Assembly: GCA_964474205.1 (NCBI GenBank) | Contig: CAYYRW010000037.1 | Coordinates: 5,599 to 69,598 of the forward strand | Origin: an uncultured Nitrospirales bacterium | Lineage (GTDB): Bacteria > Hydrogenedentota > Hydrogenedentia > Hydrogenedentales > CAILVY01 | Direction: 5' to 3' | DNA length: 64,000 nucleotides | Shown: positions 1 to 64,000 of the stretch, in pieces | How the letters are laid out: each line of letters opens with the position of its first letter | How positions within the stretch are numbered: the first letter of the stretch is position 1 | Position numbers and translations under genes: made by a program | The notes under the pieces: generated by a model | The model's input: the letters and a program-made list of their open reading frames with translations, nothing else | What the model was told of the DNA's origin: nothing | The model's database searches: none

Positions 1-754
1 GCGCCGCGATGCCCACTCTCGGGGCCATAAGGCCGGTTCCCGGCGCCGCCGCCGTCTCAAGATCTCCCACAAGAATGATGTTCCGGCCAAACCGGCGGGT
101 CCGGATTGTATTGCCGGATTCATACCCGGCAAGGCCGCTGGCCATGACCAAGGGGATTTCCGGAAAGCACCGGGAAAACGTTTCAGCGATCATGGCCTTG
201 GCTTCCGGAGTGTCAAACGCTTCGACCGCCACATCCACACCGTCGAAAATCACGGGGATGTTTTCCGGTGTCAACCGGACGGCATGGGTGTCACACCGCA
301 CATACGGATTGATGCGCGCCAGGTTTTCGGCCAGCGCATCCACCTTGCGTTCCCCTATTTGATCAATAAAATACTGCTGGCGGTTGAGATTGCTCGGTTC
401 CACCACGTCAAAATCCGCCAGGATCAGCCGCCCGACCCCTATCCGCGCCAAGGCTCCCGCCACCACCGAGCCCAGCCCCCCCAACCCGGCAATGCCCACC
501 GTGCCGCGCCGCATGACCACATGAACCCCCGGGGTATGGCGCGCGGTCATCAGGGCTTCGAGTTCCTCCAGGCCGGGCTTCTCGCCTCGGCGGATAAACA
601 CCACTTCATCCCCGTCTTCCAGTGCACAATCTTCTTTCACCGGAGCGCCGTTAATGCAGATGACGTCGGCGCCGGGCTTTACCTGCTCCATCAGGGAGAA
701 GAGCCTTGTTCCTTCGGGCGCCTCCATCAATTGCTCGCATACTTTGATTTTCAT
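1..754 (-). CDS. ThiF/MoeB-family E1-like adenylyltransferase with N-terminal ThiS/MoaD-like beta-grasp domain (partial; C-terminus runs off window start)
   Basis: Reverse-strand translation from ATG at 752-754: MKIKVCEQLMEAPEGTRLFSLMEQVKPGADVICINGAPVKEDCALEDGDEVVF (ThiS-like), then ...RRGTVGIAGLGGLGSVVAGALARIGVGRLIL (GxGxxG Rossmann of ThiF/MoeB). Not in ORF track because no stop inside window. Confidence 0.6.
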   Translation of the reverse strand, partial: MKIKVCEQLMEAPEGTRLFSLMEQVKPGADVICINGAPVKEDCALEDGDEVVFIRRGEKPGLEELEALMTARHTPGVHVVMRRGTVGIAGLGGLGSVVAGALARIGVGRLILADFDVVEPSNLNRQQYFIDQIGERKVDALAENLARINPYVRCDTHAVRLTPENIPVIFDGVDVAVEAFDTPEAKAMIAETFSRCFPEIPLVMASGLAGYESGNTIRTRRFGRNIILVGDLETAAAPGTGLMAPRVGIAA

Positions 755-1052
755 GGTCGGCCTCCTTCGCGGCCTGCTATTCTTGGAAATGTTTCTCGGG
801 TGTTGTTTATTCCCGGCGCGCATGATTGTACGCCATCCATTCATCGAAAAACAGGGGGGTGGACGTGTGTATCGCCTCCCCTGCACTTCATTCGGATATC
901 CATCCATGGGGCAGGCGGGATAATGGCGCGTTGGCCGGAAATGAATCCGTATAACGCCGCTGCTATTGGTTTGTACGGAAAATGAACTCCTGATAGAATA
1001 TCACTCCGTCCGTTGAAAAATTTAAGCTGTCTCACTTATAAGGAATGTTGCC

Positions 1053-2627
1053 ATGAGCACTGAACCGACTCCCGTTATCACGGTAACCAATCCCCGTACG
1101 GGCAAAGAACTGTACACCATTCCGGAACCCACGATAGAAGACGTGGATCGCATGTATGATACCGCGCGGTCGGCCTTCGAGGTGTGGGGCCGCATGTCCG
1201 TGCGGGACCGGCTTCAGGAAATCCTTAAACTGAAACGGTATCTGCTCGAAAACCGCGAGCATGTGGTGGACCGAATTGTGGAGGAAGCGGGCAAATGCCG
1301 TTCCGATGCGTTGATCATGGACGTGTTCCCGAGCATCGACATCATTGATTATTACGAAAAGAACGCGGAACGGATTCTTGCCGACAAGCGGGTGAAAACG
1401 CCCCTGATGCTCATCGGCAAGAAGAGCAAGGTGGTCCATGATCCCATGGGCATCGTGCTGGTGATCTCGCCGTGGAATTATCCGTTCCATCTGGCGTTTG
1501 TGCCCGCGCTGTGCGCGATGATGGCCGGCAATACGGTGATTTTGAAACCGTCGCGGTACACGCCGCTCCACGGCGTGATGGAAGAGATGGTGGAAAAGAG
1601 CGGTTTCATGAAGGGCGTGTTCCAAGTGGCGTATGCCAGCCGCAAGACCGCCAACCGGCTCATCGAACACCGCCCGGCCAAAATCCATTTCACCGGCAGT
1701 GTGGACGTGGGCAAGAAAATCATGGAACAGGCCGCGCCCTTCCTTATTCCGGTGGAACTCGAACTGGGCGGCAAAGACCCGTTCATCGTATTCGAGGATG
1801 TGAACATTGAACGGACCGTGAACGGCGCGTTGTGGGGCAGTTTCGCCAATTGCGGCCAAACCTGCATCGGCGTCGAGCGCATTTTCGTGCAAGACACCCT
1901 CTACGATGAATTCGTGCGCGTGTTCAAGGAAAAGACCGAGAAGCTGCGGCATTTGGAATCGCCGGGCGGTCCCGTGGATGATCGGAATCTGGACGTCGGC
2001 TGCATGACCACGGAATTCCAAATCCAGGAAATCGAACAGCAGCTTGAACAGGCCCGCCAGAAGGGCGCGAAAGTCATCACGGGTGGCGCGCGCAACGGCA
2101 AATCGCACGTCCTCCCCCCCACCATCATTACCGATGCGGATAATTCGATGGCCATCCATTACAACGAATCCTTTGGACCGGTGGTGACCGTCACCAAGTT
2201 CAAGACGGAAGAAGAAGCCATCAAAATGGCGAACGACTCCCCCTACGGTTTGGCCGCGAGTGTATGGTCGCGCGATCTGGCGCGCGCGGAGCGCGTGGCG
2301 CGCCGTATCGTGACCGGCAATGTGTCGATCAACAACGTGATGGCTACCCAGGGCAATTCCGGGCTTCCGTTCGGCGGGATTAAGGACAGCGGTTTCGGGC
2401 GGTACAAGGGCGAATGGGGCTTGCACGCATTCTCGAACGTAAAATCCGTGCTTGTGGACCGGCAATTGCCGCGCATCGAGCCGTACTGGTACCCCTATTC
2501 CGTTGAAAAATACACCCTGCTCTCAAAAATTATGGATGCCGTGTTCAACGGCGGCCCGCTGGGCGCACTTAAAACCAGCCTCATCGCCTTGAAACTGGAA
2601 CTGCTGAACCGCAAGAAGAAACTGTAA
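1053..2627 (+). CDS. NAD(P)-dependent aldehyde dehydrogenase family protein
   Basis: 524-aa ORF; ALDH hallmarks VISPWNYPF, ELGGKDP, catalytic Cys region FANCGQTCIGVERIFV. Confidence 0.9.
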   Translation: MSTEPTPVITVTNPRTGKELYTIPEPTIEDVDRMYDTARSAFEVWGRMSVRDRLQEILKLKRYLLENREHVVDRIVEEAGKCRSDALIMDVFPSIDIIDYYEKNAERILADKRVKTPLMLIGKKSKVVHDPMGIVLVISPWNYPFHLAFVPALCAMMAGNTVILKPSRYTPLHGVMEEMVEKSGFMKGVFQVAYASRKTANRLIEHRPAKIHFTGSVDVGKKIMEQAAPFLIPVELELGGKDPFIVFEDVNIERTVNGALWGSFANCGQTCIGVERIFVQDTLYDEFVRVFKEKTEKLRHLESPGGPVDDRNLDVGCMTTEFQIQEIEQQLEQARQKGAKVITGGARNGKSHVLPPTIITDADNSMAIHYNESFGPVVTVTKFKTEEEAIKMANDSPYGLAASVWSRDLARAERVARRIVTGNVSINNVMATQGNSGLPFGGIKDSGFGRYKGEWGLHAFSNVKSVLVDRQLPRIEPYWYPYSVEKYTLLSKIMDAVFNGGPLGALKTSLIALKLELLNRKKKL

Positions 2628-2653
2628 CGAAATTCCGGGAATAGCTTTTGCCC

Positions 2654-4378
2654 CTATTCCATCACCGCACCGTGCGCGGCGGAGGTTACATATTTCACGT
2701 ACTGGCGCATGAATCCCGGAGGAATATCGCGCTGCGGCGGTCTACTCATTTCCTTCAATCGCTGGGCAATATCCACGCCATGGACATTCAGGGAACGGTT
2801 GGGAATGTCAATTTCAATTTCATCCCCGTCGCACAGGGCGGCCAACGGCCCGCCCACATACGCTTCGGGGGACACATGCCCGACACACGGTCCTTCGCTT
2901 GCACCGGAAAATCGCCCATCGGTGACAAGGGCCACCCGCTTTAGCCCGGAATGCGCCAGCGCCATGGTTACCGCCAGGGTTTCCGGCATGCCCGGCCCCC
3001 CCTTCGGGCCTTCGTAGCGAATGACAATCACATCGCCTTCTTGAATCGTATTATCCTCAAAAGCTTTCAGGGCCTCTTTTTCCGAATTCATCACGCGGGC
3101 CTTGCCCGTGAAGTGGCGCATCGCCAGCGCCACGGCCGATTGCTTCACCACCGCGCCGTCCGGTGCCAGATTGCCAAACAAGATTACCGTGCCCCCTTCA
3201 GGAAGATAGGGCGCCTGCTTGGGGCGGATTACCTCGGCATTCAGCACTTCCGCGTCCCGGAGCGTTTCCCGCAACGGTTCCCCGGTTACGGTCAACGCAT
3301 CCAGGTGCAAATCCTCCACAAGTTCTTTCATCACGGCACGGATGCCTCCCGCGGCATACAAATCCAAAATGCCGTGCGGCCCGTTGGGGCTGATGGAGAG
3401 CAATGTGGGGATTTTTCGATTGAAGTCATTAAATACAGACAATGGCAGATCCAGGCCCAGTTCGTGGGCAATGGCGGGAAGATGAAGGGTGCTGTTGGTG
3501 GAACCGCCGATGGCCAGATCCATTATCACCGCGTTTTCCAGGGCGTCCCGCGTGAGAATTTTCCGTGTGGTCAGCCCTTCCTTAATCATCTCTACGATGC
3601 GCTGGCCGGTTTTCCGGGCATAGGCCAATTTTTCGGGGTGGAACGCCGGAATATTCGCCGAACCCGGCAAGGTCATGCCCATTACTTCCGAGAGGCACTG
3701 AAAGGTATTGGCGGTGCCCATCACCTCACACGCGCCGCACGAAGCCGCCGTGGCGCAGGCCAGCCCCAGCGGCGTGCCCGCGTAGTCTTTGAAATCCACA
3801 CTATCCTTGCGTCCGGGTACATGGCGCACTTGCCAGGCATTCGATCCGCCGGTGAGCAGAATGGCGGGCAGATCAAGGCGCGCGGCGGCCATCAGCATGC
3901 CCGGAATGATCTTGTCACACGAGGCGATTAACACCATGCCGTCGAAGACCATGCTGCGCACGTGGGTTTCGACGATGTTCGCGATAAGTTCGCGCTGCGG
4001 CAGGATGTAGCGCATACCCTCATGCCCTTCCGCCATGCCATCGCAGGGCGCGGGCACATTAAACTCGAAGGGCAATCCGCCCGCCGCGTGAATGCCTTCT
4101 TTAACCCGCTCCCCCAGGGCGCGCAGGTGCATGTGACCGGGATTCAGTTCGGTATGTGAATTCACCACGGCGATCATGGGCTTTTGCAGCGCTTCCACGA
4201 TGTCCGCGCCAGTGCTTTTGATAAGGGCCATACGCAATACGTTTATCAGGCCGTCACTGGGATTGAAATACTGGCTGCTCTTGGGCTTGTCCATGCCGGT
4301 CACTCCTGTCAACGATTTATGCCGTTCGATATCGTAACAGCCCCGGCGGGCGGGGCTGTCACAAACTTTTCGAAACAA
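2654..4378 (-). CDS. ilvD: dihydroxy-acid dehydratase
   Basis: 574 aa; IlvD/EDD family motifs CDKIIPGMLMAAARL, SGGSNAW..., CPGxGSC-like cluster region TCATAASCGACEVMGTANTF; typical length. Confidence 0.9.
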   Translation of the reverse strand: MFRKVCDSPARRGCYDIERHKSLTGVTGMDKPKSSQYFNPSDGLINVLRMALIKSTGADIVEALQKPMIAVVNSHTELNPGHMHLRALGERVKEGIHAAGGLPFEFNVPAPCDGMAEGHEGMRYILPQRELIANIVETHVRSMVFDGMVLIASCDKIIPGMLMAAARLDLPAILLTGGSNAWQVRHVPGRKDSVDFKDYAGTPLGLACATAASCGACEVMGTANTFQCLSEVMGMTLPGSANIPAFHPEKLAYARKTGQRIVEMIKEGLTTRKILTRDALENAVIMDLAIGGSTNSTLHLPAIAHELGLDLPLSVFNDFNRKIPTLLSISPNGPHGILDLYAAGGIRAVMKELVEDLHLDALTVTGEPLRETLRDAEVLNAEVIRPKQAPYLPEGGTVILFGNLAPDGAVVKQSAVALAMRHFTGKARVMNSEKEALKAFEDNTIQEGDVIVIRYEGPKGGPGMPETLAVTMALAHSGLKRVALVTDGRFSGASEGPCVGHVSPEAYVGGPLAALCDGDEIEIDIPNRSLNVHGVDIAQRLKEMSRPPQRDIPPGFMRQYVKYVTSAAHGAVME

Positions 4379-4379
4379 T

Positions 4380-5159
4380 TCAAATGTTGTGCTTCATAAA
4401 TTCCAGACTAATGCGGAGGTCGTCAAATATGTCGCCTTCGCAATTATCCTGCTCATAGACATACCATTCGACGCCCGCTTCTTCCGCGGCCGCGAATATG
4501 CCGTCCCAGGGCAGTACACCGCTGCCTATGGGGCAGAATTTGTGTTGGCCGGGCTTATTTTTTTTGGACACGTCCTTCACATGAATAACCGGACAGCGGT
4601 TGGCGTATTTGCGCAGGTAATCAATCTCCTCCACCCCGCCAAGATGCAACCAAGCCAGGTCAAATTCACAGTACAGGTTCTTGGGCGAGGTGCTTTCGTA
4701 CAAAATATCCAGTTTCGTGCGCGGATCCTCCGGGAATTTCTCCAATTCATGCGCATGGTTGTGATACGAAAGGCGCATGCCGGCGGCGGCCAGTTTCGCG
4801 CCCAAGGCGTCCAGGCGGGCCGCGCCGCGTTTCCAGTCCTCGAGTGTCTTGGTGCAATCCCCCATCATGCCGCCCGGCGCGACATCTTTCGCCCCGACGG
4901 TTTGCCAAAATTTCACTTGGGCGTCAAAATCCTTTTCAAAGTCTTCCACCCCGACGTGGGCGGCAATCGCTTTCAAGCCGGCCTTGTCGAGCGCCGCCTT
5001 AATTTCCTCCGCGGTCAGATTGGGCATGCCGCTCCATTGCACAAACTCATACCCGATGTCACGGGCCCGTTTCAGGGTTTCCTCCAGGTTCTTCTTTGCC
5101 GGTTCGCGCACGGTGTACAATTGCAGCGCGATTCTCGGATGGGGTTTGCCATTGCTCAT
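4380..5159 (-). CDS. sugar phosphate isomerase/epimerase (xylose-isomerase-like TIM barrel)
   Basis: 259 aa; AP-endonuclease-2/xylose isomerase-like TIM barrel pattern (IALQLYTVRE..., HNHAHE, EYEQD). Confidence 0.75.
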   Translation of the reverse strand: MSNGKPHPRIALQLYTVREPAKKNLEETLKRARDIGYEFVQWSGMPNLTAEEIKAALDKAGLKAIAAHVGVEDFEKDFDAQVKFWQTVGAKDVAPGGMMGDCTKTLEDWKRGAARLDALGAKLAAAGMRLSYHNHAHELEKFPEDPRTKLDILYESTSPKNLYCEFDLAWLHLGGVEEIDYLRKYANRCPVIHVKDVSKKNKPGQHKFCPIGSGVLPWDGIFAAAEEAGVEWYVYEQDNCEGDIFDDLRISLEFMKHNI

Positions 5160-5236
5160 GTCCTATCTCCCAGTGCTCATGGTTGAATGTTGATGCGCCG
5201 TTATTCTAACAGGTTCAGAAAATGTTTTCATACCAC

Positions 5237-5434
5237 TATAGCGCGCGTAGTTGCGCCGGGGATGGTGCACCTAATCCCCCAACGGGGCAACCGGCGGTTG
5301 CCCACTTTTTTCTGTGGTGACGATTATGGCGTCTACTTGGATTTGTTGGCGGAATGGTGTGGGCACCGTCACGTGAACATCTGGGGGTGGTGTTTGATGC
5401 CTAATCATAGGCGCTGCTTCCCCGCGGCTGTGGA
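5237..5434 (+). mobile_element. decayed 5' fragment of IS200-like/RAYT (COG1943) transposase gene, repeat copy A
   Basis: ORF 5187-5453 encodes ...VHLIPQRGNRRLPTFFCGDDYGVYLDLLAEWCGHRHVNIWGWCLMPNH, matching the RAYT N-terminus up to the first His of the HUH motif, then diverges/stops; nearly identical to 6162-6359. Confidence 0.7.
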
Positions 5435-5478
5435 AGTTCAGTCTTCGATTTAGACGTTCTGGCGTCAGGAATAACATT

Positions 5479-5553
5479 TTTTGTGTTCTTTGTGATCTCT
5501 TCGGGCAAGGCCCCGGAATATTGGCCACAAAGAACGCATAGACCACAAAGAAA
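5479..5553. repeat. left imperfect inverted-repeat arm flanking GxxExxY gene (tgtgttctttgtg ... ccggaatattggccacaaagaacgcatagaccacaaag)
   Basis: Reverse-complement partner at 6017-6080 (ttctttgtgatctttgtgttctatgcggccaatattccg ... acacaaagaacgcaaag). Confidence 0.55.
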
Positions 5554-5633
5554 GTTTTTGTGATTTATGATCACTTTGTGGTTATATGGTTTGTGCGTTG
5601 AACATCAATCATCAACTGTGAGGAGATTAGGCC

Positions 5634-6026
5634 ATGGATATGAAAGCGTTGTGTGATCAGGTGAGGCAAACATCGTATGACATTCATGCCTATCACGGGC
5701 ATGGCCACCTTGAAAAAGTGTATGAGAATGCTTTGGCGCATCGTCTGAAGAAAATTGGGTTAAAGGCCGAACAGCAGCATCCAATTGATGTCTATGATGA
5801 GGACGGGACGCTTCTTGGGGAATTTTTTGCTGATCTGTTGGCGGAGGGAGAGCTGGTCATCGAACTCAAAGCAGTTAAAGCATTTGCCCCCGAGCACGAA
5901 GCCCAGATTCTCGGGTATTTGAAATCGTCCCGGAAGGAACACGGGTTACTGATAAACTTCGGTTCGTATAAATTTGAAATCCGCAAATACATCAGGAGTG
6001 TTAATCAAAAAGAAATTTCTTTGTGA
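5634..6026 (+). CDS. GxxExxY family protein (PD-(D/E)XK nuclease superfamily, TIGR04256-like)
   Basis: 130 aa; LLGEFFADLLAEGELVIELKAV ... HEAQILGYLKSSRKEHGLLINFG matches the characteristic C-terminal signature of GxxExxY proteins. Confidence 0.75.
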   Translation: MDMKALCDQVRQTSYDIHAYHGHGHLEKVYENALAHRLKKIGLKAEQQHPIDVYDEDGTLLGEFFADLLAEGELVIELKAVKAFAPEHEAQILGYLKSSRKEHGLLINFGSYKFEIRKYIRSVNQKEISL

Positions 6027-6080
6027 TCTTTGTGTTCTATGCGGCCAATATTCCGTAATTGTAACACAAAGAACGCAAAG
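6017..6080. repeat. right imperfect inverted-repeat arm flanking GxxExxY gene
   Basis: Contains ggccaatattccg and cacaaagaacgca, reverse complements of motifs at 5516-5540. Confidence 0.55.
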
Positions 6081-6085
6081 ATAGC

Positions 6086-6359
6086 ATCTCGGAAATCCGG
6101 GGACACCTTACTGAAATAGTATTTTCCCGCTGACTTTTATGCATTTTTCTGGCAGGACACGTATAGCGCGCGTAGTTGCGCCGGGGATGGTGCACCTAAT
6201 CCCCCAACGGGACAACCGGCGGTTAACCACTTTTTTCTGTGGTGACGATTATGCCGTCTACTTGGATTTATTGGCGGAATGGTGTGGGCACCGTCACGTG
6301 AACATCTGGGGGTGGTGTTTGATGCCTAATCATAGGCGCTGCTTCCCCGCGGCTGTGGA
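6086..6359 (+). mobile_element. decayed 5' region + N-terminal fragment of IS200-like/RAYT transposase gene, repeat copy B (longest copy)
   Basis: ORF 6139-6426 encodes the same RAYT N-terminus (…CLMPNHRRCFPAAV) then diverges; upstream 75 bp (ggaaatccggggacacc…cttttatgcatttttctggc) shared with copy C. Confidence 0.7.
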
Positions 6360-6909
6360 CGCACAACCGGGGCGCAGGGTACCTCCGAAGAAACCGGGGC
6401 ACAAGGGTCCAAGAAAGCCAAATTAAATATACGGTCCCCGGAATACCCCGACCCGGGCTTCAGATTGAGCACCGCTTCCAATGCCCGGGGCATGAGTTCC
6501 TCGCGCAGTTTGGGAATGAGCGATACCTGCTGGGTAATGTCGGGGGCTGCCGCAACCGGAACAGTAACCGGAGCCGGAGGCGGTGTGCCTGCAGACTGCG
6601 GTGCTTCCGTTCCGGCCACCCAGGAAGCGGCGTTCTTCAGGCCGCCCCCGATGCCGCCGGCCACGTCGCCCACGTCCTTGAGCGCGCCACATCTCGCTAA
6701 AAAAAGCCGTGCGCCAGCAGATGGAATCTTGTATAATTGTTGCTGAAACCGGCGGTAACAGCGCCCAAACAACACAGCGGAGGTTTTGTAATGAGGGAAG
6801 TGCCGGAACGTTACGAAGTCGAATGTAATCAAGAAGTTGATTTCGTGGTTCCCATGAAACGATAATCTACCGTACAATCGCAAACAGCGGAACAAAGGAG
6901 GTTCATATA

Positions 6910-7368
6910 ATGTCAAGTGCGTTAGCATCTTCGCAGCCATCCCAGGTTCTTCGTGCTGTTGATGCGGACCTGCCGTTTCTGGCCTCAGAAGCGGCTATTG
7001 ATCTCGACAACTTGCATTCAGGCACCTACACCGAAGTGGATGCGGTACGGCGCTTAGCGGAGCGGCTCAAGAATTCGGTGCCGAGTCGATACGATCCTGC
7101 AAACAAGCGCGTTTTGGACCCTGCAACACTCATCGTCCTTGGGGAGGCCGTAACAGTCTCGTTGTGGAACGAGGAATCTCCGCAAAAGGTGGATGAATTA
7201 CTCGCTAAAGCTGCCGAGATCGCCGATTTCTTGTCGGGAGATGAACTAACCAAGAATCCGGAACAGCTCAATAGTGCTCGTAACTTTTGTGTTGCTCTGT
7301 CACGAGCGGCACTAGCTTATCGGAAATCCCTTCGTGACTTGCGCCCACCGCACCCCTTTCGGAGGTAG
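6910..7368 (+). CDS. hypothetical protein (first gene of lower-GC three-gene operon)
   Basis: 152-aa ORF with strong SD (aaaggagg) 8 nt upstream; stop TAG 7366-7368 two nt before next ATG; no recognisable motif. Confidence 0.6.
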   Translation: MSSALASSQPSQVLRAVDADLPFLASEAAIDLDNLHSGTYTEVDAVRRLAERLKNSVPSRYDPANKRVLDPATLIVLGEAVTVSLWNEESPQKVDELLAKAAEIADFLSGDELTKNPEQLNSARNFCVALSRAALAYRKSLRDLRPPHPFRR

Positions 7369-7370
7369 TC

Positions 7371-8612
7371 ATGGTCACAGTTGAGTATGCGCGGGCTCGC
7401 ATCATGTCTGCCATAGATGAAATTGAGCGGCTCAAGCATTCCGAATTCCCCGACGATCATTCGCGTCAAGCGATATGCCTTCTGGAAAATCTATTCCGAG
7501 AGCGAAGTAGGGTTTTGTCAAGGATCACTGACACAACCGACCCCGAGGTGGCAAACAACGAGTGCAGCGTTTCGCTCGAGTTGCTCTTCGTATTTGTCCC
7601 AATCATGGGCTTTGTATTACGCTCGACAAACGTACGGAACGCGTTCGAAGCCTATTCGCCATTATTACGTCTCGCCAAGAGCCTTATGGGTGTCGACACG
7701 AAGCTCGTCGTGTCATCGGAATGGGAGTTTTCGCCCATTACTTACGTTTCGGGTACAACTCTACCCGGCTTCGTTCTCATTGGTTTGCCTGCAACTGAAT
7801 CCTCAAATCCCTTGATTGTACCGTTAGCCGGACATGAACTTGGGCATTCCGTTTGGGAAGTCGAAGGAGTTGGACAGAAATTCGAAGACAGGATTCGCCA
7901 AGGGGTAGTGGATGAACTAACGGGAAAGCGGTGGGCTGACTACACGGCACTCTACCCACAATATAAAAAAGACGACATTGAAACCAATTTGTTCTGCCGA
8001 TCTACATGGGAACCTGCATACACTTGGTCGATGTTGCAAGCGGAGGAGATCTTTTGCGACTTCTTCGGTCTTCGCTTGTTTGCCGAGTCATATCTGCACG
8101 CCTTTGCTTATCTCCTTGCACCAGGCACGTCAAGTCAACGTTCTGTGAAGTACCCAAATATTAGGCGCCGCATATCGCATATTGTCTTAGCAGCCAAAAA
8201 ACTCAACGTGACGGTTCCCAGCGCCTTTGTGAACAGTTTCGTAGTTGAGTCAGAACCGACAGAACCCAGAACAGCTTTACTCGTTTCCGTTGCCGATTTT
8301 GCATCCGAACTCCTTGTGGAGGAGTTGCTCGACGAGGCCCGAAGTTTTGCAGATGGTCATTCCATTGCCCAACGCGATTCTGCACGAGTCACAAATATCG
8401 CCGGCCAGTTCACAAAATGGGTTGTTCCGTCTGCTTCTCACGAGGCGCTCGTCAATATTCTGAATGCCGGATGGAACTGCAATCTTGATCCCAAGCTTTG
8501 GTTGAATGTTCCGCAACTCAAAAGCGAGGACCGCGTTCGCGTCTTGCGAGACCTAATGCTAAAGAGCATGGAAGTGGCAGAGATACAAATCCGGTTGGGG
8601 AACGCGTCATGA
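7371..8612 (+). CDS. HExxH zinc-metallopeptidase-like protein (ImmA/IrrE- or SprT-like motif LAGHELGHSVW)
   Basis: 413 aa; single HExxH (HELGH) with downstream acidic candidate third ligand (QAEEIFCDFFG); stop TGA overlaps next gene start (ATGA at 8609-8612). Confidence 0.55.
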   Translation: MVTVEYARARIMSAIDEIERLKHSEFPDDHSRQAICLLENLFRERSRVLSRITDTTDPEVANNECSVSLELLFVFVPIMGFVLRSTNVRNAFEAYSPLLRLAKSLMGVDTKLVVSSEWEFSPITYVSGTTLPGFVLIGLPATESSNPLIVPLAGHELGHSVWEVEGVGQKFEDRIRQGVVDELTGKRWADYTALYPQYKKDDIETNLFCRSTWEPAYTWSMLQAEEIFCDFFGLRLFAESYLHAFAYLLAPGTSSQRSVKYPNIRRRISHIVLAAKKLNVTVPSAFVNSFVVESEPTEPRTALLVSVADFASELLVEELLDEARSFADGHSIAQRDSARVTNIAGQFTKWVVPSASHEALVNILNAGWNCNLDPKLWLNVPQLKSEDRVRVLRDLMLKSMEVAEIQIRLGNAS

Positions 8613-9223
8613 TTCTTAAAGCCGACAAGATCGCGCAGGAGTTGAGGACGCCGTCAAATCCAGAGGATCCCTTAGTCATTACTCCACAGCCTGACTTGGA
8701 GTCTCTGAAGAAATCCGGCGCGGCATCTATCGATATTCGCTTGGGATGTTGGTTCTTGGCGTGTCGAACGAGTCGTACGGGGGGGTTGGATGTCTACGAA
8801 AAAGATAGCGTTACGCCCAATGAAGCCCAACTCACCAAGGGAAGCTATGTCCGATATGGCGAAGGATTTGTTTTGCATCCACGTTCGTTTGTTCTTGGTG
8901 TTACCATGGAGTGGATCCGATTGCCAGCGAATCTGGCAGCGTATGTCATCGGGCGATCCTCATGGGGGCGTCATGGGTTGATCATTGCGACAGCTACGGG
9001 AGTTCACCCCGGCTTCACGGGGTGTTTGACTCTTGAGCTATCCAATGTGGGTGAAATTCCGATCAAGGTGAAGCCGGGAACAACCATTTGCCAATTGTTC
9101 ATTCACCATGTGGACAGTGGAGATCCCAAGCTCGTTGACCGTAGCACCTTTGTTGGGCGAAGAAAGCCTACGCTTGGTTCGATTACCCTAGACGACATTG
9201 CCAAACAATTGGCCGGAACGTGA
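8609..9223 (+). CDS. dCTP deaminase / dUTPase-fold (Dcd-like) protein
   Basis: 204 aa from ATG 8609; MILKADKI..., GRSSWGRHGL, TGVHPGFTGCLTLELSNVGEIPIKVKPGTTICQL match the Dcd signature (GRSS.GR.GL ... G.ITLEL.N.G..PI.L.PG..I.QL) including the catalytic Glu context. Confidence 0.8.
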   Translation: MILKADKIAQELRTPSNPEDPLVITPQPDLESLKKSGAASIDIRLGCWFLACRTSRTGGLDVYEKDSVTPNEAQLTKGSYVRYGEGFVLHPRSFVLGVTMEWIRLPANLAAYVIGRSSWGRHGLIIATATGVHPGFTGCLTLELSNVGEIPIKVKPGTTICQLFIHHVDSGDPKLVDRSTFVGRRKPTLGSITLDDIAKQLAGT

Positions 9224-9506
9224 CACCTGATACGACGTGCGTTGGGGCACATCGAAGTCTACAAAATCGCTCAACCGGCCAGCTATATAGACGCGCGTAA
9301 ATAAACCAACAATAACGGTTCACAAAAACGGTTTCATCAGGCCGAGAATATTTTCGGGGTTCTGCTGAATGTTGGCGAAAGTTGTGAACCGGCTCTGACA
9401 CAATTCCTCGGGAGTGTCGAAGTAGACATTGTGGGTTGACTCCATTCGCGTGTAATGCCATACCCATTCCACCGCGTTAAACTCCGGCGAGTAGGAAATC
9501 CGGGGG

Positions 9507-9675
9507 AAATCCGAGGACACCATGTAGAAATATTATTTTCCTGCGGACTTTTATGTATTTTTCTGGCGTGGCACATATAGCGCGCGTAGCCGCGCCGGGG
9601 AAAGCGCATCCTATCCCCCAACGGGGCAACCGGCGGTTGCCCGCTTTTTTCTGCGGTGACGATTATGGCGTCTAC
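9507..9675 (+). mobile_element. decayed RAYT 5' fragment, repeat copy C (shortest, most diverged)
   Basis: ggaaatccgaggacacc…tatagcgcgcgtagccgcgccgggg…caaccggcggttgcccgcttttttctgcggtgacgattatggcgtctac aligns with copies A/B; followed at ~9715-9750 by aattaaatata..cggaatac segment also present after copy B (~6420-6450). Confidence 0.6.
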
Positions 9676-9826
9676 AGAAATTGGGGTCCCACGGGTCCAT
9701 GGAAGCCGAATTAAATATAGTGCCTTCGGAATACGCCGGAATACTGAAAGTCGGGGGAGGCACGAGCGGGAGGGCAGGAGGGACAGATTATTGGACATTG
9801 GACGCGACACTTTATATGATTCGGTC

Positions 9827-11053
9827 ATGAGTAAAACTTCACGGATGATCTCTATATGTTATGGCTGCGGACAGGAGGCGCCGGTGGAGGCGGGGTTTGT
9901 TTGCGCGGGGTGCGGTGAACCGTGCAGTCTTCGTGTGGCGCGGACAATGCCGAGAGAAATGTTGCGGAAGGCGCCGCGGTCCCTATGGCATTACTTTGAT
10001 CTGTTGCCGGTGCAATCGCGGGAGCATGTGGTGAGTCTGGGGGAAGGCGCGACGCCGTTGGTGGCGGCATCCCGCTTGGCAAAACGTTTCGGTTTCGCGG
10101 AACTGCTGTTAAAGAATGAAATGGGCAATCCGACGGGGTCGTTCAAGGACCGGCAGATATCGGTGGGGATCAGTCATGCGCGGGAGATTGGGGCGGACAC
10201 GGTGGCGGTGGTGTCGTCGGGTAACGTGGCGGCGGCCACGGCGGCGTATGCGGCGCGCGCGGGGATGAAGGCGGTGGTGTTGATGCACGCGCACGCGGGG
10301 GCGGGAAAGATGGCCCAGGCGGCGGCGTATGGGGCCAAGGTGGTCCGGGTGGAATCGGATGCCCCAAGCGCTGTTTTCAACTTGTGTCTGGAGGCCTGCA
10401 AGCGTTGGGGCTGGTATCATCTCTCGACGGCGGGCATGTATGAGCCGTATAACGTGGAAGGGGCCAAAACCATCGCGTATGAATTGTATCAGCAATGCGG
10501 TGAAGTGTTGCCGGACTGCATTCTCGCGCCGGTGGGCGGAGGCGGACTTCTCGGCGGACTCTGGCGCGGTTTTTTGGATTTGCAGCGGTTGGGCGCCATT
10601 TCCCGCCTTCCGAAGCTTGTGGGAGTGCAAGCGTCCGGGTGTGCGCCGTTGCGGCAGGCCATCGAAAAAGGATGGTCGTTTCGAGAATCGTTGACGCATC
10701 CATGGCAGAATCCGAAAACCGTGGCGGGGGGCATTGCGGATGATATTCTCTTCGACGGGCATACCGCGCTTCCGGCCATTCGCGCCACCCAGGGTTCCGT
10801 TATCGCAGTGGATGATGATGCAATTATGGCGGGCCGCGATCTCCTTGCGCGCGAAGAAGGGCTTCTATGTGAACTGACGAGTGCCGTGGTGATTGCCGCG
10901 CTCTCGAAGGTTTCCCCGATGCCGTCTGACGCCCGGGCAGGCTGTCTGCTCACCGGCAACGGCATCAAGGAGACCGGGCTGCTGACGGCCAACGCTTCCG
11001 CATTCCCCGCCATTCCCCCGGACGTATCCTCTCTTGCACGGATTCTTGCGTGA
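9827..11053 (+). CDS. thrC: threonine synthase
   Basis: PLP-lysine motif GNPTGSFKDR, N-terminal Cys4 zinc-ribbon (CYGCG…CAGCG) typical of ThrC; start chosen at ATG 9827 (MSKTSRMISICYGCG); the longer ORF from 9656 overlaps repeat copy C. Confidence 0.85.
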   Translation: MSKTSRMISICYGCGQEAPVEAGFVCAGCGEPCSLRVARTMPREMLRKAPRSLWHYFDLLPVQSREHVVSLGEGATPLVAASRLAKRFGFAELLLKNEMGNPTGSFKDRQISVGISHAREIGADTVAVVSSGNVAAATAAYAARAGMKAVVLMHAHAGAGKMAQAAAYGAKVVRVESDAPSAVFNLCLEACKRWGWYHLSTAGMYEPYNVEGAKTIAYELYQQCGEVLPDCILAPVGGGGLLGGLWRGFLDLQRLGAISRLPKLVGVQASGCAPLRQAIEKGWSFRESLTHPWQNPKTVAGGIADDILFDGHTALPAIRATQGSVIAVDDDAIMAGRDLLAREEGLLCELTSAVVIAALSKVSPMPSDARAGCLLTGNGIKETGLLTANASAFPAIPPDVSSLARILA

Positions 11054-11480
11054 GCCTGTTGCCGTGTGTCCATGGGTGTAATTTTTGTGGTCCACAGATT
11101 ACACAGATTTACACAGATTTTTTGCAAGTTAAATCATGTTATCGGTATCGTTATCGCTATCGTTATCGAACCCTGTTCTTGCTCATTTCTTATTCCGTGT
11201 AAATTAAGCCCATCCGCGTCATCAGCGTTCTGTTTACTGATTTCGGCTGGATTTTGCCGAAAACCATAGCATTTCCCAGTATTCACACTGGCTTGAGGAT
11301 TTACCGCTGGGGTATACTTTCCGTGGATGCGTTGAGGAAACGTGCCCACGGGCACATGCCTGAAATGGGATTGTTTCAGGAACGAAACATTCCACGGGAA
11401 ATGAATGTCTAGTTGTGGAGTTCAAAGTGAAGGGGCCAAGAGCATAAACCGAAGTGGCGTAGTATCAGGAGAGGTCAGTA

Positions 11481-14400
11481 ATGAAGTGCAGAATCATGAA
11501 AAAACAATGCATGGGTATGGTGTTGCTTTGCGCCGTGATTATCGGAGCGGCGGGCGGCACGGGCGCGGAAGTTACGGCGATTCCGCGCGTGTTGTTGGTG
11601 GGCGATAGCTGGTCCGGATTCACCCAAGCCTTCAAAAGCTACGACGCGGCGTTCGCCGCGATGCCGGAACTGGCGAAGTATCGCCAGATCGGGTACATGA
11701 CGGCGATCATGGGCGGGCGCGCGAGCGAATTGAACACGCCCACGATGCTTGGGTACATTTCGAGCGAACTGGACAAGTATCCGACCCTGGACATTGTTCA
11801 TTTGAGCCTTGGGGGCAACGATGTGCTCTGGAGCGATGGCTGGCATCCCTGGATGACGCCGCAGCAAGTGCAGGCGCTGTGGGATAATGTCATTGCGAAT
11901 ATTCAGGCGGTGGTGGACCTCATTCTCGCGAAACGCCCGGACATCCGCATTTACATCTGCGGGTATGACTATGCCAATCATGAAAAAGACAATGCCACCA
12001 CCCGTCAGTTGAATGATGCCTTTGTCAGCCTCGAGTTGGCCAAGCGCAATTTCTTTTCCCAGCCGCAATTCAATAACCGCGTGTTTTATGTCCACAATTT
12101 CGGCATGATGCAATGGACCTATGGGGATGCCGAACCGGTCAATGGCCTTCCCGGCTATGCCGCGCACACCGTTCCGCTGCCCGGGGATTATCCCGCGTAT
12201 GATCCGTGGCCCGGCGGCAATCCCGATTACAATTCCCCCCTCGAAGCCTTGATTGATCTGGACATTCACCTCACGCGCGAGGGGTATCAAATTTTGATTC
12301 AACGGTGCATCGATCAATTTGCCGCCACCTGGCTGAGCTATCCGCGGGTGATCGAAATCCTGCCGTTGGACGGAAAAGCGGCTGAGGCCCAATTCCAGGT
12401 TACGTTCAGCGAAGACGTGACGGGAGTGGACGAAACGGACTTCACCGCCGCGTCGGCCAAGATGACCCACCCAATTATCTCGGTAACCGGTTCCGGCTCT
12501 GTGTATACGGTGACCACGGGCGCTTCCGGTGCCACAAGCCCGGTGACGCTTACAGTCATCGATGATGGCTCCATCCTGGATGGCGACAGCCATCCGCTCC
12601 AAGGGGAACTGGACGGCGGGTATGCGGTGAACGGTCCGTTGTTCTATGATAATCCACAGCCCCCCGCGTCCGATGATTTCGAGGCCGCGCTCCGCTTTTT
12701 CAACATTGCCACCGGCCCTTACCAGGAATTCCTGGGCGGATTCAGTTTCAATCCGGCGGTGTGCGACTCGAATGGCGGCATTTCCAGCATTGATCCGCTG
12801 GTGATCAATGGCAATGGCTTGTTGGACAGTTTCGAGTTCGCGGTCATCAAGCGGTGCCTGGATGACGACACGCTGGACCTGAGCGCGACGGGCGGCGTCA
12901 CCCACAGCATTGTGCAAGACGCCTGGGACAACAATTTCGCGCATATGACGGTTAATTGCGGCGGCGCGGACGGACTGCTGCAATTTGTGCTGCCGGGAAC
13001 GAATACGTTTCTTGCGGGGCTTATGACCCTCGGCGACACCCAATCCGCGGCGCTTCCGGTCATGTTGTTGACGGCACTCTGCGCGGTCCGCGAATTTCCT
13101 CCCTCGGTAACGCATGTGACCGCCCCCAACCAAAAGGATTACATCCTCTTGCCGCAATACCTGGGCTTGAATGGCGACGCCGATGGCGATGGATTCACCA
13201 ACCGCCAGGAATACACCTATTTTGCCCCGGGGGGGCGCGACGCCTATCTGGACGCCGTATTGAATCCCAACATTGTTCCGGAGATCACGGAAGGGGAAGG
13301 CGGTGGCGAAGGCGAAGGCACAACGGAAGGCGAAGGCGAACTGGAAGGGGAAGTGCCGGCAGCACTGGATTTCTGTGCCATCATGGATGAGATTTACGCC
13401 ACGACCCAATTGGAGGCGCTGGCGCCCCTCTTGGATTTATTGGGCGATGACGCCGCGCTCATCAGCCTTATCCAATGCGAAATCGCCGATCTGAATGGGC
13501 CGTTTGTGGACACTGATAACCCGCCGGACGGCAGCCCGGATATGCCGGGGCCCAACGGCCTGCTCGATGGCGCGTATGAATTGAACGTGATCGCGGAATT
13601 GATTAATAACGCGGACCGCTATTTGGAACTGCCCAGTGGAACGGCGATGGGCCAAGGGGATATCGGGGTAGACCCGGTGGCCGTGGCGTCCGCGTATGAA
13701 TTCAATTACAGCGCTTTATACAGCCCGTTGGAAGCCCTCCTGCCGGTGATACCGATCATCGTGCAGAATTTGGCGCATGTGACGCTTACGGAAGAGCAAA
13801 CGGATGAAATCCTCAGCCTCTTCCCGAATCTGCTGTCGATCCTCGCGGGGTATGCCACCCTGGGGGATAACGACTCGATTTCCGTCGTGTTGTTCCTCAC
13901 CAATCTGCTGCATGACTTCGCCCCCGCCCTGCCCACCACCGCGGATGGATTCATCACCTTGAACGGCATCTTGGGACCGAACGGAAACGCCGACGGCGAC
14001 GGATACACCAACCGCCAGGAATACAATTTCTTCGCCACGGAATTCATTGAGGAACCGGTCTGCAAGAAATGCGCAAAGACCTTTGATTGGACCGACCCCA
14101 AAACCTATATCCGTGCGGTCCTCAACCCGCGCATCAATCCCGGATTTCCCGACGGCATGCGCGACTTCTGCAAAACCATGGATGACATCTACGCCACCGC
14201 CCAATCGGATACGTTGGCGCCCCTGCTGGACTTGCTGGGCGATGACGCCGCGCTAATCTCACTGATTCTGTGCGATACGGCCGACCTGAACGGGCCGTTT
14301 GTCGATACCGATACCCCGCCCGATGGCAGCCCCGACATGCCGGGCCCCAATGGCCTGCTGGACGGGGCGTATGAATTGGGCGTGCTCGCGCGACTGATTA

Positions 14401-15344
14401 ATTTCCCAGGCTGGTATGCCGGTCTGGCAAGCGGCGCCTTGTCCGGGCAGGTGACCGCGGGCGTGGACGCCTCACTTGTGGGGCCGGCATTTGAGGCCAA
14501 TTACCTCGCGCTCTATGCGCCCCTGGAATCCCTATTGCCGGTATTGCCGATTATCGTGCAAAATCTGGCCCATATCACCTTGACCGAAGACCAGACCGAA
14601 GAAATCCTCAGCCTGTTCCCCAATCTTCTCTCCATTTTGGCGGGATATGCCACTTTAGGGGATGCGGATTCCTTGAGCGTGGTTCTCTTTCTCACAAATC
14701 TGCTCCACGACTTCGCCCCCGCGCTTCCCACCACCCCGGACGGTTTCGTTACCTTGGACGCCATTCTCGGCCCAGACGGCGATGCCGACGGGGATGGCTT
14801 CACCAACCGGCAGGAATACAACAGTGTTATTCCGCAAGACGCGCGCTCCTATGTGGCCGTCGCGTTGGACCCCAGCACCCATCAAACCCCGGGTGAAGGC
14901 GAGATGGAAGGCGAAGGCGCGGTCGAAGGCGAAGGCGCCATCGAGGGCGAAGGCGCCGTTGAAGGCGAAGGCGCCGTTGAAGGGGAAGGCGTTATCGAAG
15001 GAGAGGGCGCTGTCGAAGGGGAAGGCGCCGTCGAAGGCGATCTGCCGCCCCTCGAACATAGCGCGGACCCCGATGGCAATGGCATTATCAGCCTATCGGA
15101 ACTGCTGCGGGTCATTCAGTTCTTCAATTCCGGCGGGTTCCATTGTCAGGCCGGAACGGAAGACGGTTATGCGCCGGGAGCGGGCGATGAATCCTGCACC
15201 CCACACAGCAGCGATTATAATGAACAGGACTGGCACATAAATCTTTCTGAATTGCTGCGGCTGATTCAGTTCTTCAATTCCGGCGGCTATCATGCCTGTC
15301 CGGCGGAAAACACAGAAGACGGATTCTGCCCAGGCGTTGATTAA
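11481..15344 (+). CDS. giant secreted protein: N-terminal SGNH/GDSL-like hydrolase domain, three NGDADGDGFTNRQEY Ca-binding-like motifs, duplicated ~230-aa module, (EGEGAV)n spacer, C-terminal twin dockerin-like module
   Basis: 1287 aa; signal peptide; GDSWSG ... LSLGGNDVLW ... DxxH-like block; modules at ~13354-14030 and ~14160-14820 >70% identical; C-terminus DGNGIISLSELLRVIQFFNSGG…. Confidence 0.7.
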   Translation: MKCRIMKKQCMGMVLLCAVIIGAAGGTGAEVTAIPRVLLVGDSWSGFTQAFKSYDAAFAAMPELAKYRQIGYMTAIMGGRASELNTPTMLGYISSELDKYPTLDIVHLSLGGNDVLWSDGWHPWMTPQQVQALWDNVIANIQAVVDLILAKRPDIRIYICGYDYANHEKDNATTRQLNDAFVSLELAKRNFFSQPQFNNRVFYVHNFGMMQWTYGDAEPVNGLPGYAAHTVPLPGDYPAYDPWPGGNPDYNSPLEALIDLDIHLTREGYQILIQRCIDQFAATWLSYPRVIEILPLDGKAAEAQFQVTFSEDVTGVDETDFTAASAKMTHPIISVTGSGSVYTVTTGASGATSPVTLTVIDDGSILDGDSHPLQGELDGGYAVNGPLFYDNPQPPASDDFEAALRFFNIATGPYQEFLGGFSFNPAVCDSNGGISSIDPLVINGNGLLDSFEFAVIKRCLDDDTLDLSATGGVTHSIVQDAWDNNFAHMTVNCGGADGLLQFVLPGTNTFLAGLMTLGDTQSAALPVMLLTALCAVREFPPSVTHVTAPNQKDYILLPQYLGLNGDADGDGFTNRQEYTYFAPGGRDAYLDAVLNPNIVPEITEGEGGGEGEGTTEGEGELEGEVPAALDFCAIMDEIYATTQLEALAPLLDLLGDDAALISLIQCEIADLNGPFVDTDNPPDGSPDMPGPNGLLDGAYELNVIAELINNADRYLELPSGTAMGQGDIGVDPVAVASAYEFNYSALYSPLEALLPVIPIIVQNLAHVTLTEEQTDEILSLFPNLLSILAGYATLGDNDSISVVLFLTNLLHDFAPALPTTADGFITLNGILGPNGNADGDGYTNRQEYNFFATEFIEEPVCKKCAKTFDWTDPKTYIRAVLNPRINPGFPDGMRDFCKTMDDIYATAQSDTLAPLLDLLGDDAALISLILCDTADLNGPFVDTDTPPDGSPDMPGPNGLLDGAYELGVLARLINFPGWYAGLASGALSGQVTAGVDASLVGPAFEANYLALYAPLESLLPVLPIIVQNLAHITLTEDQTEEILSLFPNLLSILAGYATLGDADSLSVVLFLTNLLHDFAPALPTTPDGFVTLDAILGPDGDADGDGFTNRQEYNSVIPQDARSYVAVALDPSTHQTPGEGEMEGEGAVEGEGAIEGEGAVEGEGAVEGEGVIEGEGAVEGEGAVEGDLPPLEHSADPDGNGIISLSELLRVIQFFNSGGFHCQAGTEDGYAPGAGDESCTPHSSDYNEQDWHINLSELLRLIQFFNSGGYHACPAENTEDGFCPGVD
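14893..15040 (+). repeat. 18-bp tandem repeats (gaaggcgaaggcgccgtc-like) encoding (E-G-E-G-A-V/I)n
   Basis: about 8 in-frame units inside 11481-15344. Confidence 0.9.
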
Positions 15345-15374
15345 CCCATAGACACTGCGCAAATTGACAATAGT

Positions 15375-15414
15375 GCGGCCGGCAACCGGTGTTGGCCGCA
15401 TTTTTTTGTTTTTT
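15375..15414 (+). terminator. rho-independent terminator candidate
   Basis: GC hairpin gcggccgg-caa-ccggtgttggccgc followed by tttttttgtttttt, 30 nt after stop of giant gene. Confidence 0.65.
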
Positions 15415-15520
15415 CACTTGCCTGGGCGCGTGGATCGTGTATACTTAAATCAACGAGGTGGTGCGGATACGCACAAGAGCAGAGAATGAGAATGACAACC
15501 AGCCTTAAGGAGGCGCACAT

Positions 15521-18500
15521 ATGTTGCACGGAAATTGTGTCCCGAAGTATTTCAGTCAACCCCTGACCGGCATGCTTGTTTTTCTGGGAATGGCGTTTCT
15601 ATTCGTTCCATCGGCGCAGGCCGAGTGTGAAGACAATCTATTGCAAAATCCCGGTTTTGAATCGGGGGCGGATGTGAACTGGGCGGATACTTCGAGTTCC
15701 TCGGCGGAGATTATTCAAGCCACTGTGGCCGCCTACGAGGGGAACTACGCGGCGTGGTTTGGAAACGCGGGCCCCGGTGTCACATGGCAACTGGATCAGA
15801 CCATCCAAATCCCGGCCACGGTAAACGCTCATTTGGAATTTTATTTGCGGACCGTGTCCATTGCCGCAGGGGATATATTCCAGGTCCAAATGGATGGCGT
15901 TACGCTGTTTTCGATGAGTGACAGTTCCCCCGGCTATGCCTCGTACACGCTGATTTCGCTGGATGCGTCTCCGTATGCCGACGGCCAATACCATCTGGTG
16001 CGTTTTATGGGAACGATAGCGGGCAGTTTCTTGGTGGACAATGTCTGCATACGCGCACAAGGCCCCCTCTGCACGGTCCTGATTGATTTTGATGATGTCA
16101 CGGCCCCCGGTTTGTTCGCTGATGCCACGCATCTTACAGACGCCTATACGCAAAAGTATGGGGTGACCTTTGAAGGCCCCGGAGGGAATGACGGCGGAGT
16201 GATTCTGACCAGTGATTCCTGGGGCGCCGTCACCGGGGAAAGTGTCCCGAATTTCCTGGCATTCGACACCTATGGCAATCTTTCCGATGGCGGTACCGCG
16301 CAGGGGCCGGAGACCGTGTACTTCCGAACCCCCGTGGACGGCGTAAGCATGAAAGTAGGCACCGGCACGGGAGGCAGCGCCACCATCGAGGCCTATGATA
16401 ACAACAGTATGGTTATCGCCACCCAAACCGTCACCCTGGGATTCCCGATGCAAACGGTGGCCCTGTCCGTCCCTGGGATTCAATACCTGTCCATTTCGTT
16501 CACCGATTCCACGTTCTTACTGGATGATCTGTGCATTTATGGAGATCCTAATGCGGAATCCTGTTCGGACACGGCCTTTTTCAGCCAAAAACCCCTCAGC
16601 CCATGGGAGACATGGAATGGGTATCCCAGCAACACAGGAAACGATTCCATTATCTACGAGAATTTTTCCAATCTTGCCAAGGCCATCCAACGCGTCCGGT
16701 GGTGGGGATTTGGAGTGGTGCCGGGATATACCGATTGCACGCCTCCGGGCAGTTCGTTTGAAATTTCCCTATGCTACAACAATAGCGGCCTGCCCGGATA
16801 CCCGTTCTACACGGAAACCGTGACGGCCTTGATGAATGAAACCGGACGGGTGTTTGCCGGTTTGGACAACTTTCGCGAATTCCGCTTTGAAGCGGAGTTT
16901 GCCAATCCCCAAAACATCACCGACGGATGGATCATGATCAAAGGCCTGGGCGATTTCTCCACCTGCGGCTTCTACTGGCTGCTGTCGTCCGAGGGGGACA
17001 ATCTCTCCGCCACCGCCGATGAAGCCGGCACAACCTTTAACGCGAACACGTACAATTTCTCTCTTTGCCTGGACACCGGCCCCGGATTCAGGGAAGAATG
17101 CGCGATGGGTTCCGCGTTTTCACAGCGCCCCTCTACCCCGAACTCCATTGCGGAATCCGCAGAGTATTTCTTCAGCAGTCAGTCGCTGGAGTATACCGCC
17201 TACGAGAACTTCTCCGGGCTCACCTGGCCCGTGAAGCACATCACATGGTGGGGTATTGATTATTCCGGCTCCTTTAGCCCCTGCCTGCGCACCACGGGCG
17301 ACTTTACCATCACCGTCTACAATGACGCCGCCGGTCAACCGGGCAGTTCCGTGCTCCAGGAAACTTTGACCGCCACCCGCGTGGAAACCGGGCGGCAATG
17401 GTTATATGGGGCGAATTATTTTCCCGAATACCGCTATGAGGCGGAATTAACAGGTCAGATCGACTTGACGGAGGGTTGGATTTCCATCTATGGCGACAAT
17501 GAAGACGGGGGCTGCGGTTTCGTCTGGGCCAGTTCACCCGTGGGCGATAAATTGTTTTATACTCAGCAGGGCAACAATCCCCCCGTGAGTCAGACCGGAT
17601 TTTCTGATCTAAGTCTTTGCCTCGACACCTACACAGGTCCGGAACAATTCTGCATGGACAAAAGTCAAGCCGGTCAAATCCCGGACAGCCCCCTGGGCAC
17701 CGGGGTGAATTCGGCGCCGAGCGGAGATGATAGCGCCAAACTTGCCTATGAGAAATTCACCGCCCACTGGCCGATCACCAGCCTCCGGTGGTGGGGCGGA
17801 GCCCTCGGGACGGGCTGCTCCAACTATCAGATCGCATTCTATGAGGATAACGGCGGACAGCCCGGCAACGTGGTCCACCAAGAACAGGTTTCCGCCACAC
17901 AGGAACCCACGGGAAGAACCTTCTTTAGCGGCGGCCTGGTCGAATACCAGTTCGACGCTGTCCTGGCCACGCCGTTAACCCTGCGCAACGGCTGGGTGTC
18001 CATTGCGGGCATCAACGGCTCCGGGTGCGGCTTTGCATGGCTCACCGCCCCTTGGGGCGATGGCTTATCGTATTCGCAAACGCCTCCGGAAACGGGACCC
18101 TTCACCGATCTGGGCCGGGATTTGGCCCTATGCCTCGGGGCGGACACCGGGCCCGCGCAAACCTGCGCACCCCATGTCATGACGGGGCAGCCCAGCATGG
18201 ACCCCCTCACTCCCGGGACTAATGGATGGTTTAGCGACGAATTGCTGAATTATGCCACGTATGAGAATTTCTCCGGGCTTGCCGACTCCATAACAGACCT
18301 TTATTGGTGGGGGATTGATTACAATTATGGACTATGCACCCGCACCAGTAACACCTATCAAATTACGTTCTATGAAGACAATGCGGGCCAGCCGGGAGTC
18401 ATTGCCGCCCAATCGGTTGTCACTCCCAAGCGAACCCTGACCGGACGCACCTTCTCTTTCGGTGATTCCTACCCCGAATCCCTGTTCCATGCACGGTTAT

Positions 18501-19561
18501 CCACGCCGGTGCATCTTCCCTCGGGATGGGTTTCCATCGTGGGCATCGGAGATGCCGTCTGTGGCTTTGCCTGGTTGATATCGTCCGAAGGTGATGCCCT
18601 GTCCTATCAAGGGCCCGTCTCTGGCGGAATTACCATCACGAACCACTCGGATCCCAGCCTGTGCCTCAGCCACGAAGAAGAATTGTGCACGGTCCTTCTT
18701 GATGGGGCTCAGGAAGTGCCCCCGAGTGGAAGCGCCGCCGCCGGCACGGCCACCTTCTCCCTGCTCCCGCCGGATACCGTGCGGCTTACCATCCTCCATA
18801 ACGTGACGGACCCCGTTGCGGCGCACATTCATTTGGGCGCGCCCGGGGTGAATGGTCCCGTGGTCCTCGATTTGGGTACCGCAATCAGCCCCATAGAAAT
18901 GACGATGACGCTGGAACAATATGCCGAATTCTCCACGGGCCACTATGTGAATATTCATAGTATGGTCTTCTCGGAGGGTGATATCCGCGGCGATATCGCT
19001 TGTTCACCGATTGAAGGAGAAGGTGGAGTCGAGGGCGAAGGCACCGTGGAAGGCGAAGGCACCGTGGAAGGCGAAGGCGCCGTGGAAGGCGAAGGCGCTG
19101 TGGAAGGTGAAGGCGCTGTGGAAGGTGAAGGCGCTGTGGAAGGTGAAGGCGCTGTGGAAGGCGAAGGCGCCGTGGAAGGCGAAGGCGCCGTGGAAGGCGA
19201 AGGCGCCGTGGAAGGCGAAGGCGCCGTGGAAGGCGAAGGCGCGGTCGAAGGCGAAGGCGGAGGAGAAGATGGATTCCTGACAGCCGATCAGGATCAGAAC
19301 AACCTGATTAGCCTCTCCGAACTGCTCCGCGTGATCCAGTTCTTCAACTCGAACGGATTCCACTGTGAAGCGGGCACGGAAGACGGGTACGCCCCCGGCC
19401 CCGGCGACATAACGTGCGAGCCGTACGACAGCGACTACAACACCCAGGATTGGCATATCAGCCTCTCTGAACTGCTGCGTGTAATCCAGTTCTTCAATTC
19501 AGGCGGCTATCATTATTGTCCCGGTGAAGCCACCGAAGACGGCTTCTGTCCCGGCCCATAA
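15521..19561 (+). CDS. giant secreted protein: CBM4/9-like N-terminal domain, four tandem ~180-aa repeats, CHRD domain, (EGEGAV)n spacer, C-terminal twin dockerin-like module
   Basis: 1346 aa; signal peptide; LLQNPGFESG (CBM_4_9-like); repeats each with YENFS…WWG…FY(E/N)D..GQPG…GW.SI.G…CGF.W; CHRD-like CTVLLDGAQEVPP…AHIHLGAPGVNGPVVLDL; C-terminus nearly identical to that of 11481-15344. Confidence 0.7.
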   Translation: MLHGNCVPKYFSQPLTGMLVFLGMAFLFVPSAQAECEDNLLQNPGFESGADVNWADTSSSSAEIIQATVAAYEGNYAAWFGNAGPGVTWQLDQTIQIPATVNAHLEFYLRTVSIAAGDIFQVQMDGVTLFSMSDSSPGYASYTLISLDASPYADGQYHLVRFMGTIAGSFLVDNVCIRAQGPLCTVLIDFDDVTAPGLFADATHLTDAYTQKYGVTFEGPGGNDGGVILTSDSWGAVTGESVPNFLAFDTYGNLSDGGTAQGPETVYFRTPVDGVSMKVGTGTGGSATIEAYDNNSMVIATQTVTLGFPMQTVALSVPGIQYLSISFTDSTFLLDDLCIYGDPNAESCSDTAFFSQKPLSPWETWNGYPSNTGNDSIIYENFSNLAKAIQRVRWWGFGVVPGYTDCTPPGSSFEISLCYNNSGLPGYPFYTETVTALMNETGRVFAGLDNFREFRFEAEFANPQNITDGWIMIKGLGDFSTCGFYWLLSSEGDNLSATADEAGTTFNANTYNFSLCLDTGPGFREECAMGSAFSQRPSTPNSIAESAEYFFSSQSLEYTAYENFSGLTWPVKHITWWGIDYSGSFSPCLRTTGDFTITVYNDAAGQPGSSVLQETLTATRVETGRQWLYGANYFPEYRYEAELTGQIDLTEGWISIYGDNEDGGCGFVWASSPVGDKLFYTQQGNNPPVSQTGFSDLSLCLDTYTGPEQFCMDKSQAGQIPDSPLGTGVNSAPSGDDSAKLAYEKFTAHWPITSLRWWGGALGTGCSNYQIAFYEDNGGQPGNVVHQEQVSATQEPTGRTFFSGGLVEYQFDAVLATPLTLRNGWVSIAGINGSGCGFAWLTAPWGDGLSYSQTPPETGPFTDLGRDLALCLGADTGPAQTCAPHVMTGQPSMDPLTPGTNGWFSDELLNYATYENFSGLADSITDLYWWGIDYNYGLCTRTSNTYQITFYEDNAGQPGVIAAQSVVTPKRTLTGRTFSFGDSYPESLFHARLSTPVHLPSGWVSIVGIGDAVCGFAWLISSEGDALSYQGPVSGGITITNHSDPSLCLSHEEELCTVLLDGAQEVPPSGSAAAGTATFSLLPPDTVRLTILHNVTDPVAAHIHLGAPGVNGPVVLDLGTAISPIEMTMTLEQYAEFSTGHYVNIHSMVFSEGDIRGDIACSPIEGEGGVEGEGTVEGEGTVEGEGAVEGEGAVEGEGAVEGEGAVEGEGAVEGEGAVEGEGAVEGEGAVEGEGAVEGEGAVEGEGGGEDGFLTADQDQNNLISLSELLRVIQFFNSNGFHCEAGTEDGYAPGPGDITCEPYDSDYNTQDWHISLSELLRVIQFFNSGGYHYCPGEATEDGFCPGP
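19011..19268 (+). repeat. 18-bp tandem repeats encoding (E-G-E-G-A/T-V)n, ~14 units
   Basis: near-perfect units gaaggcgaaggcgccgtg / gaaggtgaaggcgctgtg. Confidence 0.9.
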
Positions 19562-19583
19562 CAACCATTGAGTGATAGCTTGT

Positions 19584-19620
19584 GGGCGGATGAATCAACA
19601 GGTTCATCCGCCCTTTTCTC
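19584..19620 (+). terminator. rho-independent terminator candidate
   Basis: gggcggatgaa-tcaacagg-ttcatccgccc followed by ttttctc, 22 nt after stop. Confidence 0.7.
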
Positions 19621-19781
19621 AGCAATCGATCTCCTACCCCGGATATCTCGTAATGACAAAGAGCACTATGATGTGCGGGGACAATACAGAATCCGCAGGG
19701 TGCAGATAAGAGACTGTTTCGAGTGAGCCGGCAGCGCCGCTTCTGGTATGATGCTCTCTACAACAAAAGGAAAGGCCTTAC

Positions 19782-20651
19782 ATGTTAAAGCTGGCGGCAT
19801 TCACCGATGAAATCTCCCAAGACCTCGCCCACGCCTGTGCCGTATGCACGGACTTCGGCGTGACCGGCGTGGAAATCCGGGGCGTATGGGATAAGAACGT
19901 TACGGAATTGAGCGATGAGGAGGCGGGTGAGGTGCGTGGCATCGTCGAAGACCACGGGCTGAAGATATGCAGCATTGCGTCCCCCTTCGGCAAGTGCGAA
20001 CTCGAAGACGGGGAGGCCTGGAGCAGTCATCTGGAGTTACTGCGGCGTTGCGCGGATATTGGATTTGAATGGGACTGCCCGCTGGTGCGCGGATTTGTTT
20101 TTTGGGGGCATGGCCGGGTGGAAAAGCCCTGGGACGCCATCTTTCGGGCGTATGAAGAGGTGCCCCCCATCCTCGAGGGGAATGAGATCGTGCTGGGGGT
20201 GGAAAATGAGGCGGCCTGCTATGTGGGAACTGCGGCGCACCTGCGCTATTTTCTGGATTCCATGGAATGTGAGTATATGAAAGCGATTTGGGATCCCGCG
20301 AATCATGTGCAGGACCCGGAAGGGACAAAAGTGCCCGTGATTCCCGATGCGTATGATTTGGTTAAGAAAGACATGGCGCATGTGCACATGAAGGATGCGG
20401 CCCCCGCCGCCGATGGCAGTGTGCCTAACGTATTTCTGGGCGAAGGCATCTGCCAGTGGCCCGAACAATTGCAGGGCTTGCATGACGATGGCTATGACGG
20501 GTATGTATCCCTGGAGACCCATGTGGACCCCAAGGATTTTCCCGCCGCAATGCAGAAACGCTATAAACGGTATCTCACCGGTGAAGGCCGCGAAGGCGCC
20601 AGCAAGGTATGTCTCGCGTGGGCGCGGGACATCGTGAAAACGCTGGGGTGA
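19782..20651 (+). CDS. sugar phosphate isomerase/epimerase (xylose-isomerase-like TIM barrel)
   Basis: 289 aa; same fold family as 4380-5159 (GVENEA, HVHMKD, SLETHVD blocks). Confidence 0.75.
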   Translation: MLKLAAFTDEISQDLAHACAVCTDFGVTGVEIRGVWDKNVTELSDEEAGEVRGIVEDHGLKICSIASPFGKCELEDGEAWSSHLELLRRCADIGFEWDCPLVRGFVFWGHGRVEKPWDAIFRAYEEVPPILEGNEIVLGVENEAACYVGTAAHLRYFLDSMECEYMKAIWDPANHVQDPEGTKVPVIPDAYDLVKKDMAHVHMKDAAPAADGSVPNVFLGEGICQWPEQLQGLHDDGYDGYVSLETHVDPKDFPAAMQKRYKRYLTGEGREGASKVCLAWARDIVKTLG

Positions 20652-20657
20652 ACGCGG

Positions 20658-21419
20658 ATGGAATTTTGCATCGAGACCACGGGACTGAGCAAAGCCTACG
20701 AGGCCGTGCGCGCGGTGGACGGCATTGATCTCCGTGTCGAGCGCGGCAGCTTCTACGGATTCCTCGGTCCCAACGGCGCGGGCAAATCCACCACCATCAA
20801 AATGCTCACCGGCATTACCGGCCCCACCAGCGGGCGCGCCCGCATCCTCGGGTTTGAATTAACCCGAAGCCCGCTGCAAATCAAACGGCGCATCGGCGTG
20901 GTGCCGGAGGAATTGTGCCTCTTTGAAAACCTGACGGCCCGGGAATATCTCGCCTTCGTTGGGCGTATGTACCGCCTGCCCCGGCATGTGGCCTGGCGGC
21001 GCAGCGAGGAACTGCTGGACCTGCTGGACCTCGCGAACACCGGGAAAACACTCACGCTCGAATTTTCGCACGGCATGAAGAAAAAACTCTCGTTGGCCGC
21101 GGCGCTCATCCACGATCCGGAGTTGCTCTTTCTCGATGAACCCTTCGAGGGCATTGACGCGCTCGCCTCGCGCACCATCCGCGCCGTGCTCGAACGCCTC
21201 GTGCAACGCGGCGCGACGGTCTTCCTCACGTCGCACATCCTCGAAATCGTGGAACGCCTCTGCACGCACGTCGGCATCATCCACAAAGGGCGGCTGGTGA
21301 AACAGGGCCGGCTGGACGCACTGGCCTCCGGCGGCTCCCTCGAGGATTTGTTTGTGTCCGCCGTGGGCCAGCCGGAAGAGGCCACGGTAAGCCTGTCGTG
21401 GCTGGGGGGCCGCGCCTGA
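20658..21419 (+). CDS. ABC transporter ATP-binding protein (ABC-2 exporter type)
   Basis: Walker A GPNGAGKST, signature SHGMKKKLSLA, Walker B LLFLDEP. Confidence 0.9.
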   Translation: MEFCIETTGLSKAYEAVRAVDGIDLRVERGSFYGFLGPNGAGKSTTIKMLTGITGPTSGRARILGFELTRSPLQIKRRIGVVPEELCLFENLTAREYLAFVGRMYRLPRHVAWRRSEELLDLLDLANTGKTLTLEFSHGMKKKLSLAAALIHDPELLFLDEPFEGIDALASRTIRAVLERLVQRGATVFLTSHILEIVERLCTHVGIIHKGRLVKQGRLDALASGGSLEDLFVSAVGQPEEATVSLSWLGGRA

Positions 21420-23113
21420 TGCTGGGCCAATGTTGGGCAATCGTCCTGCTCAAATTCGCGGTGCTCCGGCACACCTGGTCCACCGGAAGAATCATCTCGA
21501 CCATCGTCATGGGCTTCTTCCTCCTCCTGGGGGTTGTGGCGGCCATCGCCAGCGCGGCGGGCGGTTACTACGCCGGGCGTGTATGGCTGGGCACGCAGGA
21601 ACCGCTCATCGCCCTCGTGGTGCTGGACGGCATCGTGACCGTGTTCCTGTTCATCTGGTTTTGGAGCCTGCTGATTGAAATCCAGCGCGCGGACATCATT
21701 GACTTCAAGCGAATGATGTTCTTTCCCATTTCCCTGCGGCTCGTGTTCTTCCTGAATTTCATCACATCGCTGTTAAGCCCCGCCCTCGTGTTGTTCATTC
21801 CCGGATTGATTGCCCTGTTGTTCGGCATGAGCACCGTTCAAGGCCCGCATGTCCTGTGGGGCGTGCCCCTCTCCCTGGTGTTCTTTCTCATGCTGACCGC
21901 CTGGGCCTATTACGCGCGCGGCATCATGTCCATCCTCATGGAAAACAAGCGCCGCCGCCGCCTCATTCTCATGCTGCTGCCCCTGTGCTTCGCCCTCCTG
22001 CCGCAGGCGCCCAACCTGATTGTACATTCCCTGCGCACCAACAAGGAAGCCAAAGAGGCCATGAAACACGTCTCCGCGGAGCAGGCCGAACAATGGCTGC
22101 ACTACGGCAACATCGCCGTGCCCGTGGGGTGGCTGCCCTACGGCATCTGGAGCCTGCAAAACAACCATCCACAGGCCGCGGGCCTGTGCTGTATCGGCAT
22201 GGGCGGCCTCGCCTTGCTGGGGCTGGGCATGGGGTACCGGTCCACTGTCCGCTACTACCGCGGCGAGACCAATGTCCGCCGCGTTAAAAAATCCGTCCGG
22301 AAAAAGACCGGCGGGAAACCCCTCACCGCGCGGTGGCTCCCCCTCCTCGATGAAGACACCGCCGCCATGACTTGGGCCGCGTACATCAACTACGCCCGCC
22401 ATCCCAACATCCGCATGCTGCTCATCATGCCCCCGATCATGGCCGCCATCATTCTGTTCACCCTCAAAACCGGTATCGCCAAAGAACAAATGGGCGGCAA
22501 TACCACCTGGCTCCCCGCCGCGCTCCTCGTCTGGCCTTACTTCAATTTCTCCATGGTCTTCTTCAATATTTTCGGCACCGACCACGCCGGATTCCGGGGA
22601 CTCCTCCTCCTCCCCGCGCCCCGCCACAAATACATCCTCGCCAAAAACATCGCCCTGTTCCCCTTCGTCGCCGGCATGGGAGTATTCTTCGTCCTCGGCG
22701 GCGGATGGCTCCTCGAAACCCCGCCGCGCATTCTCTACATCTCCCTCGTACAAGTCTTCGAGTTCTTCCTCATCTACTGCCTCATCGGAAACTTCATCTC
22801 CCTCTACTTCCCCTACCGCCTTGGGCGCGACACCATGCGCGCCCAGGGAAACCGCCCCATCCTCCTCCTCATGGGACTCTGCTCCGCCGCCTTCGTCGGA
22901 CTCCTCATGCTCCCCGCCATGTTCTGCCTCGCCCTCGACGACTTCGTCGCCGTCACCTGGGGCTACCGCGGACTCCCCATCGGGCTCATTACCTCCCTCA
23001 TACTCCTCGCCCTCACCGCCCTCGCCTACGCCATGGCCCTCGTCCACGCCGGCGACCTCCTCCTCTCCCGCGAACAACGCATCCTCGCCGCCCTCGTCAA
23101 AGACCGGGAATAG
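21398..23113 (+). CDS. polytopic membrane protein, probable ABC-2 type permease partner
   Basis: ~565 aa, many hydrophobic segments; start at 21398 or ATG 21419 (TGATG overlap with ATPase stop). Confidence 0.55.
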   Translation: MAGGPRLMLGQCWAIVLLKFAVLRHTWSTGRIISTIVMGFFLLLGVVAAIASAAGGYYAGRVWLGTQEPLIALVVLDGIVTVFLFIWFWSLLIEIQRADIIDFKRMMFFPISLRLVFFLNFITSLLSPALVLFIPGLIALLFGMSTVQGPHVLWGVPLSLVFFLMLTAWAYYARGIMSILMENKRRRRLILMLLPLCFALLPQAPNLIVHSLRTNKEAKEAMKHVSAEQAEQWLHYGNIAVPVGWLPYGIWSLQNNHPQAAGLCCIGMGGLALLGLGMGYRSTVRYYRGETNVRRVKKSVRKKTGGKPLTARWLPLLDEDTAAMTWAAYINYARHPNIRMLLIMPPIMAAIILFTLKTGIAKEQMGGNTTWLPAALLVWPYFNFSMVFFNIFGTDHAGFRGLLLLPAPRHKYILAKNIALFPFVAGMGVFFVLGGGWLLETPPRILYISLVQVFEFFLIYCLIGNFISLYFPYRLGRDTMRAQGNRPILLLMGLCSAAFVGLLMLPAMFCLALDDFVAVTWGYRGLPIGLITSLILLALTALAYAMALVHAGDLLLSREQRILAALVKDRE

Positions 23114-23596
23114 GAAATACTTGTTCCACCTTGGACGAGGTTAAGACGTGGGTGGAAGAAGAACGAATACAACACGGACCGGCACAGACGAGCACCGACG
23201 CGCACGGACAACCGGTGGAATCAGAAAAGTCCGTGCCGGTCCGTGCTGGTCCGTGCTCGTCCGTGCCCTCCTCGGCGCTTGTGGCAAATGCGGCATTGTC
23301 CCTTTTGAACCTTTGCTGCCATTTGCTGGATCGCCAACTCACTGCGCAAGCCAAAGCCTTTAAAAAATGGTGGCTTTACCGAACACCTATACCGCCATTG
23401 AAAACGCACAAGAACGGCTATGTCCCCGAGGCGCACACGTTGGGCGATGTATTCCGGCACCTGGCACGCCACAACGGGTAACGGGTTGAAGGAACTGGCC
23501 GTCGTCTTGCGGTGTACTCCCACCATGCGCTTTGGCTAGAATATTGAGACAGACACGTGATTCCCTTGTTTGATGGGATGAAAACGGAGGTGCATT

Positions 23597-24619
23597 ATGA
23601 CCGGGGAAGAGAATTTTAGCCGCGCGATTGAGTTTCAGGGCCCGGCCTGGCTGCCCTTGCGGCTGGGATGTGATATCGATTGGCTGTATGAGAAAAACGA
23701 ATCCAAACAAAATCGTATTCGCGATCTGCAATCACGCATCCCGGACGATTGGCTGGTGATCAGTGAATCGCCAAAGCCTCAGCAGGAACCGCATACGGAA
23801 AATGGAATCGTTCGCTGGGTGGACCATTGGGGCACGGGCTGGATGGATGATGGCCATGGCGCTAAAACCGAAACCTATCCGCTGGAGGCGGGATATCCCC
23901 TTGCCGACGGCCATCCATTCCCCAATCCGTACGCGCCTGGTCTCTTCGACAATGCGGACCAACTGCTCAAGGATCGTTTGGACAAGTATGTGGCGGGAAC
24001 CGTATGGTTCACTCTCTTTGAACGTCTCTGGATGTTACGCGGGTTTGAAAACATGCTGATGGACCCCTACACGGAACCGGATCACTGGCAAAGGCTGATG
24101 GAACGAATCCTAACCTATAATCTCGTGATGATTGAGGAATGCCTTCGGCGCGGTGTAAAGGGCGTTTACTTTTCCGACGACTGGGGCAGCCAGCGCGGAT
24201 TGCTCATTAACCCGGACGACTGGCGCCGATTCTACAAACCCGCCTACGCCGTCATGTTCCGGAAAGTCCGCGAAGGCGGTGCGCATGTCTGGATGCATTT
24301 GTGCGGCGACATCACCACCATCCTAGGCGACCTCATCGACCTGGGATTGAACGTCCTGAATCCGGTCCAACCTCAAGCCATGGACATTCGCCAACTGGCA
24401 CGTAGTTTCGGCGGTCATGTGTGCTTTAATGGCGGACTGGACGTGCAGGGCACGATGATCCACGGCACGCCCGAGGATGTAAAACGCGAAGCAGAAGAAC
24501 TCGTGCGCCTCTTTGGTTCCTTCAATGGCGGCTACATTGCCGGCGCCAGCCATAGCATCATGCCCGAAACCCCGCTCGACAACGTTATTGCCATGTACGA
24601 GGCATTTCTATCATGTTGA
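23597..24619 (+). CDS. uroporphyrinogen decarboxylase (URO-D)-like family protein (MtaA/CmuA-like)
   Basis: 340 aa; URO-D fold family pattern (…GVYFSDDWGSQRGLLINPDDWRRFYKPAY…HLCGDIT…). Confidence 0.65.
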   Translation: MTGEENFSRAIEFQGPAWLPLRLGCDIDWLYEKNESKQNRIRDLQSRIPDDWLVISESPKPQQEPHTENGIVRWVDHWGTGWMDDGHGAKTETYPLEAGYPLADGHPFPNPYAPGLFDNADQLLKDRLDKYVAGTVWFTLFERLWMLRGFENMLMDPYTEPDHWQRLMERILTYNLVMIEECLRRGVKGVYFSDDWGSQRGLLINPDDWRRFYKPAYAVMFRKVREGGAHVWMHLCGDITTILGDLIDLGLNVLNPVQPQAMDIRQLARSFGGHVCFNGGLDVQGTMIHGTPEDVKREAEELVRLFGSFNGGYIAGASHSIMPETPLDNVIAMYEAFLSC

Positions 24620-24796
24620 AAAGTGATATGCGAAGGGAGTGGAGTGCAGAGGGTACTTTTGGGACTCTTGGGAATCGATAAAATAAACAATATCGGACGG
24701 ATTGGATGAGGTGTTGAGTGGGGGCGATGTGGCGGAGGGGTTGATTAGCGGGACGGGGCGTGGTATATGGATAGCGTCGGCAGGAAAGGAACCATC

Positions 24797-25687
24797 ATGA
24801 GTGTTCGTATTGTGGGTGCGGGGATAGCTTGTCTGGATTATATTGTGACGGCGCCGCAGGTGGAATGGGGCAATCAAGCGCATGTGAGCGGTTTTGTGGT
24901 GCAGGGAGGCGGCTTGGTGGCGACGGCGCTGGTGGCGTGTGCACGGCTGGGCGCGGAAACGGTGCTGTACAGTCTCTTGGGCGATGACGAGGTGGCGAAG
25001 CCGATCCTTGCGGGCTTGGAGGAAGAACAAGTATCGACGGCGGGGGTGCGCACAATTCCGGGCGGGGCGAGTCCGTTCAGTTTTATTCATGTGGATGCGC
25101 AGAGCGGGGAGCGCACGATTTTTCATCGTCCGGGGCAGGGATTGTCTTGGCCTCCGGACGAACGTTTCGCGCATCTCGAGCATGCGGATGCAATGCTGGT
25201 GGATCATTGTTTCCCGGAATTGTCGGTGGCGGCGGTGAAGGCGGCCCGCGCGCGAAAGGTGCCGGTAATCGCGGACACGCAGCCGGAGGAAAAACACCGT
25301 GCATGGCTGGAAGGTGTGAACGTATTGATAGCGCCGCATCATTTCGCGGACCGATTGGGCTATACCGAACACCCGGAACAGGCGCTCGATGCGATTCACG
25401 CCTATGGGCCGGAAATCGCGGTGATTACCCTGGGAAGCGAGGGCTGGGTGTGCTCTGACGGGAAAGAGATAACACGTGGAAAGGCATTTTCGGTGGAGGT
25501 GGTGGACACGGTGGGCGCGGGAGATGTGTTTCATGGGGCATTTGCCTTCGGGTGGGCGCAGCATTGGGCCGCGCCGCGCTGTTGTGAATTCGCCTCGGCG
25601 GTGGCGGCGCTGAAGTGCACGAAACCGGGCGGCCGGACGGGAATTCCGGATTTGGCAACAACACTGGCGTTTATAGCTGACCGCTGA
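24797..25687 (+). CDS. PfkB-family carbohydrate kinase (ribokinase-like)
   Basis: GAGIACLDY N-terminal motif, DTVGAGDVFHGAFAFG anion-hole motif; SD aaggaa before ATG 24797 (alternative start 24767). Confidence 0.85.
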   Translation: MSVRIVGAGIACLDYIVTAPQVEWGNQAHVSGFVVQGGGLVATALVACARLGAETVLYSLLGDDEVAKPILAGLEEEQVSTAGVRTIPGGASPFSFIHVDAQSGERTIFHRPGQGLSWPPDERFAHLEHADAMLVDHCFPELSVAAVKAARARKVPVIADTQPEEKHRAWLEGVNVLIAPHHFADRLGYTEHPEQALDAIHAYGPEIAVITLGSEGWVCSDGKEITRGKAFSVEVVDTVGAGDVFHGAFAFGWAQHWAAPRCCEFASAVAALKCTKPGGRTGIPDLATTLAFIADR

Positions 25688-25744
25688 TAGCTGATAGCTG
25701 ATGGCTGATGGCTTTATGGTAAAGTTCATCAAACTGAATTAAAA

Positions 25745-27460
25745 TTGTGCCATACTGGAGACACACCAACCGTGAACATTCTAGGTATAGGCGGTTACAG
25801 TCATGATTCGGCGGCCGCGCTGGTGGTGGACGGGCAGGTGGTGGCGGCGGTGGAAGAGGAACGTCTCACCCGGGTAAAGCATCAGGGCGGCGTGCCGAAA
25901 AAGGCGGTGGCGTATTGCCTGGAGACCGCCGGGCTGAAACCGGATGACGTGGATCATATTGGCTGTTACATGCGCCCGGGCTTGCGGGTGGGGCGAAGGC
26001 TGCCGTATCGCGTGACGCAGATGTTGCGGAGCCCGGTCTATTCAGCGGGGTTTATGGCGTATGAATTGGCCCACAATGCCCTTTATTTTCAGGGCATGCG
26101 GGGGCTGGCGGGAAAAAACACGCGGGTGCATTTCATGGAACACCATCCCGCGCACGCGGCGAGCGCCTTTCTGGCGGGTCCCTTTGATCGTGCGGCGCTA
26201 CTGACGCTGGATTATATCGGCGAATTCACCGCTACATGGATGGGCGTGGGCGAAGGAACATCGGTGCGGTGCTTGCGCCAGATTCACTATCCGAATTCGC
26301 TGGGCGTGTTTTATTCAGCCATCACGGATTATTTGGGATTCCTGCGGGCCAGCGATGAGTATAAGGTCATGGGTCTGGCCTCGTATGGGGAGCCGGAGTA
26401 TTACGAGGACTTTGCCAAGTTCATTCGGAGCACGCCGGACGGTTTATACGATATCGATCTCTCCTGGGCGGCTTGGCATTACTTGCCGGGATCGCGTTGC
26501 GGCTATTTGTCGAAGAAATTCATCGAGCGGTTTGGCCCGCCGCGAAAAAAAGGCGAGCCCATCGAAAAGCGGCATGAAAATATCGCGGCATCGGCACAAC
26601 GCATCCTGGAAGAGGCGTGTTTGCAGCTTGTGCGGAAATTGCATCGGGAAACAGGCGAGAAAAAGTTGTGCATGGCGGGCGGGGTGGCGCTGAATTGCTC
26701 GATGAACGGGCGTTTGTTGCGGGAAGGCCCCTTCGAGGAAATTTTCATTCAACCGGCGGCCGGCGATGACGGGATTGCGATTGGCGCGGCGCTTCAGTTG
26801 CATCATGCGCATACCGGCGCGCCGCGCGGATATGAAATGCACAATGCGTGCCTGGGGCCTGAATATGACAACGAAAGCATCCGCCGCACGCTCGATATGG
26901 CGAAAATTCGTTATGAGCATCCAGACTCTGTGGAGCGGCGCACGGCGGAGTTGATCGCGGAAGGGAAGATTGTGGGGTGGTTCCAGGGGCGCATGGAATT
27001 CGGCCCGCGCGCATTGGGCGGGCGCAGCATTCTCGCCGATCCGACACGCCCGGAAATGAAGGACCTGCTGAATCATTACGTGAAGCACCGGGAGGAATTC
27101 CGCCCGTTTGCGCCCAGCGTCTTGGAAGAACGTGCAAGTGAATTCTTCACGGGGTGCCAGCGTTCGCCGTTCATGCTGTTCGTGTATCCCGTGGAAAAGG
27201 ATCAACAGACGCGGGTTCCCGCGATTACGCATGTGGACGGCACGGCGCGCGTGCAGACGGTATCGGTCTCGGTGCAGCCACGGTATTACCGCATGATCCA
27301 GGAGTTTGAGCGATTGCGGGGCGTGCCGATGGTGGTGAATACGAGTTTCAATGTAATGGGCGAACCGATTGTGAACACCCCCACCGACGCATTGCGGTGT
27401 TTTTTCAGCACGGGCATGGACGCGTTGGTGATGGGCGATTATGTGGTGGTCAAGCCATGA
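25745..27460 (+). CDS. carbamoyltransferase (NodU/CmcH family)
   Basis: 571 aa; NILGIGGYSHDSAAALV N-terminus and overall NodU-like layout; alternative GTG start 25772. Confidence 0.85.
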   Translation: MCHTGDTPTVNILGIGGYSHDSAAALVVDGQVVAAVEEERLTRVKHQGGVPKKAVAYCLETAGLKPDDVDHIGCYMRPGLRVGRRLPYRVTQMLRSPVYSAGFMAYELAHNALYFQGMRGLAGKNTRVHFMEHHPAHAASAFLAGPFDRAALLTLDYIGEFTATWMGVGEGTSVRCLRQIHYPNSLGVFYSAITDYLGFLRASDEYKVMGLASYGEPEYYEDFAKFIRSTPDGLYDIDLSWAAWHYLPGSRCGYLSKKFIERFGPPRKKGEPIEKRHENIAASAQRILEEACLQLVRKLHRETGEKKLCMAGGVALNCSMNGRLLREGPFEEIFIQPAAGDDGIAIGAALQLHHAHTGAPRGYEMHNACLGPEYDNESIRRTLDMAKIRYEHPDSVERRTAELIAEGKIVGWFQGRMEFGPRALGGRSILADPTRPEMKDLLNHYVKHREEFRPFAPSVLEERASEFFTGCQRSPFMLFVYPVEKDQQTRVPAITHVDGTARVQTVSVSVQPRYYRMIQEFERLRGVPMVVNTSFNVMGEPIVNTPTDALRCFFSTGMDALVMGDYVVVKP

Positions 27461-28575
27461 AAATCCTGATACCCACCGTGGACTATCCGCCGATTGAGGG
27501 CGGGATTTCGACCGTGGCGGTGCAGGTCTCGCGCGAGTTGGCCGCCTTGGGGCATGAAGTCACGGTGGTGGCGCCGATAGTGCAGGGGGAACGCGCCGTG
27601 GACGACACACGGGAGCCGGTACGCATAATTCGGTATGGCGGCTACGAGTGGGGCTGGCTTCGTTTTTTCCCATTGATCCGTAAGACGTGGCCGTTAATCA
27701 AAGAGACCGATTTGTTGCTGGCCATCAACGTAAGTTACGGCGGCATTATCGGGCGGATGGCGTGGGGAAGGCGAAAAACACGTTATATCGTTTTTGCCTA
27801 TGCCTATGAGTTTTTGAAGTTCCGGCGGACGCCGCTCATTCGCGGCTTGCTGCGAAGCGTATACCGCCATGCCGAAAAAACCGTGGCCATCAGCCGGTTC
27901 ACGCGGAGCAACCTGGAAGATTTCGGGGTGCCGCATGATCGCATTTCGGTTATTTTCCCGGGCGCCTCTTTACCGAAGCGTGTACCCGAAGAAAAGGTGC
28001 AAGCATTACGCGAACGGTTCGGGTTGGGCAACGCCAAAGTCATTCTGTCCGTGGGGCGCTTCATTCCCCGCAAGGGGCAAATCACGCTGGTGACCGCGCT
28101 GCCCGAGATTTTTGAACATTGCCCGAACACCCATCTAGTGATGGCGGGCCGCGGGCCGTGCCGCGAGGAATGCCTCGAAAAAGCCCGCGCCATGGACATT
28201 GAGGGCCAGGTGCACTGCCCTGGATATCTGACGGACGATGATCTCGCGGCGTTGTATCAAACGTGCGACGTGTTCGCATTGCCGGCGGGTGAGGATGAAC
28301 ACGGGCAGGTGGAAGGGTTTGGATTGGTGTTCACGGAAGCGCACGCCCATGGGAAACCGGTGGTGGCGGGGATGTCCGGCGGTGTGGTGGACGCCGTTCA
28401 GGACGGGGAAACAGGAATTCTGGTGAAACCGGAGGACCCGCATGCTTTGGCCCTGGCCGTCGTTTCACTGTTAAACGATCCCCACCGCGCCCGCCGCATG
28501 GGCGATGCAGGACACAAGCGCGTCGAAAATGAACTGAACTGGACCGAATTTGCCCGGCGCTTGCTCGAACAATAA
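27457..28575 (+). CDS. glycosyltransferase family 4
   Basis: 372 aa from ATG 27457 overlapping upstream stop; MKILIPTVDYPP…GGISTV, GT4 C-terminal E..G..EA motif region (EGFGLVFTEAHAHGKPVVA). Confidence 0.85.
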   Translation: MKILIPTVDYPPIEGGISTVAVQVSRELAALGHEVTVVAPIVQGERAVDDTREPVRIIRYGGYEWGWLRFFPLIRKTWPLIKETDLLLAINVSYGGIIGRMAWGRRKTRYIVFAYAYEFLKFRRTPLIRGLLRSVYRHAEKTVAISRFTRSNLEDFGVPHDRISVIFPGASLPKRVPEEKVQALRERFGLGNAKVILSVGRFIPRKGQITLVTALPEIFEHCPNTHLVMAGRGPCREECLEKARAMDIEGQVHCPGYLTDDDLAALYQTCDVFALPAGEDEHGQVEGFGLVFTEAHAHGKPVVAGMSGGVVDAVQDGETGILVKPEDPHALALAVVSLLNDPHRARRMGDAGHKRVENELNWTEFARRLLEQ

Positions 28576-28714
28576 ACGTTGTCCTCGCGAAAACCCTTCT
28601 CCGTCCTTGATCATGGAGCGTTGCCCCATGGGAACCGGGCTTGCCTTCCTGCGGGACACGCATCCATTCGAGTGAATGTGCGTAATCCGTCGTAGCCGGG
28701 TATAATACGCCGCC

Positions 28715-31351
28715 ATGGGCGAAAACTGGATGAAACTGAGCGACGTGAAACCGCATCGCACCACCCCGATGCTCCGGCAATATTTGCAGGCCAAGGCGGA
28801 GTGCGCGGGTTCCCTGTTGCTTTTCCGGATGGGCGATTTCTATGAAATGTTCTTTGACGACGCCTTCGAGGCGGCGGAGGTGCTGGGGCTTGCCCTGACC
28901 TCACGCGATGGCGCGGACAAGGAACAGCGCGTGCCCATGTGCGGCGTGCCGTTCCGCGCGGTGGACGCCTATGTCGCCAAGCTCATCAAAGCGGGGAAAA
29001 CCGTCACCCTGTGCGATCAGATCGAGGATCCAAAGGAGGCCAAAGGCATCGTCAAGCGTGCCGTGGTGCGCACCATCACCCCCGGCACCGTAATGGAAGC
29101 GAACCTGCTGGAGGAAACCGCCAATAATTACCTGGCGGCGATGTTGGCGCGGGGCGATGGGGCGGGGCTGGCGTTTGTGGACGTCACCACGGGCGAGTTT
29201 CTGGTGGCGCATATTGACGCGCACATCGAGCAAACCTTGCTGGACGAACTCACCCGCATGGCCCCGGCGGAAGTATTGTTGCCCGAAAGCCATGACGAAA
29301 CCTCCCTGAAGCGGCTCAAACTGCATTTCGGCAATATCACCTTTACACAACGTCCGGACGAGGAATTTGACGCAGCCGCGGCCCGGGATGTGATTCTGGA
29401 TATGTTCGGCCTGAGCACCTTGAAGGGGCTTGGGCTGGACGATGCTCCGGAGGCCTCCGCCTGTGCCGGGGCCGTGCTCGCCTATGTCAAAACCACACAG
29501 CGGGACGCCGCCCCGCGCCTGCGTCTCCCCCGGCGCTACAGCCCCTCCGGGTATGTCGTGCTGGATGGCAATACGCAGCGCAATTTGGAACTGATCGAAT
29601 CGCTGGCCGACCGCTCGAAGCGCGGTACGCTCTTGAATGTACTGGACCGCACGCTCACCAGCATGGGCGCGCGCAAACTGCGGCAATGGATTCTCCATCC
29701 GCTGTTGTCCGTGGAGGAAATCCAGGCGCGGCTGAACGCCGTCGAAGAATTTTTTGAACATACCGAGTCGCGCCTTGAATTGCGCGAACATCTCAAAGGC
29801 GTGGCGGATCTCGAACGCCTTATGGGCCGGATCACCGCCAAAACCGCGAATGCCCGGGATGTGCAGGCGCTGGGGCGTTCTCTCGCCCGCGTGCCCGCCT
29901 TGCGCAGCGCCTTGGCGGATGTGAACGCGGAATTGCTGGAAGGCTTGCGTGACGGGCTGGACGCCCTGGAGGAAATCACGTCCGCGATTGATGCCGCGAT
30001 TGTGGACGAGCCGCCGGTTCCCATCACGGAGGGCGGCATTATCCGGGATGGGTATAACGAGACGCTGGACCATTTGCATGCATTGGTGCGCGGCGGGCGC
30101 GACTGGATCGCCACCCTCCAACAGGAGGAACGTCAGCGCACCGGCATCTCCAACCTGCGGGTGGGCTACAACAAGGTCTTCGGCTATTTCATCGAGGTGA
30201 GCAAGGCCAATACGCGCCTGGTGCCGGAAGATTACCAGCGGAAGCAAACGCTGGTGAATGGCGAACGCTATGTGACGCCGGCCCTCAAGGCGAGAGAAGA
30301 GGAAATCCTCACTGCGCAGGAGCGCATGCAAACCCTGGAATATGACCTGTTTGTTGAATTGCGGGACCGTATCGGCGCGGAAGCGCGGCGCATCCAAAAT
30401 ACCGCGGACGCCATCGCCACGCTCGATACGCTGTTGTCTCTGGCGGACGTGGCAATCACCAAAGGCTACTGTAAACCGGACGTGAATGCCTCGGACGAAA
30501 TCCGCATCCGTGACGGACGCCACCCCGTGGTGGAAGACCTGATGTCCCGGGGCGATTTCGTGCCAAACGACACCCTGCTCGATCCCGCCGGAGCCTCCAT
30601 GCTGATTGTGACCGGCCCGAATATGGCGGGCAAGTCCACCTACTTGCGTCAGGTGGCGCTGATCACGCTCATGGCGCAGATTGGGAGTTTTGTGCCGGCC
30701 GCCGAAGCGAAAATCGGCGTGGTGGACCGCATCTTCACCCGCGTGGGCGCATCCGACAATCTCGTCCGGGGCGAGAGCACGTTCATGGTTGAAATGATCG
30801 AGACCGCGAACATTTTGAACTCCGCCACTGAAAAAAGCCTCCTCGTGCTGGATGAAATCGGGCGCGGTACCAGCACCTTTGACGGCATCAGCATCGCGTG
30901 GTCCGTGGCCGAACATATCCACGACCGCGTCCATGCCAAAACCCTCTTCGCCACCCACTACCACGAATTGACCGACCTCGGCAACAAGCTGGAGCACGCC
31001 AGGAACGTCAACGTTTCCGTGCGTGAATGGGGCGAAAAGGTGGTATTCCTCTACCGCATTGTGGACGGGGGCGCGGACCACAGCTACGGCATCCAGGTCG
31101 CGAAACTCGCCGGATTGCCCCAAGGCGTGATCCAGCGCGCCCGTGAAATCCTGGAATCCCTGGAATCCGGCAATGCCGCCAGCGCGGGGCTTCCCCAGCA
31201 GATGTATCTTTTCGGCCCCATGCCCGCCGCGGAACCCAGTGCCGTGGATAAAGAACTTGAAAAGATTGATCCCGACGCGTTATCCCCCCGCGAAGCCCAC
31301 GATCTTATCTACCATCTCAAACACCTCGCCAACAAGCCCCGCCGGAAATAG
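28715..31351 (+). CDS. mutS: DNA mismatch repair protein MutS
   Basis: 878 aa; TPMLRQYL…GDFYEMFFDDA mismatch-binding domain, Walker A GPNMAGKST, MutS signature STFMVEM. Confidence 0.95.
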   Translation: MGENWMKLSDVKPHRTTPMLRQYLQAKAECAGSLLLFRMGDFYEMFFDDAFEAAEVLGLALTSRDGADKEQRVPMCGVPFRAVDAYVAKLIKAGKTVTLCDQIEDPKEAKGIVKRAVVRTITPGTVMEANLLEETANNYLAAMLARGDGAGLAFVDVTTGEFLVAHIDAHIEQTLLDELTRMAPAEVLLPESHDETSLKRLKLHFGNITFTQRPDEEFDAAAARDVILDMFGLSTLKGLGLDDAPEASACAGAVLAYVKTTQRDAAPRLRLPRRYSPSGYVVLDGNTQRNLELIESLADRSKRGTLLNVLDRTLTSMGARKLRQWILHPLLSVEEIQARLNAVEEFFEHTESRLELREHLKGVADLERLMGRITAKTANARDVQALGRSLARVPALRSALADVNAELLEGLRDGLDALEEITSAIDAAIVDEPPVPITEGGIIRDGYNETLDHLHALVRGGRDWIATLQQEERQRTGISNLRVGYNKVFGYFIEVSKANTRLVPEDYQRKQTLVNGERYVTPALKAREEEILTAQERMQTLEYDLFVELRDRIGAEARRIQNTADAIATLDTLLSLADVAITKGYCKPDVNASDEIRIRDGRHPVVEDLMSRGDFVPNDTLLDPAGASMLIVTGPNMAGKSTYLRQVALITLMAQIGSFVPAAEAKIGVVDRIFTRVGASDNLVRGESTFMVEMIETANILNSATEKSLLVLDEIGRGTSTFDGISIAWSVAEHIHDRVHAKTLFATHYHELTDLGNKLEHARNVNVSVREWGEKVVFLYRIVDGGADHSYGIQVAKLAGLPQGVIQRAREILESLESGNAASAGLPQQMYLFGPMPAAEPSAVDKELEKIDPDALSPREAHDLIYHLKHLANKPRRK

Positions 31352-31360
31352 GCCGCCTCT

Positions 31361-32692
31361 TTACTCTTGATCATCGCGCAACGTGATCCTGGCGCCGTCG
31401 GCGAGATCGTTGGGCGGGTTGGTGATCACACGGTCATCTCGTTTCAGGCCGTTCTTAATCTCGGCCCAGGCGTCATTCCGCAAGCCCATCTCGACGGCAA
31501 CCAGCGTGGCATGTCCATTATGCGCGGCAAACACCTGCCATTGTTCGCCATGCCGGAAGACCGCGCTGTCGGGCACGGCAAGCACATCCTTGGATTCGGC
31601 GGTGATAATGCGGATATCCACACTGGTGCCGGGGCGAAGCTGGACGTCCGCATTATCAAATTCAGTTATCACCTTGACCCGCTGCTGTTCCACGCCCAAG
31701 GCGGAAATTTTGGTGAATGCGGAAGGGTATATCCGCTTCACTTTGCCCAAAAGCGTTTTTCCCGCCAGCGCTTTTCCGGTGATTTCAACGTGCTGCCCCT
31801 GCCGCACCCGCACCACTTCTTCGGACAGAATATCGCTCTCAATTTCAATATCCGCGAGATCGCCGAGTTTCATGAGGGGCATGCCGGGGGCAAGCGTGCG
31901 CTCACTGTCCACGTATTTTTCCAACAGCACGCCCGTCACGGGGGCCGTCACCGACGCCAGCCGCACATCGTGCTCCACGGCTTTGGTTTCGGCGGTTAGG
32001 CGTTCCAGTTCCGCCGCGTACACTTCGCGCATATATTCATTGTCTTCCACGGAGGCCTTGAGGCTGCGCGAGGCCAGTTCGGCGGCCTCACATGCCTTCG
32101 CCGCGGCCTTCTCCGCGAGGGCCGCCCGCTGCACTTCTTCCTGAAGGCTCTTGTAGGCGCGTTCCGCCGCGTCCAGCGCGGACTGGCTTGCGGCGCCCTG
32201 TTCCCGCAAAGCGTGCAGCCGGTCAAATTCTTTCCGGGCATTCTCCAGATTAATTTCCGCCACGGACCGTTCCCGCGCCACGGCGGCCACACTCTCGCGT
32301 AATTCCTGCACGCGGGCATCGGCCGCGGCAAGGTCCTCGGGTTTTGGCTTGGCCTTGTCCACCCCCGTCATTTGGGCGCGGGCCTGGTTGCACAGCGCTT
32401 CGGAGGCGGCAATCTGCTGTTTGAGCGCGAAGGCGTCCACCGTGGCAAGGCAGTCGCCCTCTTTCACGGTGTCCCCTTCGTTCAACGCAATGCGCCCCAC
32501 ACGCCCGGCGACGGGCACATCCACCAGATACTCCTTGGCGAGGCGGGTCTTGCCATCCTCGGCGATGTATTCTCGCACATCCCGTTGTGTCACCAGGGCG
32601 GTTTCCACCAGCACCGATTTGCCGCGCCACACATAGGCGGCCCCGGCCAGGACGATACAGGCCACCACGGCCCGGATAAGCCACTTCTTCAT
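31361..32692 (-). CDS. HlyD-family periplasmic adaptor (membrane fusion protein)
   Basis: 443 aa, N-terminal TM anchor, long coiled-coil (ERAYKSLQEEVQRAALAEKAAAKA…), beta-barrel C-terminus; convergent with mutS. Confidence 0.8.
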   Translation of the reverse strand: MKKWLIRAVVACIVLAGAAYVWRGKSVLVETALVTQRDVREYIAEDGKTRLAKEYLVDVPVAGRVGRIALNEGDTVKEGDCLATVDAFALKQQIAASEALCNQARAQMTGVDKAKPKPEDLAAADARVQELRESVAAVARERSVAEINLENARKEFDRLHALREQGAASQSALDAAERAYKSLQEEVQRAALAEKAAAKACEAAELASRSLKASVEDNEYMREVYAAELERLTAETKAVEHDVRLASVTAPVTGVLLEKYVDSERTLAPGMPLMKLGDLADIEIESDILSEEVVRVRQGQHVEITGKALAGKTLLGKVKRIYPSAFTKISALGVEQQRVKVITEFDNADVQLRPGTSVDIRIITAESKDVLAVPDSAVFRHGEQWQVFAAHNGHATLVAVEMGLRNDAWAEIKNGLKRDDRVITNPPNDLADGARITLRDDQE

Positions 32693-32706
32693 ACGGTCCT
32701 CCAGTT

Positions 32707-35079
32707 TTACTCGCGCGCCTTCAATGCCTCAATCACGTCGAGCGCATTGATTTTCCGGCGCACCAAAAAATTCGATACGGCGATAAACAACGCTATCAGG
32801 ATGCAGGATATAAACACGGTTCGCGGTTCGATGCGGTAGGGCAGGCGGTAAAGCTCGGTATCATACAAGTGGACCAGCCAGAGGCACACCGCCATGCCAA
32901 AGGGTATCCCGAGCAGCAATCCGATGCCGCCCAACAAGAAATTTTCACGGTATACAATCTGCCCGACCTCCTCCGACGAAAATCCCAACACGCGCAGGGA
33001 GGCCAATTCCCGCTGGCGCTCCGCCAGGGAGACGGTGGTCAGATTGTAGATCAACGAACAGGCGATGGCCCCGGCAAACAACACCAGGATGGTGTTGGTG
33101 GTGACCATGCTCTTGACAAAGGTCTGCATCAGAGCGATAAGCGAGTCCTTTTTGATTTCCACGGAAGAAATGCCCGGCACATCCTTCAACTGCGTGTTTA
33201 ACGATCGTTCTTGACCAGCATCCACGCGCATCAACGCCGCATTCATGGCAAAAGGCTCCTCCAGCAGCCTACTCAGGCATTCAATATTCATATACGCGGA
33301 CATTCCCAGATATTGCCGGACGGTTTTCGACACGCGCACCCTCTGTTCGCGGGTCACCTTGCCCATCAGCGGCTTGAGCATCACTTCATCCCCCGGCTGA
33401 ACGTGCAGGCATTCCGCCAGTTTGTCCGATAAGATCAATCCGCCCTCGCCGATGTCCACAACGTTCCCCTTGTAGTCCAACAAACGGCGCAACTGCGCAT
33501 TTCGGGGCAGGCCTTCCGTCACCACTTCCCGTTTCCGCCATCCCGCGCGGAGTTCGACGGGATACTGCAACATGGGTTCGGCGTAGCGGACATGATCGAA
33601 TCGGCAAGCCTCATGGTACGCGGCCTTTCCCCGCTCGATGGGGAAACTGGTCCGCATGTCTTCCCGCTGCACTTCCCGAAACTGAAATTTAAGCATGTAA
33701 TCCAGGGAGTCGAGGGTGAAGAAGCCCATGATGAGAATGCCCGTGGCCACCATGACGCCCATGATGTTGAGCATGGCGCGGAAGGCATTGCGCGCGGCGT
33801 TGCGCGCAATCATTTTCGACGAGAAGGACAATCGTTTCCAAAGCGCGGTGAAGTGTTCGAGCCAGATGCGGCGGGCATAGCGGGGCGCTTCCGCGCGCAT
33901 GGACTCGGCGGGCTGAATCGCCGCCACGCGGCGCACCGCGGAGAGGGCGCCGAGCAGGGCGGCAAGAAACGCGAGGCCCATCGAGCGGAAGACCACTTCG
34001 GGATAGATGCGGGTCACCAGCAGAGGAAAGTGATAGAAGTCTATGTAAATCCGAATCAGGCCGCTGGCGAGCCACAGCCCCACCAGAAATCCGCCCGCGC
34101 ACCCCGCCAGTGTCAGCACAAATGCATACTTCAGGTAGTACCCCGCAATGGCGGCGTTACTGTAGCCGAACGCTTTAAGAAGGCCGATCTCCGTGCGCTC
34201 GTTGCGCACCATCCTGTTTAGCAAGATAAGGAGGATCATGGAGGCCATCGCCAGAAAAATGACGGGCAGGGTGTTTGCGGAGACTTTCAGTCCGGCAATC
34301 TCCTCCGCAAGGAACCGGTGCGAAAGCTGATGTTCGCGCTTTGTTTTGGCAAAAACGCCATACGGTTTCAAGAGGGCCTCGGCATCATCCAGCACTTGGT
34401 CCAGCCGGTCCGGACGGTCCACGGCGCCGATCAGGTTGTTGCAGGCCCCGTCCATGGAGAGGGCCGACTCGGCAAAATCCTCCGGCACCCACAAAATGCC
34501 AAAGCGCTTGGGGTCCGGGATCAGTTCCTGCACGTTGCGCAGCATGTACACATATTCCGGCGAAAGGCCGAGGCCCACCACCCGCAAGCGGTGCTTCTTG
34601 TTGTCCACGGAAATCTGGAGGGTGGAGCCGGGGGCCAAATGGTTCTCTTTCGCGAAACGGTCCGAAAGGATCACCTCATTCTTCACTTCCGGCGAAAAAT
34701 AGCGTCCACTGGTGAGACAGACATCGTTCAGGACCGGATCATGCCGGGCGGGCATGGAAATCAGGCGGCCCATGCGGGGTTCGTTTACGTTCTCGATGTC
34801 CACGTTCACATCTTTGACAATGCGCCCGCGCACCTGCCGCACGCCGCTAATGGTTTCCAGCTTGCCGGCGGTCCGCGCCGGGGCACGTTCGAGATAAATC
34901 TCAAAATCGGCAAATCGGTACTGGGCGTAATAGGTGTCGCGGGTAAGCAGCAGATTCTTATGGACGGAGGCCAAACAGAGATACCCGGCGGTTCCGCACA
35001 ACACCACAATCGCGGTGGCCAACGCCTGGCCCCACGACCATTTCAGGGTGCGCGCCAGTTTTTTATTGAGAATCGTCAT
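32707..35079 (-). CDS. ABC transporter permease with two FtsX-like domains (MacB/DevC-like)
   Basis: 790 aa; two 4-TM FtsX modules each preceded by large periplasmic domain. Confidence 0.8.
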   Translation of the reverse strand: MTILNKKLARTLKWSWGQALATAIVVLCGTAGYLCLASVHKNLLLTRDTYYAQYRFADFEIYLERAPARTAGKLETISGVRQVRGRIVKDVNVDIENVNEPRMGRLISMPARHDPVLNDVCLTSGRYFSPEVKNEVILSDRFAKENHLAPGSTLQISVDNKKHRLRVVGLGLSPEYVYMLRNVQELIPDPKRFGILWVPEDFAESALSMDGACNNLIGAVDRPDRLDQVLDDAEALLKPYGVFAKTKREHQLSHRFLAEEIAGLKVSANTLPVIFLAMASMILLILLNRMVRNERTEIGLLKAFGYSNAAIAGYYLKYAFVLTLAGCAGGFLVGLWLASGLIRIYIDFYHFPLLVTRIYPEVVFRSMGLAFLAALLGALSAVRRVAAIQPAESMRAEAPRYARRIWLEHFTALWKRLSFSSKMIARNAARNAFRAMLNIMGVMVATGILIMGFFTLDSLDYMLKFQFREVQREDMRTSFPIERGKAAYHEACRFDHVRYAEPMLQYPVELRAGWRKREVVTEGLPRNAQLRRLLDYKGNVVDIGEGGLILSDKLAECLHVQPGDEVMLKPLMGKVTREQRVRVSKTVRQYLGMSAYMNIECLSRLLEEPFAMNAALMRVDAGQERSLNTQLKDVPGISSVEIKKDSLIALMQTFVKSMVTTNTILVLFAGAIACSLIYNLTTVSLAERQRELASLRVLGFSSEEVGQIVYRENFLLGGIGLLLGIPFGMAVCLWLVHLYDTELYRLPYRIEPRTVFISCILIALFIAVSNFLVRRKINALDVIEALKARE

Positions 35080-35109
35080 GCTTTCAATTCATGGGAATGT
35101 CCGCCGGGG

Positions 35110-35820
35110 TTACCATTCCAGATGGTCCGCCCGCTTACGCTCCCGGTTTTCCTTGATCTCGTGGATGCATCCGTCCTTCATGTGAATCACGCGGTGGGCC
35201 ATGCCGCCAATCACGGCATTGTGCGTGATCACAATGACCGTGGTGCCCAACGACGCATTGATGTCGTCCAATACTTGCAGCACGATTTTTCCGGTTTCAA
35301 AGTCCAGGGCGCCGGTGGGCTCGTCGCACAATAACACTTCGGGCTGTTTGGCAACGGCGCGCGCTATAGCCACGCGCTGCTGTTCCCCCCCGGAAAGCTG
35401 GGAGGGGAAATGCCTGCCGCGTTCCATCAGATTCACCAACCGCAGGGCATCCGGGGCTTTGATGGGGTTGGTGCAGATTTCCGCGGCCATTTCCACGTTT
35501 TCCTCCGCGGTAAGATTGGGCATCAGGTTGTAAAACTGAAACACGAAGCCAATATGGTGGCGGCGGTACTGTGTGCGTTGAAATTCGGAATATTGGTCCA
35601 GCGCTTCCTGGCGAAACAACACCTTTCCCGAGGTAGGGGCATCCAGCCCCCCCAGGATATTGAGCAGGGTGCTTTTGCCCGAACCGCTTGGCCCCAAAAC
35701 CACGAGAAACTCCCCCTCCCGGACTTCGAGGGAAATATCGCGCAGGGCGGGCACCATCACTTCGCCCATTTGATACTGCTTCCGGACATCCACCACTTTG
35801 AACAGGGCATTCTCCACCAA
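35110..35820 (-). CDS. ABC transporter ATP-binding protein (MacB/LolD-like)
   Basis: [12 protein letters not shown] Walker [15 protein letters not shown] signature, [11 protein letters not shown] Walker B. Confidence 0.9.
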
Positions 35821-35926
35821 CGGAACCTCCTCAACGGTTAATCCGCCACCACGCTCCCTAAACTTCCCGATCGTTATTCCATACAGGGTATCCTGTGGGA
35901 AAATTCAGCCTAAATAAGCAGAACCC

Positions 35927-36910
35927 TCAGCGAAGATACCGCTCGAAAAACGACAGCAGCGCCTCCAGTTCAATTTCATGCCCCCCGTCATGAACGCGAA
36001 GCTCCGCCTTATCGGGAACTCCATAATCCTTGTAGATTAACGAGACCTCCTCCATGGCCTCTTGGGCGAGGGGCACGGTGAACTGGGTCTTGGGCTCTTT
36101 CTTCCCATTTTGGCATTGGAGGGCGCGCGGCGCAATCAAGGAATAAATATCGGCGAAGTCCGCCAGGGCGCGCAGCCCGTCAAACTTCCAGCACATGCAA
36201 TGATTCTTTTCCATCTGGTCCATGCGGGTAAGGAAACCGGCGCTGACGGTGGCGGCGATCCGGGGGTCCATCGCGCCGAGCCACATGGCCATTTCGCCGC
36301 CGAGGGATAATCCGGCGCAGCCCACGCGCTTCGCATCCACTTCGGGAAGCGAAACGAGATAGTCCACACACCGCATGAGGTTCCACAACCGTTCTCCCAT
36401 CACAGTGCGCCCAGGTTCTTGGGCCTCATGCTGCCCCACATCGGTGGAAATCACCACATATCCTTTCCGGGCCAGGGCCTCGCCAAAACATTTATATATC
36501 TTTTCCGAACACATGAACGGGGTATGCCGGCGTCCGCCATGACCGTGAATGCACACCACCGCCGGGGCCGGGACGGTCAGGCGGGCGGGTTTGGCCAGGA
36601 TTGCCTTGAACGTGCGCCCGGGCGTGGCGCGCAATTCCAATTCCTGCAAAACATATCCCTCACGTTCCTCCTTGTCCCCAAGCACGGCCCCCAAGGGCAG
36701 GGACTCCGATTTTCCCGCCACGTCCCGCAGGTGCAGCCGTCCGAACAATTGGGTTCGCAGGTCCTGTTGCCAAACCGCGGCTTCGCTGTCGGTGCGCGGG
36801 GTATAGCGCATCGTGCGCAGCGGCTCCTCCCCCATGGCGCAGAAACAAAACATGGTCCATGCCAAAACCGTCACACACCCAAAGGACATAAGCCTATACC
36901 GCCTTTTCAT
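35927..36910 (-). CDS. secreted alpha/beta hydrolase (dienelactone hydrolase / acetyl-xylan-esterase-like)
   Basis: signal peptide MKRRYRLMSFGCVTVLAWTMFCFCAMG from ATG at 36910; VVCIHGHGG and nucleophile elbow GLSLGG. Confidence 0.6.
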   Translation of the reverse strand: MKRRYRLMSFGCVTVLAWTMFCFCAMGEEPLRTMRYTPRTDSEAAVWQQDLRTQLFGRLHLRDVAGKSESLPLGAVLGDKEEREGYVLQELELRATPGRTFKAILAKPARLTVPAPAVVCIHGHGGRRHTPFMCSEKIYKCFGEALARKGYVVISTDVGQHEAQEPGRTVMGERLWNLMRCVDYLVSLPEVDAKRVGCAGLSLGGEMAMWLGAMDPRIAATVSAGFLTRMDQMEKNHCMCWKFDGLRALADFADIYSLIAPRALQCQNGKKEPKTQFTVPLAQEAMEEVSLIYKDYGVPDKAELRVHDGGHEIELEALLSFFERYLR

Positions 36911-36968
36911 ATCCAACTCCCTTCGGCCTTCTTCCATCATATCAAAAGTGAAGGGCAACATGTAATGC

Positions 36969-39101
36969 GTGCGGGAACCATACTTTTCGCATTTTGAAAA
37001 CCATAAAAGAAGTGGTGTAGCGTTTCCTGGACAAATAGAAGCAAACAAAGGAAACCGCTTGAAGAACATACCTCAAACGCTACGAGACGCCGTGTCCACC
37101 GCGTCCGCATTGGCTTTTTTTTTCATTCTGCTGGAGATGCTCAAGGCATGCCGTTCCTCCCAGTGGAGCGGAACCTCCTGGCAGGATTATCCGGGGCTGA
37201 TTTCCGGATGGGCACTCTATTTGTTCTTCCTGTTGCTCGTCATTCATGCCGTGCAGCGGCTGCTCCCTATGGGACGGCCCAAATCGATTTCGATCCCCCT
37301 TGGCACGCTCATGGGCGGGATGGCGCTGTGGGTGTTGCTGAGCCTCCATCGTGAAGTCACCCCCACCTTCGACGATGTCCTCGTTGCCGCAGGCGTGTTG
37401 GTTTTCACCGGGGCGCTTTTCCTGTTGCCCGCCACCCGGCGTTTCACGGCGGCGGATGTCTCCCTTCTCGCGGGCGGAGTCATTCTCGCCGGCATTTCAG
37501 CCCTTTTGGCCACGTGCAACTTTTTCCTTTTTGATGAAAACCGGAACGACTACATCACCACCGCGCCCCTGCTCTGGATGCTTCTGGCGGGACTTCCGGG
37601 CATCGGGGTGTGGCTGTACGCACGATCCGCGCGCGTGGTTTATGCCGTGGCCATTATCCTGCTGCCACAGGCGCTCGATGCCACACTCACGGTGGCGCGG
37701 CCTCATCGGCCCGATGCGCAACGGCCCAATCTGGTGTTGATCGTATCCGATGCCTTGCGCGCGGATTCTCTGCGCCTGTATGGCGGAACCGTGCCCGCGC
37801 CCAACCTCGAACGGCTCGGCCGGGAAGGGGTGGTATTTGATAAAGCGTACGCGTTGGCCCCGTGGACGCTTCCCTCGATGACAAGCCTGTTTGCCTCAGC
37901 GTATCCGGCGGGATTGACACCCAACATTGACGGGCGGCACTGGCTCACGCAACTCTGGCAGTATGGTCTTTCGCCAACCCACCCCACGCTGGCGGAATTA
38001 TTGAAAAAGCGGGGGTATGCCACCGGCGCCATAACCTCCAACGCGCTGCTATGGTCCATCCCCGGAATCATGAACGGGTTCGACACCCGCGCGAGCGCGC
38101 ACCCAATCCTCCTGGCACACGAGGGTGTGTTCCGGCATCTGCCTTTCCTTCAGGAACTCCTGGCCGCGTGGTGGCCCGCGCTGGACGGGCTGCGCCCGCA
38201 CAATGCCTGCGAAGACATGGCGCATTATTCGAGAGCGTATCTCGCGCGCACCTGTTCCAAACCATTTTTCCTGTGGACCCATTATATTGATCCGCACGCC
38301 CCGTATGATCCACCGCAGCGATTTCGTGGCAAGGAGAAGGGGCCGTGGCCGTTTTTTTACCCCTATGACGGGGGCGAACGGTGGAATATTCCCAAGCAAG
38401 GGCCGGAATTTTCGATTGACAAAGCAGATCAGGCGTACGTGAAATCCCTGTATGAAGGTGAGATACGGTATGTGGATGAACTGGTGGGCCGGGTCCTGAA
38501 TCAACTTGATGCCTTGGGACTCCGGGCGTCCACCTATATTTGTTTCACGTCGGACCATGGGGAGGAACTTTGGGAACATGGAAATTGGGGACATGGTCAT
38601 AGCGTATTTCAAGAATTGCTCCGGGTGCCCCTGATCATTGCCGGTCCTGGAATCCAACCCCAACGTATTACAGAGCCCGCCACCGCCCTCGATTTGATCC
38701 CCACCCTGGCCGAACTGACGGGTGAACCCCCACTCGCCGAATGGAAAGGAACAAGTTTTGCCGAAGCCCTTCGCGGACAAGCGCCCTATGCGCCCCCGCC
38801 GGCTATCTTTGCCCAAGGCACGAGCAACCGCACCTATCCCAATCCGTTGCGAACCATCATTTCGGGGGATTGGAAACTCATCCAAAAAGCGGGAACCCAG
38901 GAAACGGCCTTGTTCGATCTGCGCAAGGATCCCCACGAGACCACCAATCTCAGCGGGCGTCACCCGGAACGGGTGCAGGAATTGCTGCAACGGCTGGAAA
39001 CATGGCTGGCGTCTTTCCCTTCGACCTTCCCGGCCCCCGCGGAAACCGATGCGCCCGGCCAAGATAAAGTGGAGCAACTCCGGGCCATGGGCTATCTGTA
39101 A
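36969..39101 (+). CDS. membrane-anchored alkaline-phosphatase-superfamily (sulfatase/LtaS/PEtN-transferase-like) protein
   Basis: N-terminal ~230 aa with several TM segments; RPNLVLIVSDALRADSL…TPNLERLGREGVVF…FTSDHGEELWEHGNWGHGHS; start uncertain (36969 vs ATG 37137). Confidence 0.7.
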   Translation: MREPYFSHFENHKRSGVAFPGQIEANKGNRLKNIPQTLRDAVSTASALAFFFILLEMLKACRSSQWSGTSWQDYPGLISGWALYLFFLLLVIHAVQRLLPMGRPKSISIPLGTLMGGMALWVLLSLHREVTPTFDDVLVAAGVLVFTGALFLLPATRRFTAADVSLLAGGVILAGISALLATCNFFLFDENRNDYITTAPLLWMLLAGLPGIGVWLYARSARVVYAVAIILLPQALDATLTVARPHRPDAQRPNLVLIVSDALRADSLRLYGGTVPAPNLERLGREGVVFDKAYALAPWTLPSMTSLFASAYPAGLTPNIDGRHWLTQLWQYGLSPTHPTLAELLKKRGYATGAITSNALLWSIPGIMNGFDTRASAHPILLAHEGVFRHLPFLQELLAAWWPALDGLRPHNACEDMAHYSRAYLARTCSKPFFLWTHYIDPHAPYDPPQRFRGKEKGPWPFFYPYDGGERWNIPKQGPEFSIDKADQAYVKSLYEGEIRYVDELVGRVLNQLDALGLRASTYICFTSDHGEELWEHGNWGHGHSVFQELLRVPLIIAGPGIQPQRITEPATALDLIPTLAELTGEPPLAEWKGTSFAEALRGQAPYAPPPAIFAQGTSNRTYPNPLRTIISGDWKLIQKAGTQETALFDLRKDPHETTNLSGRHPERVQELLQRLETWLASFPSTFPAPAETDAPGQDKVEQLRAMGYL

Positions 39102-39139
39102 ACAGACCGGCCCTCCCTAAAGATTCTTGGGCCTCCTAA

Positions 39140-40573
39140 TCAGGCGGCGCCGCGGGCTTGAAACACGGCGCTGAAGGTTCTCAGCAGAATCACAAAATCC
39201 TGAACGATGGACCATGTGTCGATGTACTGTAGATCGAGGTCAACCCATTCCTGGAATTTCAGATCGCTGCGCCCGCTCACCTGCCAAAGGCCGGTCATGC
39301 CGGGTTTCACGCTTAACCGGCGGCGCTGGTCCCAGGATTGCTTTTCGATTTCATCCTGCGGCAGGGGGCGCGGTCCGACAAGGCTCATTTCCCCCCTCAA
39401 CACATTAATCAATTGCGGCAATTCATCAATGCTGTATTTCCGGATAAACCGGCCCACGCGCGTTACGCGGGGATCGTTCTTGATTTTGAAGACGGGGCCG
39501 TCCGCCTCATTGAACTCCTCGAGTTCCTTGCGCAAGGCCTCCGCGTTGGACACCATCGAGCGGAATTTTATCATGCGGAAGCGCCGTTGATTCAGTCCCA
39601 CGCGGTCCTGGGCGAAAAACACGGGGCCGGGGGAATCCAGCTTGATGCAAAGGCCCACAATACAGAACAAGGGGGCGAACAACACCAACAGTATCAGGGA
39701 GGCAAATACATCGATCATCCGTTTCAGGGCAATTTGGATGCCGCTGTCGGGGGCGGTGGACAACGAAAGCATGGGGATGTTCTCAATGTGGTGCAGGCGG
39801 CTGGTGGCGATGCGCAGCGGGAACAGGTCCGCCACCATGCGCACGGCAATGCCCAGCCCCACGCAATAGTGCGCCATGCTCTGTATCAATTCGTAACAGG
39901 AGCGGACGGGCAGGCAGATGTGCACTTCATCCACGATATTGTTCACCAGGACTTTTTCCAGGTCTTTGAAGCCGCCCAGGTAGGGAACGCGATGCTCGAA
40001 TTCCCGGAGCATTTTCATGCGGCCGATATCATCGTCCAGCAGGCCGATAATGTGATAGCCCATGCGGGGATGGCGCAGGAGCGAACGCATAAGGCGGACG
40101 GTGCGTTCATTCGCCCCCACCACCACGACATACCGGATGTTCAGCCCCCATTGGCGCACGCCCCAGAAACACAGGCACAACAGGGCGCGGTAGGCGGCAA
40201 TACCGGCGATGGAAAACACGCCGAAATAGGTCAGGACCTTCGTGTCCGCAATGAATGGATTCCAATAGAGGGAGACCAGGCCGCTGAAGGCAATGGAAAT
40301 CAAACCGGCTTTGGCCACTCCAGACAACTGGAAGAAAAGATCATCTTTGTGCCCCGCCCGGAACAAATGCATGGAGAGCGCCACCCAAAACCAGGTGATG
40401 AAAAATGCCAGGGTATACACCAAATGCCGCGCAAAATACATTTCCAGGCTCAGGGTGGAAGACGGGTCACGGGTCAACACGGTGGCCAAGGCGGTGGCCA
40501 GCAGAATGCACACGCTGTCCAAGAACAACAGAAGCAGCGCATAGGGGATGGAATGCTCTTTTAGAAAGCTCAC
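39140..40573 (-). CDS. polyprenyl-phosphate sugar phosphotransferase (WcaJ/EpsL-like bacterial sugar transferase)
   Basis: 477 aa; TM N-terminus; C-terminal RVGLNQRRFRMIKFRSM…DELPQLINVLRGEMSLVGPRP. Confidence 0.9.
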   Translation of the reverse strand: MSFLKEHSIPYALLLLFLDSVCILLATALATVLTRDPSSTLSLEMYFARHLVYTLAFFITWFWVALSMHLFRAGHKDDLFFQLSGVAKAGLISIAFSGLVSLYWNPFIADTKVLTYFGVFSIAGIAAYRALLCLCFWGVRQWGLNIRYVVVVGANERTVRLMRSLLRHPRMGYHIIGLLDDDIGRMKMLREFEHRVPYLGGFKDLEKVLVNNIVDEVHICLPVRSCYELIQSMAHYCVGLGIAVRMVADLFPLRIATSRLHHIENIPMLSLSTAPDSGIQIALKRMIDVFASLILLVLFAPLFCIVGLCIKLDSPGPVFFAQDRVGLNQRRFRMIKFRSMVSNAEALRKELEEFNEADGPVFKIKNDPRVTRVGRFIRKYSIDELPQLINVLRGEMSLVGPRPLPQDEIEKQSWDQRRRLSVKPGMTGLWQVSGRSDLKFQEWVDLDLQYIDTWSIVQDFVILLRTFSAVFQARGAA

Positions 40574-40707
40574 GGTTTATTCCCTCTTGCACAACGCCCG
40601 GGACGGCGGAAACAGCACCTTTTCCTGTATCCTCGGCTTTGTCATGGCTTTGTCCCTGCGTAGCACACACCATTTTCCAACAACAACATTCATTTCCTTC
40701 GCATTAT

Positions 40708-41235
40708 TCATGCTGTTGCCGGAGGGGAATTGGGAGAACATCCCGTGAGATACCGTTCACAACGCGGTAATCGCGTCAATAGATATTCATTATCACCAAC
40801 GTGGGAAGCACCCGGTTTCACATCCGGCGCGGAGGGAATCTCGGCACCCCGCCGCGCCAAGGGAACGAACAGGAGAACACCCGGCGCTCCGCATAAGACC
40901 CCTTCCGTCTTCAGTTTCAGCGGTTGTTCCGGAAAGGAATCCGTACGTTCGGTTTGCGCCATTAGCCGTTGAAAATCGAGGACATCCACTCGGCCATCCC
41001 CGTTCACATCCGCCCCCCCTGAATCCATCGAGGCCAGCAACGAAACGGCGACGGCCTGCATATCCAAGACATCCACCCGGCTGTCGTTGTTGATGTCGCC
41101 GGTTCGGCAAACCGACACAGAAGCCCCGTAAAGCGCACTAACGCCAAACACTACGGCCACCATAACGCTTATATACGGTTTGTAAAACACGCAGGCAATT
41201 ACCTCTTGGATAAATTTATACCAAATTATACCCAA
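40708..41235 (-). CDS. small secreted protein with dockerin-type I repeat pair
   Basis: DINNDSRVDVLDMQAVAVSLL and DVNGDGRVDVLDFQRLM Ca-binding loop + helix repeats; N-terminal hydrophobic segment (true start probably internal Met/Val near MVAVVFGVSALYG). Confidence 0.5.
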   Translation of the reverse strand: MGIIWYKFIQEVIACVFYKPYISVMVAVVFGVSALYGASVSVCRTGDINNDSRVDVLDMQAVAVSLLASMDSGGADVNGDGRVDVLDFQRLMAQTERTDSFPEQPLKLKTEGVLCGAPGVLLFVPLARRGAEIPSAPDVKPGASHVGDNEYLLTRLPRCERYLTGCSPNSPPATA

Positions 41236-41433
41236 CAGGTCAATGTTCTTCTTTTCCCGTTACCCCTAAATACTCAGATTATCAGGAATTCTTACCTGGA
41301 ATTCCTCTTTTTACTCAGTATTAGCAGCCACGCAGCGTTGCCATTGACTTATCCGGTGTACGGTTCCTGCATTTTGCGCTAGCGGCTGGACCTGCCTGCG
41401 TAAAAGCATGTACACTATCCGGATAAGGAACCG

Positions 41434-44001
41434 GTGATGAATTTCAAAGAACAATTGTATAACGAGATATTACCGCAGGTGGAACGCCCTTCGCGTTATC
41501 TCGGAAACGAGCTGCATTCGGTGCATAAATCCAAGGAAGAAGCCGCGTTACGGATATGCCTGTTTTTCCCGGATTTGTATGAACTGGGCCTTGGGAACCT
41601 TGGCCTGCACATTCTCTATGCCGTTTTGAACGACCAGGAGGGGGTGTGGGCGGAACGGGGGTATTCCCCCGCCCCCGACATGGAGGCGCTGCTCCGATCC
41701 CGTCAAATTCCCCTGTTCATGTACGAGTCCAAAGACCCGCTCGTGGATGCGGACCTTGTTGGTTTCACGCTTCAATCCGAACTCACCTATACCAATGTGG
41801 TGAATGCGCTCGATCTCGCGGGCATCCCGTTGCGGAGCGCCGCGCGCGGGGAACAACATCCTCTGATTTTCGCGGGAGGCCCCGGCGCGTATAATCCTGA
41901 ACCTTTGGCCCCGTTCATTGATTTTTTTGTCATTGGCGATGGCGAGGACGCCATTCTGGAGATTGTCCAGGCGTTGCGCCCGCTGAAAAACGCCCCGCGC
42001 CAAGCGAAACTGGAAGCGGCGGCCCGGATCGAAGGCGTTTATGCGCCGGCGTTGTATCCGGTGGAACTATTGCCGGATGGGCAGGTGGCGCCGGCGCTGG
42101 ACGGGCCCAAAATCCGCAAGCGGTTGACACGCAACCTGGACACGGCGCGGTATCCAGCAAATTATATTGTGCCGTTCACCCAGTTGATTCATGACGGGGT
42201 GAGCCTGGAAGTATTGCGTGGCTGCACGCATGGATGCCGCTTCTGCCAGGGCGGGGTTATCACGCGCCCGGTCCGGGAGCGGAGCCTCGAAACCATCGAC
42301 GCACTCATGCGGGACGTGATAACAGCCACCGGGCTGGACACCGTTTCGCTGATCTCTCTTTCCACCTGTGATTACTCGCGGGTGCGTACGCTGGTTCGGC
42401 AGGCGGCGCGCCGGGCGCATGCGGAAGGCGTATCGGTTTCCCTGCCCTCCCTGCGGCTGGATTCCTTTGCGGTGGAACTGGCGGACTCCCTCGCGGGCGT
42501 ACGCCGCAGCGGGTTGACCTTCGCCCCGGAGGCCGCCACCGCACGGTTGCGCTCCGTTATTAACAAGTTCATCCCCGACGAAGACCTGATCGACCTTGCC
42601 TGTGAAGCGTACCGGCGGGGCTGGGGGCACATCAAAACCTACTTCATGATCGGCCTGCCCACGGAAACGGACGAAGACGTGGCCGCCATCGCCGATTTAT
42701 GCCTGCGCACCCTGCAGCAAGGACGCAAGATTACCAATCGGGCCATGGTGCACACCGGCGTATCCACGTTTGTACCCAAACCGTTCACCCCCTTCCAATG
42801 GGCGGCGCAGATCGGCCTTGACGAAACGGTGCGCAAGCAGCGCATTTTATCCGATGCCTTTCATAAGAACCGGGGCATCAAATTCGGGCGGCACCTGCCG
42901 GAAAGTTCGTTTGTGGAAGGCCTTATTGCACGGGCGGACCGCCGGTGCGCGGACCTCATCGAGGCGGCATGGCGCCATGGGGCGCGGCTGGATACCTGGG
43001 ATGAGCAACTCAACTTCCCGGCCTGGCAAAAGGCCATCGAAGAAACCGGCTTCGACGTGGCATTCCAATTCCGCGAACGCGCCCTCGACGAACGCCTCCC
43101 CTGGGACCACATCGACGTATTGATTCCCAAGACCTGGTTTCAGGAGGAATGGCGCCGAGCCATGGAACGTGAACATGCCCGCGATTGCCGGTATGGCAAA
43201 TGCAATCTTTGCGGCATCATGCAGCAGGAACCGGAGTTGTGCCGCGCCATGCTCAACCGCCCGGCCATCATTGAACAAGAAGCCACCACCCTGGACCGCA
43301 TTCCTGCGCCCCCACCCACCGTCAAGGACCCGCTCCAACGCATCCGCCTGCGGATCGGGCGTAAAGGCGAGGCCCGTTTCCTGAGCCATCTGGAATTCCA
43401 AAATGCCTGGATTCGCGCCTTCCGCCGCGCGCACCTGCCCGTCGCACAATCCCAGGGGTTCCATGCGCATCCCCGCATCAGTTTATCCACTGCCTCTCCC
43501 GTGGGCGAAGAAAGCGAAGGCGATTACCTCGATGTCCTGCTCGAAGAATTCATCTACCCCGATGAACTGCTGGAGGCGCTGCATAAGGTGCTCCCCCCCG
43601 ATCTCCTGGCACTGGAAGCCACCGATATCCCCCTGCGCGGCCCTTCCCTCATGAGCCTCGTCGATGGGTTTGAATACACGCTCCACACCACTGCGGATGC
43701 AGAAACCCTCCAAACCACCATGGAACATCTTCTTGCCCAGAACACCCTGCCTGTGCAACGCCGCGTGAAAGACGCCAACAGCAAAAAGAATCCTGGCCAC
43801 GAAGACACCGCCCCCTTCGATATTCGCCCCCTGATCGAAAAACTTCGCGTAACCTCAAAAAACGGGCCAGAAGCCATCATTGAGTTCAATACCCGCGTTA
43901 AAGAAGGACGCCACGCCCGCCCCAAGGAAATCATCGCCCTCCTCGGACTCGACCCCACAAAGACCCGCGTCATCAAACGCAACACCCGCTTACTGCCTTG
44001 A
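41434..44001 (+). CDS. B12-binding-domain radical SAM protein fused to DUF2344-like C-terminal domain (TIGR03960/TIGR03936-type)
   Basis: 855 aa; CTHGCRFC (Cx3Cx2C) radical SAM cluster motif after an N-terminal B12-binding-like region. Confidence 0.8.
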   Translation: MMNFKEQLYNEILPQVERPSRYLGNELHSVHKSKEEAALRICLFFPDLYELGLGNLGLHILYAVLNDQEGVWAERGYSPAPDMEALLRSRQIPLFMYESKDPLVDADLVGFTLQSELTYTNVVNALDLAGIPLRSAARGEQHPLIFAGGPGAYNPEPLAPFIDFFVIGDGEDAILEIVQALRPLKNAPRQAKLEAAARIEGVYAPALYPVELLPDGQVAPALDGPKIRKRLTRNLDTARYPANYIVPFTQLIHDGVSLEVLRGCTHGCRFCQGGVITRPVRERSLETIDALMRDVITATGLDTVSLISLSTCDYSRVRTLVRQAARRAHAEGVSVSLPSLRLDSFAVELADSLAGVRRSGLTFAPEAATARLRSVINKFIPDEDLIDLACEAYRRGWGHIKTYFMIGLPTETDEDVAAIADLCLRTLQQGRKITNRAMVHTGVSTFVPKPFTPFQWAAQIGLDETVRKQRILSDAFHKNRGIKFGRHLPESSFVEGLIARADRRCADLIEAAWRHGARLDTWDEQLNFPAWQKAIEETGFDVAFQFRERALDERLPWDHIDVLIPKTWFQEEWRRAMEREHARDCRYGKCNLCGIMQQEPELCRAMLNRPAIIEQEATTLDRIPAPPPTVKDPLQRIRLRIGRKGEARFLSHLEFQNAWIRAFRRAHLPVAQSQGFHAHPRISLSTASPVGEESEGDYLDVLLEEFIYPDELLEALHKVLPPDLLALEATDIPLRGPSLMSLVDGFEYTLHTTADAETLQTTMEHLLAQNTLPVQRRVKDANSKKNPGHEDTAPFDIRPLIEKLRVTSKNGPEAIIEFNTRVKEGRHARPKEIIALLGLDPTKTRVIKRNTRLLP

Positions 44002-44217
44002 TCCCATCCGAAATAAGGACAGACATTTTCGATCCGCGGAGAGACTAATAACATACACGGCCAATCCTTCCTCGCCGGATTGACCGTGCCACCCAGCGGA
44101 TTACGGATTCAATCCCGAAAAACTTTCTGCTTCGCGTGGCACGGTCAAGGCTGCATAGCAGGCTTGGCCGTGAGTTCTTCTGTTAGTTGCCGTCAATAAA
44201 GGATACGAAAATCCCGT

Positions 44218-47200
44218 TTATTCTTTTCTCTTCTTCCGCGACGCCATGATTAGCGCCAAGGCGCCAGACAGGGTAAGCAGCAGATCACCGGGCGCCACAC
44301 CGGCCAGACTGCCCGGGGCGGCTTTATTCCCCGCACACCCGCAATCGTTGTCCGGTTCCCCCTCGCCTTCCCCCTCGCCTTCCACGGTTCCTTCAGCCTG
44401 CCCTTCTTCCTGGCCTTCGACTTCGCCTTCCACCGGCACCCCTTCCTCCTCGCCCTCGATAACCCCTTCGCCTTCTTGTTGGCCTTCATCGTCTCCTTCA
44501 CCCTCGGGCTGGCCTTCGAGTTGGCCCTCTTGTTCGCCTTCCGGCGGTACCCCCAGGGTGTTGAACACTTCATTGGTTTCAATTGCGGCATTTTGATCGA
44601 AAACAATGGACGCGCTGTTTACTATTCGGGCGGCTTCCGGCGCATCGGCCCTCGGCAGAATCGTAAAGGAAACATGGCCTTCGCCACGGTGCGTAGCGTC
44701 ATTGGGCGGCAGCAACCCCGCCAACGCATCCTCCGGCAATTCACCGGTGTCCGGGTCCAGCGTGCGGAATCTCCATTCCACCTTGCCGTTCACCGAATTC
44801 ATGGTCGCGGTAACGTCCACCCACCATGCCTTGGATACGTCCACCCGGTAATCCGCGATCGTTTCCCGCGTGCTCAGCACACCGGCGTCCGCAGGGACCT
44901 CGACCGAATAGCTCCCCCACTGGATATCCGTCAGCCGGAAGGTCGACCAGTCAAGATACTCGCTTAAATAGTCGGTTACGATGACTTCCTGTGCGGGGGC
45001 GGAGGCCGAGGATTTGTTCTCAAAGAAAATGCTGTAGGTGAGCACTTCTCCGCGCGGCACCCAATGCTCCGCCCCCGTGCCCGGCACACCCGTCTTTTCA
45101 TTCGGGTCATCCGGGAACAATATTTCCGGGTCCCCCAGGTATTCCCAAATGGGATCATCGTGGGGTATCAACATGTTCTTTCCCGCCTTTAATAACGGGT
45201 CAGTCGCCCACGGGTTGCGCGGCACCGGCTTATACCAGTCGGCATCCCGGAGCGAGGCCACATAGTCATCGGTAAGCTTGTCGGCAATGACTTTTGTGGT
45301 GCCCAGCACAAACAGCGTGGCGCCCACCGGCGTCGGCGCGCCAATCGTAAAGGCAATCAATCCGCCGCCCCACAATCCCCAATTAACATCCGCGCGCCAA
45401 TCGTCATAAGGGTCGGGCGTCTTTCGCGCATCGTCTTCGGCAAACGCCGCGGCAATGCCCCCGGTAACCGAGGTAAAGTACCCGGCCGCATTATTCGCCA
45501 CACTGCCATCGGGCGCGAAATTGCCTAAATACCCGATAATGTATTCGCCCAGCGCCTGCACATCCGCCGCTTTAAATTTGGACAAACTCTTGGGCGGATG
45601 ATAATCGCCCTGGGTTCCCTGGCCCGGTGTTGGCGTCAGTGTTTGGTTGGTTTGCGTGTCGGTATGGGTCTGGCCGTTGTAGACGGTTCCCGACCCGTCG
45701 GAGGTTGACCCTCCCTGGCCTCCGGCCTGATAGGGGGTGCCCGTCCCTTGTTTGGAGGAAGACAGCACCTGGCCAAAGGGATCATACTGGTACTCCGCAA
45801 TCACCGCACCCGTGGCATCCGTAAGCTGCACCGTGTTTCCGTCCGCGTCAAATGCATAATACTCGGCGGCCCCGCTGCCATTGATGCGGGCCACAAGGCC
45901 ATACCCAATGACGTTTGAGGCCACCAGATTTCCACTGCCATCGAATTCCGCGATGCCCCCGCCCCAGCCTTCCAGCCCCGGCGCAAACCGCTTCGTTTCG
46001 CCATTATGGGTAATGGACGTGCGCTGGCCAAGCGCGTTGTAGGTGTATTCCCAGACATCGCCCGCCGAAGCTTCGACCCGCACGAGCCGGTTGTCATAAT
46101 TGTACTGATAGTCCGTCGTGCCGGAACCATCCGTACGGGAAGCGCGATTCCCATTCGCATCGTAGGTAAAGGTTGCATCGCCCGCCTGCAGACACTGATT
46201 CAGGACGCCCACGCCATACGTTTCCGGCAATGCGCCCCCGGTGCTGCTCAGCCGGTTCCCGGCCGCATCGTATATAAAGCTCTGCGTGTGGCCATCCGGA
46301 TAGGTAACTTCCGTGAGCCGTCCCGCCGCATCATAATCATACAGCCGGGTTCCATCCACGGTATTCATCGAAATCACGCGTTCCGCGGCATCATAGGCAT
46401 AATCAAACCGTGACTGCACTCCCCCCGCCCCGCTGTAATTGACCATACTCATGATATGCCCCACGGCATCATACGCGTACTCCGTATACGTCCCGTTGCC
46501 CCTGGTTTCGCGCGAAAGGCGCCCGTCCGCATCGTATTCATACCCCGCCAGATCCCCCACGCCTTCCTGTACCAGGCGCATCAATCGGCCCTGGGCATCA
46601 TACTGGTAATTCAACACCACGCCATCACTGCCGGAACGCCGGGTTCGTAATCCTGCATCGTTGTATTCATAGGCAAACCACATTCCCCCGGGATAATCGA
46701 TGCGTACCGGGAAGTTTCGAGCATCATACGTGATCGAAATGGTTCCCGAGGCATCCGTAACGCTGGCAAGCTGCCGCGCGGCGGTATAGGTGCAGGTCAC
46801 TTCGCGCCCGTCCGGATATGCCTTGCGCGTCATTTGTCCGTGGCTATTGAACTCAAAATAAAACGTCTCCCCCTTGCGATTGGTGTACCGCGTGAGCTGG
46901 CCATGGTCATCATAGTTGAAATTCTCATACGTGCCATCCGCAAACGTAGCCCGCTGCAGCCGCCGCTGTTCGTTGTATTCAAATTGCAGCGCATTCCCCT
47001 TGGCATCCACGAGCGCCTTGGGCATCCCAATCCCGGACTTCATTTGCAGGGTGGTTTCATTCCCCAAGGGATCGCGGATCACGCTCTCAGCGATATCCTG
47101 CTGGTGCTCCGATACATGCCCCAGCCCGTCCGTGACCCGCGCAAGATGGCCGTCACTCCAGTCATACTCCAACGTTACAACCGGCCCGTCCGGTTTTTGC

Positions 47201-50200
47201 ACGCGGACCACCCGATTGGTGGCGTCGGGCGAAAGCACCACGGCGGGAGCGGAATCATCGCCAAACGTTATGGAGACCCGGCCATCCTCATCATAGGAAT
47301 ATGCCCGGCGGTTCGCCGTTCCGTCCGAATAATCCGCCGCCAGGCGGCCATAGGCGTCATAATCGAAATGACCCGCCGAACCATCCGGGTGCACCGTGCC
47401 GCGCAATGCGTGGTCCGCAGGGCTTCCGGCATCCCCGTTATAGCTGTATTGAACCACCCGTCCTGCGGCATCCGTCACACTCAGCAAATGCTCGTTCGCC
47501 GTATCATACGCAAAAGTGGTGGTGCGCCCCGCCTGATCCGTGAGTTGTTTGATACGGCCCGCCGTGTTGTACTCCAATTGGAAGCGGTCCCCGCTGGAAT
47601 GTTGCATCGCCACCAAACGGCCTTGATCATACTGCGCCGTGAGACGGTTCCCCCGCACATCGGTCAGGGTGGCCAGTTTGAGGTCGGTGCGAAAGACATA
47701 CTCATTCCCGTTGACTTCCGTCAGATGATAGGCACCGCCCTCTTCCACGAAATGCCCCCGGTCTCCCGCGTTCAAGGCCACATACGCGCCATCGTCCTTT
47801 TTCTGGAAGAATCGTTGCGCGCCGGAACCGTCCTGCAGCGTTACACCGCCATCGTCCGATACTTCGAGGAAAATGTTGAGGGAATGCGTCCAACCATATC
47901 CCAATGGGCCAAGGTTCAGGCGATCTCCCATCTGGCCCCGGTATACCCGGGTAAAAGCCAGCGGCAGGCCTTTTTCCGGGCAATAGGCGTCCACGGCGCG
48001 CGCCAGGCATGGCCGCACGGACAGACCGATAATCTTGCGCATTTCGTACAGGGTGAGCTGGGGGACGGACCAATACAATGCGCCTTGGGAACTCAGATAC
48101 TCCGCATTTTTCCGCAGTTGTGCCACATACTCACCCCAGGTCGTCCCAAAATTCTGTTTCAACAGCGGCCAGATGCGTGTCCAAAGCGCATCCTCGACAT
48201 TCGCCGGACGCATATTCGCCTCGTGCGCATCCCAATCAATCACGGTTTCCGGATCACTCTCGACGCTTACGTCGAAATCCAGTTTTTGATGCGCGTGGCC
48301 ATTGCCCAAGACCTGTATGGGAATGCGCTGCCGCGCCCCAGGTTCACAGGTGGAAACGCCTGTTCCGTTCTCATCCGGGGTCAATCCCAATACTTGGATC
48401 GGGTTTGTGGACCACGGTTCATTTTGCGACAGGCGCATCGGCATGGTATCCCGCGAGGTGATTGTGAACACCGGCGCGGCCTTATCCGCCAACCCGATAT
48501 TCTCAAACCCGAACCACAACGAAAACGGCCGTTTCCCCCGGGCATAGGCGGGGACATCCAGGGTGGTGGTTAATTGCGCCGGCGCACCCGCCACAATCTC
48601 GAACGCCTGCGGCAAGAGCAGTGCTTCGTTGTCGGGCCACACCACGGCCACATTCACGACCTGCGGCGGCAATCCTGTCAAATCCAAGGCGACTCTCAAC
48701 GCGGACAAGTCGAACGAAGACGGCGTAAAGGTGCGCAATACCGCTCCCGCACCGCTGCGCAATTCCACCCGCATCCCGGTTTCAAACCCAAGCCCGGAAA
48801 GGCTCACCGTGGTGCTTCCGGCATTGCCGCCCGTGTGGTGGCTGATATCCGCCAAATACCGGTTCATACTCAGGCATTGCAGGGTAAAATGCCCTTGGTA
48901 GGCCTTTGCCCAATAGGAATAAAACACGCTCAGATACAGGCTGTTTGAACCCGGCGCGGGAATCAGCATTTCCATGGTTCCATCAGATTTCAGCACGCCT
49001 CGCCAATCGTAGTCCACCAACGTGGGGAAACCGCCGCGCCGCCCCACCAGCGTCCAATTCCCGGAGTCACCCGCCGGTGTCATCCGCACCACCACGTTCG
49101 GCGCCGCGCCGATCCGTAGTTTCAGGCGGAAATCGCTGTACTCCAGGGAATACACATCGCTTTCCACACTCTCATCCAAGGCAATATCCCGCGCATGACG
49201 GTTCGCGGGGGGCAATCCCGAGTCGAATACCAGCCCCTTTGAATCGTCATAGCCTGCCAGCAACACTTGGGCGCCGTCCCGCGACAAGTCCAAAGAATCG
49301 CACCCGGAAGCGCCCATGACCGGCCCGAACGCTGAAACCACCGCCCCAGTGAGCATATCCCACACTACCGCCTGGCCATTTTTCAGCCCGGCGAAGACAT
49401 GCCACCCGTCCGGGGCCGCCGCGAGACTTAACACCGGCGAATCCCCGTTCAGGGTTTGCAGCTCCCCGCCTGTTCCCGCATCGTACACCACAATATTCCC
49501 CGTGCTGCACCCCGCCAGAAAACGTTTCCCGTCCGCCGTGAACGCCACGCTGCGCACTTCTCCATACGGATGCGCCGGATTGAACGAATACACCTCATCG
49601 CCCGTCTGGGCATCAAAAATCTTCGCCGTGTTGTTCAGGGCTCCCGTGCCAATCCGCGCGCCGTCCGGGCTGATCGCCACCGACATCACCGCATCCTCAT
49701 TCGCCGTGCAATCGGCGGCCACCGCGCCCGTATTCACATTCCACAACTTGGCGGTTCCATCCTCCGACCCCGTCAATACATGAATGCCATCCGGCGAATA
49801 CACGGCGCCGCGTATGGCCCCATTATGTCCTTCAAATGCCCGCAATTCCGCCCCCGTCGCCACTTCCCATAACTGCACCGTTCCATTGAGTTGCCCGGTC
49901 AATACCGACGCCCCGTCCCGCGAGCATGCCACCGCGGAACCTTGCCAGGTAAGATCCGAAATTTTCCGTTCCGCTACTTCCCCATGCGCATCCCATAACC
50001 ACACATTGTACCCAAACATCGTATATGAACTTACGCCCGCCACCCGGCTCCCATCCGGTGAAAACGCCCCGCGGGACAGCGTCTCGGCAGCTTGCTCCCG
50101 CTGCATCAGCAGCGGATTTGGCGCGGCATCATAACTCACCAGCGCATAGGGATCGTCCGCCCCTGTGCCACAGGCCAAGGCAATGCGCGCCCCATCGGGT

Positions 50201-52209
50201 GACAACGCCCAGCAGCCCACCCTATTTTGGTAATCAAACCGGTTCAACAATGTCCCGGAGGCCACGTCCCATATATAAACATCGTCAAACCCGCCTATCA
50301 GCGCACGGCTGGAATCCCCGGAAAACATTATATCTTCCGACCCATAGAAATACCCAACCCCCGGCGGGTCGAATCGCTGCACTTCCGCCCCCGTCACCGT
50401 GCTGACTATGGCGGCATATTGCTGATCCGGCTGTTGAAGGCACAACGCCCGCGACAAATCCCCATTAAAATCCATCGCTTCCAATCCAGGCAGAGCCAGC
50501 GTGCGAATCAATGCACCGGTCTGGACATTCAAAAATCGAAGCGTGCATGAACGCGTTCCGCCGTAATCCCCCTCCGTATGCACGGTCACAAGCGTCCGGT
50601 TATCGTTCGAGAAATGCATTAACTGCACCGAATCTGTCTGGTCAAGTGCGGGAAGCGCTTCCCCCGTCGTGGTATTCCAAAGCTGGCATACGCCGGTGTT
50701 CGACCACCCTCCCACCCCCACGATGGTCCCATCCGGCGAATACACCGCGGTCTGCGCACGCACGGCATTGTCAAACGTGCGGAGATGCGCCCCCGTTTGC
50801 GCGTTCCATAAATCCACCTGCTTGCCAAAAACCGTGAATACTTTCGTACCATCCGCCGAATAGAGTATTCGCGCGGTGTCCGTGTTATACCCACTGGCAA
50901 TATCCACCGTAAAGGAAGCCCCGGGCGCCCCCGTCTCCGTATTGCATTGAAACACCTGCATTTGCGTTTCACTTTCTTTGTAAACCGCCACCGCCGCCGT
51001 CGTACTATCCGGCGCAAATGCAATATAGACCCCCTCATCCACAATCGGCACCGCCGGATGCCGCGCAAACGAAGCCATGCCAAACACGTCCACAATGGCG
51101 GTATTCGCCAGCAGGCTCCGGTACCCCGAAGTGGTTTCGACAAGGTTGAACGCCGTCACGGACCGCTGTCCGTCCGGTGAAATGGCGCTCACCACATCAC
51201 TAACTGTCTTTTCATGATTTTCCAGCAGGCGATCCGAGAGGGGCAGCGTGCCGTAGTAAATGCGTTGTTGGATGTCCGCGCAGGTATGCCCGTCAAAAAT
51301 AACCTTCGCCCCATCCGGGGTGAAAAGAATCGAGTCCGCGCCATAAAATGTCTTTTCCGCCTGCACCCCTGTCGCCGCATCCCAAATCGTCGTCTTTTGC
51401 ACATCCCACGTCGAGCTATACCCTTGATGATTGTACGTCGAACTCACATACACGTGCGTGCCGTCCGGTGTCATGGCCGCGCTTATCACAGATTTAAACG
51501 CATCATACTCCGCCGGACGATCCGGCGGCGTGATCGTGGCCATCGGTGCGAGGGCCGCCGTGTCCCACACGCGCACCGCACTTTCGCATACGGTGGCAAA
51601 TCGCGCCCCATCGGCACTGAACGATACGTGTTTAACCTCGTGTTTGTCCTCATGCATCAGCGTATTCAACAACACACCCGATGCCGCATCCCAAATCGAA
51701 ATCGTCCCCACAGGGTCCGTATGCACAGACTGTTTGTGATGATTGCACGTAAGTATCTTCTCCCCATTCTCAAAAAACGCCACATCATTCACCCGATCCC
51801 CCACCGTGAATGTGCGGACCACCGATCCCGTGGCCACGTCCCACAGAACCGCCTGGCCCACCTTGGCGCCATCCGATTGTATGGTCTGACCTCCCGTGAG
51901 CACCCGTGCGCCGTCCGGAGAATAGGCAATGGACGTCATGGCCCCCGTCGTGCCCGCAAACACTTTGACGGACGATCCCGTATCACTTCGGATAATTCTC
52001 ACCAATGACGATGCACACGCCACCGCCAAGTTCATTCCGTCCGGGGAAAAGACCACGTCCGCGATCTTCTGCCCACCCAGCACCTGTTTTGGAATTCGTT
52101 GCATATCAAGCGTTTGCGCCTGCGCCAAGCCCATCTCAACCACCACAAGAAGGCAAACGAATACCCTTTGCCCACACTTCATGCACCACATACCGGCACC
52201 TCCTGGCAA
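44218..52209 (-). CDS. giant (2663 aa) secreted beta-propeller (WD40/YVTN-like) + RHS/YD-repeat protein with C-terminal sorting-signal-like tail
   Basis: signal peptide; >15 FSPDG/YSPDG-type propeller blades; long YD-repeat array (YDAAGRL…, YDANGNR…) ending in YQYDPFGQVL core-like motif; then DUF11-like region, (EGEG)n spacer and CGC-motif/TM/KKRKE tail. Confidence 0.8.
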   Translation of the reverse strand: MPGGAGMWCMKCGQRVFVCLLVVVEMGLAQAQTLDMQRIPKQVLGGQKIADVVFSPDGMNLAVACASSLVRIIRSDTGSSVKVFAGTTGAMTSIAYSPDGARVLTGGQTIQSDGAKVGQAVLWDVATGSVVRTFTVGDRVNDVAFFENGEKILTCNHHKQSVHTDPVGTISIWDAASGVLLNTLMHEDKHEVKHVSFSADGARFATVCESAVRVWDTAALAPMATITPPDRPAEYDAFKSVISAAMTPDGTHVYVSSTYNHQGYSSTWDVQKTTIWDAATGVQAEKTFYGADSILFTPDGAKVIFDGHTCADIQQRIYYGTLPLSDRLLENHEKTVSDVVSAISPDGQRSVTAFNLVETTSGYRSLLANTAIVDVFGMASFARHPAVPIVDEGVYIAFAPDSTTAAVAVYKESETQMQVFQCNTETGAPGASFTVDIASGYNTDTARILYSADGTKVFTVFGKQVDLWNAQTGAHLRTFDNAVRAQTAVYSPDGTIVGVGGWSNTGVCQLWNTTTGEALPALDQTDSVQLMHFSNDNRTLVTVHTEGDYGGTRSCTLRFLNVQTGALIRTLALPGLEAMDFNGDLSRALCLQQPDQQYAAIVSTVTGAEVQRFDPPGVGYFYGSEDIMFSGDSSRALIGGFDDVYIWDVASGTLLNRFDYQNRVGCWALSPDGARIALACGTGADDPYALVSYDAAPNPLLMQREQAAETLSRGAFSPDGSRVAGVSSYTMFGYNVWLWDAHGEVAERKISDLTWQGSAVACSRDGASVLTGQLNGTVQLWEVATGAELRAFEGHNGAIRGAVYSPDGIHVLTGSEDGTAKLWNVNTGAVAADCTANEDAVMSVAISPDGARIGTGALNNTAKIFDAQTGDEVYSFNPAHPYGEVRSVAFTADGKRFLAGCSTGNIVVYDAGTGGELQTLNGDSPVLSLAAAPDGWHVFAGLKNGQAVVWDMLTGAVVSAFGPVMGASGCDSLDLSRDGAQVLLAGYDDSKGLVFDSGLPPANRHARDIALDESVESDVYSLEYSDFRLKLRIGAAPNVVVRMTPAGDSGNWTLVGRRGGFPTLVDYDWRGVLKSDGTMEMLIPAPGSNSLYLSVFYSYWAKAYQGHFTLQCLSMNRYLADISHHTGGNAGSTTVSLSGLGFETGMRVELRSGAGAVLRTFTPSSFDLSALRVALDLTGLPPQVVNVAVVWPDNEALLLPQAFEIVAGAPAQLTTTLDVPAYARGKRPFSLWFGFENIGLADKAAPVFTITSRDTMPMRLSQNEPWSTNPIQVLGLTPDENGTGVSTCEPGARQRIPIQVLGNGHAHQKLDFDVSVESDPETVIDWDAHEANMRPANVEDALWTRIWPLLKQNFGTTWGEYVAQLRKNAEYLSSQGALYWSVPQLTLYEMRKIIGLSVRPCLARAVDAYCPEKGLPLAFTRVYRGQMGDRLNLGPLGYGWTHSLNIFLEVSDDGGVTLQDGSGAQRFFQKKDDGAYVALNAGDRGHFVEEGGAYHLTEVNGNEYVFRTDLKLATLTDVRGNRLTAQYDQGRLVAMQHSSGDRFQLEYNTAGRIKQLTDQAGRTTTFAYDTANEHLLSVTDAAGRVVQYSYNGDAGSPADHALRGTVHPDGSAGHFDYDAYGRLAADYSDGTANRRAYSYDEDGRVSITFGDDSAPAVVLSPDATNRVVRVQKPDGPVVTLEYDWSDGHLARVTDGLGHVSEHQQDIAESVIRDPLGNETTLQMKSGIGMPKALVDAKGNALQFEYNEQRRLQRATFADGTYENFNYDDHGQLTRYTNRKGETFYFEFNSHGQMTRKAYPDGREVTCTYTAARQLASVTDASGTISITYDARNFPVRIDYPGGMWFAYEYNDAGLRTRRSGSDGVVLNYQYDAQGRLMRLVQEGVGDLAGYEYDADGRLSRETRGNGTYTEYAYDAVGHIMSMVNYSGAGGVQSRFDYAYDAAERVISMNTVDGTRLYDYDAAGRLTEVTYPDGHTQSFIYDAAGNRLSSTGGALPETYGVGVLNQCLQAGDATFTYDANGNRASRTDGSGTTDYQYNYDNRLVRVEASAGDVWEYTYNALGQRTSITHNGETKRFAPGLEGWGGGIAEFDGSGNLVASNVIGYGLVARINGSGAAEYYAFDADGNTVQLTDATGAVIAEYQYDPFGQVLSSSKQGTGTPYQAGGQGGSTSDGSGTVYNGQTHTDTQTNQTLTPTPGQGTQGDYHPPKSLSKFKAADVQALGEYIIGYLGNFAPDGSVANNAAGYFTSVTGGIAAAFAEDDARKTPDPYDDWRADVNWGLWGGGLIAFTIGAPTPVGATLFVLGTTKVIADKLTDDYVASLRDADWYKPVPRNPWATDPLLKAGKNMLIPHDDPIWEYLGDPEILFPDDPNEKTGVPGTGAEHWVPRGEVLTYSIFFENKSSASAPAQEVIVTDYLSEYLDWSTFRLTDIQWGSYSVEVPADAGVLSTRETIADYRVDVSKAWWVDVTATMNSVNGKVEWRFRTLDPDTGELPEDALAGLLPPNDATHRGEGHVSFTILPRADAPEAARIVNSASIVFDQNAAIETNEVFNTLGVPPEGEQEGQLEGQPEGEGDDEGQQEGEGVIEGEEEGVPVEGEVEGQEEGQAEGTVEGEGEGEGEPDNDCGCAGNKAAPGSLAGVAPGDLLLTLSGALALIMASRKKRKE
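44340..44560 (-). repeat. low-complexity GAAGGC-rich tandem repeats encoding (E-G-E/Q-G)n spacer
   Basis: encodes EGEQEGQLEGQPEGEGDDEGQQEGEGVIEGEEEGVPVEGEVEGQEEGQAEGTVEGEGEGEGE. Confidence 0.8.
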
Positions 52210-52328
52210 GGGATTTCATCGCCCGGCCCCTGCCCGTTAAACTGCTTCCCAATCCTGCAAACCACGGCCCCTTTACTCTAGCCGTTCCGGGCTGTCAGGT
52301 CAACAGGCCCGGGGTGGTGAAAAAAGAC

Positions 52329-52357
52329 TTGACACGGGCGCATTTCAGATATATAAT
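52329..52357 (+). promoter_or_regulatory. sigma70-type promoter candidate: TTGACA-N17-TATAAT
   Basis: perfect consensus hexamers with 17-nt spacer, ~75 nt upstream of hcp start; followed by ccggacacggtccgg palindrome. Confidence 0.55.
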
Positions 52358-52431
52358 ATCTGCGTTATCTGATTTAAGGCCGGACACGGTCCGGTCAACC
52401 GCTTCAACAACGCAATGTAAGGAGAACAAAC

Positions 52432-53733
52432 ATGTCGATGTACTGCGATCAATGTGAGCAGACCTTTGGCGGGAAAGGGTGCACCACGAAGGGTGTCTGT
52501 GGAAAGAACGAGGATATTGAGTCCCTGCAGAAGATATTGCTGTATGGATTGAAGGGGATGGCGGCGTACAAAGCGCACGCGCGGCGGCTGGGCAAGACGG
52601 ATGCAGAAGTTGAAGCATTCATCGAGGATGCGCTTTTCGCCACGATGACCAACGTGAATTTCGACATGGAATCGCTGCTGGGGATGGTGCTGGAATGCGG
52701 GCGGATGAATTTGAAGACCATGCAGTTGCTGAACGACGGTCATGTGGAAACCTTCGGCACGCCGGAACCGACGGAAGTGACGGAAGGCATAGCGGACGCG
52801 GCCCCCGGTATTCTGGTGACGGGCCACGATCTGATTGATTTGCGCGAACTCCTGGAACAAACCAAGGACACGGGCATTAAAATATACACGCATGGCGAAA
52901 TGCTTCCGGCCAATGCCTATCCGGGCTTGAAAAAGTATCCGCACCTCGCGGGCAACTACGGCGGCGCCTGGCAAAAGCAGAAGAAGGAATTTGAAAGCTT
53001 CGGCGGACCCATCATCGCCACCACCAACTGTGTGCTGATCCCGCCGGCCGCCAGCACCTATCTGAACAGACTGTACCTCACCAACGTCACCGGCATACCC
53101 GGCGCGGTGAAAATACAAGGCACGGATTTCTCTCCCGTAATCAAACGCGCCTTGGAAATCGGCCCGCTTACTCCGACAGAAACCAAAAAATCCCTGATCG
53201 GTTTCCATTACAGCCAGATTCTGGGCATCGCGGACAAGGTGGTGGAAGCGGTGAAGAGCGGCCAGATCAAACATTTCTTCCTGATCGGCGGGTGCGATGG
53301 CGCGGAACCCGGCCGGAATTATTTCACCGAATATGCGCAAAACACGCCCCCGGATTCCATCGTGCTCACCTTGGGCTGCGGCAAGTACCGGATTCGTGAC
53401 AACGAGTACGGCACGGTGGCGGGCCTCCCCCGCTTTCTTGACATGGGCCAATGCAACGATTCCTACGGCGCCATCCAGGTCGCCGTGGCTCTGGCCGGGG
53501 CATTCAACTGCTCCGTAAACGAGTTGCCCCTGACAATGTGCATCAGTTGGTTTGAACAGAAGGCCGTGGCGGTGTTGCTGACCCTGCTGCACCTGGGTGT
53601 GAAAGGTATTCGCCTCGGTCCGGCCCTGCCCGCATTCGTGACCCCGAACGTGTTCAAGGTATTGCAGGACACCTTTGATCTTGGCCCCATCGGTTCGGAT
53701 CCGAAAGCCGACATTGCGGCGCGCGTCGCCTAA
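52432..53733 (+). CDS. hcp: hydroxylamine reductase / hybrid-cluster protein (short form)
   Basis: MSMYCDQCEQTFGGKGCTTKGVCGK N-terminal Cys cluster typical of Hcp; 433 aa. Confidence 0.85.
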   Translation: MSMYCDQCEQTFGGKGCTTKGVCGKNEDIESLQKILLYGLKGMAAYKAHARRLGKTDAEVEAFIEDALFATMTNVNFDMESLLGMVLECGRMNLKTMQLLNDGHVETFGTPEPTEVTEGIADAAPGILVTGHDLIDLRELLEQTKDTGIKIYTHGEMLPANAYPGLKKYPHLAGNYGGAWQKQKKEFESFGGPIIATTNCVLIPPAASTYLNRLYLTNVTGIPGAVKIQGTDFSPVIKRALEIGPLTPTETKKSLIGFHYSQILGIADKVVEAVKSGQIKHFFLIGGCDGAEPGRNYFTEYAQNTPPDSIVLTLGCGKYRIRDNEYGTVAGLPRFLDMGQCNDSYGAIQVAVALAGAFNCSVNELPLTMCISWFEQKAVAVLLTLLHLGVKGIRLGPALPAFVTPNVFKVLQDTFDLGPIGSDPKADIAARVA

Positions 53734-53966
53734 TTCGAAACAAGCGAAAAACAGGGACGGACACAAGCGGAGCAAGTCCCCGATCACAGACGTGTCTGTT
53801 CCTGCTTTTCACGTCATGGGCGGGCGAGACGGGTCTGTCCCTGCTTTTTCGCGTGCTTCAGTGCCATGTGCTTAACACAGTTCCATTCGTGTCCATCTTG
53901 AATTTTTCGCGCACCCAACCATTCATGTACAATCTTACGAAAACCGAATCAGGAAGCGGGTATTTT

Positions 53967-54419
53967 ATGCTGACCAAGACCTCCCTTAACGCCATTCAGG
54001 CGCTGCTGTATATTGCGCGGCAGAAATCCGCCGACCCCGTGCCGCCCCATGAAATCGCGGAACGTCTCGGCGCGTCTCCCTCCTACCTCGGAAAAATCAA
54101 CACGGAATTGGTGAAAGCGAACATCCTGCATGCCCATCGCGGGGTGAAAGGTGGCGTGACCCTGGCACGGACTCCGGAATCCATCACCCTCCTGGATGTC
54201 GTCGAAGCCTGCCAGGGGAAAGTTCTGGGGGATTACTGCACGTCCTACGATAAACTGGCGGAGGTCTGCGCGTTTCACGAAGCCATGCACGGCCTGCAAC
54301 AGGCCATTGTCCGTACATTGCGGCAATGGACGCTTCAGGACCTCGTGAACCGTCCTTTACCCGCCAAACACCTTCGCGGCAAAGTGGCCTGCCGGATGGG
54401 GTGTGCACAGCCCAAATAA
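53967..54419 (+). CDS. Rrf2-family transcriptional regulator (NsrR/IscR-like)
   Basis: MLTKTSLNAIQALLYIARQ…HEIAERLGASPSYLGKI wHTH of Rrf2 family; adjacent to hcp as in NsrR-hcp modules. Confidence 0.8.
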   Translation: MLTKTSLNAIQALLYIARQKSADPVPPHEIAERLGASPSYLGKINTELVKANILHAHRGVKGGVTLARTPESITLLDVVEACQGKVLGDYCTSYDKLAEVCAFHEAMHGLQQAIVRTLRQWTLQDLVNRPLPAKHLRGKVACRMGCAQPK

Positions 54420-54513
54420 ACACGGCTTATACACTGTACAAACAATGGCAGATACATTGACCATTGACTGGGTGGACGTGTACCGTTAGTTTATAACCAA
54501 TATTGGAGGAAAC

Positions 54514-55137
54514 ATGAGTTTTTTGACGTTGATCTGTTTCCTGGGCGCATCGGTGCTTTTGACCCTCGCCCCAGGACCCGATAACACCTTTGTGGTGGCG
54601 CAAGGCCTGTCGCGCGGACGCCGGGCGGCGATCATTACCGCGCTGGGCATGTGCAGTGGCGTGAGCGTGCATACGATCGCAGCGGCACTGGGCATTTCCG
54701 CGCTGCTTTATTCCTCCGCCTATGCGTTCACCATTATCAAATACGCCGGCGCGGCCTATCTTCTGTTTCTTGCTTACAAATCCATAAAAGAACACTCCGT
54801 CTTTTTACAGCAGCAGGATAGAAACGCCATCAGCTCCCATCTGCTCTTCCGGCGCGGGTTCATCATGAATGTCCTGAATCCGAAAGTAGCCCTGTTTTTC
54901 CTGGCCTTCCTGCCCCAATTCATCACCCCGGGCGGATTCAGCATTCCGGCGCAAATGATGCTCTTGGGTCTGATTTTCATGATTCAGGCCGTGCTCATCT
55001 TTTCCGCCATCGGGTATCTCTCCGGCAGTTTGGGGAATGTCATCTTGACGCGGCCAGGCATTTCCAAGTATTTTGCATGGATGTCGGCGGGCATATTCGC
55101 GTCTCTGGGTCTCCGGCTCGCTCTTGCGGAACGATGA
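54514..55137 (+). CDS. LysE/RhtB-family amino-acid exporter
   Basis: 207 aa, 6 TM, LTLAPGPDNTFV N-terminal signature. Confidence 0.85.
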   Translation: MSFLTLICFLGASVLLTLAPGPDNTFVVAQGLSRGRRAAIITALGMCSGVSVHTIAAALGISALLYSSAYAFTIIKYAGAAYLLFLAYKSIKEHSVFLQQQDRNAISSHLLFRRGFIMNVLNPKVALFFLAFLPQFITPGGFSIPAQMMLLGLIFMIQAVLIFSAIGYLSGSLGNVILTRPGISKYFAWMSAGIFASLGLRLALAER

Positions 55138-55180
55138 ATAACGGCAACGATGCCAACACGAATTACGAAAGGCGGTCGTC

Positions 55181-56794
55181 ATGTTTTTAATGAATATCAT
55201 GCTGTGTGTCGCGGCGGGAGGAAGTCTCATGTCCGCCCCTAAGCCCGAGATCAACATCCTCCCCGCGCCGGTGAACATGGAACATCACAAAGGCGTTTTC
55301 ACGCTCAACGCGCAGACCCGAATTTTATTCCCGCAGGGAAACGCGGAGGCGGAGAAGACGGCAACCTATCTGGCCTCGGTGTTGCGCCCCGCCACAGGGT
55401 ATCCCCTGCCGGTAAGCGCGGACGCCTCAGCCGCCAACGTTCTTTCCTTAACAGTTGAAGACATCGGTTTGGGGGATGAAGGCTACCGGCTGAACGTTTC
55501 AAAAGAAGGCATCACGATTGCCGCCGCCACGTCTGCAGGCTTGTTCAACGGCATCCAGACCCTCCGTCAATTATTCCCGGCCGCGATATTCAGTGCGGCG
55601 AAAGTGGACGGACAATCCTGGACCGCGCCCGCGGTGACCATCGAGGATTATCCCCGGTTTGCCTGGCGGGGCATGATGCTCGACACGGCCCGGCACTTCC
55701 TGCCGAAAGAATTCATCAAGAAATTCATCGATACGATCGCCCTGCATAAAATGAATCACTTGCATCTCCACCTCACGGACGACCAGGGCTGGCGCATCGA
55801 GATCAAGAAATACCCCAAACTGACGGAAGTGGGCGCATGGCGGAAAGAGACCCTGGTGGGACATTCCAGCGCAAAGGCGGAAACGTATGACGGCAAGCCC
55901 CATGGCGGATTCTATACCCAGGATGATCTTCGCGAGTTGGTGGCGTATGCGGCGGAACGGCACATCACCATCCTGCCCGAAATTGAAATGCCGGGGCATG
56001 CCCAGGCCGCCATCGCGTCGTATCCCGAACTGGGAAACCTGAATGAACCCCTGCCCGTCCACACCTCGTGGGGCGTCAATAAAAACATCTTCAACGTGGA
56101 AGAAAAAACCATCCTGTTTCTGCAAGACGTGCTTGCCGAGGTCGTGGAGATATTCCCCGGTGCGTACATTCACATCGGCGGCGATGAAGCGGTGAAGGAC
56201 CAATGGAAAGCCAGCGAAGCCGTTCAGAAGCGCATGAAGGAATTGGGCATCGCGGATGAGGCAAAGATGCAAAGTTACTTCATCGCCCGGATGAACGAGT
56301 TCCTTAAAAGCAAGGGCCGGAAGCTGATTGGCTGGGACGAAATTCTCGAAGGCGGCCTGGGCAAGGACGCCACCGTGATGGCGTGGCGCGGCCTCGACAA
56401 GGCGGTCGAAGCGGCCAAAGCCGGGAACGACGTGGTCATGGCCCCCACCGCATTCACCTATTTGGATTATTACCAGGGCAAGAAACAAGAAGAACCATTG
56501 GCCATCGGCGGAAACCTTCCACTGAGTAAAGTCTATAGTTTCGACCCGATGTCCATTGAATTGGAGCCCGAAGCCCTGAAACACGTTCTCGGAACACAGG
56601 GCCAGTTGTGGGGTGAATATATCGCCACGCCGGAACATGCCGAGTACATGGCCTTTCCGCGCGCCTGCGCCCTGGCGGAAGCCGCTTGGACTCCACAGGC
56701 ACAGCGCAAGTACGAAGACTTCTTCTCCCGTCTCAAGGAACATGTGGCCCGGCTGGATCAACTGGGCGTCCGCTATCGAACGCTGGACAAATAG
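55181..56794 (+). CDS. beta-N-acetylhexosaminidase (GH20)
   Basis: signal peptide; HLHLTDDQGWRIEIKKYP, IHIGGDEA catalytic region. Confidence 0.9.
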   Translation: MFLMNIMLCVAAGGSLMSAPKPEINILPAPVNMEHHKGVFTLNAQTRILFPQGNAEAEKTATYLASVLRPATGYPLPVSADASAANVLSLTVEDIGLGDEGYRLNVSKEGITIAAATSAGLFNGIQTLRQLFPAAIFSAAKVDGQSWTAPAVTIEDYPRFAWRGMMLDTARHFLPKEFIKKFIDTIALHKMNHLHLHLTDDQGWRIEIKKYPKLTEVGAWRKETLVGHSSAKAETYDGKPHGGFYTQDDLRELVAYAAERHITILPEIEMPGHAQAAIASYPELGNLNEPLPVHTSWGVNKNIFNVEEKTILFLQDVLAEVVEIFPGAYIHIGGDEAVKDQWKASEAVQKRMKELGIADEAKMQSYFIARMNEFLKSKGRKLIGWDEILEGGLGKDATVMAWRGLDKAVEAAKAGNDVVMAPTAFTYLDYYQGKKQEEPLAIGGNLPLSKVYSFDPMSIELEPEALKHVLGTQGQLWGEYIATPEHAEYMAFPRACALAEAAWTPQAQRKYEDFFSRLKEHVARLDQLGVRYRTLDK

Positions 56795-56832
56795 TTGAAA
56801 ATGCATCGAAAACCATTGCGGGAGAAGTCCTC

Positions 56833-57540
56833 GTGATTGCCACGGTGGTAAATGCGCTGGCAATACTCGGCGGAAGCTTGATTGGCCTGCTGGCGGGAGG
56901 AATCATTCCATCCCGGATACACGACACGGTGATGAAGGGATTATCCCTGTGCGTGCTCATGATTGGGCTGCTGGGGATCGTTCATGTTGGGCCAACCCTG
57001 AGTTCCACGCATGTGCTGGTCATCATTTTCTCCATGGCCCTGGGCGCGATGATTGGCGAAGCCATTGATATAGATTGCAGGCTTCAGTGGATGGGAAAAA
57101 GTATTGAAAATAAACTGAACGGCCGGGGCGGGCAGTTTTCCGAAGGCTTTGTCACCGCCAGTATTGTGTATTGCGTGGGCGCCATGGCCATTGTGGGTTC
57201 CCTGCAAAGCGGTCTTTCCGGCAATCATGAAACGCTCTTCGCAAAGTCGGTGCTGGATGGGATATCGGCCATTGTGTTTACATCCACTTTCGGAATCGGC
57301 GTCCTGTTTTCCGCCGTACCGGTCTTTTTGTACCAGGGTTCCATCACGCTGTGTGCGGGATTGCTCAAAAACGTGTTAACCACCACCACAATTAACGACA
57401 TGACCGCCGCCGGAAGTTTGCTCATTATGGCCATCGGGTTTAATTTGATTGGGGCCACCAAGATCAAAGTGGCGAATCTGCTCCCGGGACTCTTTATCCC
57501 CATTCTCTGCCAAATCATTCTCAATCTCACCGGCTGGTAA
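56833..57540 (+). CDS. DUF554-family membrane protein
   Basis: GTG start 56833 with SD gggagaag; VIATVVNALAILGGSLIGLL N-terminus typical of DUF554. Confidence 0.65.
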   Translation: MIATVVNALAILGGSLIGLLAGGIIPSRIHDTVMKGLSLCVLMIGLLGIVHVGPTLSSTHVLVIIFSMALGAMIGEAIDIDCRLQWMGKSIENKLNGRGGQFSEGFVTASIVYCVGAMAIVGSLQSGLSGNHETLFAKSVLDGISAIVFTSTFGIGVLFSAVPVFLYQGSITLCAGLLKNVLTTTTINDMTAAGSLLIMAIGFNLIGATKIKVANLLPGLFIPILCQIILNLTGW

Positions 57541-57547
57541 CACAGCG

Positions 57548-58165
57548 TTAGGAAAATAGGCCTTTCCCAGCGTCATACATAAATTTGACGCCAAAGACAG
57601 ACAGAATAATGGCAATAAGAAAGAACACCTTTTTCTGGCTGCTTTTCCCCAAGGCTTCCGAACCTTTATAACCGGCCAACGACAACACTTCCAGCCATCC
57701 CAGATCGCAGGACCAATGAAGCAGGGCAAACAGCAGGACTGCCAGAAAACCGAGGTCCACGGCTTTTAAGGTGAGTTCAAGGCCAACCGTGGTGGACCAG
57801 ATGATGAAATAAGGGTTTACAGCGGTGAGGAGGAGGCCGATGAGAAATGGGTGACGTTGAACCGATGTCTGGGATGTTGTGTCCAATTTATTCAGATTAA
57901 TCAGAAGTTGACTGCCCATCAATAACAGAAACAGGCCACCCGCCAGGTTAATGCCGATGCGAACAGCTTGAAGGTTGAGAAAGGCCGCAGCACCGCCCGC
58001 CAAAAGCAACAACACGGGGAATTCGATGGCGATGTGGCCGAAGCCAACCATGAGCCCCGCATGGCGATTGCGTGTTCCGGCGGCCAGGGTCGCCGCCGTG
58101 ATGGGCCCCGGCGACAAAGTGCCCGACAGCGATACCAGGATCACCGTCACTATAAAGGCCAGCAT
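57548..58165 (-). CDS. LysE/RhtB-family translocator
   Basis: 205 aa; SLSGTLSPGPITAATL signature, 6 TM. Confidence 0.8.
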   Translation of the reverse strand: MLAFIVTVILVSLSGTLSPGPITAATLAAGTRNRHAGLMVGFGHIAIEFPVLLLLAGGAAAFLNLQAVRIGINLAGGLFLLLMGSQLLINLNKLDTTSQTSVQRHPFLIGLLLTAVNPYFIIWSTTVGLELTLKAVDLGFLAVLLFALLHWSCDLGWLEVLSLAGYKGSEALGKSSQKKVFFLIAIILSVFGVKFMYDAGKGLFS

Positions 58166-58216
58166 AGTACCCGTGCTCCCGAAGCCAACATCACGTCGAG
58201 CAGCCGCATGTGCCGT

Positions 58217-59905
58217 TCATGGAACCGTGCGCTCTTCTTCATATACCGACATCACCTCAGTTTCAGATAACGCCTTCTCATATACGCGCACGTGTTTCAT
58301 CCAACCATAGAAATAATCCCCCGCGCCAAAGCCTATCCGCAAGGGTTGGTTGTTGGAGAGGTCATATCCTGCCGCATCAAAACCGGTACTTTCAGCCACA
58401 GGCTTCCCATCAATGAACAGGCGGAGAGAGTGGGCATCACACGCCACCGCAAGATGCCGCCACCCCGGCTTCAAGGCATCATCGAAGGTAACGTTCCTGC
58501 CCGCTTCCATGCAGAACACCTTGCCGGAAGGCAGCGTCCCGCAAAACAGTTTGCCTTGATACACCGCCATGGACCACGCCCGCCGGTATTTCCCCTCCGC
58601 CGTGTCCAAGGGCTGTCCAATGAGCGTCCAGGCATTCTCATGGTCATGGCGATACACCCTGGCGGAGGGCAGGGTGCCTGCATACAGCTTGCCGTTGTAA
58701 ACCATCATGCCCATGCTCTCATTCTCTTCTCCGGGCTTTCCGCACGGCGTCCACACGAACTTCTCATCCATGCGGTATATATAGGCTTTCGGCCAGGTCG
58801 AAACATGCAATTGCCCCCCATACACCGCGAAGGAATAGTCCTGATCGATGGGAGGGTTAATGGTGCCGCCCACATACGACCAGTTTGCGCCGTCGTAACG
58901 AAACGGACCTCCTGGCGCATCATAAGAAACCATATACAAACTGCCATTGAACACACAGGGGTTCAGCACGCGGCGGCCCGGATTGCCGCAATACACCCAT
59001 TTCTTATCCCCTTCATACCGGTATAATCCAAATCCGTCTTTCTTCAGAGTGGTGGCATAGAGCCTGCCCTTGAATACGGCCAGCCCGCCTATCGTAATTG
59101 CCTTGCCGGTTTCCGGATTTTCCAACGCCCCGCAATCCGTCCATTGTTTCCCTCCCTCAAAACAATAGATCGTGCCTCCCGGGGCCGTATTGGGAGAGGC
59201 CGCGAGGGCCGATCCCGTCGTGTCATACCAGGAAGACCCTGCATAAAGCTTTCCGTTGTACACGGCCAAGGCCCCCACCGAATTGCTCGGTCCCGGACTG
59301 CCGCAATCGCGCCAGGATGTTCCGCCCTCATAGCGGTACACATGCCCGGATTCCCCTTCCCCCGCTTCACACGTGGCCGCGTAAAGCGCCCCCTCATGAA
59401 CCACCATGCCAAAAATGAAAATGGCGTTTCCGGGACGCCCACAATCCGTCCATTGGGTCACCTCCGTGCCGCTGTCCATGCCACAGTGTACCGTTCGATA
59501 GTTGGACTGGGAATTTGATACCCCCGAACAGGTCAGAAATCCGAGATTGAATCCCCGGCGGGTCTCCGGATCATACTTGCTTAAAAGATCGCCAAGGGCA
59601 TCGTCCAGTTCCTCCTTGGTATAAACCCACATGGACACACAAAAGCCACTTGCCTTGAATTGGGGCGAAACAGCGTTGGGCGCCTCCAAAAACGCAGTAC
59701 GGCCATCAAAGCGCGCAGCACGGCTTCCATCAGGGACAACAGCGCCAAATTCCACCCCATGGTTTTCCGCATGACAGCCATTCCCGGAACTGTCCTGCCC
59801 GTCTTCCAGCAGCTTCCAATAAGCCGCCGGAACGGGATTGGCCATGGCTGCCACGCATGTACCTAAGGCAACGAGCACGACCGCATATCGAAAAAACAGT
59901 CTCAT
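58217..59905 (-). CDS. secreted protein: LamG/concanavalin-like domain apparently interrupted by a ~6-bladed beta-propeller-like insertion
   Basis: signal peptide; N-terminal ARFDGRTAFLEAP…FCVSMWVY and C-terminal WRHLAVACDAHSLRLFIDGKP…LRIGFG…GWMKHVRVYEKALSETEV look like the two halves of one LamG domain; middle has six Y(R/C)(Y/F)EGG…W..CG.PG repeats. Confidence 0.5.
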   Translation of the reverse strand: MRLFFRYAVVLVALGTCVAAMANPVPAAYWKLLEDGQDSSGNGCHAENHGVEFGAVVPDGSRAARFDGRTAFLEAPNAVSPQFKASGFCVSMWVYTKEELDDALGDLLSKYDPETRRGFNLGFLTCSGVSNSQSNYRTVHCGMDSGTEVTQWTDCGRPGNAIFIFGMVVHEGALYAATCEAGEGESGHVYRYEGGTSWRDCGSPGPSNSVGALAVYNGKLYAGSSWYDTTGSALAASPNTAPGGTIYCFEGGKQWTDCGALENPETGKAITIGGLAVFKGRLYATTLKKDGFGLYRYEGDKKWVYCGNPGRRVLNPCVFNGSLYMVSYDAPGGPFRYDGANWSYVGGTINPPIDQDYSFAVYGGQLHVSTWPKAYIYRMDEKFVWTPCGKPGEENESMGMMVYNGKLYAGTLPSARVYRHDHENAWTLIGQPLDTAEGKYRRAWSMAVYQGKLFCGTLPSGKVFCMEAGRNVTFDDALKPGWRHLAVACDAHSLRLFIDGKPVAESTGFDAAGYDLSNNQPLRIGFGAGDYFYGWMKHVRVYEKALSETEVMSVYEEERTVP

Positions 59906-62571
59906 TTCCCGGTCCTTCCTGTCTTTCTTTGCTGCTTATTATCCGTATTTGCGCGCCAAGAAAAAATCTGCGCTTTTCGTTCATCATTGGGAGTATCGAG
60001 AGAGAGCGTGAACGTGAGAGCCCAAGTCCCTGTCACCGAATCATAGTCGGCCTGCCACCAGTCATTGCCAGCGGACGATGATTCATCAATCACTTCGATA
60101 TCCCCATTGGCACCCTGTTTTGATAGATGGAAACCGGTGTTATGGGTGACCTCGGAGATGGTGACGGGGGTATATCCAATCCCGCCCGTGATGCTGAATT
60201 CCGCGCGCTGTCCCTTCTTTGCGCGAATACGGACCGGCCACGTGTTCTCCACCGTGCCGACGGAAGCCTTCACTTCGACGTTCGACCCCATGGCCTCCCG
60301 GAGCGTCAACGCCCAAGGTTCCGATGATCGCTTCAAGGCAACCATCACGTTCTGGTTGGGTCCGTAGTAGTCTTCCGCCTGTTGCGGCAGGACAAGCACT
60401 TCTATCTGGGCGTCAACAAAATCGCCTTGTTCCAGTTTCTGGAGTTCCGGCGGGGGCGCCAACTCCACCAACGCGCTTTTCATACCATCCTCCGTCCCAA
60501 ACACGGAATAGCGCGGTGTGGCACATTCCATTCCGCCCAGTTTCGCCTTCCAACTCCGAACTATCATTGCCTTATCCGCCAGCGCACCCTGATCGTCTTT
60601 GGGATAGGCCTCCGGCGGCGTTTTCTGAACACCATAAAGGCCAATCCACGGAAGCGTTCCCGGCAATTCCTGGCTCCTTCGGCTATAGGTCCATCCGCCT
60701 GTGGCTGGTTCCCATGCTTCATCCATTCCCGCGCTGGAACCCCGCGCAATCTTTTGAAACTGAATCGAGTTATAGTGGTCCGCGCCCAATTGGAAAAACG
60801 CAAGCCGGTCTATGTTTCCCACAGGTTTCGTCACGTCATACCGCAACGTATACAGTGCCCGGACATAATCGTCGGAACGCCAGCTTTGCGTGCGAACGCA
60901 GGATTGTAGCGCACCGCCATGCGTCTGCCCCGCATACGTCACATCCGTAAGGACCGGGCCATAACTGCGGTATAACGTTTTCTGACGCCCAAGGAATTTC
61001 CGGTCCGGGCTGTCCTTGGTAAACAAGGCCAGAAAATCGCAACCACCCACATTGTGCGTCCAACTCCATTGGGTCTTCGGCTTGGCGCCCATGCCCCAGA
61101 CCATCAGCGGACGCATGTCATCCACCATCGAACGGCCCAGATTCACATCCGCGTCATAGCAGATGCTCTCCCCGAAGGAACCTATGGACATTTCATCCCA
61201 CAACTGATTGCCGCCATAGCCAACCAGGCATAATTGCGCATGCGCCACCGCCGGGACGCCTCCCCACCGGCTATACGCCAAATCGAATTCCAGTTCCAGC
61301 GATTGACTCGCCCCAAGTTCCAGCATTGCAAGACCGTTGAACCACGGTGGCGCGCAATGCCAGTTTTTGGAAATTTGAATGGGAAGCCCAATGGGATAAC
61401 CGTTCTTATCCCGCAGAATCGGCGACATCCCGGTAATCGAGAAGTTACCTCCGATCTTGGCGAAATTCAGACGAACAGTGCATGGCTCCGGCGCGGCATT
61501 CCTCAGCGTCACGCGCACACGCTCCATCGTATTGACATCCGCATTCTCCCCCAGCAGAATCTGGTGCCATCCCTTCACCGCATCATAATCCACCCGAAGC
61601 GCACCACTATAAGGGGCCATCCCTTCCGCCGTCACCTCAATGCGCCCCTCGGCCGCGGCGACCATCTGGCGAACCTCCCGCAATGCATCACGCCGGACAT
61701 CCGCGGAGGGAACCACCACACAGGAAAAGGTGTGCACGCTCTCCCCCACCATGCTTATGGGGTCCGTCTCTATCGCCAAATGGCCGTCGCCCATCCGCCG
61801 CACATGCTGATTTTGACCAGGAAGAGTCAATAGCGCAATGCCATTCTCCGCCGAATTGCGCACCACCACCGCCCGGTCCGAAATCTCCCCCATTTCTGCC
61901 TCATGCCACGTATCATCCTTCCCAAGCATTTCAAGAATGGGGTATTCCGTGGGAATCGTAAGCAGCGTGGTAAAAGTCACCTGTTCCAGCCCATGCGGGG
62001 GCGTGAGGTGATTCTTATACGAAGCGGTATGAAGTTGTAATGCCACCCGGTCACTCCAGGCATACCCCTCCATCCACGCATGAACCCCTTCCAATCCCGC
62101 CCCGGATTGCAACCCGCCAATTTGCACGTGCTGTACGGAAAAATGTTGTAGATATTTCCCCACACGGTGTAACCATACCTGCCTTGGGTCGGTGGTGCCT
62201 GTCCCCACGGGAAAAACCCGGCCATTCCACGTCAGGGTAAAGGTCAACTCCGTTTCGGGAAGCGAATTAAGCACCTCGTTGCCCTGATTCGCCGCCGCCG
62301 CATCATCCAACGGATTTACGATGGGGCCTATTCGGTTGATGCGGCCCCTGGAAGCATCCAACAGGAAAGCATACCGGTTGGTCTGAACCGCAAAGCGGAT
62401 GGGACCATCTTTTTTCGGAGGCCGCCATCCATAGGGATAGTATCCGAACGTGTAATCGCTTGCATGACTCAGCGACGTCCCTGCCACCAGGGCAGCGCTG
62501 GCTCCAGTCCCGGCGGCACCCAGAACACTCGAAACCAACACACAACAAACGGCACGTGCGGAAAACATCAC
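59902..62571 (-). CDS. large secreted hypothetical protein (889 aa)
   Basis: signal peptide MMFSARAVCCVLVSSVLGAAGTGASA; no motif I can assign; possibly carbohydrate-active. Confidence 0.5.
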   Translation of the reverse strand: MMFSARAVCCVLVSSVLGAAGTGASAALVAGTSLSHASDYTFGYYPYGWRPPKKDGPIRFAVQTNRYAFLLDASRGRINRIGPIVNPLDDAAAANQGNEVLNSLPETELTFTLTWNGRVFPVGTGTTDPRQVWLHRVGKYLQHFSVQHVQIGGLQSGAGLEGVHAWMEGYAWSDRVALQLHTASYKNHLTPPHGLEQVTFTTLLTIPTEYPILEMLGKDDTWHEAEMGEISDRAVVVRNSAENGIALLTLPGQNQHVRRMGDGHLAIETDPISMVGESVHTFSCVVVPSADVRRDALREVRQMVAAAEGRIEVTAEGMAPYSGALRVDYDAVKGWHQILLGENADVNTMERVRVTLRNAAPEPCTVRLNFAKIGGNFSITGMSPILRDKNGYPIGLPIQISKNWHCAPPWFNGLAMLELGASQSLELEFDLAYSRWGGVPAVAHAQLCLVGYGGNQLWDEMSIGSFGESICYDADVNLGRSMVDDMRPLMVWGMGAKPKTQWSWTHNVGGCDFLALFTKDSPDRKFLGRQKTLYRSYGPVLTDVTYAGQTHGGALQSCVRTQSWRSDDYVRALYTLRYDVTKPVGNIDRLAFFQLGADHYNSIQFQKIARGSSAGMDEAWEPATGGWTYSRRSQELPGTLPWIGLYGVQKTPPEAYPKDDQGALADKAMIVRSWKAKLGGMECATPRYSVFGTEDGMKSALVELAPPPELQKLEQGDFVDAQIEVLVLPQQAEDYYGPNQNVMVALKRSSEPWALTLREAMGSNVEVKASVGTVENTWPVRIRAKKGQRAEFSITGGIGYTPVTISEVTHNTGFHLSKQGANGDIEVIDESSSAGNDWWQADYDSVTGTWALTFTLSLDTPNDERKAQIFSWRANTDNKQQRKTGRTGK

Positions 62572-62622
62572 CCCGAAGTCTCCTTATGCGTTCAGGCATC
62601 CTTTTGCCAAATTCAGTAACCT

Positions 62623-62704
62623 GTCATTGCGAACGAAGTGAAGCAATCTCGCCGGCGGTCAATCAAGTGTGGCTCCGAGATTGCTTCACTTCGTTCGCAA
62701 TGAC
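62623..62704. repeat. 29-bp perfect inverted repeat (gtcattgcgaacgaagtgaagcaatctcg / cgagattgcttcacttcgttcgcaatgac) with 24-nt loop
   Basis: exact reverse complements at 62623-62651 and 62676-62704; intergenic between two minus-strand genes; no adjacent T-run. Confidence 0.9.
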
Positions 62705-62753
62705 AAATGTACTGTCAGGATGCCCAAAAAACCTGGTAAAAAGGCCATCATGA

Positions 62754-63491
62754 TTACTCCGCACGCAGGATGCACACGATGATCGAGCCGGGGAAGATAC
62801 CGGACTTTGTCTCAAGCCGGTGCATACACTCGGCCCCGCGCCAGCTCAGGGGCGCCATCCAAGGGGCCAGAAAACAAGATGTTGCAAGCGCACTGATGGA
62901 AAATCCCGCGTCTTTGGCAAGCCGTGTAAGTTTGTATGCGTTATATTTGGCGATATGCTGGTCCCCCTGCATTTTCGGGGCGCTGGTCAAATGATCCATC
63001 CCATATTCTATCAGGGGCCACAGGCTGCGGTAATTGGGCGTGGTGAGAAAAACCTTGCCCCCGGGCCTGAGGAGGTTTTTGAAACTCTTTAGCATGGCCA
63101 GCCCCTGCCATTCATGAATGTGCTCAATCACTTCCAGGCAATAGATTTTATCCGGCGGTTCGTCCAGTTGAAGCTGGTCGTCCACGAGCCCTTGCAGAAA
63201 AGACACATTTTCGGAAGCGAAATGTTCCCGTGCATACGTTATGGCTTCCAAATTTCCATCAATGCCCAGGACGCGCCGGCTGGTCTTGCCTAAAAAAGAA
63301 GCGATCACCCCGGAACCGCAGCCCACATCCAACACGAAATCGGAAGCATCGGGGGGCAACAAATCCGATATCAGCATCAACTTTGACGCATGCCAAAAAC
63401 GTTGCACCGGATTTTTCGACTGAATGGCCCGGTGCTGATAGCCGCCGTCAATTTGCCGAGTATCGCCTGTTCTTCGATCCATAAATTCCAA
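62754..63491 (-). CDS. class I SAM-dependent methyltransferase
   Basis: VLDVGCGSGVIASFLG motif I, LRPGGKVFLTTPN motif. Confidence 0.85.
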   Translation of the reverse strand: MEFMDRRTGDTRQIDGGYQHRAIQSKNPVQRFWHASKLMLISDLLPPDASDFVLDVGCGSGVIASFLGKTSRRVLGIDGNLEAITYAREHFASENVSFLQGLVDDQLQLDEPPDKIYCLEVIEHIHEWQGLAMLKSFKNLLRPGGKVFLTTPNYRSLWPLIEYGMDHLTSAPKMQGDQHIAKYNAYKLTRLAKDAGFSISALATSCFLAPWMAPLSWRGAECMHRLETKSGIFPGSIIVCILRAE

Positions 63492-63499
63492 TGATTCCG

Positions 63500-64000
63500 C
63501 TATGCGTTGTCTGCTGGCCGTTGGTCCGGTGGAGAAAAGGGCTCATTACCGAGGGTTTCGCTGACCAGATAGCGCGGACGCCGTTTCATCTCCCAATACA
63601 TATTGGTCATGTACTCGCCGATAATGCCAAGCCCCATCATGGTGCACCCTCCGATGATGAGTTGCAGCAGAATAACCGTGGAGAAGCCGGGCAGCGCCCT
63701 GCCGATAACCCAGTAGAAGGCGGTGTACATAAACAGCAAGGCGGCGAAAAACAGGAAGACCACGCCCAGGAACGTGACGATGTGCAACGCGGACGTACTG
63801 AACGAGGTAATGGCCACCAAGGCGAGTTTTATCAGGCGCAGGGTGGACCAGGAAGTCGTTCCCGCCGTGCGCTCCCGGACATTCATGGAGACGGTGCCAT
63901 GGCGGAATCCGAGCCATTCGGTCATGCCGCGGAAAAAAGTGCAGGATTCCTCCATGGACAGCAGGGCGTTCACCACCTTGCGGTCCAGCAATTTGTAATC
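63500..64000 (-). CDS. GT2-family polyprenyl-phosphate glycosyltransferase (ArnC/DPM1-like), C-terminal part (gene continues beyond window end)
   Basis: C-terminal two-TM region with GIIGEYMTNMYWEMKRRPRYLVSE typical of ArnC/DPM-like GT2; catalytic N-terminus lies past 64000. Confidence 0.65.
   Translation of the reverse strand, partial: DYKLLDRKVVNALLSMEESCTFFRGMTEWLGFRHGTVSMNVRERTAGTTSWSTLRLIKLALVAITSFSTSALHIVTFLGVVFLFFAALLFMYTAFYWVIGRALPGFSTVILLQLIIGGCTMMGLGIIGEYMTNMYWEMKRRPRYLVSETLGNEPFSPPDQRPADNA

Follow-up and report, generated by a model that had tools for sequence, protein, structure and literature searches.

Does the GxxExxY gene in this DNA form a single element with the inverted repeats around it and, if so, what kind of element is it? 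In the window (the whole 64,000-nucleotide stretch analysed here) the gene and its repeats lie between two copies of another repeat, and a sequence-only reading had proposed that they make up an autonomous small mobile unit. The argument turns on the following features:

5229..5472, + strand: copy 1 of a Y1 (IS200/RAYT-like) transposase gene fragment, context outside the cassette, with limits read from a three-copy alignment
5480..5497, + strand: outer left T-rich arm TTTGTGTTCTTTGTGATC, a half-unit of the repeat family, from repeat search and DNA fold
5514..5559, + strand: left inverted-repeat arm of the central unit, 46 nt, 85% complementary to 6010-6055
5560..5633, + strand: spacer from the left arm to the start codon, read from the sequence and conserved in the closest relatives (L003)
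5634-6026, + strand: GxxExxY protein gene, 130 aa, with its stop codon TGA (6024-6026) inside the right arm
6010..6055, + strand: right inverted-repeat arm of the central unit, 46 nt, partner of 5514-5559
6063..6081, + strand: outer right A-rich arm AACACAAAGAACGCAAAGA, a half-unit, from repeat search and DNA fold
6091..6450, + strand: copy 2 of the same transposase-fragment element, with its own short inverted repeat GGAAATCCGGGGAC / GTCCCCGGAATACC, context
9505-9738: copy 3 of the transposase-fragment element, internally deleted, from self-BLAST and alignment

The protein itself is best described as a candidate nuclease. The ORF at 5634-6026 matches TIGR04256 (GxxExxY; E 6e-34, 116.8 bits, cut-off 35) and, as its sole Pfam match, PF13366 (PDDEXK_3; E 2e-30, 105.9 bits, cut-off 22), and both the motif residues G24, E27 and Y30 and the catalytic residues D67, E77 and K79 are invariant in 33 homologues. 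Its predicted structure is an alpha-beta nuclease fold (pLDDT 84), closest among solved structures to Cas4 and the Dna2 nuclease domain; a search of the PDB by sequence returned no solved structure. On the strength of these matches, residues and model, the window protein, which has a single cysteine in 130 residues, is predicted to be a minimal PD-(D/E)XK nuclease of the Cas4/RecB-like kind. The GxxExxY/PDDEXK_3 family, which has no assigned function, is very large, with at least 8,000 scored candidates in our homologue search, nearly all of them significant. A literature search found GxxExxY or PF13366 named in passing only and no study of the family, and one annotation pipeline mixes up the GxxExxY and Cas4 families. 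The link to 23S rRNA intervening sequences that had been stated for such genes is not supported for this one: the ORF matches PF13366 only, whereas the proteins of those sequences belong to a distinct Pfam family, PF05635, a four-helix bundle, and an Rfam scan of 5150-6500 found no rRNA. The same scan gave no other family either, only sub-threshold miRNA and snoRNA look-alikes, which led us to reject a known RNA family as the identity of the arms. Membership of a defence system was likewise rejected, PADLOC giving nothing meaningful for the ORF and its three downstream neighbours, as was a phage origin, relatives of this GxxExxY subfamily being absent from the viral contigs searched. An 18-nt degenerate pattern gave mostly single matches in viral contigs, which were judged largely chance and left unused.

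The inverted repeats around the gene are real. The central arms are complementary over 46 nt at 85%, and in 5400-6150 the top score for an ungapped inverted repeat, 25, exceeds those of all 200 dinucleotide shuffles (mean 11.0, sd 1.9, max 18); together with the recurrence of the repeats in relatives, this rules out a chance origin. In the left arm (5514..5559), CGGAATATTGGCC is the outer part and GGCCACAAAGAACGCATAGACCACAAAGAAA (5523-5553) an A-rich arm of 9-nt units; the right arm (6010..6055) combines a T-rich arm TTTCTTTGTGATCTTTGTGTTCTATGCGGCC (6016-6046) with GGCCAATATTCCG. Further out is a second inverted repeat of 15 nt (5480-5494 versus 6065-6079, 93% complementary). The central unit 5514-6055 thus bears an extra half-arm on each side, and each flank therefore folds as a hairpin of its own, made from 9-nt units of the CACAAAGAA type: 5486-5503/5535-5552 on the left, where the outer arm (5480..5497) pairs locally with 5526-5552, and 6018-6036/6063-6081 on the right, where the outer arm (6063..6081) pairs with 6018-6036. 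As single-stranded DNA, the left flank folds at -13.2 kcal/mol (z -2.6) and the right at -15.3 kcal/mol (z -5.4). Since both flanks are palindromic, each repeats the other in direct as well as in inverted orientation, and the two motifs quoted from them differ in this respect. ggccaatattccg is truly inverted between the flanks, with exact matches at the cassette only and three near-matches (1-2 mismatches) elsewhere in the 64 kb, whereas cacaaagaacgca is direct, since the + strand carries it in either flank, and its imperfect complements are at 5482-5494 and 6022-6034; all four of its matches in the 64 kb (up to 2 mismatches) are at the cassette. Neither motif matching nor self-BLAST found a solo arm copy elsewhere in the window, which holds one copy of the cassette, and a genome-wide repeat population is therefore not demonstrated for the window organism.

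The limits originally drawn for the cassette, 5470-6085, correspond to the unit between the two flanking repeat copies, copy 1 ending at about 5472 and the homology of copies 2 and 3 beginning at about 6088-6091. Homology of related loci with the window begins at the outer left arm (L004 and L005) and extends past the outer right arm to about 6087 (L003). The flanking copies share a 198-nt core direct repeat (5237-5434, 97% identical to 6162-6359), for which searches of Pfam, NCBIfam and, by sequence, the PDB gave no match; only the homologue search identified them, through relatives that carry PF01797 or are named 'transposase, partial'. Judged by these relatives, the repeats are Y1 transposase gene fragments unrelated to the cassette, and its placement between two transposase-fragment repeats had been read correctly, copies 1 and 2 both relating to a Y1 (IS200/RAYT-like) transposase gene. 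Within the cassette, GAGGAG (5620-5625) lies 8 nt before the ATG of the GxxExxY gene, and TTGTGA-18-TTATAT (5558-5587) in the left spacer is weakly promoter-like; a promoter consensus scan of the + strand at the cassette called none, and a terminator scan at the arms called no intrinsic terminator.

Gene and arms recur together well beyond this locus. Across a set of 81 non-redundant related GxxExxY loci (69-91% amino-acid identity), arms lie within 400 nt of the gene in 73 and on both sides of it in 59, and their density is 3.81 per kb near the gene versus 0.173 per kb far from it, a 22-fold difference. An A-rich-type arm stands upstream of the gene in 66 of the 81, a T-rich arm as a rule marks the 3' end of the ORF, and the commonest layout (26 loci) has an A-rich arm upstream, the ORF, and a T-rich arm downstream, about 0.5 kb overall. 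These canonical elements (median length 481.5 nt) run TTAAC-CGCAAAGAAC..., then 10-40 nt, then ATG, with no room for an internal promoter, and in 17 of the 26 the ORF runs through the T-rich 3' arm. The arms are about 30 nt long, built from 9-nt units C[A/G]CA[A/G]AGAA, and are better conserved among orthologues than the adjoining spacer. Related arms are also borne by the divergent GxxExxY genes L260 and L262, and a MazE/PIN toxin-antitoxin pair follows the GxxExxY gene in one close relative. Where flanking sequence sufficed for a comparison, in 73 loci, 56 unrelated context groups were distinguished. A layout that recurs so often, and in so many contexts, bears out the proposal that repeats and ORF are one cassette-like unit. 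Neither of the outcomes named beforehand as refuting it occurred: other GxxExxY copies do carry the repeats, and the repeats are not unique to the window locus.

The arms do bracket the gene, as terminal inverted repeats of a cassette should, but they are not private to it: they belong to a dispersed family that is mostly gene-less, with a GxxExxY gene within 400 nt of about 9 of 140 genome pattern matches and none nearby for about 130. Our genome scan found more than 120 stretches with arms, and a near-identical 24-nt arm sequence, in MAGs whose labels span many phyla (Planctomycetota, Verrucomicrobiota, Kiritimatiellia, Lentisphaerota, Hydrogenedentota, Sumerlaeota, Chloroflexota, Cyanobacteria, Bacteroidota and others), labels that can be wrong, as with L221, which is labelled Spirochaetaceae and is 99.6% identical to a Thermoguttaceae contig. 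Complete palindromes number 72 (median 69 nt), and 119 of 263 are single unpaired arms. Tandem arrays of 4-5 palindrome units occur, and at least 12 arm stretches are found in one MAG, CAVWAL01, where one of them is a GxxExxY gene with five hairpins in tandem ahead of it. Solo copies occupy intergenic gaps, frequently just past a stop codon, and also lie between housekeeping genes in many genomes. Their stems are only about 78% paired, and 52 solo palindromes gave no compensatory covariation (own-arm match 21.7 versus cross-arm 21.6 of 28 positions); this does not establish selection on pairing, and we make no structural-RNA claim. Across 120 genome loci, the sole ORF family that recurs within 300 nt of the arms is GxxExxY, and all six GxxExxY genes among these loci have adjoining arms. 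A literature search by repeat sequence, family names and REP/RAYT returned no report of this repeat or of its association with GxxExxY.

The comparison of empty and filled sites in related genomes that had been suggested as a check comes from a related Kiritimatiellia element rather than from the window's own locus. The gap between ATP-synt_C and ABC-F genes holds the element, arms and ORF, in L334, L350, L353, L356 and L253, whereas in L351/L352 the same gap is a 96-nt spacer with neither arm nor ORF; polarity was taken from an ABC-F tree, outgroup synteny being broken, and L351 is nested in it among element-filled lineages. Five lineages thus have both arms and ORF, and a sixth, nested among them, cleanly lacks both, which shows that gain or loss involves the whole unit. 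Between filled and empty sites the boundaries are flush, with no clear target-site duplication at 80-90% flank identity. The empty orthologous site has no palindrome, so that insertion there was not into a pre-existing target. This Kiritimatiellia element thus qualifies as mobile in that its parts are jointly present or absent at one orthologous site. Recent mobility we rejected: identical GxxExxY proteins from many contigs and samples have the same surroundings every time, orthologous loci have diverged at the pace of their flanks, and no recent jumping was seen among the proteins and loci compared. Orthologous copies persist by vertical descent with the catalytic site intact. When two related genomes (L257 and L269) were compared for hairpin presence and absence, the indels were not repeat units and the single arm was conserved. 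As to autonomy, the claim is not supported: a Cas4-like nuclease of about 120 residues belongs to none of the recognised transposase classes, whether DDE, HUH/Y1, serine or tyrosine recombinase.

Taking these results together, we lean, at slightly better than an even chance, towards the view that the window region is one copy of a widespread compact nuclease-repeat element, IS/MITE-like or RAYT/REPIN-like. Because gene-plus-repeat units and gene-less mini-palindromes occur in many phyla, the unit seems to be a selfish or domesticated DNA element not described before, and not a peculiarity of this locus. We infer that the nuclease acts on its own arms, which would be its cis sites, whether as hairpins or cruciforms or as single strands. 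Such a system would resemble an IS with its MITE derivatives or, given the long vertical persistence, a RAYT with its REPINs, with the gene as a partner, domesticated or seldom on the move, by which the short palindromes are kept up or spread; strand joining is beyond a nuclease on its own, so host repair or replication would have to supply any 'paste' step. A bolder version, which we put forward only tentatively, is that GxxExxY nucleases and CACAAAGAA-type palindromes form an undescribed cross-phylum partnership, analogous to RAYT-REPIN and driven by a minimal Cas4-like PD-(D/E)XK enzyme, in which the nuclease, by recognising the arms as hairpins or single strands, would propagate or preserve its own 0.5-kb cassette along with the gene-less palindromes, and which would constitute a new class of bacterial mobile or domesticated element.

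Other explanations assign the arms to a different agent or to a different function. They may be a MITE- or REP-like family moved by another enzyme (a Y1/RAYT-type or DDE transposase elsewhere), the GxxExxY gene being cargo (a 'mobile insertion cassette') or a gene where repeats accumulate. We consider this unlikely, although arm copies are mostly solo and the nuclease is in no known transposase class, because no transposase or other family than GxxExxY recurs within 300 nt of the arms in the 120 genome loci, where six of six GxxExxY genes have arms beside them, and cargo would not explain arms in 90% of the subfamily and in divergent members. The Y1-transposase gene fragments directly on either side of the window cassette invite the same explanation, yet they lie outside the arms and have different terminal repeats of their own. 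There is also a resemblance to IS200/IS605-type elements, which are not known to leave a target duplication, in the subterminal hairpins without a clear duplication.

That nothing moves at all, and that the arms are cis expression elements of an ordinary host gene (5'/3' UTR stem-loops, terminators or an RNase III-type long-range stem enclosing the ORF), with the solo hairpins as REP-like terminators or mRNA stabilisers, seems to us quite improbable. It would suit the placing of the arms, directly before the ribosome-binding site and at the ORF's 3' end, the intergenic solo copies that often follow stop codons, the stable inheritance of copies, the conservation of arms relative to neighbouring spacer and the good folding of both window flanks. 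However, the 52 solo palindromes lack compensatory covariation and have stems about 78% paired, single unpaired arms are common (119 of 263), tandem arrays of 4-5 units occur, no Rfam family matches and the terminator scan is negative at the arms; near-identical 24-nt arms across many phylum labels would be unexpected for convergent regulatory hairpins, and the joint presence or absence of arms and ORF, with 56 unrelated contexts, points to insertion or deletion as a unit. Finally, a small ORF without a promoter, imperfect palindromes with consensus ends TTTAAC ... GTTAAAT that fit attC cores (RYYYAAC / GTTRRRY), and the MazE/PIN pair that follows one close relative might suggest an integron-type gene cassette whose hairpins are attC recombination sites. 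This is very improbable, since the commonest layout has the ORF between two arms, inside the palindrome, and not upstream of a compact attC, solo copies stand between housekeeping genes in many genomes, no cassette array is seen in the window, and the arm sequence itself is conserved across many phylum labels, whereas attC sites conserve structure rather than sequence.

The analysis ties the GxxExxY family to a specific conserved repeat, gene and repeat being gained or lost together, and offers a testable hypothesis for the role of GxxExxY, namely a nuclease acting on its own flanking arms. If it does so act, this would be a second, mechanistically different partnership of a repeat and a domesticated enzyme beside REPIN-RAYT, and would explain many short palindromes in genome annotations of the PVC group, Chloroflexota and Cyanobacteria, as well as the odd low-complexity tails (...LSALFAFFAVK, ...HKEHKE...) in those annotations. 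For annotation more generally, C-terminal extensions of many GxxExxY family members are read-through into the 3' arm.

Comparison with known systems places the element near several of them. With Cas4/RecB-family nucleases the protein shares the conserved E...D...ExK catalytic residues and, in the model, the core fold, but it has about 120 residues and, unlike Cas4, no iron-sulfur cluster module; no cas genes are among the neighbours listed for related loci. PD-(D/E)XK homing endonucleases, of which I-Ssp6803I is an example, are likewise small stand-alone nuclease genes in sequence that could be their own symmetrical target, whereas this unit lies outside any intron or intein and its empty orthologous site has no palindrome. 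Insertion sequences with MITE derivatives and mobile insertion cassettes (MICs) offer a close parallel: terminal inverted repeats around a single ORF that enters the 3' repeat, ORF-less miniatures with the same ends, many unrelated sites and unit-wise presence or absence. The differences are that the sole ORF here is in no known transposase class, that no target-site duplication could be shown, and that neither multi-copy identical elements nor recent jumps were seen among the identical proteins compared or in the 64 kb, which hold one copy; to our knowledge, a unit of about 0.48-0.55 kb is also shorter than any described autonomous IS. IS200/IS605-type elements, which use single-strand 'peel and paste', are similar in their hairpin-forming ends, lack of obvious target duplication and very small size (PMC6006769), and next to the window copy there is, as it happens, a Y1 transposase gene fragment; but no Y1 transposase or TnpB is inside the unit or recurs near the arms, and the ends here, instead of differing as left and right hairpins, mirror each other as near-symmetrical inverted repeats. 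The system of RAYTs and REPINs also combines dispersed short imperfect palindromes with one associated enzyme gene, which has inverted repeat copies on either side and is inherited vertically over the long term, the repeat occurring in local clusters and arrays. In place of its HUH/Y1 transposase, the enzyme here would be a PD-(D/E)XK Cas4-like nuclease; the arms consist of 9-nt sub-repeats and do not carry the GTAG/CGTC tag known from described REPs; and whereas REPINs are lineage-specific, this repeat is common to MAGs of many phylum labels, with the ORF inside one palindromic unit and reading into its arm.

The core of the cassette is a 130-aa ORF (5634-6026, + strand) whose product is a member of the GxxExxY/PF13366 family (TIGR04256, E 6e-34; PF13366 PDDEXK_3, E 2e-30). 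This nuclease is under purifying selection, G24, E27, Y30, D67, E77 and K79 are invariant across 33 homologues, and its AlphaFold model has a pLDDT of 84 and a pTM of 0.80. The sequence-only reading had placed inverted repeats on both sides of the ORF, and our repeat search, shuffle test and motif matches confirmed both the repeats and their coordinates. For 5400-6150 the top ungapped inverted-repeat score came to 25, compared with a mean of 11.0 ± 1.9 and a maximum of 18 in 200 dinucleotide-preserving shuffles, and single-stranded DNA folding of the flanks gives z values of -2.6 (left) and -5.4 (right). All four window matches to cacaaagaacgca fall at the cassette, which also holds the window's only exact match to ggccaatattccg, with three near-matches elsewhere in the window. 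Comparison with relatives shows the flanks to be composed of 9-nt units (CACAAAGAA and variants) arranged in purine-rich A-arms and complementary T-arms.

Features of the window cassette (inverted repeats and hairpins from a repeat search of the window)
5514-5559 versus 6010-6055: main inverted repeat, 46 nt, 85% complementary
5480-5494 versus 6065-6079: outer inverted repeat, 15 nt, 93% complementary
5486-5503/5535-5552: left-flank hairpin
6018-6036/6063-6081: right-flank hairpin
5480-5497: outer T-arm, left flank
Between 5480-5497 and 5523-5553: left spacer, contains CCGGAATATTGGCC
5523-5553: A-arm, left, central unit
About 80 nt leading up to the ORF: 5' stretch, GAGGAG 8 nt ahead of the ATG
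5634-6026, +: ORF, TGA stop within the following T-arm
6016-6046: T-arm, right, central unit
Between 6016-6046 and 6063-6081: right spacer, contains GGCCAATATTCCG
6063-6081: outer A-arm, right flank

The 46-nt repeat thus represents the central A-arm and T-arm enclosing the ORF, and the local hairpin of each flank arises from an added outer half-arm. The layout of the window copy is atypical in having these additional half-arms and in its longer 5' spacer. From the A-arm to the ATG, no promoter-like site was called on the + strand.

The cassette is bracketed by two copies of a repeated element (5237-5434 and 6162-6359, 97% identical), of which a third copy, internally deleted, lies at 9505-9738. 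Sequence searches against Pfam, NCBIfam and PDB gave no match to this element. Because the relatives of the element in the database are short proteins, of which three out of 13 carry PF01797 (Y1_Tnp) or are named "transposase, partial," we regard it as a Y1/IS200-RAYT-like transposase gene fragment, in agreement with the earlier placement of the cassette between transposase-fragment repeats. The fragment has its own terminal repeat (I7), different from the cassette arms. Each copy (5229-5472, 6091-6450 and 9505-9738) is cut off right after ...CLMPNH and bounded by a short inverted repeat GGAAATCCGGGGAC / GTCCCCGGAATACC, and the JGI assembly of this DNA is interrupted within the repeated element (its contig, L001, begins at window 5234). 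The copies bracket the cassette and a three-gene module, as though they marked where inserted modules begin and end. This module, between copies 2 and 3 (6910-9223), consists of three co-oriented ORFs, one dCTP deaminase-like (204 aa; PF22769, E 5e-31) and two (152 and 413 aa) matched by neither Pfam nor PADLOC. The three genes may form an accessory or defence-type module; PADLOC found nothing in it.

The arms and the ORF form one unit that is present in many contexts. Our comparative evidence is drawn from related elements, the window organism itself having been surveyed over 64 kb. The GxxExxY family is huge (at least 7,969 members at E ≤ 1e-10, among 8,000 scored candidates), and a protein-based metagenome scan gave 80 loci with 68-91% identity. 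Defining an arm as at least two consecutive units, detected by a simple regular expression, we found at least one arm within 400 nt of the gene in 73 of 81 non-redundant loci, and on both sides in 59, which bears out the expectation that other GxxExxY copies carry such repeats. Arms number 3.81 per kb close to the gene versus 0.173 per kb further off, and 9-mers such as CGCAAAGAA, GCAAAGAAC and CACAAAGAA are enriched 12- to 67-fold near the genes (350 nt upstream, 300 nt downstream). The 73 loci with sufficient flanking sequence fall into 56 unrelated contexts. Two divergent GxxExxY genes encountered by chance, L260 and L262 (E 1e-24 and 1e-16 to the subfamily profile), likewise have related arms beside them, in L262 as a variant of 8-nt period.

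In the most frequent layout (26 loci) a single A-arm precedes the gene and a single T-arm follows it; elsewhere, full hairpins or tandem arrays occur on one side or on both. The simplest element consists of (T)TTAAC-CGCAAAGAACGCAGAGAACACAAAG, a stretch of 10-40 nt that includes a ribosome-binding site, and ATG...ORF...CTCTGCGCTCTTTGCGTTCTTTGCG-GTTAAAtga, with medians of 481.5 nt from arm to arm and 22 nt from the A-arm end to the start codon. The ORF continues across the T-arm in 17 of 26 elements, hence tails such as ...LSALFAFFAVK. This hydrophobic tail stops just beyond the element's terminal GTTAAA, and readthrough accounts for the 148-154-aa annotations of many family members, in L014, L020, L039, L045, L046, L049, L050, L068 and L070; translated in other frames, arms yield strings such as HKEHKE or LCVLCG. 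The nearest relatives among the matches listed (L003 and L004/L005, 88-91% amino-acid identity) have the same hairpin upstream in genomic contexts that differ from the window. L003, whose gene is followed by a MazE/PIN pair, has this hairpin downstream too, with its right-hand spacer inverted relative to the window. The loop between T-arm and A-arm is flipped in this 88%-identical relative (window 6017-6081 versus L003 538-600: CAATATTCCG... versus ...CCTGAATATTG), as expected from palindrome-crossing recombination or copying.

Arms also occur without the gene, as short palindromes and arrays in many genomes. A scan of one genome per species with a 24-nt arm pattern from the window lineage gave at least 120 matching loci. 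Those listed come from metagenome-assembled genomes (MAGs) labelled, by record title, Planctomycetota, Verrucomicrobiota, Kiritimatiellia, Lentisphaerota, Hydrogenedentota, Sumerlaeota, Chloroflexota, Cyanobacteria, Bacteroidota, Ignavibacteria, Acidobacteriota and some Proteobacteria, labels that are fallible (L221 bears the name Spirochaetaceae, yet a Thermoguttaceae contig is 99.6% identical to it). Of at least 263 arms in these loci, which occupy intergenic gaps, often directly past stop codons, 119 are unpaired and 144 make 72 A-arm/loop/T-arm palindromes (median 69 nt, 22-nt loop, among the matches listed). The long-read MAG CAVWAL01 has at least 12 stretches, one with five tandem hairpins ahead of a GxxExxY gene. 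Its tandem arrays (L294 5570-6090; L236 7011-7880; L237 430-780) have fixed periods of 93-94 nt, and of 211 nt including extra conserved sequence, which suggests local amplification of whole units. Single unpaired A-arms lie directly upstream of start codons of unrelated genes (L235, about 6195-6240; L257 2348-2371 with L269 4517-4540). Since one is kept at the same place in two genomes with flanks 82-88% identical, half-units may persist and, judging from their position, may act as a 5' leader or ribosome-binding sequence.

Copies persist by vertical inheritance. Identical proteins on many contigs always share the same context (P0082 has a type III restriction subunit on one side and a methylase on the other, P0103 lies in the gap separating ATP-synt_C from an ABC-F gene, and a trypsin-like gene follows P0022), and many loci are orthologous across genomes with flanks only 70-85% identical, with arm number and arrangement varying among orthologues. 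In diverged genomes (L325-L333, L216, L250, L023, L028, L033, L047, L058, L072) the element occupies one shared site in a type III restriction-modification locus, adjoining the ResIII helicase-nuclease and N6_N4 methylase genes; in L216, L250 and L033 the upstream gene's TAA stop lies within the terminal (T)TAAC. At the ATP-synt_C/ABC-F locus of Kiritimatiellia-like genomes, the element is at the same place in L334, L350, L353/L354, L356 and L253, and in L351/L352 that place is taken by a 96-nt spacer, which includes the upstream terminator hairpin and neither ORF nor arm, so that the unit can be missing as a whole. An ABC-F neighbour-joining tree groups L351 with L334 and L350, inside filled lineages, and distances among GxxExxY proteins agree with those among ABC-F proteins. 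The most parsimonious account is a single old insertion that was inherited vertically, with arms and ORF cleanly lost together in one lineage. The element is bounded by the arms' outer ends (...ATTG|GCCACAAAG ... CTTTGTGGC|CAAT...), and no target-site duplication was established in this filled versus empty comparison. Arms are better conserved than adjoining spacers (L253 versus L334). L353 has a complete A-arm/loop/T-arm hairpin 3' of the ORF (about 2410-2490) where orthologues have a T-arm only, so a complementary arm was added beside an existing one.

We infer that the arms would be cis sites of the GxxExxY nuclease. In that case the system would resemble an insertion sequence (IS) with MITE derivatives, or, given the long-term persistence of copies, may be nearer to a RAYT with its REPINs. 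Since a nuclease is unable to join strands, spread would need host repair or replication, a speculative step. At the ATP-synt_C/ABC-F locus the empty site has no palindrome, which speaks against the ORF having simply homed into a hairpin already present there. The ORF could instead be cargo of a repeat mobilised by another enzyme. Of the 140 pattern matches listed, only about nine have a GxxExxY gene within 400 nt; however, among the matches listed, arms adjoin six of six GxxExxY genes in the genome-scan loci, and no other ORF family recurs within 300 nt of arms.

Alternatively, the arms could be expression signals. Covariation was not found: in solo palindromes, the match to a copy's own arm (21.7 of 28 positions) is no better than that across copies (21.6), a value that 645 of 2,000 permutations equalled or exceeded for the own-arm match, and therefore each arm is near consensus rather than the two co-varying for pairing. 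Near-identical arm sequence in MAGs labelled as many phyla, the occurrence of unpaired arms and arrays, and the insertion or deletion of arms and ORF as one unit also argue against it. A third alternative is an integron cassette with attC sites: the element ends do resemble attC cores, but the ORF sits inside the palindrome.

Full-text search, which covered literature other than subscription journals and database family notes, returned only incidental mentions of the repeat sequence, GxxExxY or PDDEXK_3/PF13366/TIGR04256. The element lacks at least one defining feature of each of IS families, RAYT-REPIN systems, Cas4 proper and 23S-IVS proteins, and may fit integron cassettes only in part. RAYTs are described as single-copy, vertically inherited enzymes flanked by repeats they replicate. 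The REP superfamilies on record carry a GTAG or CGTC tag and are associated with Y1 transposases, whereas the cassette repeat has neither tag nor such a link. We rate the element as selfish or domesticated, bounded by repeats and accompanied by miniature derivatives and, should the nuclease prove its active partner, it would represent a new class of element.

Follow-up and report, generated by a model that had tools for sequence, protein, structure and literature searches.

The window, which is the whole 64,000-nucleotide stretch of DNA that was analysed, carries three consecutive open reading frames, here called g1, g2 and g3, at 6910-7368 (152 aa), 7371-8612 (413 aa) and 8609-9223 (204 aa), all present where a first-pass annotation of this DNA had placed them. 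The locus and its flanks comprise the following features:

5166-5434, forward strand: repeat copy A, 97% identical to copy B over 198 nt.
6091-6450, forward strand: repeat copy B, an N-terminal fragment of an IS200/RAYT-like Y1 transposase gene, forming the left bracket of the cassette.
6837-6878, forward strand: two overlapping, weak sigma-70-like promoter matches upstream of g1.
6894-6901, forward strand: AAAGGAGG, the ribosome-binding site of g1 as judged from sequence, 8 nt upstream of that gene.
6910-7368, forward strand: g1, encoding a 152-aa helical-bundle protein with the motifs LDxDLPFLA (conserved, N-terminal) and RPxHPFRR (C-terminal tail).
7371-8612, forward strand: g2, encoding a 413-aa mostly helical protein with a putative gluzincin-like metal site (HExxH and ExxxD motifs).
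8609-9223, forward strand: g3, encoding a 204-aa Dcd-fold (dUTPase-superfamily) deaminase, recognised by profiles, PDB matches and catalytic residues, its activity being predicted.
9320-9523, reverse strand: a 67-aa, weakly matching remnant that resembles the C-terminus of an IS630-type DDE_3 transposase and directly follows g3.
9505-9738, forward strand: repeat copy C, with an internal deletion, 84% identical to copy B and forming the right bracket of the cassette.

The translational coupling read earlier from this sequence is present at both junctions, with the TAG of g1 separated by 2 nt from the ATG of g2, and the TGA of g2 overlapping the ATG of g3 as ATGA. Upstream of g1, the sigma-70-like matches are no more numerous than the shuffled expectation, and only their position fits. 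The lower GC content claimed for the region was also found (0.51 for 6700-9230 vs. 0.57 for the whole window); furthermore, GC3 reaches 0.53 in the trio vs. 0.69 in 19 long reference ORFs, each trio gene lying below all 19. The accompanying claim of rare codons was only partly right, because ATA is not enriched, whereas TTA, along with CTA and AGG, is enriched 3-6-fold. In a blastn comparison with the closest relative (locus L009), homology covers exactly positions 6896-9224 of the window, starting at the g1 ribosome-binding site. An Rfam scan of 4800-10200 returned no RNA family, so that, as far as known families go, nothing points to an AvcI-like sRNA antitoxin.

Direct repeats bracket the cassette, as the first-pass annotation had described, and their origin from a transposase gene, which was not demonstrable by Pfam, PDB or plasmid tblastn, was recovered by a homologue search, in which proteins with the IS200/RAYT-like Y1 transposase domain (PF01797) shared 58-66% identity with the repeat ORF. 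The 67-aa remnant downstream of g3 matches PF13358 over profile positions 114-145 of 146 (E 0.006), below the gathering score. Pseudogenised transposase fragments and an IS remnant on the flanks are what would be expected if the trio were a decaying prophage or satellite remnant, functionless in this genome; we hold this to be very improbable, however, since none of the three ORFs is disrupted, a ribosome-binding site and coupled junctions are in place, all family-invariant residues are retained, and a search of 50,697 phage genomes with g2 of either of the two subtypes of the family described below returned nothing.

The product of g1 had no match in Pfam, NCBIfam, PADLOC or PHROGs, and PDB sequence and profile searches gave nothing meaningful, with no fold match either; no HTH profile was matched, the protein being a helical bundle instead. 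By a distance comparison of the three genes, g1 is the fastest-evolving component of the trio. The idea that it is a paralogue of part of g2 was rejected (hhalign probability 1.5%).

In g2, the HExxH motif pointed out earlier was located as HELGH at residues 155-159. Across 70 homologues, down to 29% identity, 31 residues are invariant, including those of HExxH (H155, E156, H159) and of a second motif, ExxxD (E226, D230), and these five are also retained in remote subtypes. In the predicted structure (pLDDT 86.7), H155, E156 and H159 would lie in a helix spanning residues 147-164, and E226 and D230 in a helix spanning residues 207-249, with just two short beta-strands predicted upstream of the active-site helix; the N- and C-terminal helical domains are unique to this protein. 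The pair of motifs, which we take to be a gluzincin signature, points to a generic gluzincin-type site. As in the gluzincins of clan MA(E), such as thermolysin and neprilysin, the invariant HExxH and ExxxD would occupy separate helices, ExxxD the later of the two, whereas no sequence or fold similarity between g2 and any solved gluzincin was detected. No match was obtained in Pfam, NCBIfam or PADLOC at E ≤ 0.1, nor in PHROGs or a PDB profile search; 21 homologues searched against Pfam at E ≤ 10 gave scattered noise, including one DUF2268 match (E 0.28), and solved metallopeptidases and zincins yielded no sequence match and no specific fold match. The likeness to ImmA/IrrE, CapP or SprT peptidases suggested by the first-pass annotation was not borne out (no Pfam, PADLOC or NCBIfam match for g2, none for the 21 homologues even at E ≤ 10, and no solved fold), and the housekeeping peptidase family that it had considered for the HExxH protein did not appear, as no known family was matched. 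Because solved metallopeptidases give neither a fold nor a sequence match, the label of protease is motif-based and putative, with zinc binding and peptidase activity predicted. Judged from sequence, g2 appears to define a new family, marked by a metal site of the gluzincin type (HExxH...ExxxD) and comprising about 1170 clusters at 50% identity.

The Dcd fold first assigned to g3 from its motifs was confirmed by Pfam PF22769 (E 5e-31) and by TIGR02274 (112.1 bits vs. a cut-off of 92.8), and its PDB matches were the Dcd enzymes of M. tuberculosis (2QXX) and E. coli (1XS1). With these housekeeping enzymes and the TIGR02274 family it shares the fold, the motifs GRSSxxRxG and TLELxN and the catalytic Ser/Arg/Glu; residues S117, R121 and E143, corresponding to Ser111, Arg115 and Glu138 of E. 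coli Dcd (reference sequence verified against 1XS1), are intact, and invariant in 74 g3 homologues. Unlike housekeeping Dcd, g3 is without the motif-III Asp, and its gene belongs to a mobile, accessory operon in which g1 and g2 are always present. The position of this Asp (D128 in the 'IDPG' of E. coli) is taken by His133, and in the 74 homologues by His (69) or Gln (5), never by Asp; His or Gln also replaces it in 8/8 partner-linked Dcds checked beyond the 74. The Asp is present in the Dcds of E. coli, M. tuberculosis, Priestia and Streptomyces, and stand-alone plasmid and chromosomal Dcds, in which the partners are absent, have kept it, whereas all partner-linked Dcds are without it. In the dUTPase superfamily, the motif-III Asp contacts the deoxyribose. 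Moreover, the equivalent of His121 of E. coli Dcd, a residue common to the E. coli and M. tuberculosis enzymes, is deleted in g3, and the last ~35 residues find no counterpart in Dcd models, with the profile alignment ending at TIGR02274 position 156/180 and the PDB alignments at g3 residues 164-171. By alignment, g3 is thus without the canonical C-terminal lid segment of Dcd, and a clade motif of its own, GxRKPxLG, is conserved there. Since the conserved Asp and His are gone and the C-terminus is unaligned to Dcd models, g3 may not act on dCTP.

The g1 tail RPxHPFRR was considered as a stand-in for the missing Dcd lid (RPYNRR in E. coli), and this idea was dropped as too speculative because g3 retains its own conserved C-terminal motif. 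The loss of the motif-III Asp, overlooked by the first-pass annotation, puts the substrate in question. No second dcd/dut gene was present in the 64-kb window, a scope that is uninformative on the whole genome.

Across 80 genomes from at least 15 phyla, g1 lies directly upstream and a Dcd directly downstream of g2 wherever the sequence allows. Co-occurrence elsewhere, the absence of which had been contemplated at the outset, was found in 77 of the 80 related loci, where g2 is followed by g3, the remaining three loci running out at g2 or shortly beyond it; in 76/80, g2 is preceded by a g1 homologue. The g2-g3 overlap is -4 nt (ATGA) in the majority of loci, the distance matrices of the three genes correlate with one another (rho 0.55-0.68), and no fourth conserved gene was found near the trio among the 80 loci. 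The trio is an obligate, co-transferred three-gene unit, absent from all libraries used, in keeping with the earlier remark that its architecture was not recognised as a described system, and no description of it was found in the literature. It is present in only ~100 of 185,579 species-representative genomes at the sensitivity of a pattern scan, and its GC content is below that of its flanks in 61/66 loci (p ~1e-10). Copies reside on conjugative plasmids of Rhizobium, where the neighbouring genes encode Fic, an integrase, and a pair of S8 and trypsin-like peptidases together with an AAA ATPase; on one IMG/VR contig the trio directly follows tape-measure and tail genes. There was no consistent tRNA integration site, a tRNA occurring within ~6 kb in 9/60 loci. 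Because the trio is sporadic across phyla, has a lower GC content than its flanks and occurs on conjugative plasmids, in a prophage region and on phage-plasmids, its being an accessory element, not a housekeeping one, is supported.

For the subtype found in the window (subtype 1), the genes one and two positions away are mostly ordinary housekeeping genes, and a recognisable defence gene is adjacent in ~10% of loci, which is about background by Tal et al.; these few neighbours, tallied with no matched control, are KwaB, type I/III/IV R-M, HEC-06 and PDC-S66. At locus L091, the trio is flanked on one side by a TerB/BrxD-like/helicase cluster and on the other by a Wadjet-like cluster that includes PIN and methyltransferase genes. 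Some subtype 1 contexts are clear islands. A remote second subtype has the same architecture (hhalign probability 84%, E 8e-6, motifs colinear) and occurs on E. coli P1-like phage-plasmids (e.g., pIDPH8234-1 at 12246-14238), within a type I R-M operon, with hsdR and hsdS on either side, and adjoining multiubiquitin-ThiF-DUF6527 and SIR2 genes; 3/5 of its distinct contexts are clearly defence-rich, again as a count with no matched control. The association with defence islands is weak for subtype 1 and clearer only in the remote second subtype.

This weak association of subtype 1, together with one locus in which the trio adjoins pyrG, would agree with an accessory role in nucleotide metabolism, where a regulated dCTP deaminase supplies dUMP/dTTP precursors to host or mobile-element replication and g1 and g2 serve as assembly or regulatory factors. 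Such a role would also account for g3 exceeding the NCBIfam equivalog cut-off for dCTP deaminase and being named dcd by PGAP, and Dcd is common in phages (phrog_1663). We nevertheless consider it improbable, as the trio combines its rarity in the pattern scan with clear horizontal transfer, and as the motif-III Asp, kept in stand-alone Dcds, is lost in every partner-linked one. To our knowledge, a metalloprotease-like partner in dTTP synthesis has no precedent.

Toxin-antitoxin (TA) genes (TumE, PIN, VapC, HigBA) are frequent near the trio, and the cassette could accordingly be an addiction or TA-type stabiliser of mobile elements, not a phage defence, with g3 (or g2) as toxin and g1 as labile antidote, so that loss of the plasmid or island would kill the cell. 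The compact, translationally coupled operon, its carriage on large conjugative plasmids and phage-plasmids, the rapid evolution of g1 and the many chromosomal copies standing alone amid housekeeping genes all argue for it. However, three components, including a highly conserved 413-aa protein, are unusual for a simple TA pair, and several copies occupy defence-typical loci, namely a prophage moron position and a site within a type I R-M operon, and on balance we regard this explanation as unlikely, though worth keeping in view. Addiction and defence roles are not mutually exclusive.

Deamination of dCTP is a proven anti-phage strategy (Tal et al.), a precedent that had been invoked for this locus. 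It holds for function only, because the known defensive dCTP deaminase is no Dcd, having a zinc cytidine-deaminase domain and an N-terminal kinase domain together in one polypeptide of 576 aa (Tal et al.). Both systems share a horizontally mobile gene and a proposed outcome in which deamination of deoxycytidine nucleotides would starve phage DNA synthesis, whereas the enzyme of the trio has the dUTPase-superfamily Dcd fold, Ser/Arg/Glu chemistry and two obligate partners. The PADLOC dCTPdeaminase model did not match the trio, and Pfam gave only DCD/dUTPase domains in g3. The CapH/CapP and ImmR/ImmA switches are alike in concept, in that an HExxH metallopeptidase, encoded beside an immune effector, serves as the switch; however, the trio has no M78/ImmA domain, HTH partner or PADLOC capP match, and g2 differs in the motif and spacing of the third ligand (HExxH...ExxxD type), in its 413 aa and in its unique helical domains. 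A 'dUTPase' candidate from DefensePredictor was a different system, consisting of a MazG-C kinase, a dUTPase and an aGPT-Pplase.

Kongming (KomABC), in which an adenosine deaminase acts with an NAD+-depleting effector complex, is likewise a three-gene operon centred on a nucleotide deaminase, whereas the trio has neither of these components. By analogy, g3 could make a deaminated nucleotide messenger (dUTP or other) from a phage-boosted pool, with g2 as a nucleotide-activated protease effector and not a regulator. A three-gene system with a nucleotide deaminase making a base-modified dNTP signal is already known, the large g2 protein is extremely well conserved and invariably accompanies the deaminase, and the altered nucleotide pocket of g3 would suit a specialised substrate. 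We give this signalling scheme a small probability, since dUTP would be a poor signal, being a normal metabolite removed by Dut, no nucleotide-sensing domain was recognised in g2 by Pfam (including the 21 homologues at E ≤ 10), and effector swapping was not seen, unlike in typical signalling systems.

The reading that we prefer, and to which we would give an even chance, is that 6896-9224 is an undescribed mobile conflict module, either anti-phage (abortive-infection-like) or addictive, with a variant Dcd-fold effector controlled by g1 and g2. The effector would be g3, a Dcd-fold cytosine-nucleotide deaminase in which the deamination residues are kept and the sugar-binding Asp is lost, and the fast-evolving g1, with its conserved tail, and g2 would be obligate partners holding it in check. 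Upon a trigger, g1 and g2 would release or activate g3, plausibly via proteolysis of g1 or of a g3 terminus; once activated, g3 would convert dCTP or a related cytosine nucleotide to its uracil form, leaving DNA replication starved of dCTP and the cell flooded with dUTP. Like the protease-gated dCTP depletion proposed by the first-pass annotation, this scheme is one that we infer, in its defence role and direction of control as in its enzymatic activity and proteolysis. More tentatively, and as less likely than not, the trio could be the first example of a widespread and so far undescribed immune family, spanning two or more remote subtypes and over 1000 clusters at 50% identity. In such a family, a re-tooled dUTPase-fold deaminase (Asp to His/Gln, new C-terminus) would use something other than plain dCTP as its substrate (e.g., phage-modified dCTP, a ribonucleotide or a nucleotide signal) and would be gated by new gluzincin-like proteases via a small decoy or inhibitor protein.

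That only partner-linked Dcds have lost the motif-III Asp poses a clear-cut structure-function question amenable to testing, and the related cassette on E. coli phage-plasmids provides an experimental handle, in its native host species and with standard coliphages. If the preferred reading is true, a second, structurally unrelated enzyme class, of the Dcd/dUTPase fold, would take part in nucleotide-pool-based immunity, a metalloprotease-like partner would be obligately tied to a nucleotide deaminase, and two new protein families, g1 and g2 (the latter of ~1170 clusters), would be defined.

The first-pass annotation had described a translationally coupled operon of three ORFs, and these were found as follows:

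6910-7368, plus strand: g1, ORF of 152 aa, helical protein
7371-8612, plus strand: g2, ORF of 413 aa, HExxH protein
8609-9223, plus strand: g3, ORF of 204 aa, Dcd-fold protein

The sequence AAAGGAGG stands ahead of g1 at 6894-6901, the g1 TAG is followed after 2 bases by the g2 ATG, and the g2 TGA overlaps the g3 ATG (ATGA), as expected for the proposed coupling. The lower GC of the region was likewise recovered (0.51 vs. 0.57 in the window). GC3 was atypical too (0.53 vs. 0.69 in 19 long reference ORFs), with each single gene below all 19. Regarding rare codons, enrichment was 3-6 fold for TTA, CTA and AGG, and the claim failed for ATA, which was not enriched.

Of three direct repeats, the second and third bracket the trio, as previously noted, and the surrounding features are:

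5166-5434, direct orientation: repeat A, truncated copy of an IS200/RAYT-like Y1 transposase gene, N-terminal part
5634-6026: PDDEXK_3 (PF13366) gene, between repeats A and B
6091-6450, direct orientation: repeat B, truncated copy of the same N-terminal part
9505-9738, direct orientation: repeat C, truncated transposase copy with a 128-nt internal deletion relative to B
directly 3' of g3, minus strand: 67-aa ORF, weak match to the C-terminal end of an IS630-type DDE_3 transposase

Pfam, PDB and plasmid tblastn searches did not identify the repeat; a homologue search confirmed its transposase origin, the repeat ORF being 58-66% identical to proteins carrying PF01797 (IS200/RAYT-like Y1 transposase domain). 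Inverted repeats of 46 nt (5514-5559 and 6010-6055, 85% complementary) flank the PDDEXK_3 gene and, since it sits between A and B, the locus looks like two cassettes parted by three copies of one repeat; the array may have arisen through repeated insertion or through recombination. Downstream, a 465-aa PALP (PLP-dependent enzyme) ORF at 9656-11053 has its GTG start inside repeat C; its true start is probably near 9884, because the public call for this contig gives a gene of 389 aa (L081 4651-5820). It is followed by a short tandem stretch coding YR repeats (~11150-11200) and, at 11481-15344, by a gene for a 1287-aa protein that combines a GDSL-lipase domain with TSP3-like repeats, long acidic (GEGx)n repeats and a large internal duplication.

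The trio is an accessory unit and not a housekeeping one. When 185,579 species were scanned, each represented by a single genome, g2 homologues with 30-72% identity were detected at 80 loci in at least 15 phyla, among them Nitrospirota, Gemmatimonadota, Planctomycetota, Verrucomicrobiota, Acidobacteriota, Alpha- and Gammaproteobacteria, Thermodesulfobacteriota, Actinomycetota, Chloroflexota, Armatimonadota, Bacteroidota and Patescibacteria. A Dcd homologue lies directly 3' of g2 in 77 of the 80, the other three ending at or just after g2, so that the co-occurrence proposed earlier as a check does hold elsewhere. A g1 homologue was found directly 5' of g2 at 59 loci by tblastn and at 17 more by HMM; at most loci g2 and g3 overlap by 4 nt, and about 2 nt typically separate g1 from g2. 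Flanking genes at these 80 loci displayed no conservation beyond the trio, and nucleotide homology to the nearest relative, a Nitrospiraceae MAG, spans exactly 6896-9224. The pairwise-identity matrices of the three genes correlate (rho 0.55-0.68), with g1 evolving fastest (mean identity 28%, against 39% for g2 and 54% for g3). A g2 profile search of 1.84 billion representatives returned 1170 clusters at 50% identity, of which the best-scoring 150 were mostly of about 400-450 aa, the few shorter ones being probably partial.

Trio GC was lower than that of the flanks in 61 of 66 loci (median -6.2 points; Wilcoxon p ~1e-10). Rhizobium carries the trio on conjugative plasmids, where its neighbours are an integrase, a Fic protein and a pair of S8 and trypsin-like peptidases accompanied by an AAA ATPase. 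In an IMG/VR contig it follows tape-measure and tail genes, which is a typical moron position. One metagenomic contig bears a TerB/BrxD-like/DEAD-helicase cluster on one side of the trio and, on the other, a Wadjet-like four-gene cluster with PIN and N6 methyltransferase. Counting against an accessory role, ordinary housekeeping genes make up most of the first and second neighbours at the 80 loci, and only about one locus in ten has an adjacent recognizable defence gene (KwaB, type I/III/IV R-M, HEC-06, PDC-S66); hence, guilt by association is weak for subtype 1, the window's kind of trio. In one lineage the trio lies directly 3' of pyrG (CTP synthase) and kdsB (L088 7663-11856), an adjacency that may be chance or may point to a tie with cytidine nucleotide metabolism.

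The Dcd identity assigned to g3 was upheld by Pfam PF22769 (E 5e-31) and TIGR02274 (112 bits vs. a cut-off of 92.8); further g3 matches are phrog_1663 and, ranking best in the PDB, the Dcd of M. tuberculosis and E. coli. The catalytic Ser, Arg and Glu are invariant in 74 subtype-1 g3 homologues, corresponding to S111, R115 and E138 (the residue mutated in 2V9X and 1XS4) of the E. coli reference, checked as identical to 1XS1. In place of the motif-III Asp (D128 of the IDPG motif in E. coli, shared by M. tuberculosis Dcd), 69 of these 74 have His, 5 have Gln and none has Asp. Outside this set, the subtype-1 copies from a Rhizobium phaseoli plasmid and an IMG/VR prophage region have Gln. The Asp is kept in four stand-alone Dcds lacking g1/g2-type partners (E. 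coli chromosome, M. tuberculosis, Priestia plasmid and Streptomyces plasmid). Moreover, the His121 equivalent is deleted in g3, and its last ~35 residues do not align to Dcd models. In the dUTPase superfamily the motif-III Asp contacts the deoxyribose 3'-OH and, given its loss, the substrate or regulation of g3 may differ from those of ordinary Dcd.

Neither g1 nor g2 matched Pfam, NCBIfam, PADLOC or PHROGs, leaving the suggested ImmA/IrrE or SprT likeness of g2 unsupported, and sequence and profile searches of the PDB gave nothing meaningful. Their confident AlphaFold models (pLDDT 86.7 and pTM 0.87 for g2, pLDDT 81 for g1) resemble only generic helical bundles in PDB; that of g2 consists nearly entirely of helices, apart from two short strands at residues 111-115 and 134-138 that immediately precede the HELGH helix. 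Across 70 full-length g2 homologues, the most divergent at 29% identity, 31 residues never vary, including H155, E156 and H159, plus E226 and D230 on a later helix. HExxH followed by ExxxD is the gluzincin signature (thermolysin, neprilysin), in which the ExxxD Glu provides the third zinc ligand, the Asp serving to orient the first His. In g1, the conserved motifs are an N-terminal LDxDLPFLA and a C-terminal, probably flexible tail, RPxHPFRR. This tail (residues 143-152, LRPxHPFRR) is loosely like RPYNRR of E. coli Dcd (residues 168-174), part of the canonical C-terminal region absent from g3, a likeness that is possibly chance.

A g3 tblastn against plasmids exposed cassettes of a small protein, a mid-size protein and a Dcd missed by g2 tblastn (subtype 2 and a third variant):

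L097 2605-4597 and L099 12001-13993: subtype 2 of E. coli P1-like plasmids, 101 aa + 357 aa + Dcd
L094 3777-6708: third variant, Bradyrhizobium quebecense plasmid, MerR-family gene immediately upstream

Subtype 2 occurs on P1-like phage-plasmids of E. coli and Salmonella; 8 of 5426 complete E. coli genomes carry it, always on 90-109 kb plasmids that are P1-like in gene content (ref, ash, icd, mat, tail genes), where it lies shortly downstream of the ash/icd (icd/ant-like) region. There, the 357-aa protein has HELGH...EYFAD and the Dcd has Gln in motif III, the residue shared by the five subtype-2 Dcds that were checked. On Rhizobium, Shinella and Agrobacterium plasmids subtype 2 adjoins multiubiquitin-ThiF-DUF6527 genes and a SIR2 or AAA protein; in Rhizobium sp. 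CIAT894 and Agrobacterium fabrum (L098, L102) it lies directly 3' of that cluster, followed by an AAA ATPase on one plasmid and by a SIR2 protein and a VapC toxin-antitoxin pair on the other. It was also found in Bradyrhizobium japonicum and, in Emticicia oligotrophica pEMTOL01 (L101 2600-4694), within a type I R-M operon, with hsdR on one side and hsdS/hsdM on the other. Subtype-2 g2-like proteins (347-386 aa, YHELGH...E(Y/H)F(A/C)D) matched the g2 family by profile (probability 84%, E 8e-6, 253 columns), and every motif they share is colinear. The B. quebecense variant has a 462-aa g2-like protein (AHEVGH...SELLAD), a 237-aa Dcd with a longer C-terminus and His in motif III, and a first gene (145 aa) with no detectable similarity to g1. 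PADLOC had no match for proteins of either kind, and, among the contexts seen, those of these remote cassettes contain clearly more defence genes than subtype-1 contexts do.

The favoured reading of the trio, a mobile conflict module in which the variant Dcd is the effector, is in our estimate an even call; within it, a protease-gating order is the mechanism proposed, at low probability. In that order, g1 and g2 would hold the variant Dcd inactive until a trigger releases it, plausibly by the gluzincin-like g2 proteolysing g1 or a g3 terminus, and dCTP depletion with dUTP accumulation would follow. Rival explanations are a role purely in addiction, as a TA system, Kongming-like signalling with g2 as the effector, an accessory nucleotide-supply cassette and a dead remnant. 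In function only, there is a precedent in the proven defensive dCTP deaminase, which joins a kinase domain to a zinc cytidine-deaminase fold; no description of the trio was found in the searched libraries or literature. Nucleotide deamination is an already known kind of defence effect; the novelty lies in the architecture, in the fold of the enzyme and in the two families of partner proteins. If the altered g3 pocket means a new substrate, there would be a substantial chance of more than a variation on a known kind of defence.

What the first reader, a model, noticed from the sequence alone, without database searches (positions are those of the whole stretch)
19270..19561. Shared C-terminal twin dockerin-like, Cys-containing module on two adjacent giant secreted proteins
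Seen in sequence:
- The last ~95 aa of ORF 15521-19561 (NLISLSELLRVIQFFNSNGFHCEAGTEDGYAPGPGDITCEPYDSDYNTQDWHISLSELLRVIQFFNSGGYHYCPGEATEDGFCPGP) and of ORF 11481-15344 (15059-15344) are almost identical.
- Each consists of two D-x-N/D-G-x-I-S-L-S-E-L-L-R-(V/L)-I-Q-F-F-N units, which resemble dockerin type I Ca-binding loop plus helix, each followed by conserved Cys.
- In both proteins the module sits directly after an (EGEGAV)n flexible spacer.
- A separate small protein (40708-41235) carries canonical dockerin repeats.

Inference: this is a cohesin-dockerin-like or novel C-terminal anchoring module used to display very large enzymes/adhesins on the cell surface. The cognate receptor is not in this window.
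Basis: partly seen in the sequence, partly recalled or inferred. Interest (0 to 1): 0.6.

Follow-up and report, generated by a model that had tools for sequence, protein, structure and literature searches.

The report
Dockerin-like calcium module on secreted proteins
Two neighbouring giant secreted proteins end in the same 95-residue, probably calcium-binding, disulfide-braced module, which belongs to a very large, unnamed family found mainly in the uncultured phylum Hydrogenedentota, is predicted to fold like a dockerin, and most likely tethers many different enzymes and adhesins to a common, still unknown partner.

Summary
ORF A (11481-15344) and ORF B (15521-19561) end in the same ~95-aa module (73/92 identical, E 4e-56), each after an 18-bp-repeat (EGEGAV)n linker.

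The module belongs to a large family: 3055 clusters at 50% identity, and at least 526 copies in reference genomes. One Hydrogenedentota MAG contributes 37 loci. In 92% of representatives it sits at the extreme C-terminus. Partner proteins are varied (peptidases, LRR, CHRD, beta-helix, Ig-like domains).

Best reading: a new, disulfide-braced, dockerin-like double F-hand docking module. Calcium binding and docking are both inferred. No cohesin or other partner was found in the window or next to family members.

The parts
11481..15344 (+). ORF A, 1287 aa. It has an N-terminal signal-peptide-like segment, a GDSL/SGNH hydrolase domain, two ~265-aa repeats ending in TSP3-like DADGDGxTNRQEY motifs, an EG-rich linker and the C-terminal module.
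11703..12029 (+). Best Pfam stretch of the GDSL-like lipase/acylhydrolase domain in ORF A (aa 75-183).
   Evidence: PF13472, E 6.5e-8, 33.7 bits (cutoff 32.9)
14907..15040 (+). 18-bp tandem repeat, 7.4 copies, encoding the (EGEGAV)n acidic linker in front of module A.
15057..15341 (+). Module copy A (ORF A aa 1193-1287). Loop 1 is DPDGNGIISLSE at 15066-15101.
15372..15402 (+). Terminator-like hairpin (13-pair stem plus T-run) 28 nt after the ORF A stop codon. A promoter-like site at 15418-15445 precedes ORF B. The two genes are probably separate transcription units.
   Evidence: pattern match only
15521..19561 (+). ORF B, 1346 aa. It has a signal peptide ending ...PSAQA, an N-terminal beta-sandwich-like region, four ~178-aa repeats, a CHRD domain, an EG-rich linker and the C-terminal module.
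16529..18667 (+). Four tandem ~178-aa repeats in ORF B (aa 337-1049, 31-46% identical) with no Pfam match. A low-confidence AF2 model is a beta-sandwich that resembles discoidin/CBM32-type domains.
18689..18997 (+). CHRD domain of ORF B (aa 1057-1159).
   Evidence: PF07452, E 1e-16
19034..19259 (+). 18-bp tandem repeat, 12.6 copies with 96% matches, encoding the (EGEGAV)n linker in front of module B.
19271..19558 (+). Module copy B (ORF B aa 1251-1346), the finding itself. It is a duplicated unit of Ca-loop, helix and Cys-containing hairpin.
19286..19321 (+). Loop 1 (module residues 6-17, DQDQNNLISLSE). It follows the canonical 12-residue EF-hand pattern: D1, D/N3, D/N5, I8, E12.
   Evidence: D6 242/245, N/D8 219/245, D/N10 237/245, I/V13 240/245, E17 244/245
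19313..19348 (+). Helix 1 (module residues 15-26, LSELLRVIQFFN).
   Evidence: AF2 helix H15-26
19364..19417 (+). Segment from Cys32 (19364-19366) to Cys49 (19415-19417), including the FHC / YAP hairpin and the TEDG turn. This is the inferred first disulfide.
   Evidence: C32 243/245, C49 240/245
19433..19471 (+). Loop 2 (module residues 55-67, DYNTQDWHISLSE). It is a 13-residue variant loop with conserved D55, N57, D60 and E67.
   Evidence: D55 245/245, D/N60 242/245, W61 239/245, E67 243/245
19463..19498 (+). Helix 2 (module residues 65-76, LSELLRVIQFFN), identical in sequence to helix 1.
19517..19549 (+). Segment from Cys83 (19517-19519) to Cys93 (19547-19549). This is the inferred second disulfide, which staples the C-terminal hairpin.
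   Evidence: the two Cys are lost together in 27 of 245 domains and singly in only 2-3
19584..19613 (+). Terminator-like hairpin (13-pair stem plus T-run) 23 nt after the ORF B stop codon.
   Evidence: pattern match only
40708..41235 (-). Separate 175-aa protein with a canonical type I dockerin (aa 45-91, about 40963-41103). It does not belong to the module family. It shows that ordinary dockerins coexist with the new module in this genome.

Best explanation
The module is an extracellular, calcium-stabilised, disulfide-braced 'double F-hand' domain. It consists of two tandem units, each a Ca-binding loop, an amphipathic helix (LSELLRVIQFFN) and a short Cys-stapled hairpin, and it is predicted to fold like a dockerin with added hairpins.

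Proposed mechanism:
1. It is fused through an acidic, flexible (EGEGAV)n linker, nearly always at the extreme C-terminus, to dozens of different Sec-exported enzymes and adhesins per genome in Hydrogenedentota.
2. After export, the two disulfides form and two Ca2+ ions bind, which fixes the two near-identical helices into a binding face.
3. That face docks all these proteins onto one common partner on the cell surface or in the extracellular matrix. This is analogous to dockerin-cohesin assembly, possibly with two symmetric binding modes.

Shown here: the family, its architecture, its position in proteins, the conservation of Ca-ligand and Cys positions, the confident predicted fold and its best structural matches.

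Inferred: calcium binding, the disulfide pairing, extracellular location and the docking function. The partner is unknown.
For: - Family size and spread. 157 close hits, mostly Hydrogenedentes MAG proteins. 3055 clusters at 50% identity, 1652 of them with E at or below 1e-30. At least 526 confirmed genomic stretches, with 37 of the best 78 loci from one MAG.
- Position. The module lies within 15 aa of the C-terminus in 134 of 145 representatives. It is also found N-terminal just after the signal peptide (5), internal (6) and in tandem. This fits a portable binding module.
- Linker. The 40 aa upstream have a median 46% E+G against 17% elsewhere in the protein; 18-bp repeats encode it in the window.
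- Partner domains. 73 Pfam families occur among 60 members: M4/M6/M14 peptidases, LRR, CHRD, beta-helix, PKD, cadherin, Big_9, FGE-sulfatase. NCBI names refer only to these domains.
- Export. Signal-peptide-like N-termini in 90 of 127 full-length members by a heuristic, and four near-invariant Cys.
- Ca loops. Ligand positions are 89-100% conserved. EF-hand HMMs hit below threshold, as do PDB calmodulins.
- Disulfides. The Cys pattern is CCCC in 211 domains and CC.. in 27.
- Bridge to dockerin. Divergent members approach the Dockerin_1 threshold: P0125 scores 21.3 bits against a cutoff of 22.9, and P0130 aligns to profile positions 3-54 of 57.
- Internal duplication. Helices 1 and 2 are identical in ORF B.
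- Selection. pN 0.14 against a saturated pS of 0.81 between the two window copies.
Against: - No partner was identified. There is no cohesin (PF00963) hit in any window gene scanned. No recurrent non-module neighbour appears in 78 related loci.
- PF00404 does not match the window modules, and hhalign gives only 21% probability over the loop.
- The near-invariance of the helices across the whole family could reflect core packing in a small domain rather than an interface. I could not inspect model coordinates.
- Passenger-less proteins made of a signal peptide plus one to three modules (P0064, P0052, P0125, P0127) fit a multivalent ligand or matrix binder at least as well as a dockerin-type tag.
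- Calcium binding, disulfides and localisation are not demonstrated.
Confidence: 0.55

Rival explanations
1. The module binds a substrate or matrix component, like a lectin or CBM. It would bind a polysaccharide, an EPS or LPS component, or another multivalent non-protein ligand in a Ca2+-dependent way. Its role would be to target hydrolases and adhesins to the substrate or biofilm matrix, not to a proteinaceous scaffold.
For: - Some members consist only of a signal peptide or TM anchor plus 1-3 tandem modules (P0064, P0052, P0125, P0127, P0136). This is typical of avidity-driven glycan or cell-wall binders.
- No cohesin-like partner or conserved neighbour was found.
- The module is almost invariant across lineages, as expected for a chemically constant ligand.
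- C-terminal placement after a flexible linker is also the usual CBM arrangement.
Against: - The predicted fold (two helices plus short hairpins) resembles dockerins, which are protein-binding modules, and not any CBM or lectin fold.
- Partner domains include many adhesin-type repeats with no obvious shared substrate.
- ORF B may already carry four CBM32/discoidin-like repeats of its own (low confidence).
Confidence: 0.2
2. The module is a C-terminal sorting or secretion domain, functionally like the T9SS CTD. It would be recognised by an outer-membrane export or attachment machinery of Hydrogenedentota, and possibly removed or covalently processed afterwards.
For: - It is about 95 aa and sits at the extreme C-terminus in 92% of representatives and about 94 of 101 ORFs in related loci.
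- There are dozens of cargo proteins per genome, with Sec signal peptides and unrelated passenger domains. This is the same genomic signature as T9SS CTDs.
Against: - About 8% of representatives carry it N-terminally, internally or in tandem, which a terminal sorting signal would not tolerate.
- There is no match to Por_Secre_tail or any NCBIfam sorting-domain model.
- The fold is helical with EF-hand loops, not a beta-sandwich.
- Divergent copies occur in probable archaeal membrane proteins, which lack an outer membrane.
Confidence: 0.15
3. The module is only a structural calcium-binding cap. It would stabilise, solubilise or protect the C-terminus of large secreted proteins, or buffer Ca2+, without binding any specific partner.
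For: The EF-hand loops and disulfides are the only features directly readable from the sequence. No partner was found.
Against: - The module is separated from the rest of the protein by a long flexible linker, so it cannot stabilise the passenger domains.
- Extreme conservation across thousands of unrelated fusion partners argues for a shared external interaction.
Confidence: 0.07

Closest known systems
Bacterial type I dockerin (Pfam PF00404), e.g. C. thermocellum CelS/Xyn10B dockerins; PDB 2ccl_B, 4dh2_D, 5nrk_B, 8x39_B
   Same: - Tandem duplication of a Ca-binding loop followed by a helix (an F-hand with no entering helix).
- Two near-identical helices.
- Usually C-terminal after a flexible linker on secreted proteins.
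- Dozens of copies per genome, with occasional N-terminal or internal placement.
- Divergent family members almost reach the PF00404 threshold.
   Different: - No PF00404 hit for the window modules; hhalign gives 21% probability over the loop only.
- Glu rather than Asp at loop position 12 (per my recollection of the dockerin consensus), and the second loop has 13 residues.
- About 95 aa against about 65 aa. Each unit carries an extra beta-hairpin (GYHxC...TEDG[YF]xPG).
- Four conserved Cys, probably two disulfides; dockerins have none.
- The unit period is about 50 residues against about 33.
- No cohesin partner is known.
- It coexists with canonical dockerins in the same genomes (L080).
EF-hand pair (Pfam PF13499, PF00036, PF13405; calmodulin-like)
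   Same: Loop 1 is a textbook DxDxDGxIxxxE loop with Glu at position 12. EF-hand HMMs and PDB calmodulins are the only sequence-level matches.
   Different: - All hits for the window modules are below the gathering thresholds (18.8-20.1 bits against 25).
- There is no entering (E) helix before either loop in the model.
- It is extracellular and disulfide-bonded, and it has hairpin insertions.
T9SS C-terminal sorting domain (Por_Secre_tail) of Bacteroidota
   Same: Same genomic logic: a module of about 90 aa at the extreme C-terminus of many Sec-exported proteins with unrelated passenger domains.
   Different: The fold class differs (beta-sandwich against helical Ca-loop domain). No HMM match was found. 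The module is position-tolerant (N-terminal, internal, tandem).
Non-cellulosomal dockerin-like modules of Bacteria and Archaea, noted in the discussion of PMC3821032
   Same: Atypical, sequence-divergent dockerins occur outside cellulosome producers, often without a known cohesin. That paper describes an intramolecular 'clasp' that stabilises the dockerin fold. The disulfides here could play a comparable role (my inference).
   Different: Those modules are still recognised as dockerins by sequence. This family is not, and it has its own conserved Cys-hairpin extension.

Membership tests
Dockerin type I (PF00404) | Sequence match to the Dockerin_1 HMM at or above the gathering score (22.9 bits) | tested here: not met
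   There is no PF00404 hit for module A at E up to 10 or for module B at E up to 1. Only 2 of 35 mostly divergent members hit at E at or below 0.1, best 0.0085. P0125 as a whole protein scores 21.3 bits. The control, the window protein at 40708-41235, scores 37.5 bits.
Dockerin type I (PF00404) | Two tandem segments, each a Ca-binding loop plus helix (F-hand) without an entering helix | tested here: met
   Units 1 and 2 align with identical helices. The AF2 model has helices 15-26 and 65-76, each preceded by a coil loop and with no helix before it.
Dockerin type I (PF00404) | Loop consensus D-x-[ND]-x-D-G-x-[IV]-[ND]-x-x-D (Asp at position 12). The consensus is from my knowledge of the family. 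| tested here: not met
   Position 12 is Glu in 244/245 (loop 1) and 243/245 (loop 2) domains. Loop 2 has one extra residue.
Dockerin type I (PF00404) | Three-dimensional fold superposable on solved dockerins | tested here: inconclusive
   [not shown]
Dockerin type I (PF00404) | Binds a cohesin module | not testable with these tools
   No cohesin Pfam hit appeared in the window genes scanned. No conserved neighbour was found in 78 loci. Several window ORFs have no Pfam hit and cannot be excluded.
EF-hand (PF00036 / PF13405 / PF13499) | Canonical 12-residue loop with ligands at positions 1, 3, 5 and 12 (Glu) and a hydrophobic residue at 8 | tested here: met
   In loop 1: D 242/245, N/D 219/245, D/N 237/245, I/V 240/245, E 244/245.
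EF-hand (PF00036 / PF13405 / PF13499) | HMM score at or above the gathering threshold | tested here: not met
   The window modules score 18.8 and 20.1 bits against a cutoff of 25 for EF-hand_6. 14 of 35 mostly divergent members hit EF-hand_6 at E at or below 0.1.
EF-hand (PF00036 / PF13405 / PF13499) | Helix-loop-helix: an entering helix before each loop | tested here: not met
   AF2 secondary structure shows residues 1-14 and 43-64 as non-helical.
T9SS C-terminal sorting domain | Match to the sorting-domain HMMs, a beta-sandwich fold and a strictly C-terminal position | tested here: not met
   No Pfam or NCBIfam hit. The model is helical with short hairpins. 11 of 145 representatives carry the module N-terminally or internally.

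The most novel reading that the evidence does not exclude
Hydrogenedentota, an uncultured and presumably diderm phylum, may run its own phylum-wide protein-display or multi-enzyme assembly system. It would be built on this disulfide-braced 'second dockerin' and a receptor of a kind not yet recognised (not a Pfam cohesin). Dozens of peptidases, lipases, adhesins and glycan binders per cell would plug into it. Divergent relatives in probable archaeal membrane proteins would point to a wider, ancient family of extracellular docking modules.
Probability: 0.25. Interest if true: 0.75.

Novelty: new variant of a known kind. Interest (0 to 1): 0.55.

Why it matters
The module is one of the commonest features of the Hydrogenedentota secretome. 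There are at least 37 loci in one MAG and 3055 clusters at 50% identity in public data. It nevertheless matches no Pfam-A or NCBIfam model above threshold, and public annotation either ignores it or mislabels it: JGI names two fragments 'YbcJ S4-like'.

Naming it would do three things.
- It would let annotators recognise the exported, probably surface-associated proteome of this uncultured phylum.
- It would explain many orphan 'partial hypothetical proteins', probably left where the 18-bp linker repeats break assemblies.
- It would give a concrete bait of 95 aa, with a high-confidence model, for finding the receptor.

If the receptor is a protein, this would be a cohesin-dockerin-like assembly system outside the Firmicutes, in a probably diderm organism. 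It could also be a new orthogonal Ca-dependent, disulfide-stable docking pair for protein engineering.

Tried and rejected
I re-framed them.
- The first Pfam call failed because the small dockerin ORF is on the minus strand.
- Chance or a recent duplication is rejected: E 4e-56 with saturated synonymous sites.
- NCBIfam gave only spurious linker-driven hits (Amuc_1099, GEGP) and nothing for the module.
- Profile searches of PDB sequences gave only marginal EF-hand loop hits and no dockerins.
- hhalign against a three-sequence dockerin alignment gave 21% probability over the loop only. That dockerin profile was thin, so the test is weak.
- The AFDB Foldseek library was not available.
- An exact look-up of ORF B in public assemblies returned nothing.
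- Clustering the non-module neighbours of 78 related loci to find a conserved partner gave only a common oxidoreductase family.
- Pfam scans of 36 other window ORFs found no cohesin.
- Literature searches for the motif, for Hydrogenedentes/Hydrogenedentota with dockerin, EF-hand or C-terminal domain, and for lipase/extracellular found nothing specific.
- The first self-BLAST for internal repeats returned nothing; a fragment-based rerun worked.
- Fungal Cys-rich dockerins and the Excalibur domain were considered from memory. I did not pursue them, because no Pfam hit to either appeared at E up to 10.
Full report
**1. Observation**

ORF A (11481-15344, 1287 aa) and ORF B (15521-19561, 1346 aa) lie side by side on the plus strand. 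In frame, the last 95-96 residues are 15057-15341 and 19271-19558. They align without gaps at 73/92 identity, E 4e-56.

At nucleotide level the two modules are 71% identical. The synonymous proportion is saturated (pS 0.81) and the non-synonymous proportion is low (pN 0.14). Of the 73 identical residues, 39 use different codons. The similarity is therefore kept by selection on the protein and does not come from a recent duplication.

No third copy exists in the window. Both modules follow 18-bp tandem arrays that encode (EGEGAV)n: 14907-15040 with 7.4 copies, and 19034-19259 with 12.6 copies. A 13-pair terminator-like hairpin follows each gene at 15372-15402 and 19584-19613 (pattern match only).

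The small protein at 40708-41235 is on the minus strand. It carries a true type I dockerin (PF00404, 37.5 bits).

**2. The family**

A search with module B returned 157 proteins at E at or below 1e-3 (the best 120 listed reach 6e-25 or better). All are short, many are marked 'partial', and most come from Candidatus Hydrogenedentes/Hydrogenedentota MAGs. Several paralogues come from single MAGs, for example seven PLI09_ loci. Two hits are labelled Kiritimatiellae, but they sit on very short contigs.

A profile search over 1.84 billion cluster representatives found 3055 clusters at E at or below 1e-3, of which 1652 are at or below 1e-30. Of the best 78 loci, 37 come from one Hydrogenedentota MAG (JAKQOG01) and 18 from another (CAILVY01). 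A further 19 come from a MAG titled 'uncultured Nitrospirales' (CAYXPO01). One CAYXPO01 locus, L001, is 85% identical and syntenic with window 14763-19617. A window housekeeping gene (URO-D, 23597-24619) is 80% identical in protein to the JAKQOG01 MAG. The window is therefore from a Hydrogenedentota-type genome, and the Nitrospirales label is doubtful.

**3. Where the module sits and what it is fused to**

In 134 of 145 high-scoring representatives the module ends within 15 residues of the C-terminus. Five carry it directly after the signal peptide, six carry it internally, and 18 gave more than one domain call, a few of which are overlapping calls on one copy. In the related loci, 101 ORFs carry it, about 94 of them at the very end. 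Module genes are often adjacent to each other, as they are in the window.

The 40 residues upstream have a median of 46% Glu plus Gly, against 17% in the rest of the protein. A simple heuristic finds signal-peptide-like N-termini in 90 of 127 full-length members.

Sixty full-length members hit 73 different Pfam families. These include InlB B-repeat, LRR, CHRD, beta-helix, Big_9, PKD, cadherin-like, FGE-sulfatase and M4, M6 and M14 peptidases. NCBI product names describe only these passenger domains. In the window, ORF A has a GDSL/SGNH hydrolase domain and ORF B has a CHRD domain.

**4. Anatomy**

The consensus is HxADQNxDxxIxLSELLRVIQFFNSxGxHCxxGTEDGYAPGxGDxxCxPHxSDYNPQDWxIxLSELLRxIQFFNSGGYHxCPxxxTEDGFCPG.

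- Loop 1 (residues 6-17) is a canonical EF-hand loop. Position 1 is D in 242/245 domains, position 3 is N/D in 219, position 5 is D/N in 237, position 8 is I/V in 240 and position 12 is E in 244.
- Loop 2 (residues 55-67) has one extra residue but keeps D55 (245/245), N57, D/N60 (242), W61 (239) and E67 (243).
- The two halves are an internal duplication, and the helices are identical in ORF B.
- Four Cys are near-invariant. The pattern over 245 domains is CCCC in 211, CC.. in 27 and .... in 2, with only five other cases. C83 and C93 are lost together while C32 and C49 are kept. This suggests C32-C49 and C83-C93 disulfides (inference).

**5. Comparison by sequence**

Pfam gives no dockerin hit for the window modules, even at E up to 10 for module A. 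It gives only sub-threshold EF-hand hits on loop 1 (18.8-20.1 bits against a cutoff of 25). NCBIfam gives nothing for the module. Profile searches of PDB sequences give only marginal calmodulin-type hits, E 0.04-1. hhalign against a three-sequence dockerin alignment gives 21% probability over 18 loop columns.

Among 35 mostly divergent modules, 14 hit EF-hand_6 and 2 hit Dockerin_1 at E at or below 0.1. In whole-protein scans, P0125 scores 21.3 bits on Dockerin_1 (cutoff 22.9). One module of P0130 aligns to dockerin profile positions 3-54 of 57 at E 0.004. By sequence, then, this is an EF-hand-superfamily loop in a new domain, with a faint bridge to dockerins.

**6. Comparison by structure**

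AlphaFold2 with the 85-sequence alignment gives a very confident model: pLDDT 96 and pTM 0.84. It has helices at 15-26 and 65-76 and short strands at 30-32, 40-42, 80-82 and 92-94. There is no helix before either loop.

**7. Function**

The data fit a portable extracellular binding module: Sec export, Cys pairs, Ca loops, a flexible acidic tether, unrelated passenger domains, dozens of copies per genome and tolerance of N-terminal, internal and tandem placement. I favour Ca-dependent docking to a common partner, which is the working principle of dockerins, at about 0.55.

Three readings compete with this:
- A glycan or matrix binder, supported by proteins that consist only of a signal peptide plus one to three modules.
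- A C-terminal sorting domain, weakened by the non-terminal copies and by the probable archaeal occurrences.
- A purely structural Ca cap, weakened by the long linker.

No partner was found. There is no cohesin in 36 scanned window ORFs, and no recurrent non-module neighbour in 78 loci. Five or six window ORFs have no Pfam hit and remain open. Canonical dockerins coexist with the module in the window and in L080, so the module is not simply this lineage's version of the ordinary dockerin.

**8. Novelty**

I found no paper that mentions the motif or a Hydrogenedentota-specific C-terminal module. Atypical dockerins in non-cellulosomal Bacteria and Archaea are a known theme (PMC3821032). I therefore rate this a new variant of a known kind. 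It is a large, undescribed domain family with dockerin-like architecture, its own Cys-hairpin extension and an unknown partner.

**9. Limits**

- Calcium binding, disulfide pairing, localisation and docking are all inferred.
- The taxonomic spread rests on the minority of hits that carry names.
- The AFDB structure libraries and full profile-profile databases were not available.

Noticed in passing
L079 6001-7974 (P0136) and L080 6001-8142 (P0130): Divergent copies of the module occur in membrane-anchored proteins with 2-3 tandem modules that mostly lack the second Cys pair. The contigs carry TFIIE_alpha, Rhomboid, SpoIIM and archaeal-type ProRS neighbours, so they look archaeal. L080 also encodes a canonical Dockerin_1 protein at 10852-11916. 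The family may therefore reach well beyond Hydrogenedentota.
   Followed up: partly
[not shown]
   Followed up: partly
window 13368-14822 (+), ORF A aa 630-1114: Two ~265-aa repeats (70-86% identical), plus a weaker third copy near aa 445-600, each end in thrombospondin-type-3-like DADGDG[FY]TNRQEY calcium motifs. There is no Pfam domain apart from a weak TSP3_bac hit. A similar region is present in the M6 peptidase P0133.
   Followed up: partly
window 44218-52209 (-): A 2663-aa protein with several WD40 beta-propellers, RHS repeats and a C-terminal DUF7619. Short RHS-repeat fragments that end in the module (P0016, P0018) were among the homologues, but this window protein does not carry the module.
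   Followed up: no
window 40708-41235 (-): A 175-aa protein with a hydrophobic N-terminus, one canonical type I dockerin (aa 45-91) and an uncharacterised tail of about 80 aa. It sits between a sugar transferase gene and a radical-SAM gene. Its partner is unknown.
   Followed up: partly
L001 (CAYXPO010000168.1) against window 14763-19617: The MAG titled 'uncultured Nitrospirales bacterium binchicken_co117_52' holds a locus that is syntenic with the window at 85% nucleotide identity, plus 18 further module loci. Other evidence places the window with Hydrogenedentota (URO-D is 80% identical in protein to JAKQOG01). The record's taxonomic label is probably wrong.
   Followed up: partly
P0242, P0254, P0039, P0006, P0037, P0050 (module at residues ~26-121): When the module sits directly after the signal peptide, it is a distinct subtype. 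The second unit mostly ends GYHxxCG[TS]ED.FAPG (P0050 lacks the Cys). It has one shifted Cys and no Cys93, so the second disulfide is absent or re-paired.
   Followed up: no
window 14907-15040 and 19034-19259; hits P0001-P0120: Most database homologues are 75-167-aa 'partial' ORFs that begin inside the EG-rich linker at contig ends. The near-perfect 18-bp repeats probably break short-read assemblies, which would leave orphan module fragments and hide the family. JGI labels two such fragments 'YbcJ (S4-like RNA binding protein)', which looks like a spurious weak S4_2 match.
   Followed up: partly
L002, L004, L006, L028, L031, L055, L061, L069: Genes for module-bearing proteins are frequently arranged in same-strand tandem arrays of two or three, as in the window. 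No other gene family is consistently associated with them.
   Followed up: yes
window 11475-13409 (-), 28901-31123 (-), 39338-40564 (+) and others: Long ORFs lie antisense to real genes, up to 740 aa. These are probably composition artefacts of the 57-60% GC sequence and not genes.
   Followed up: no
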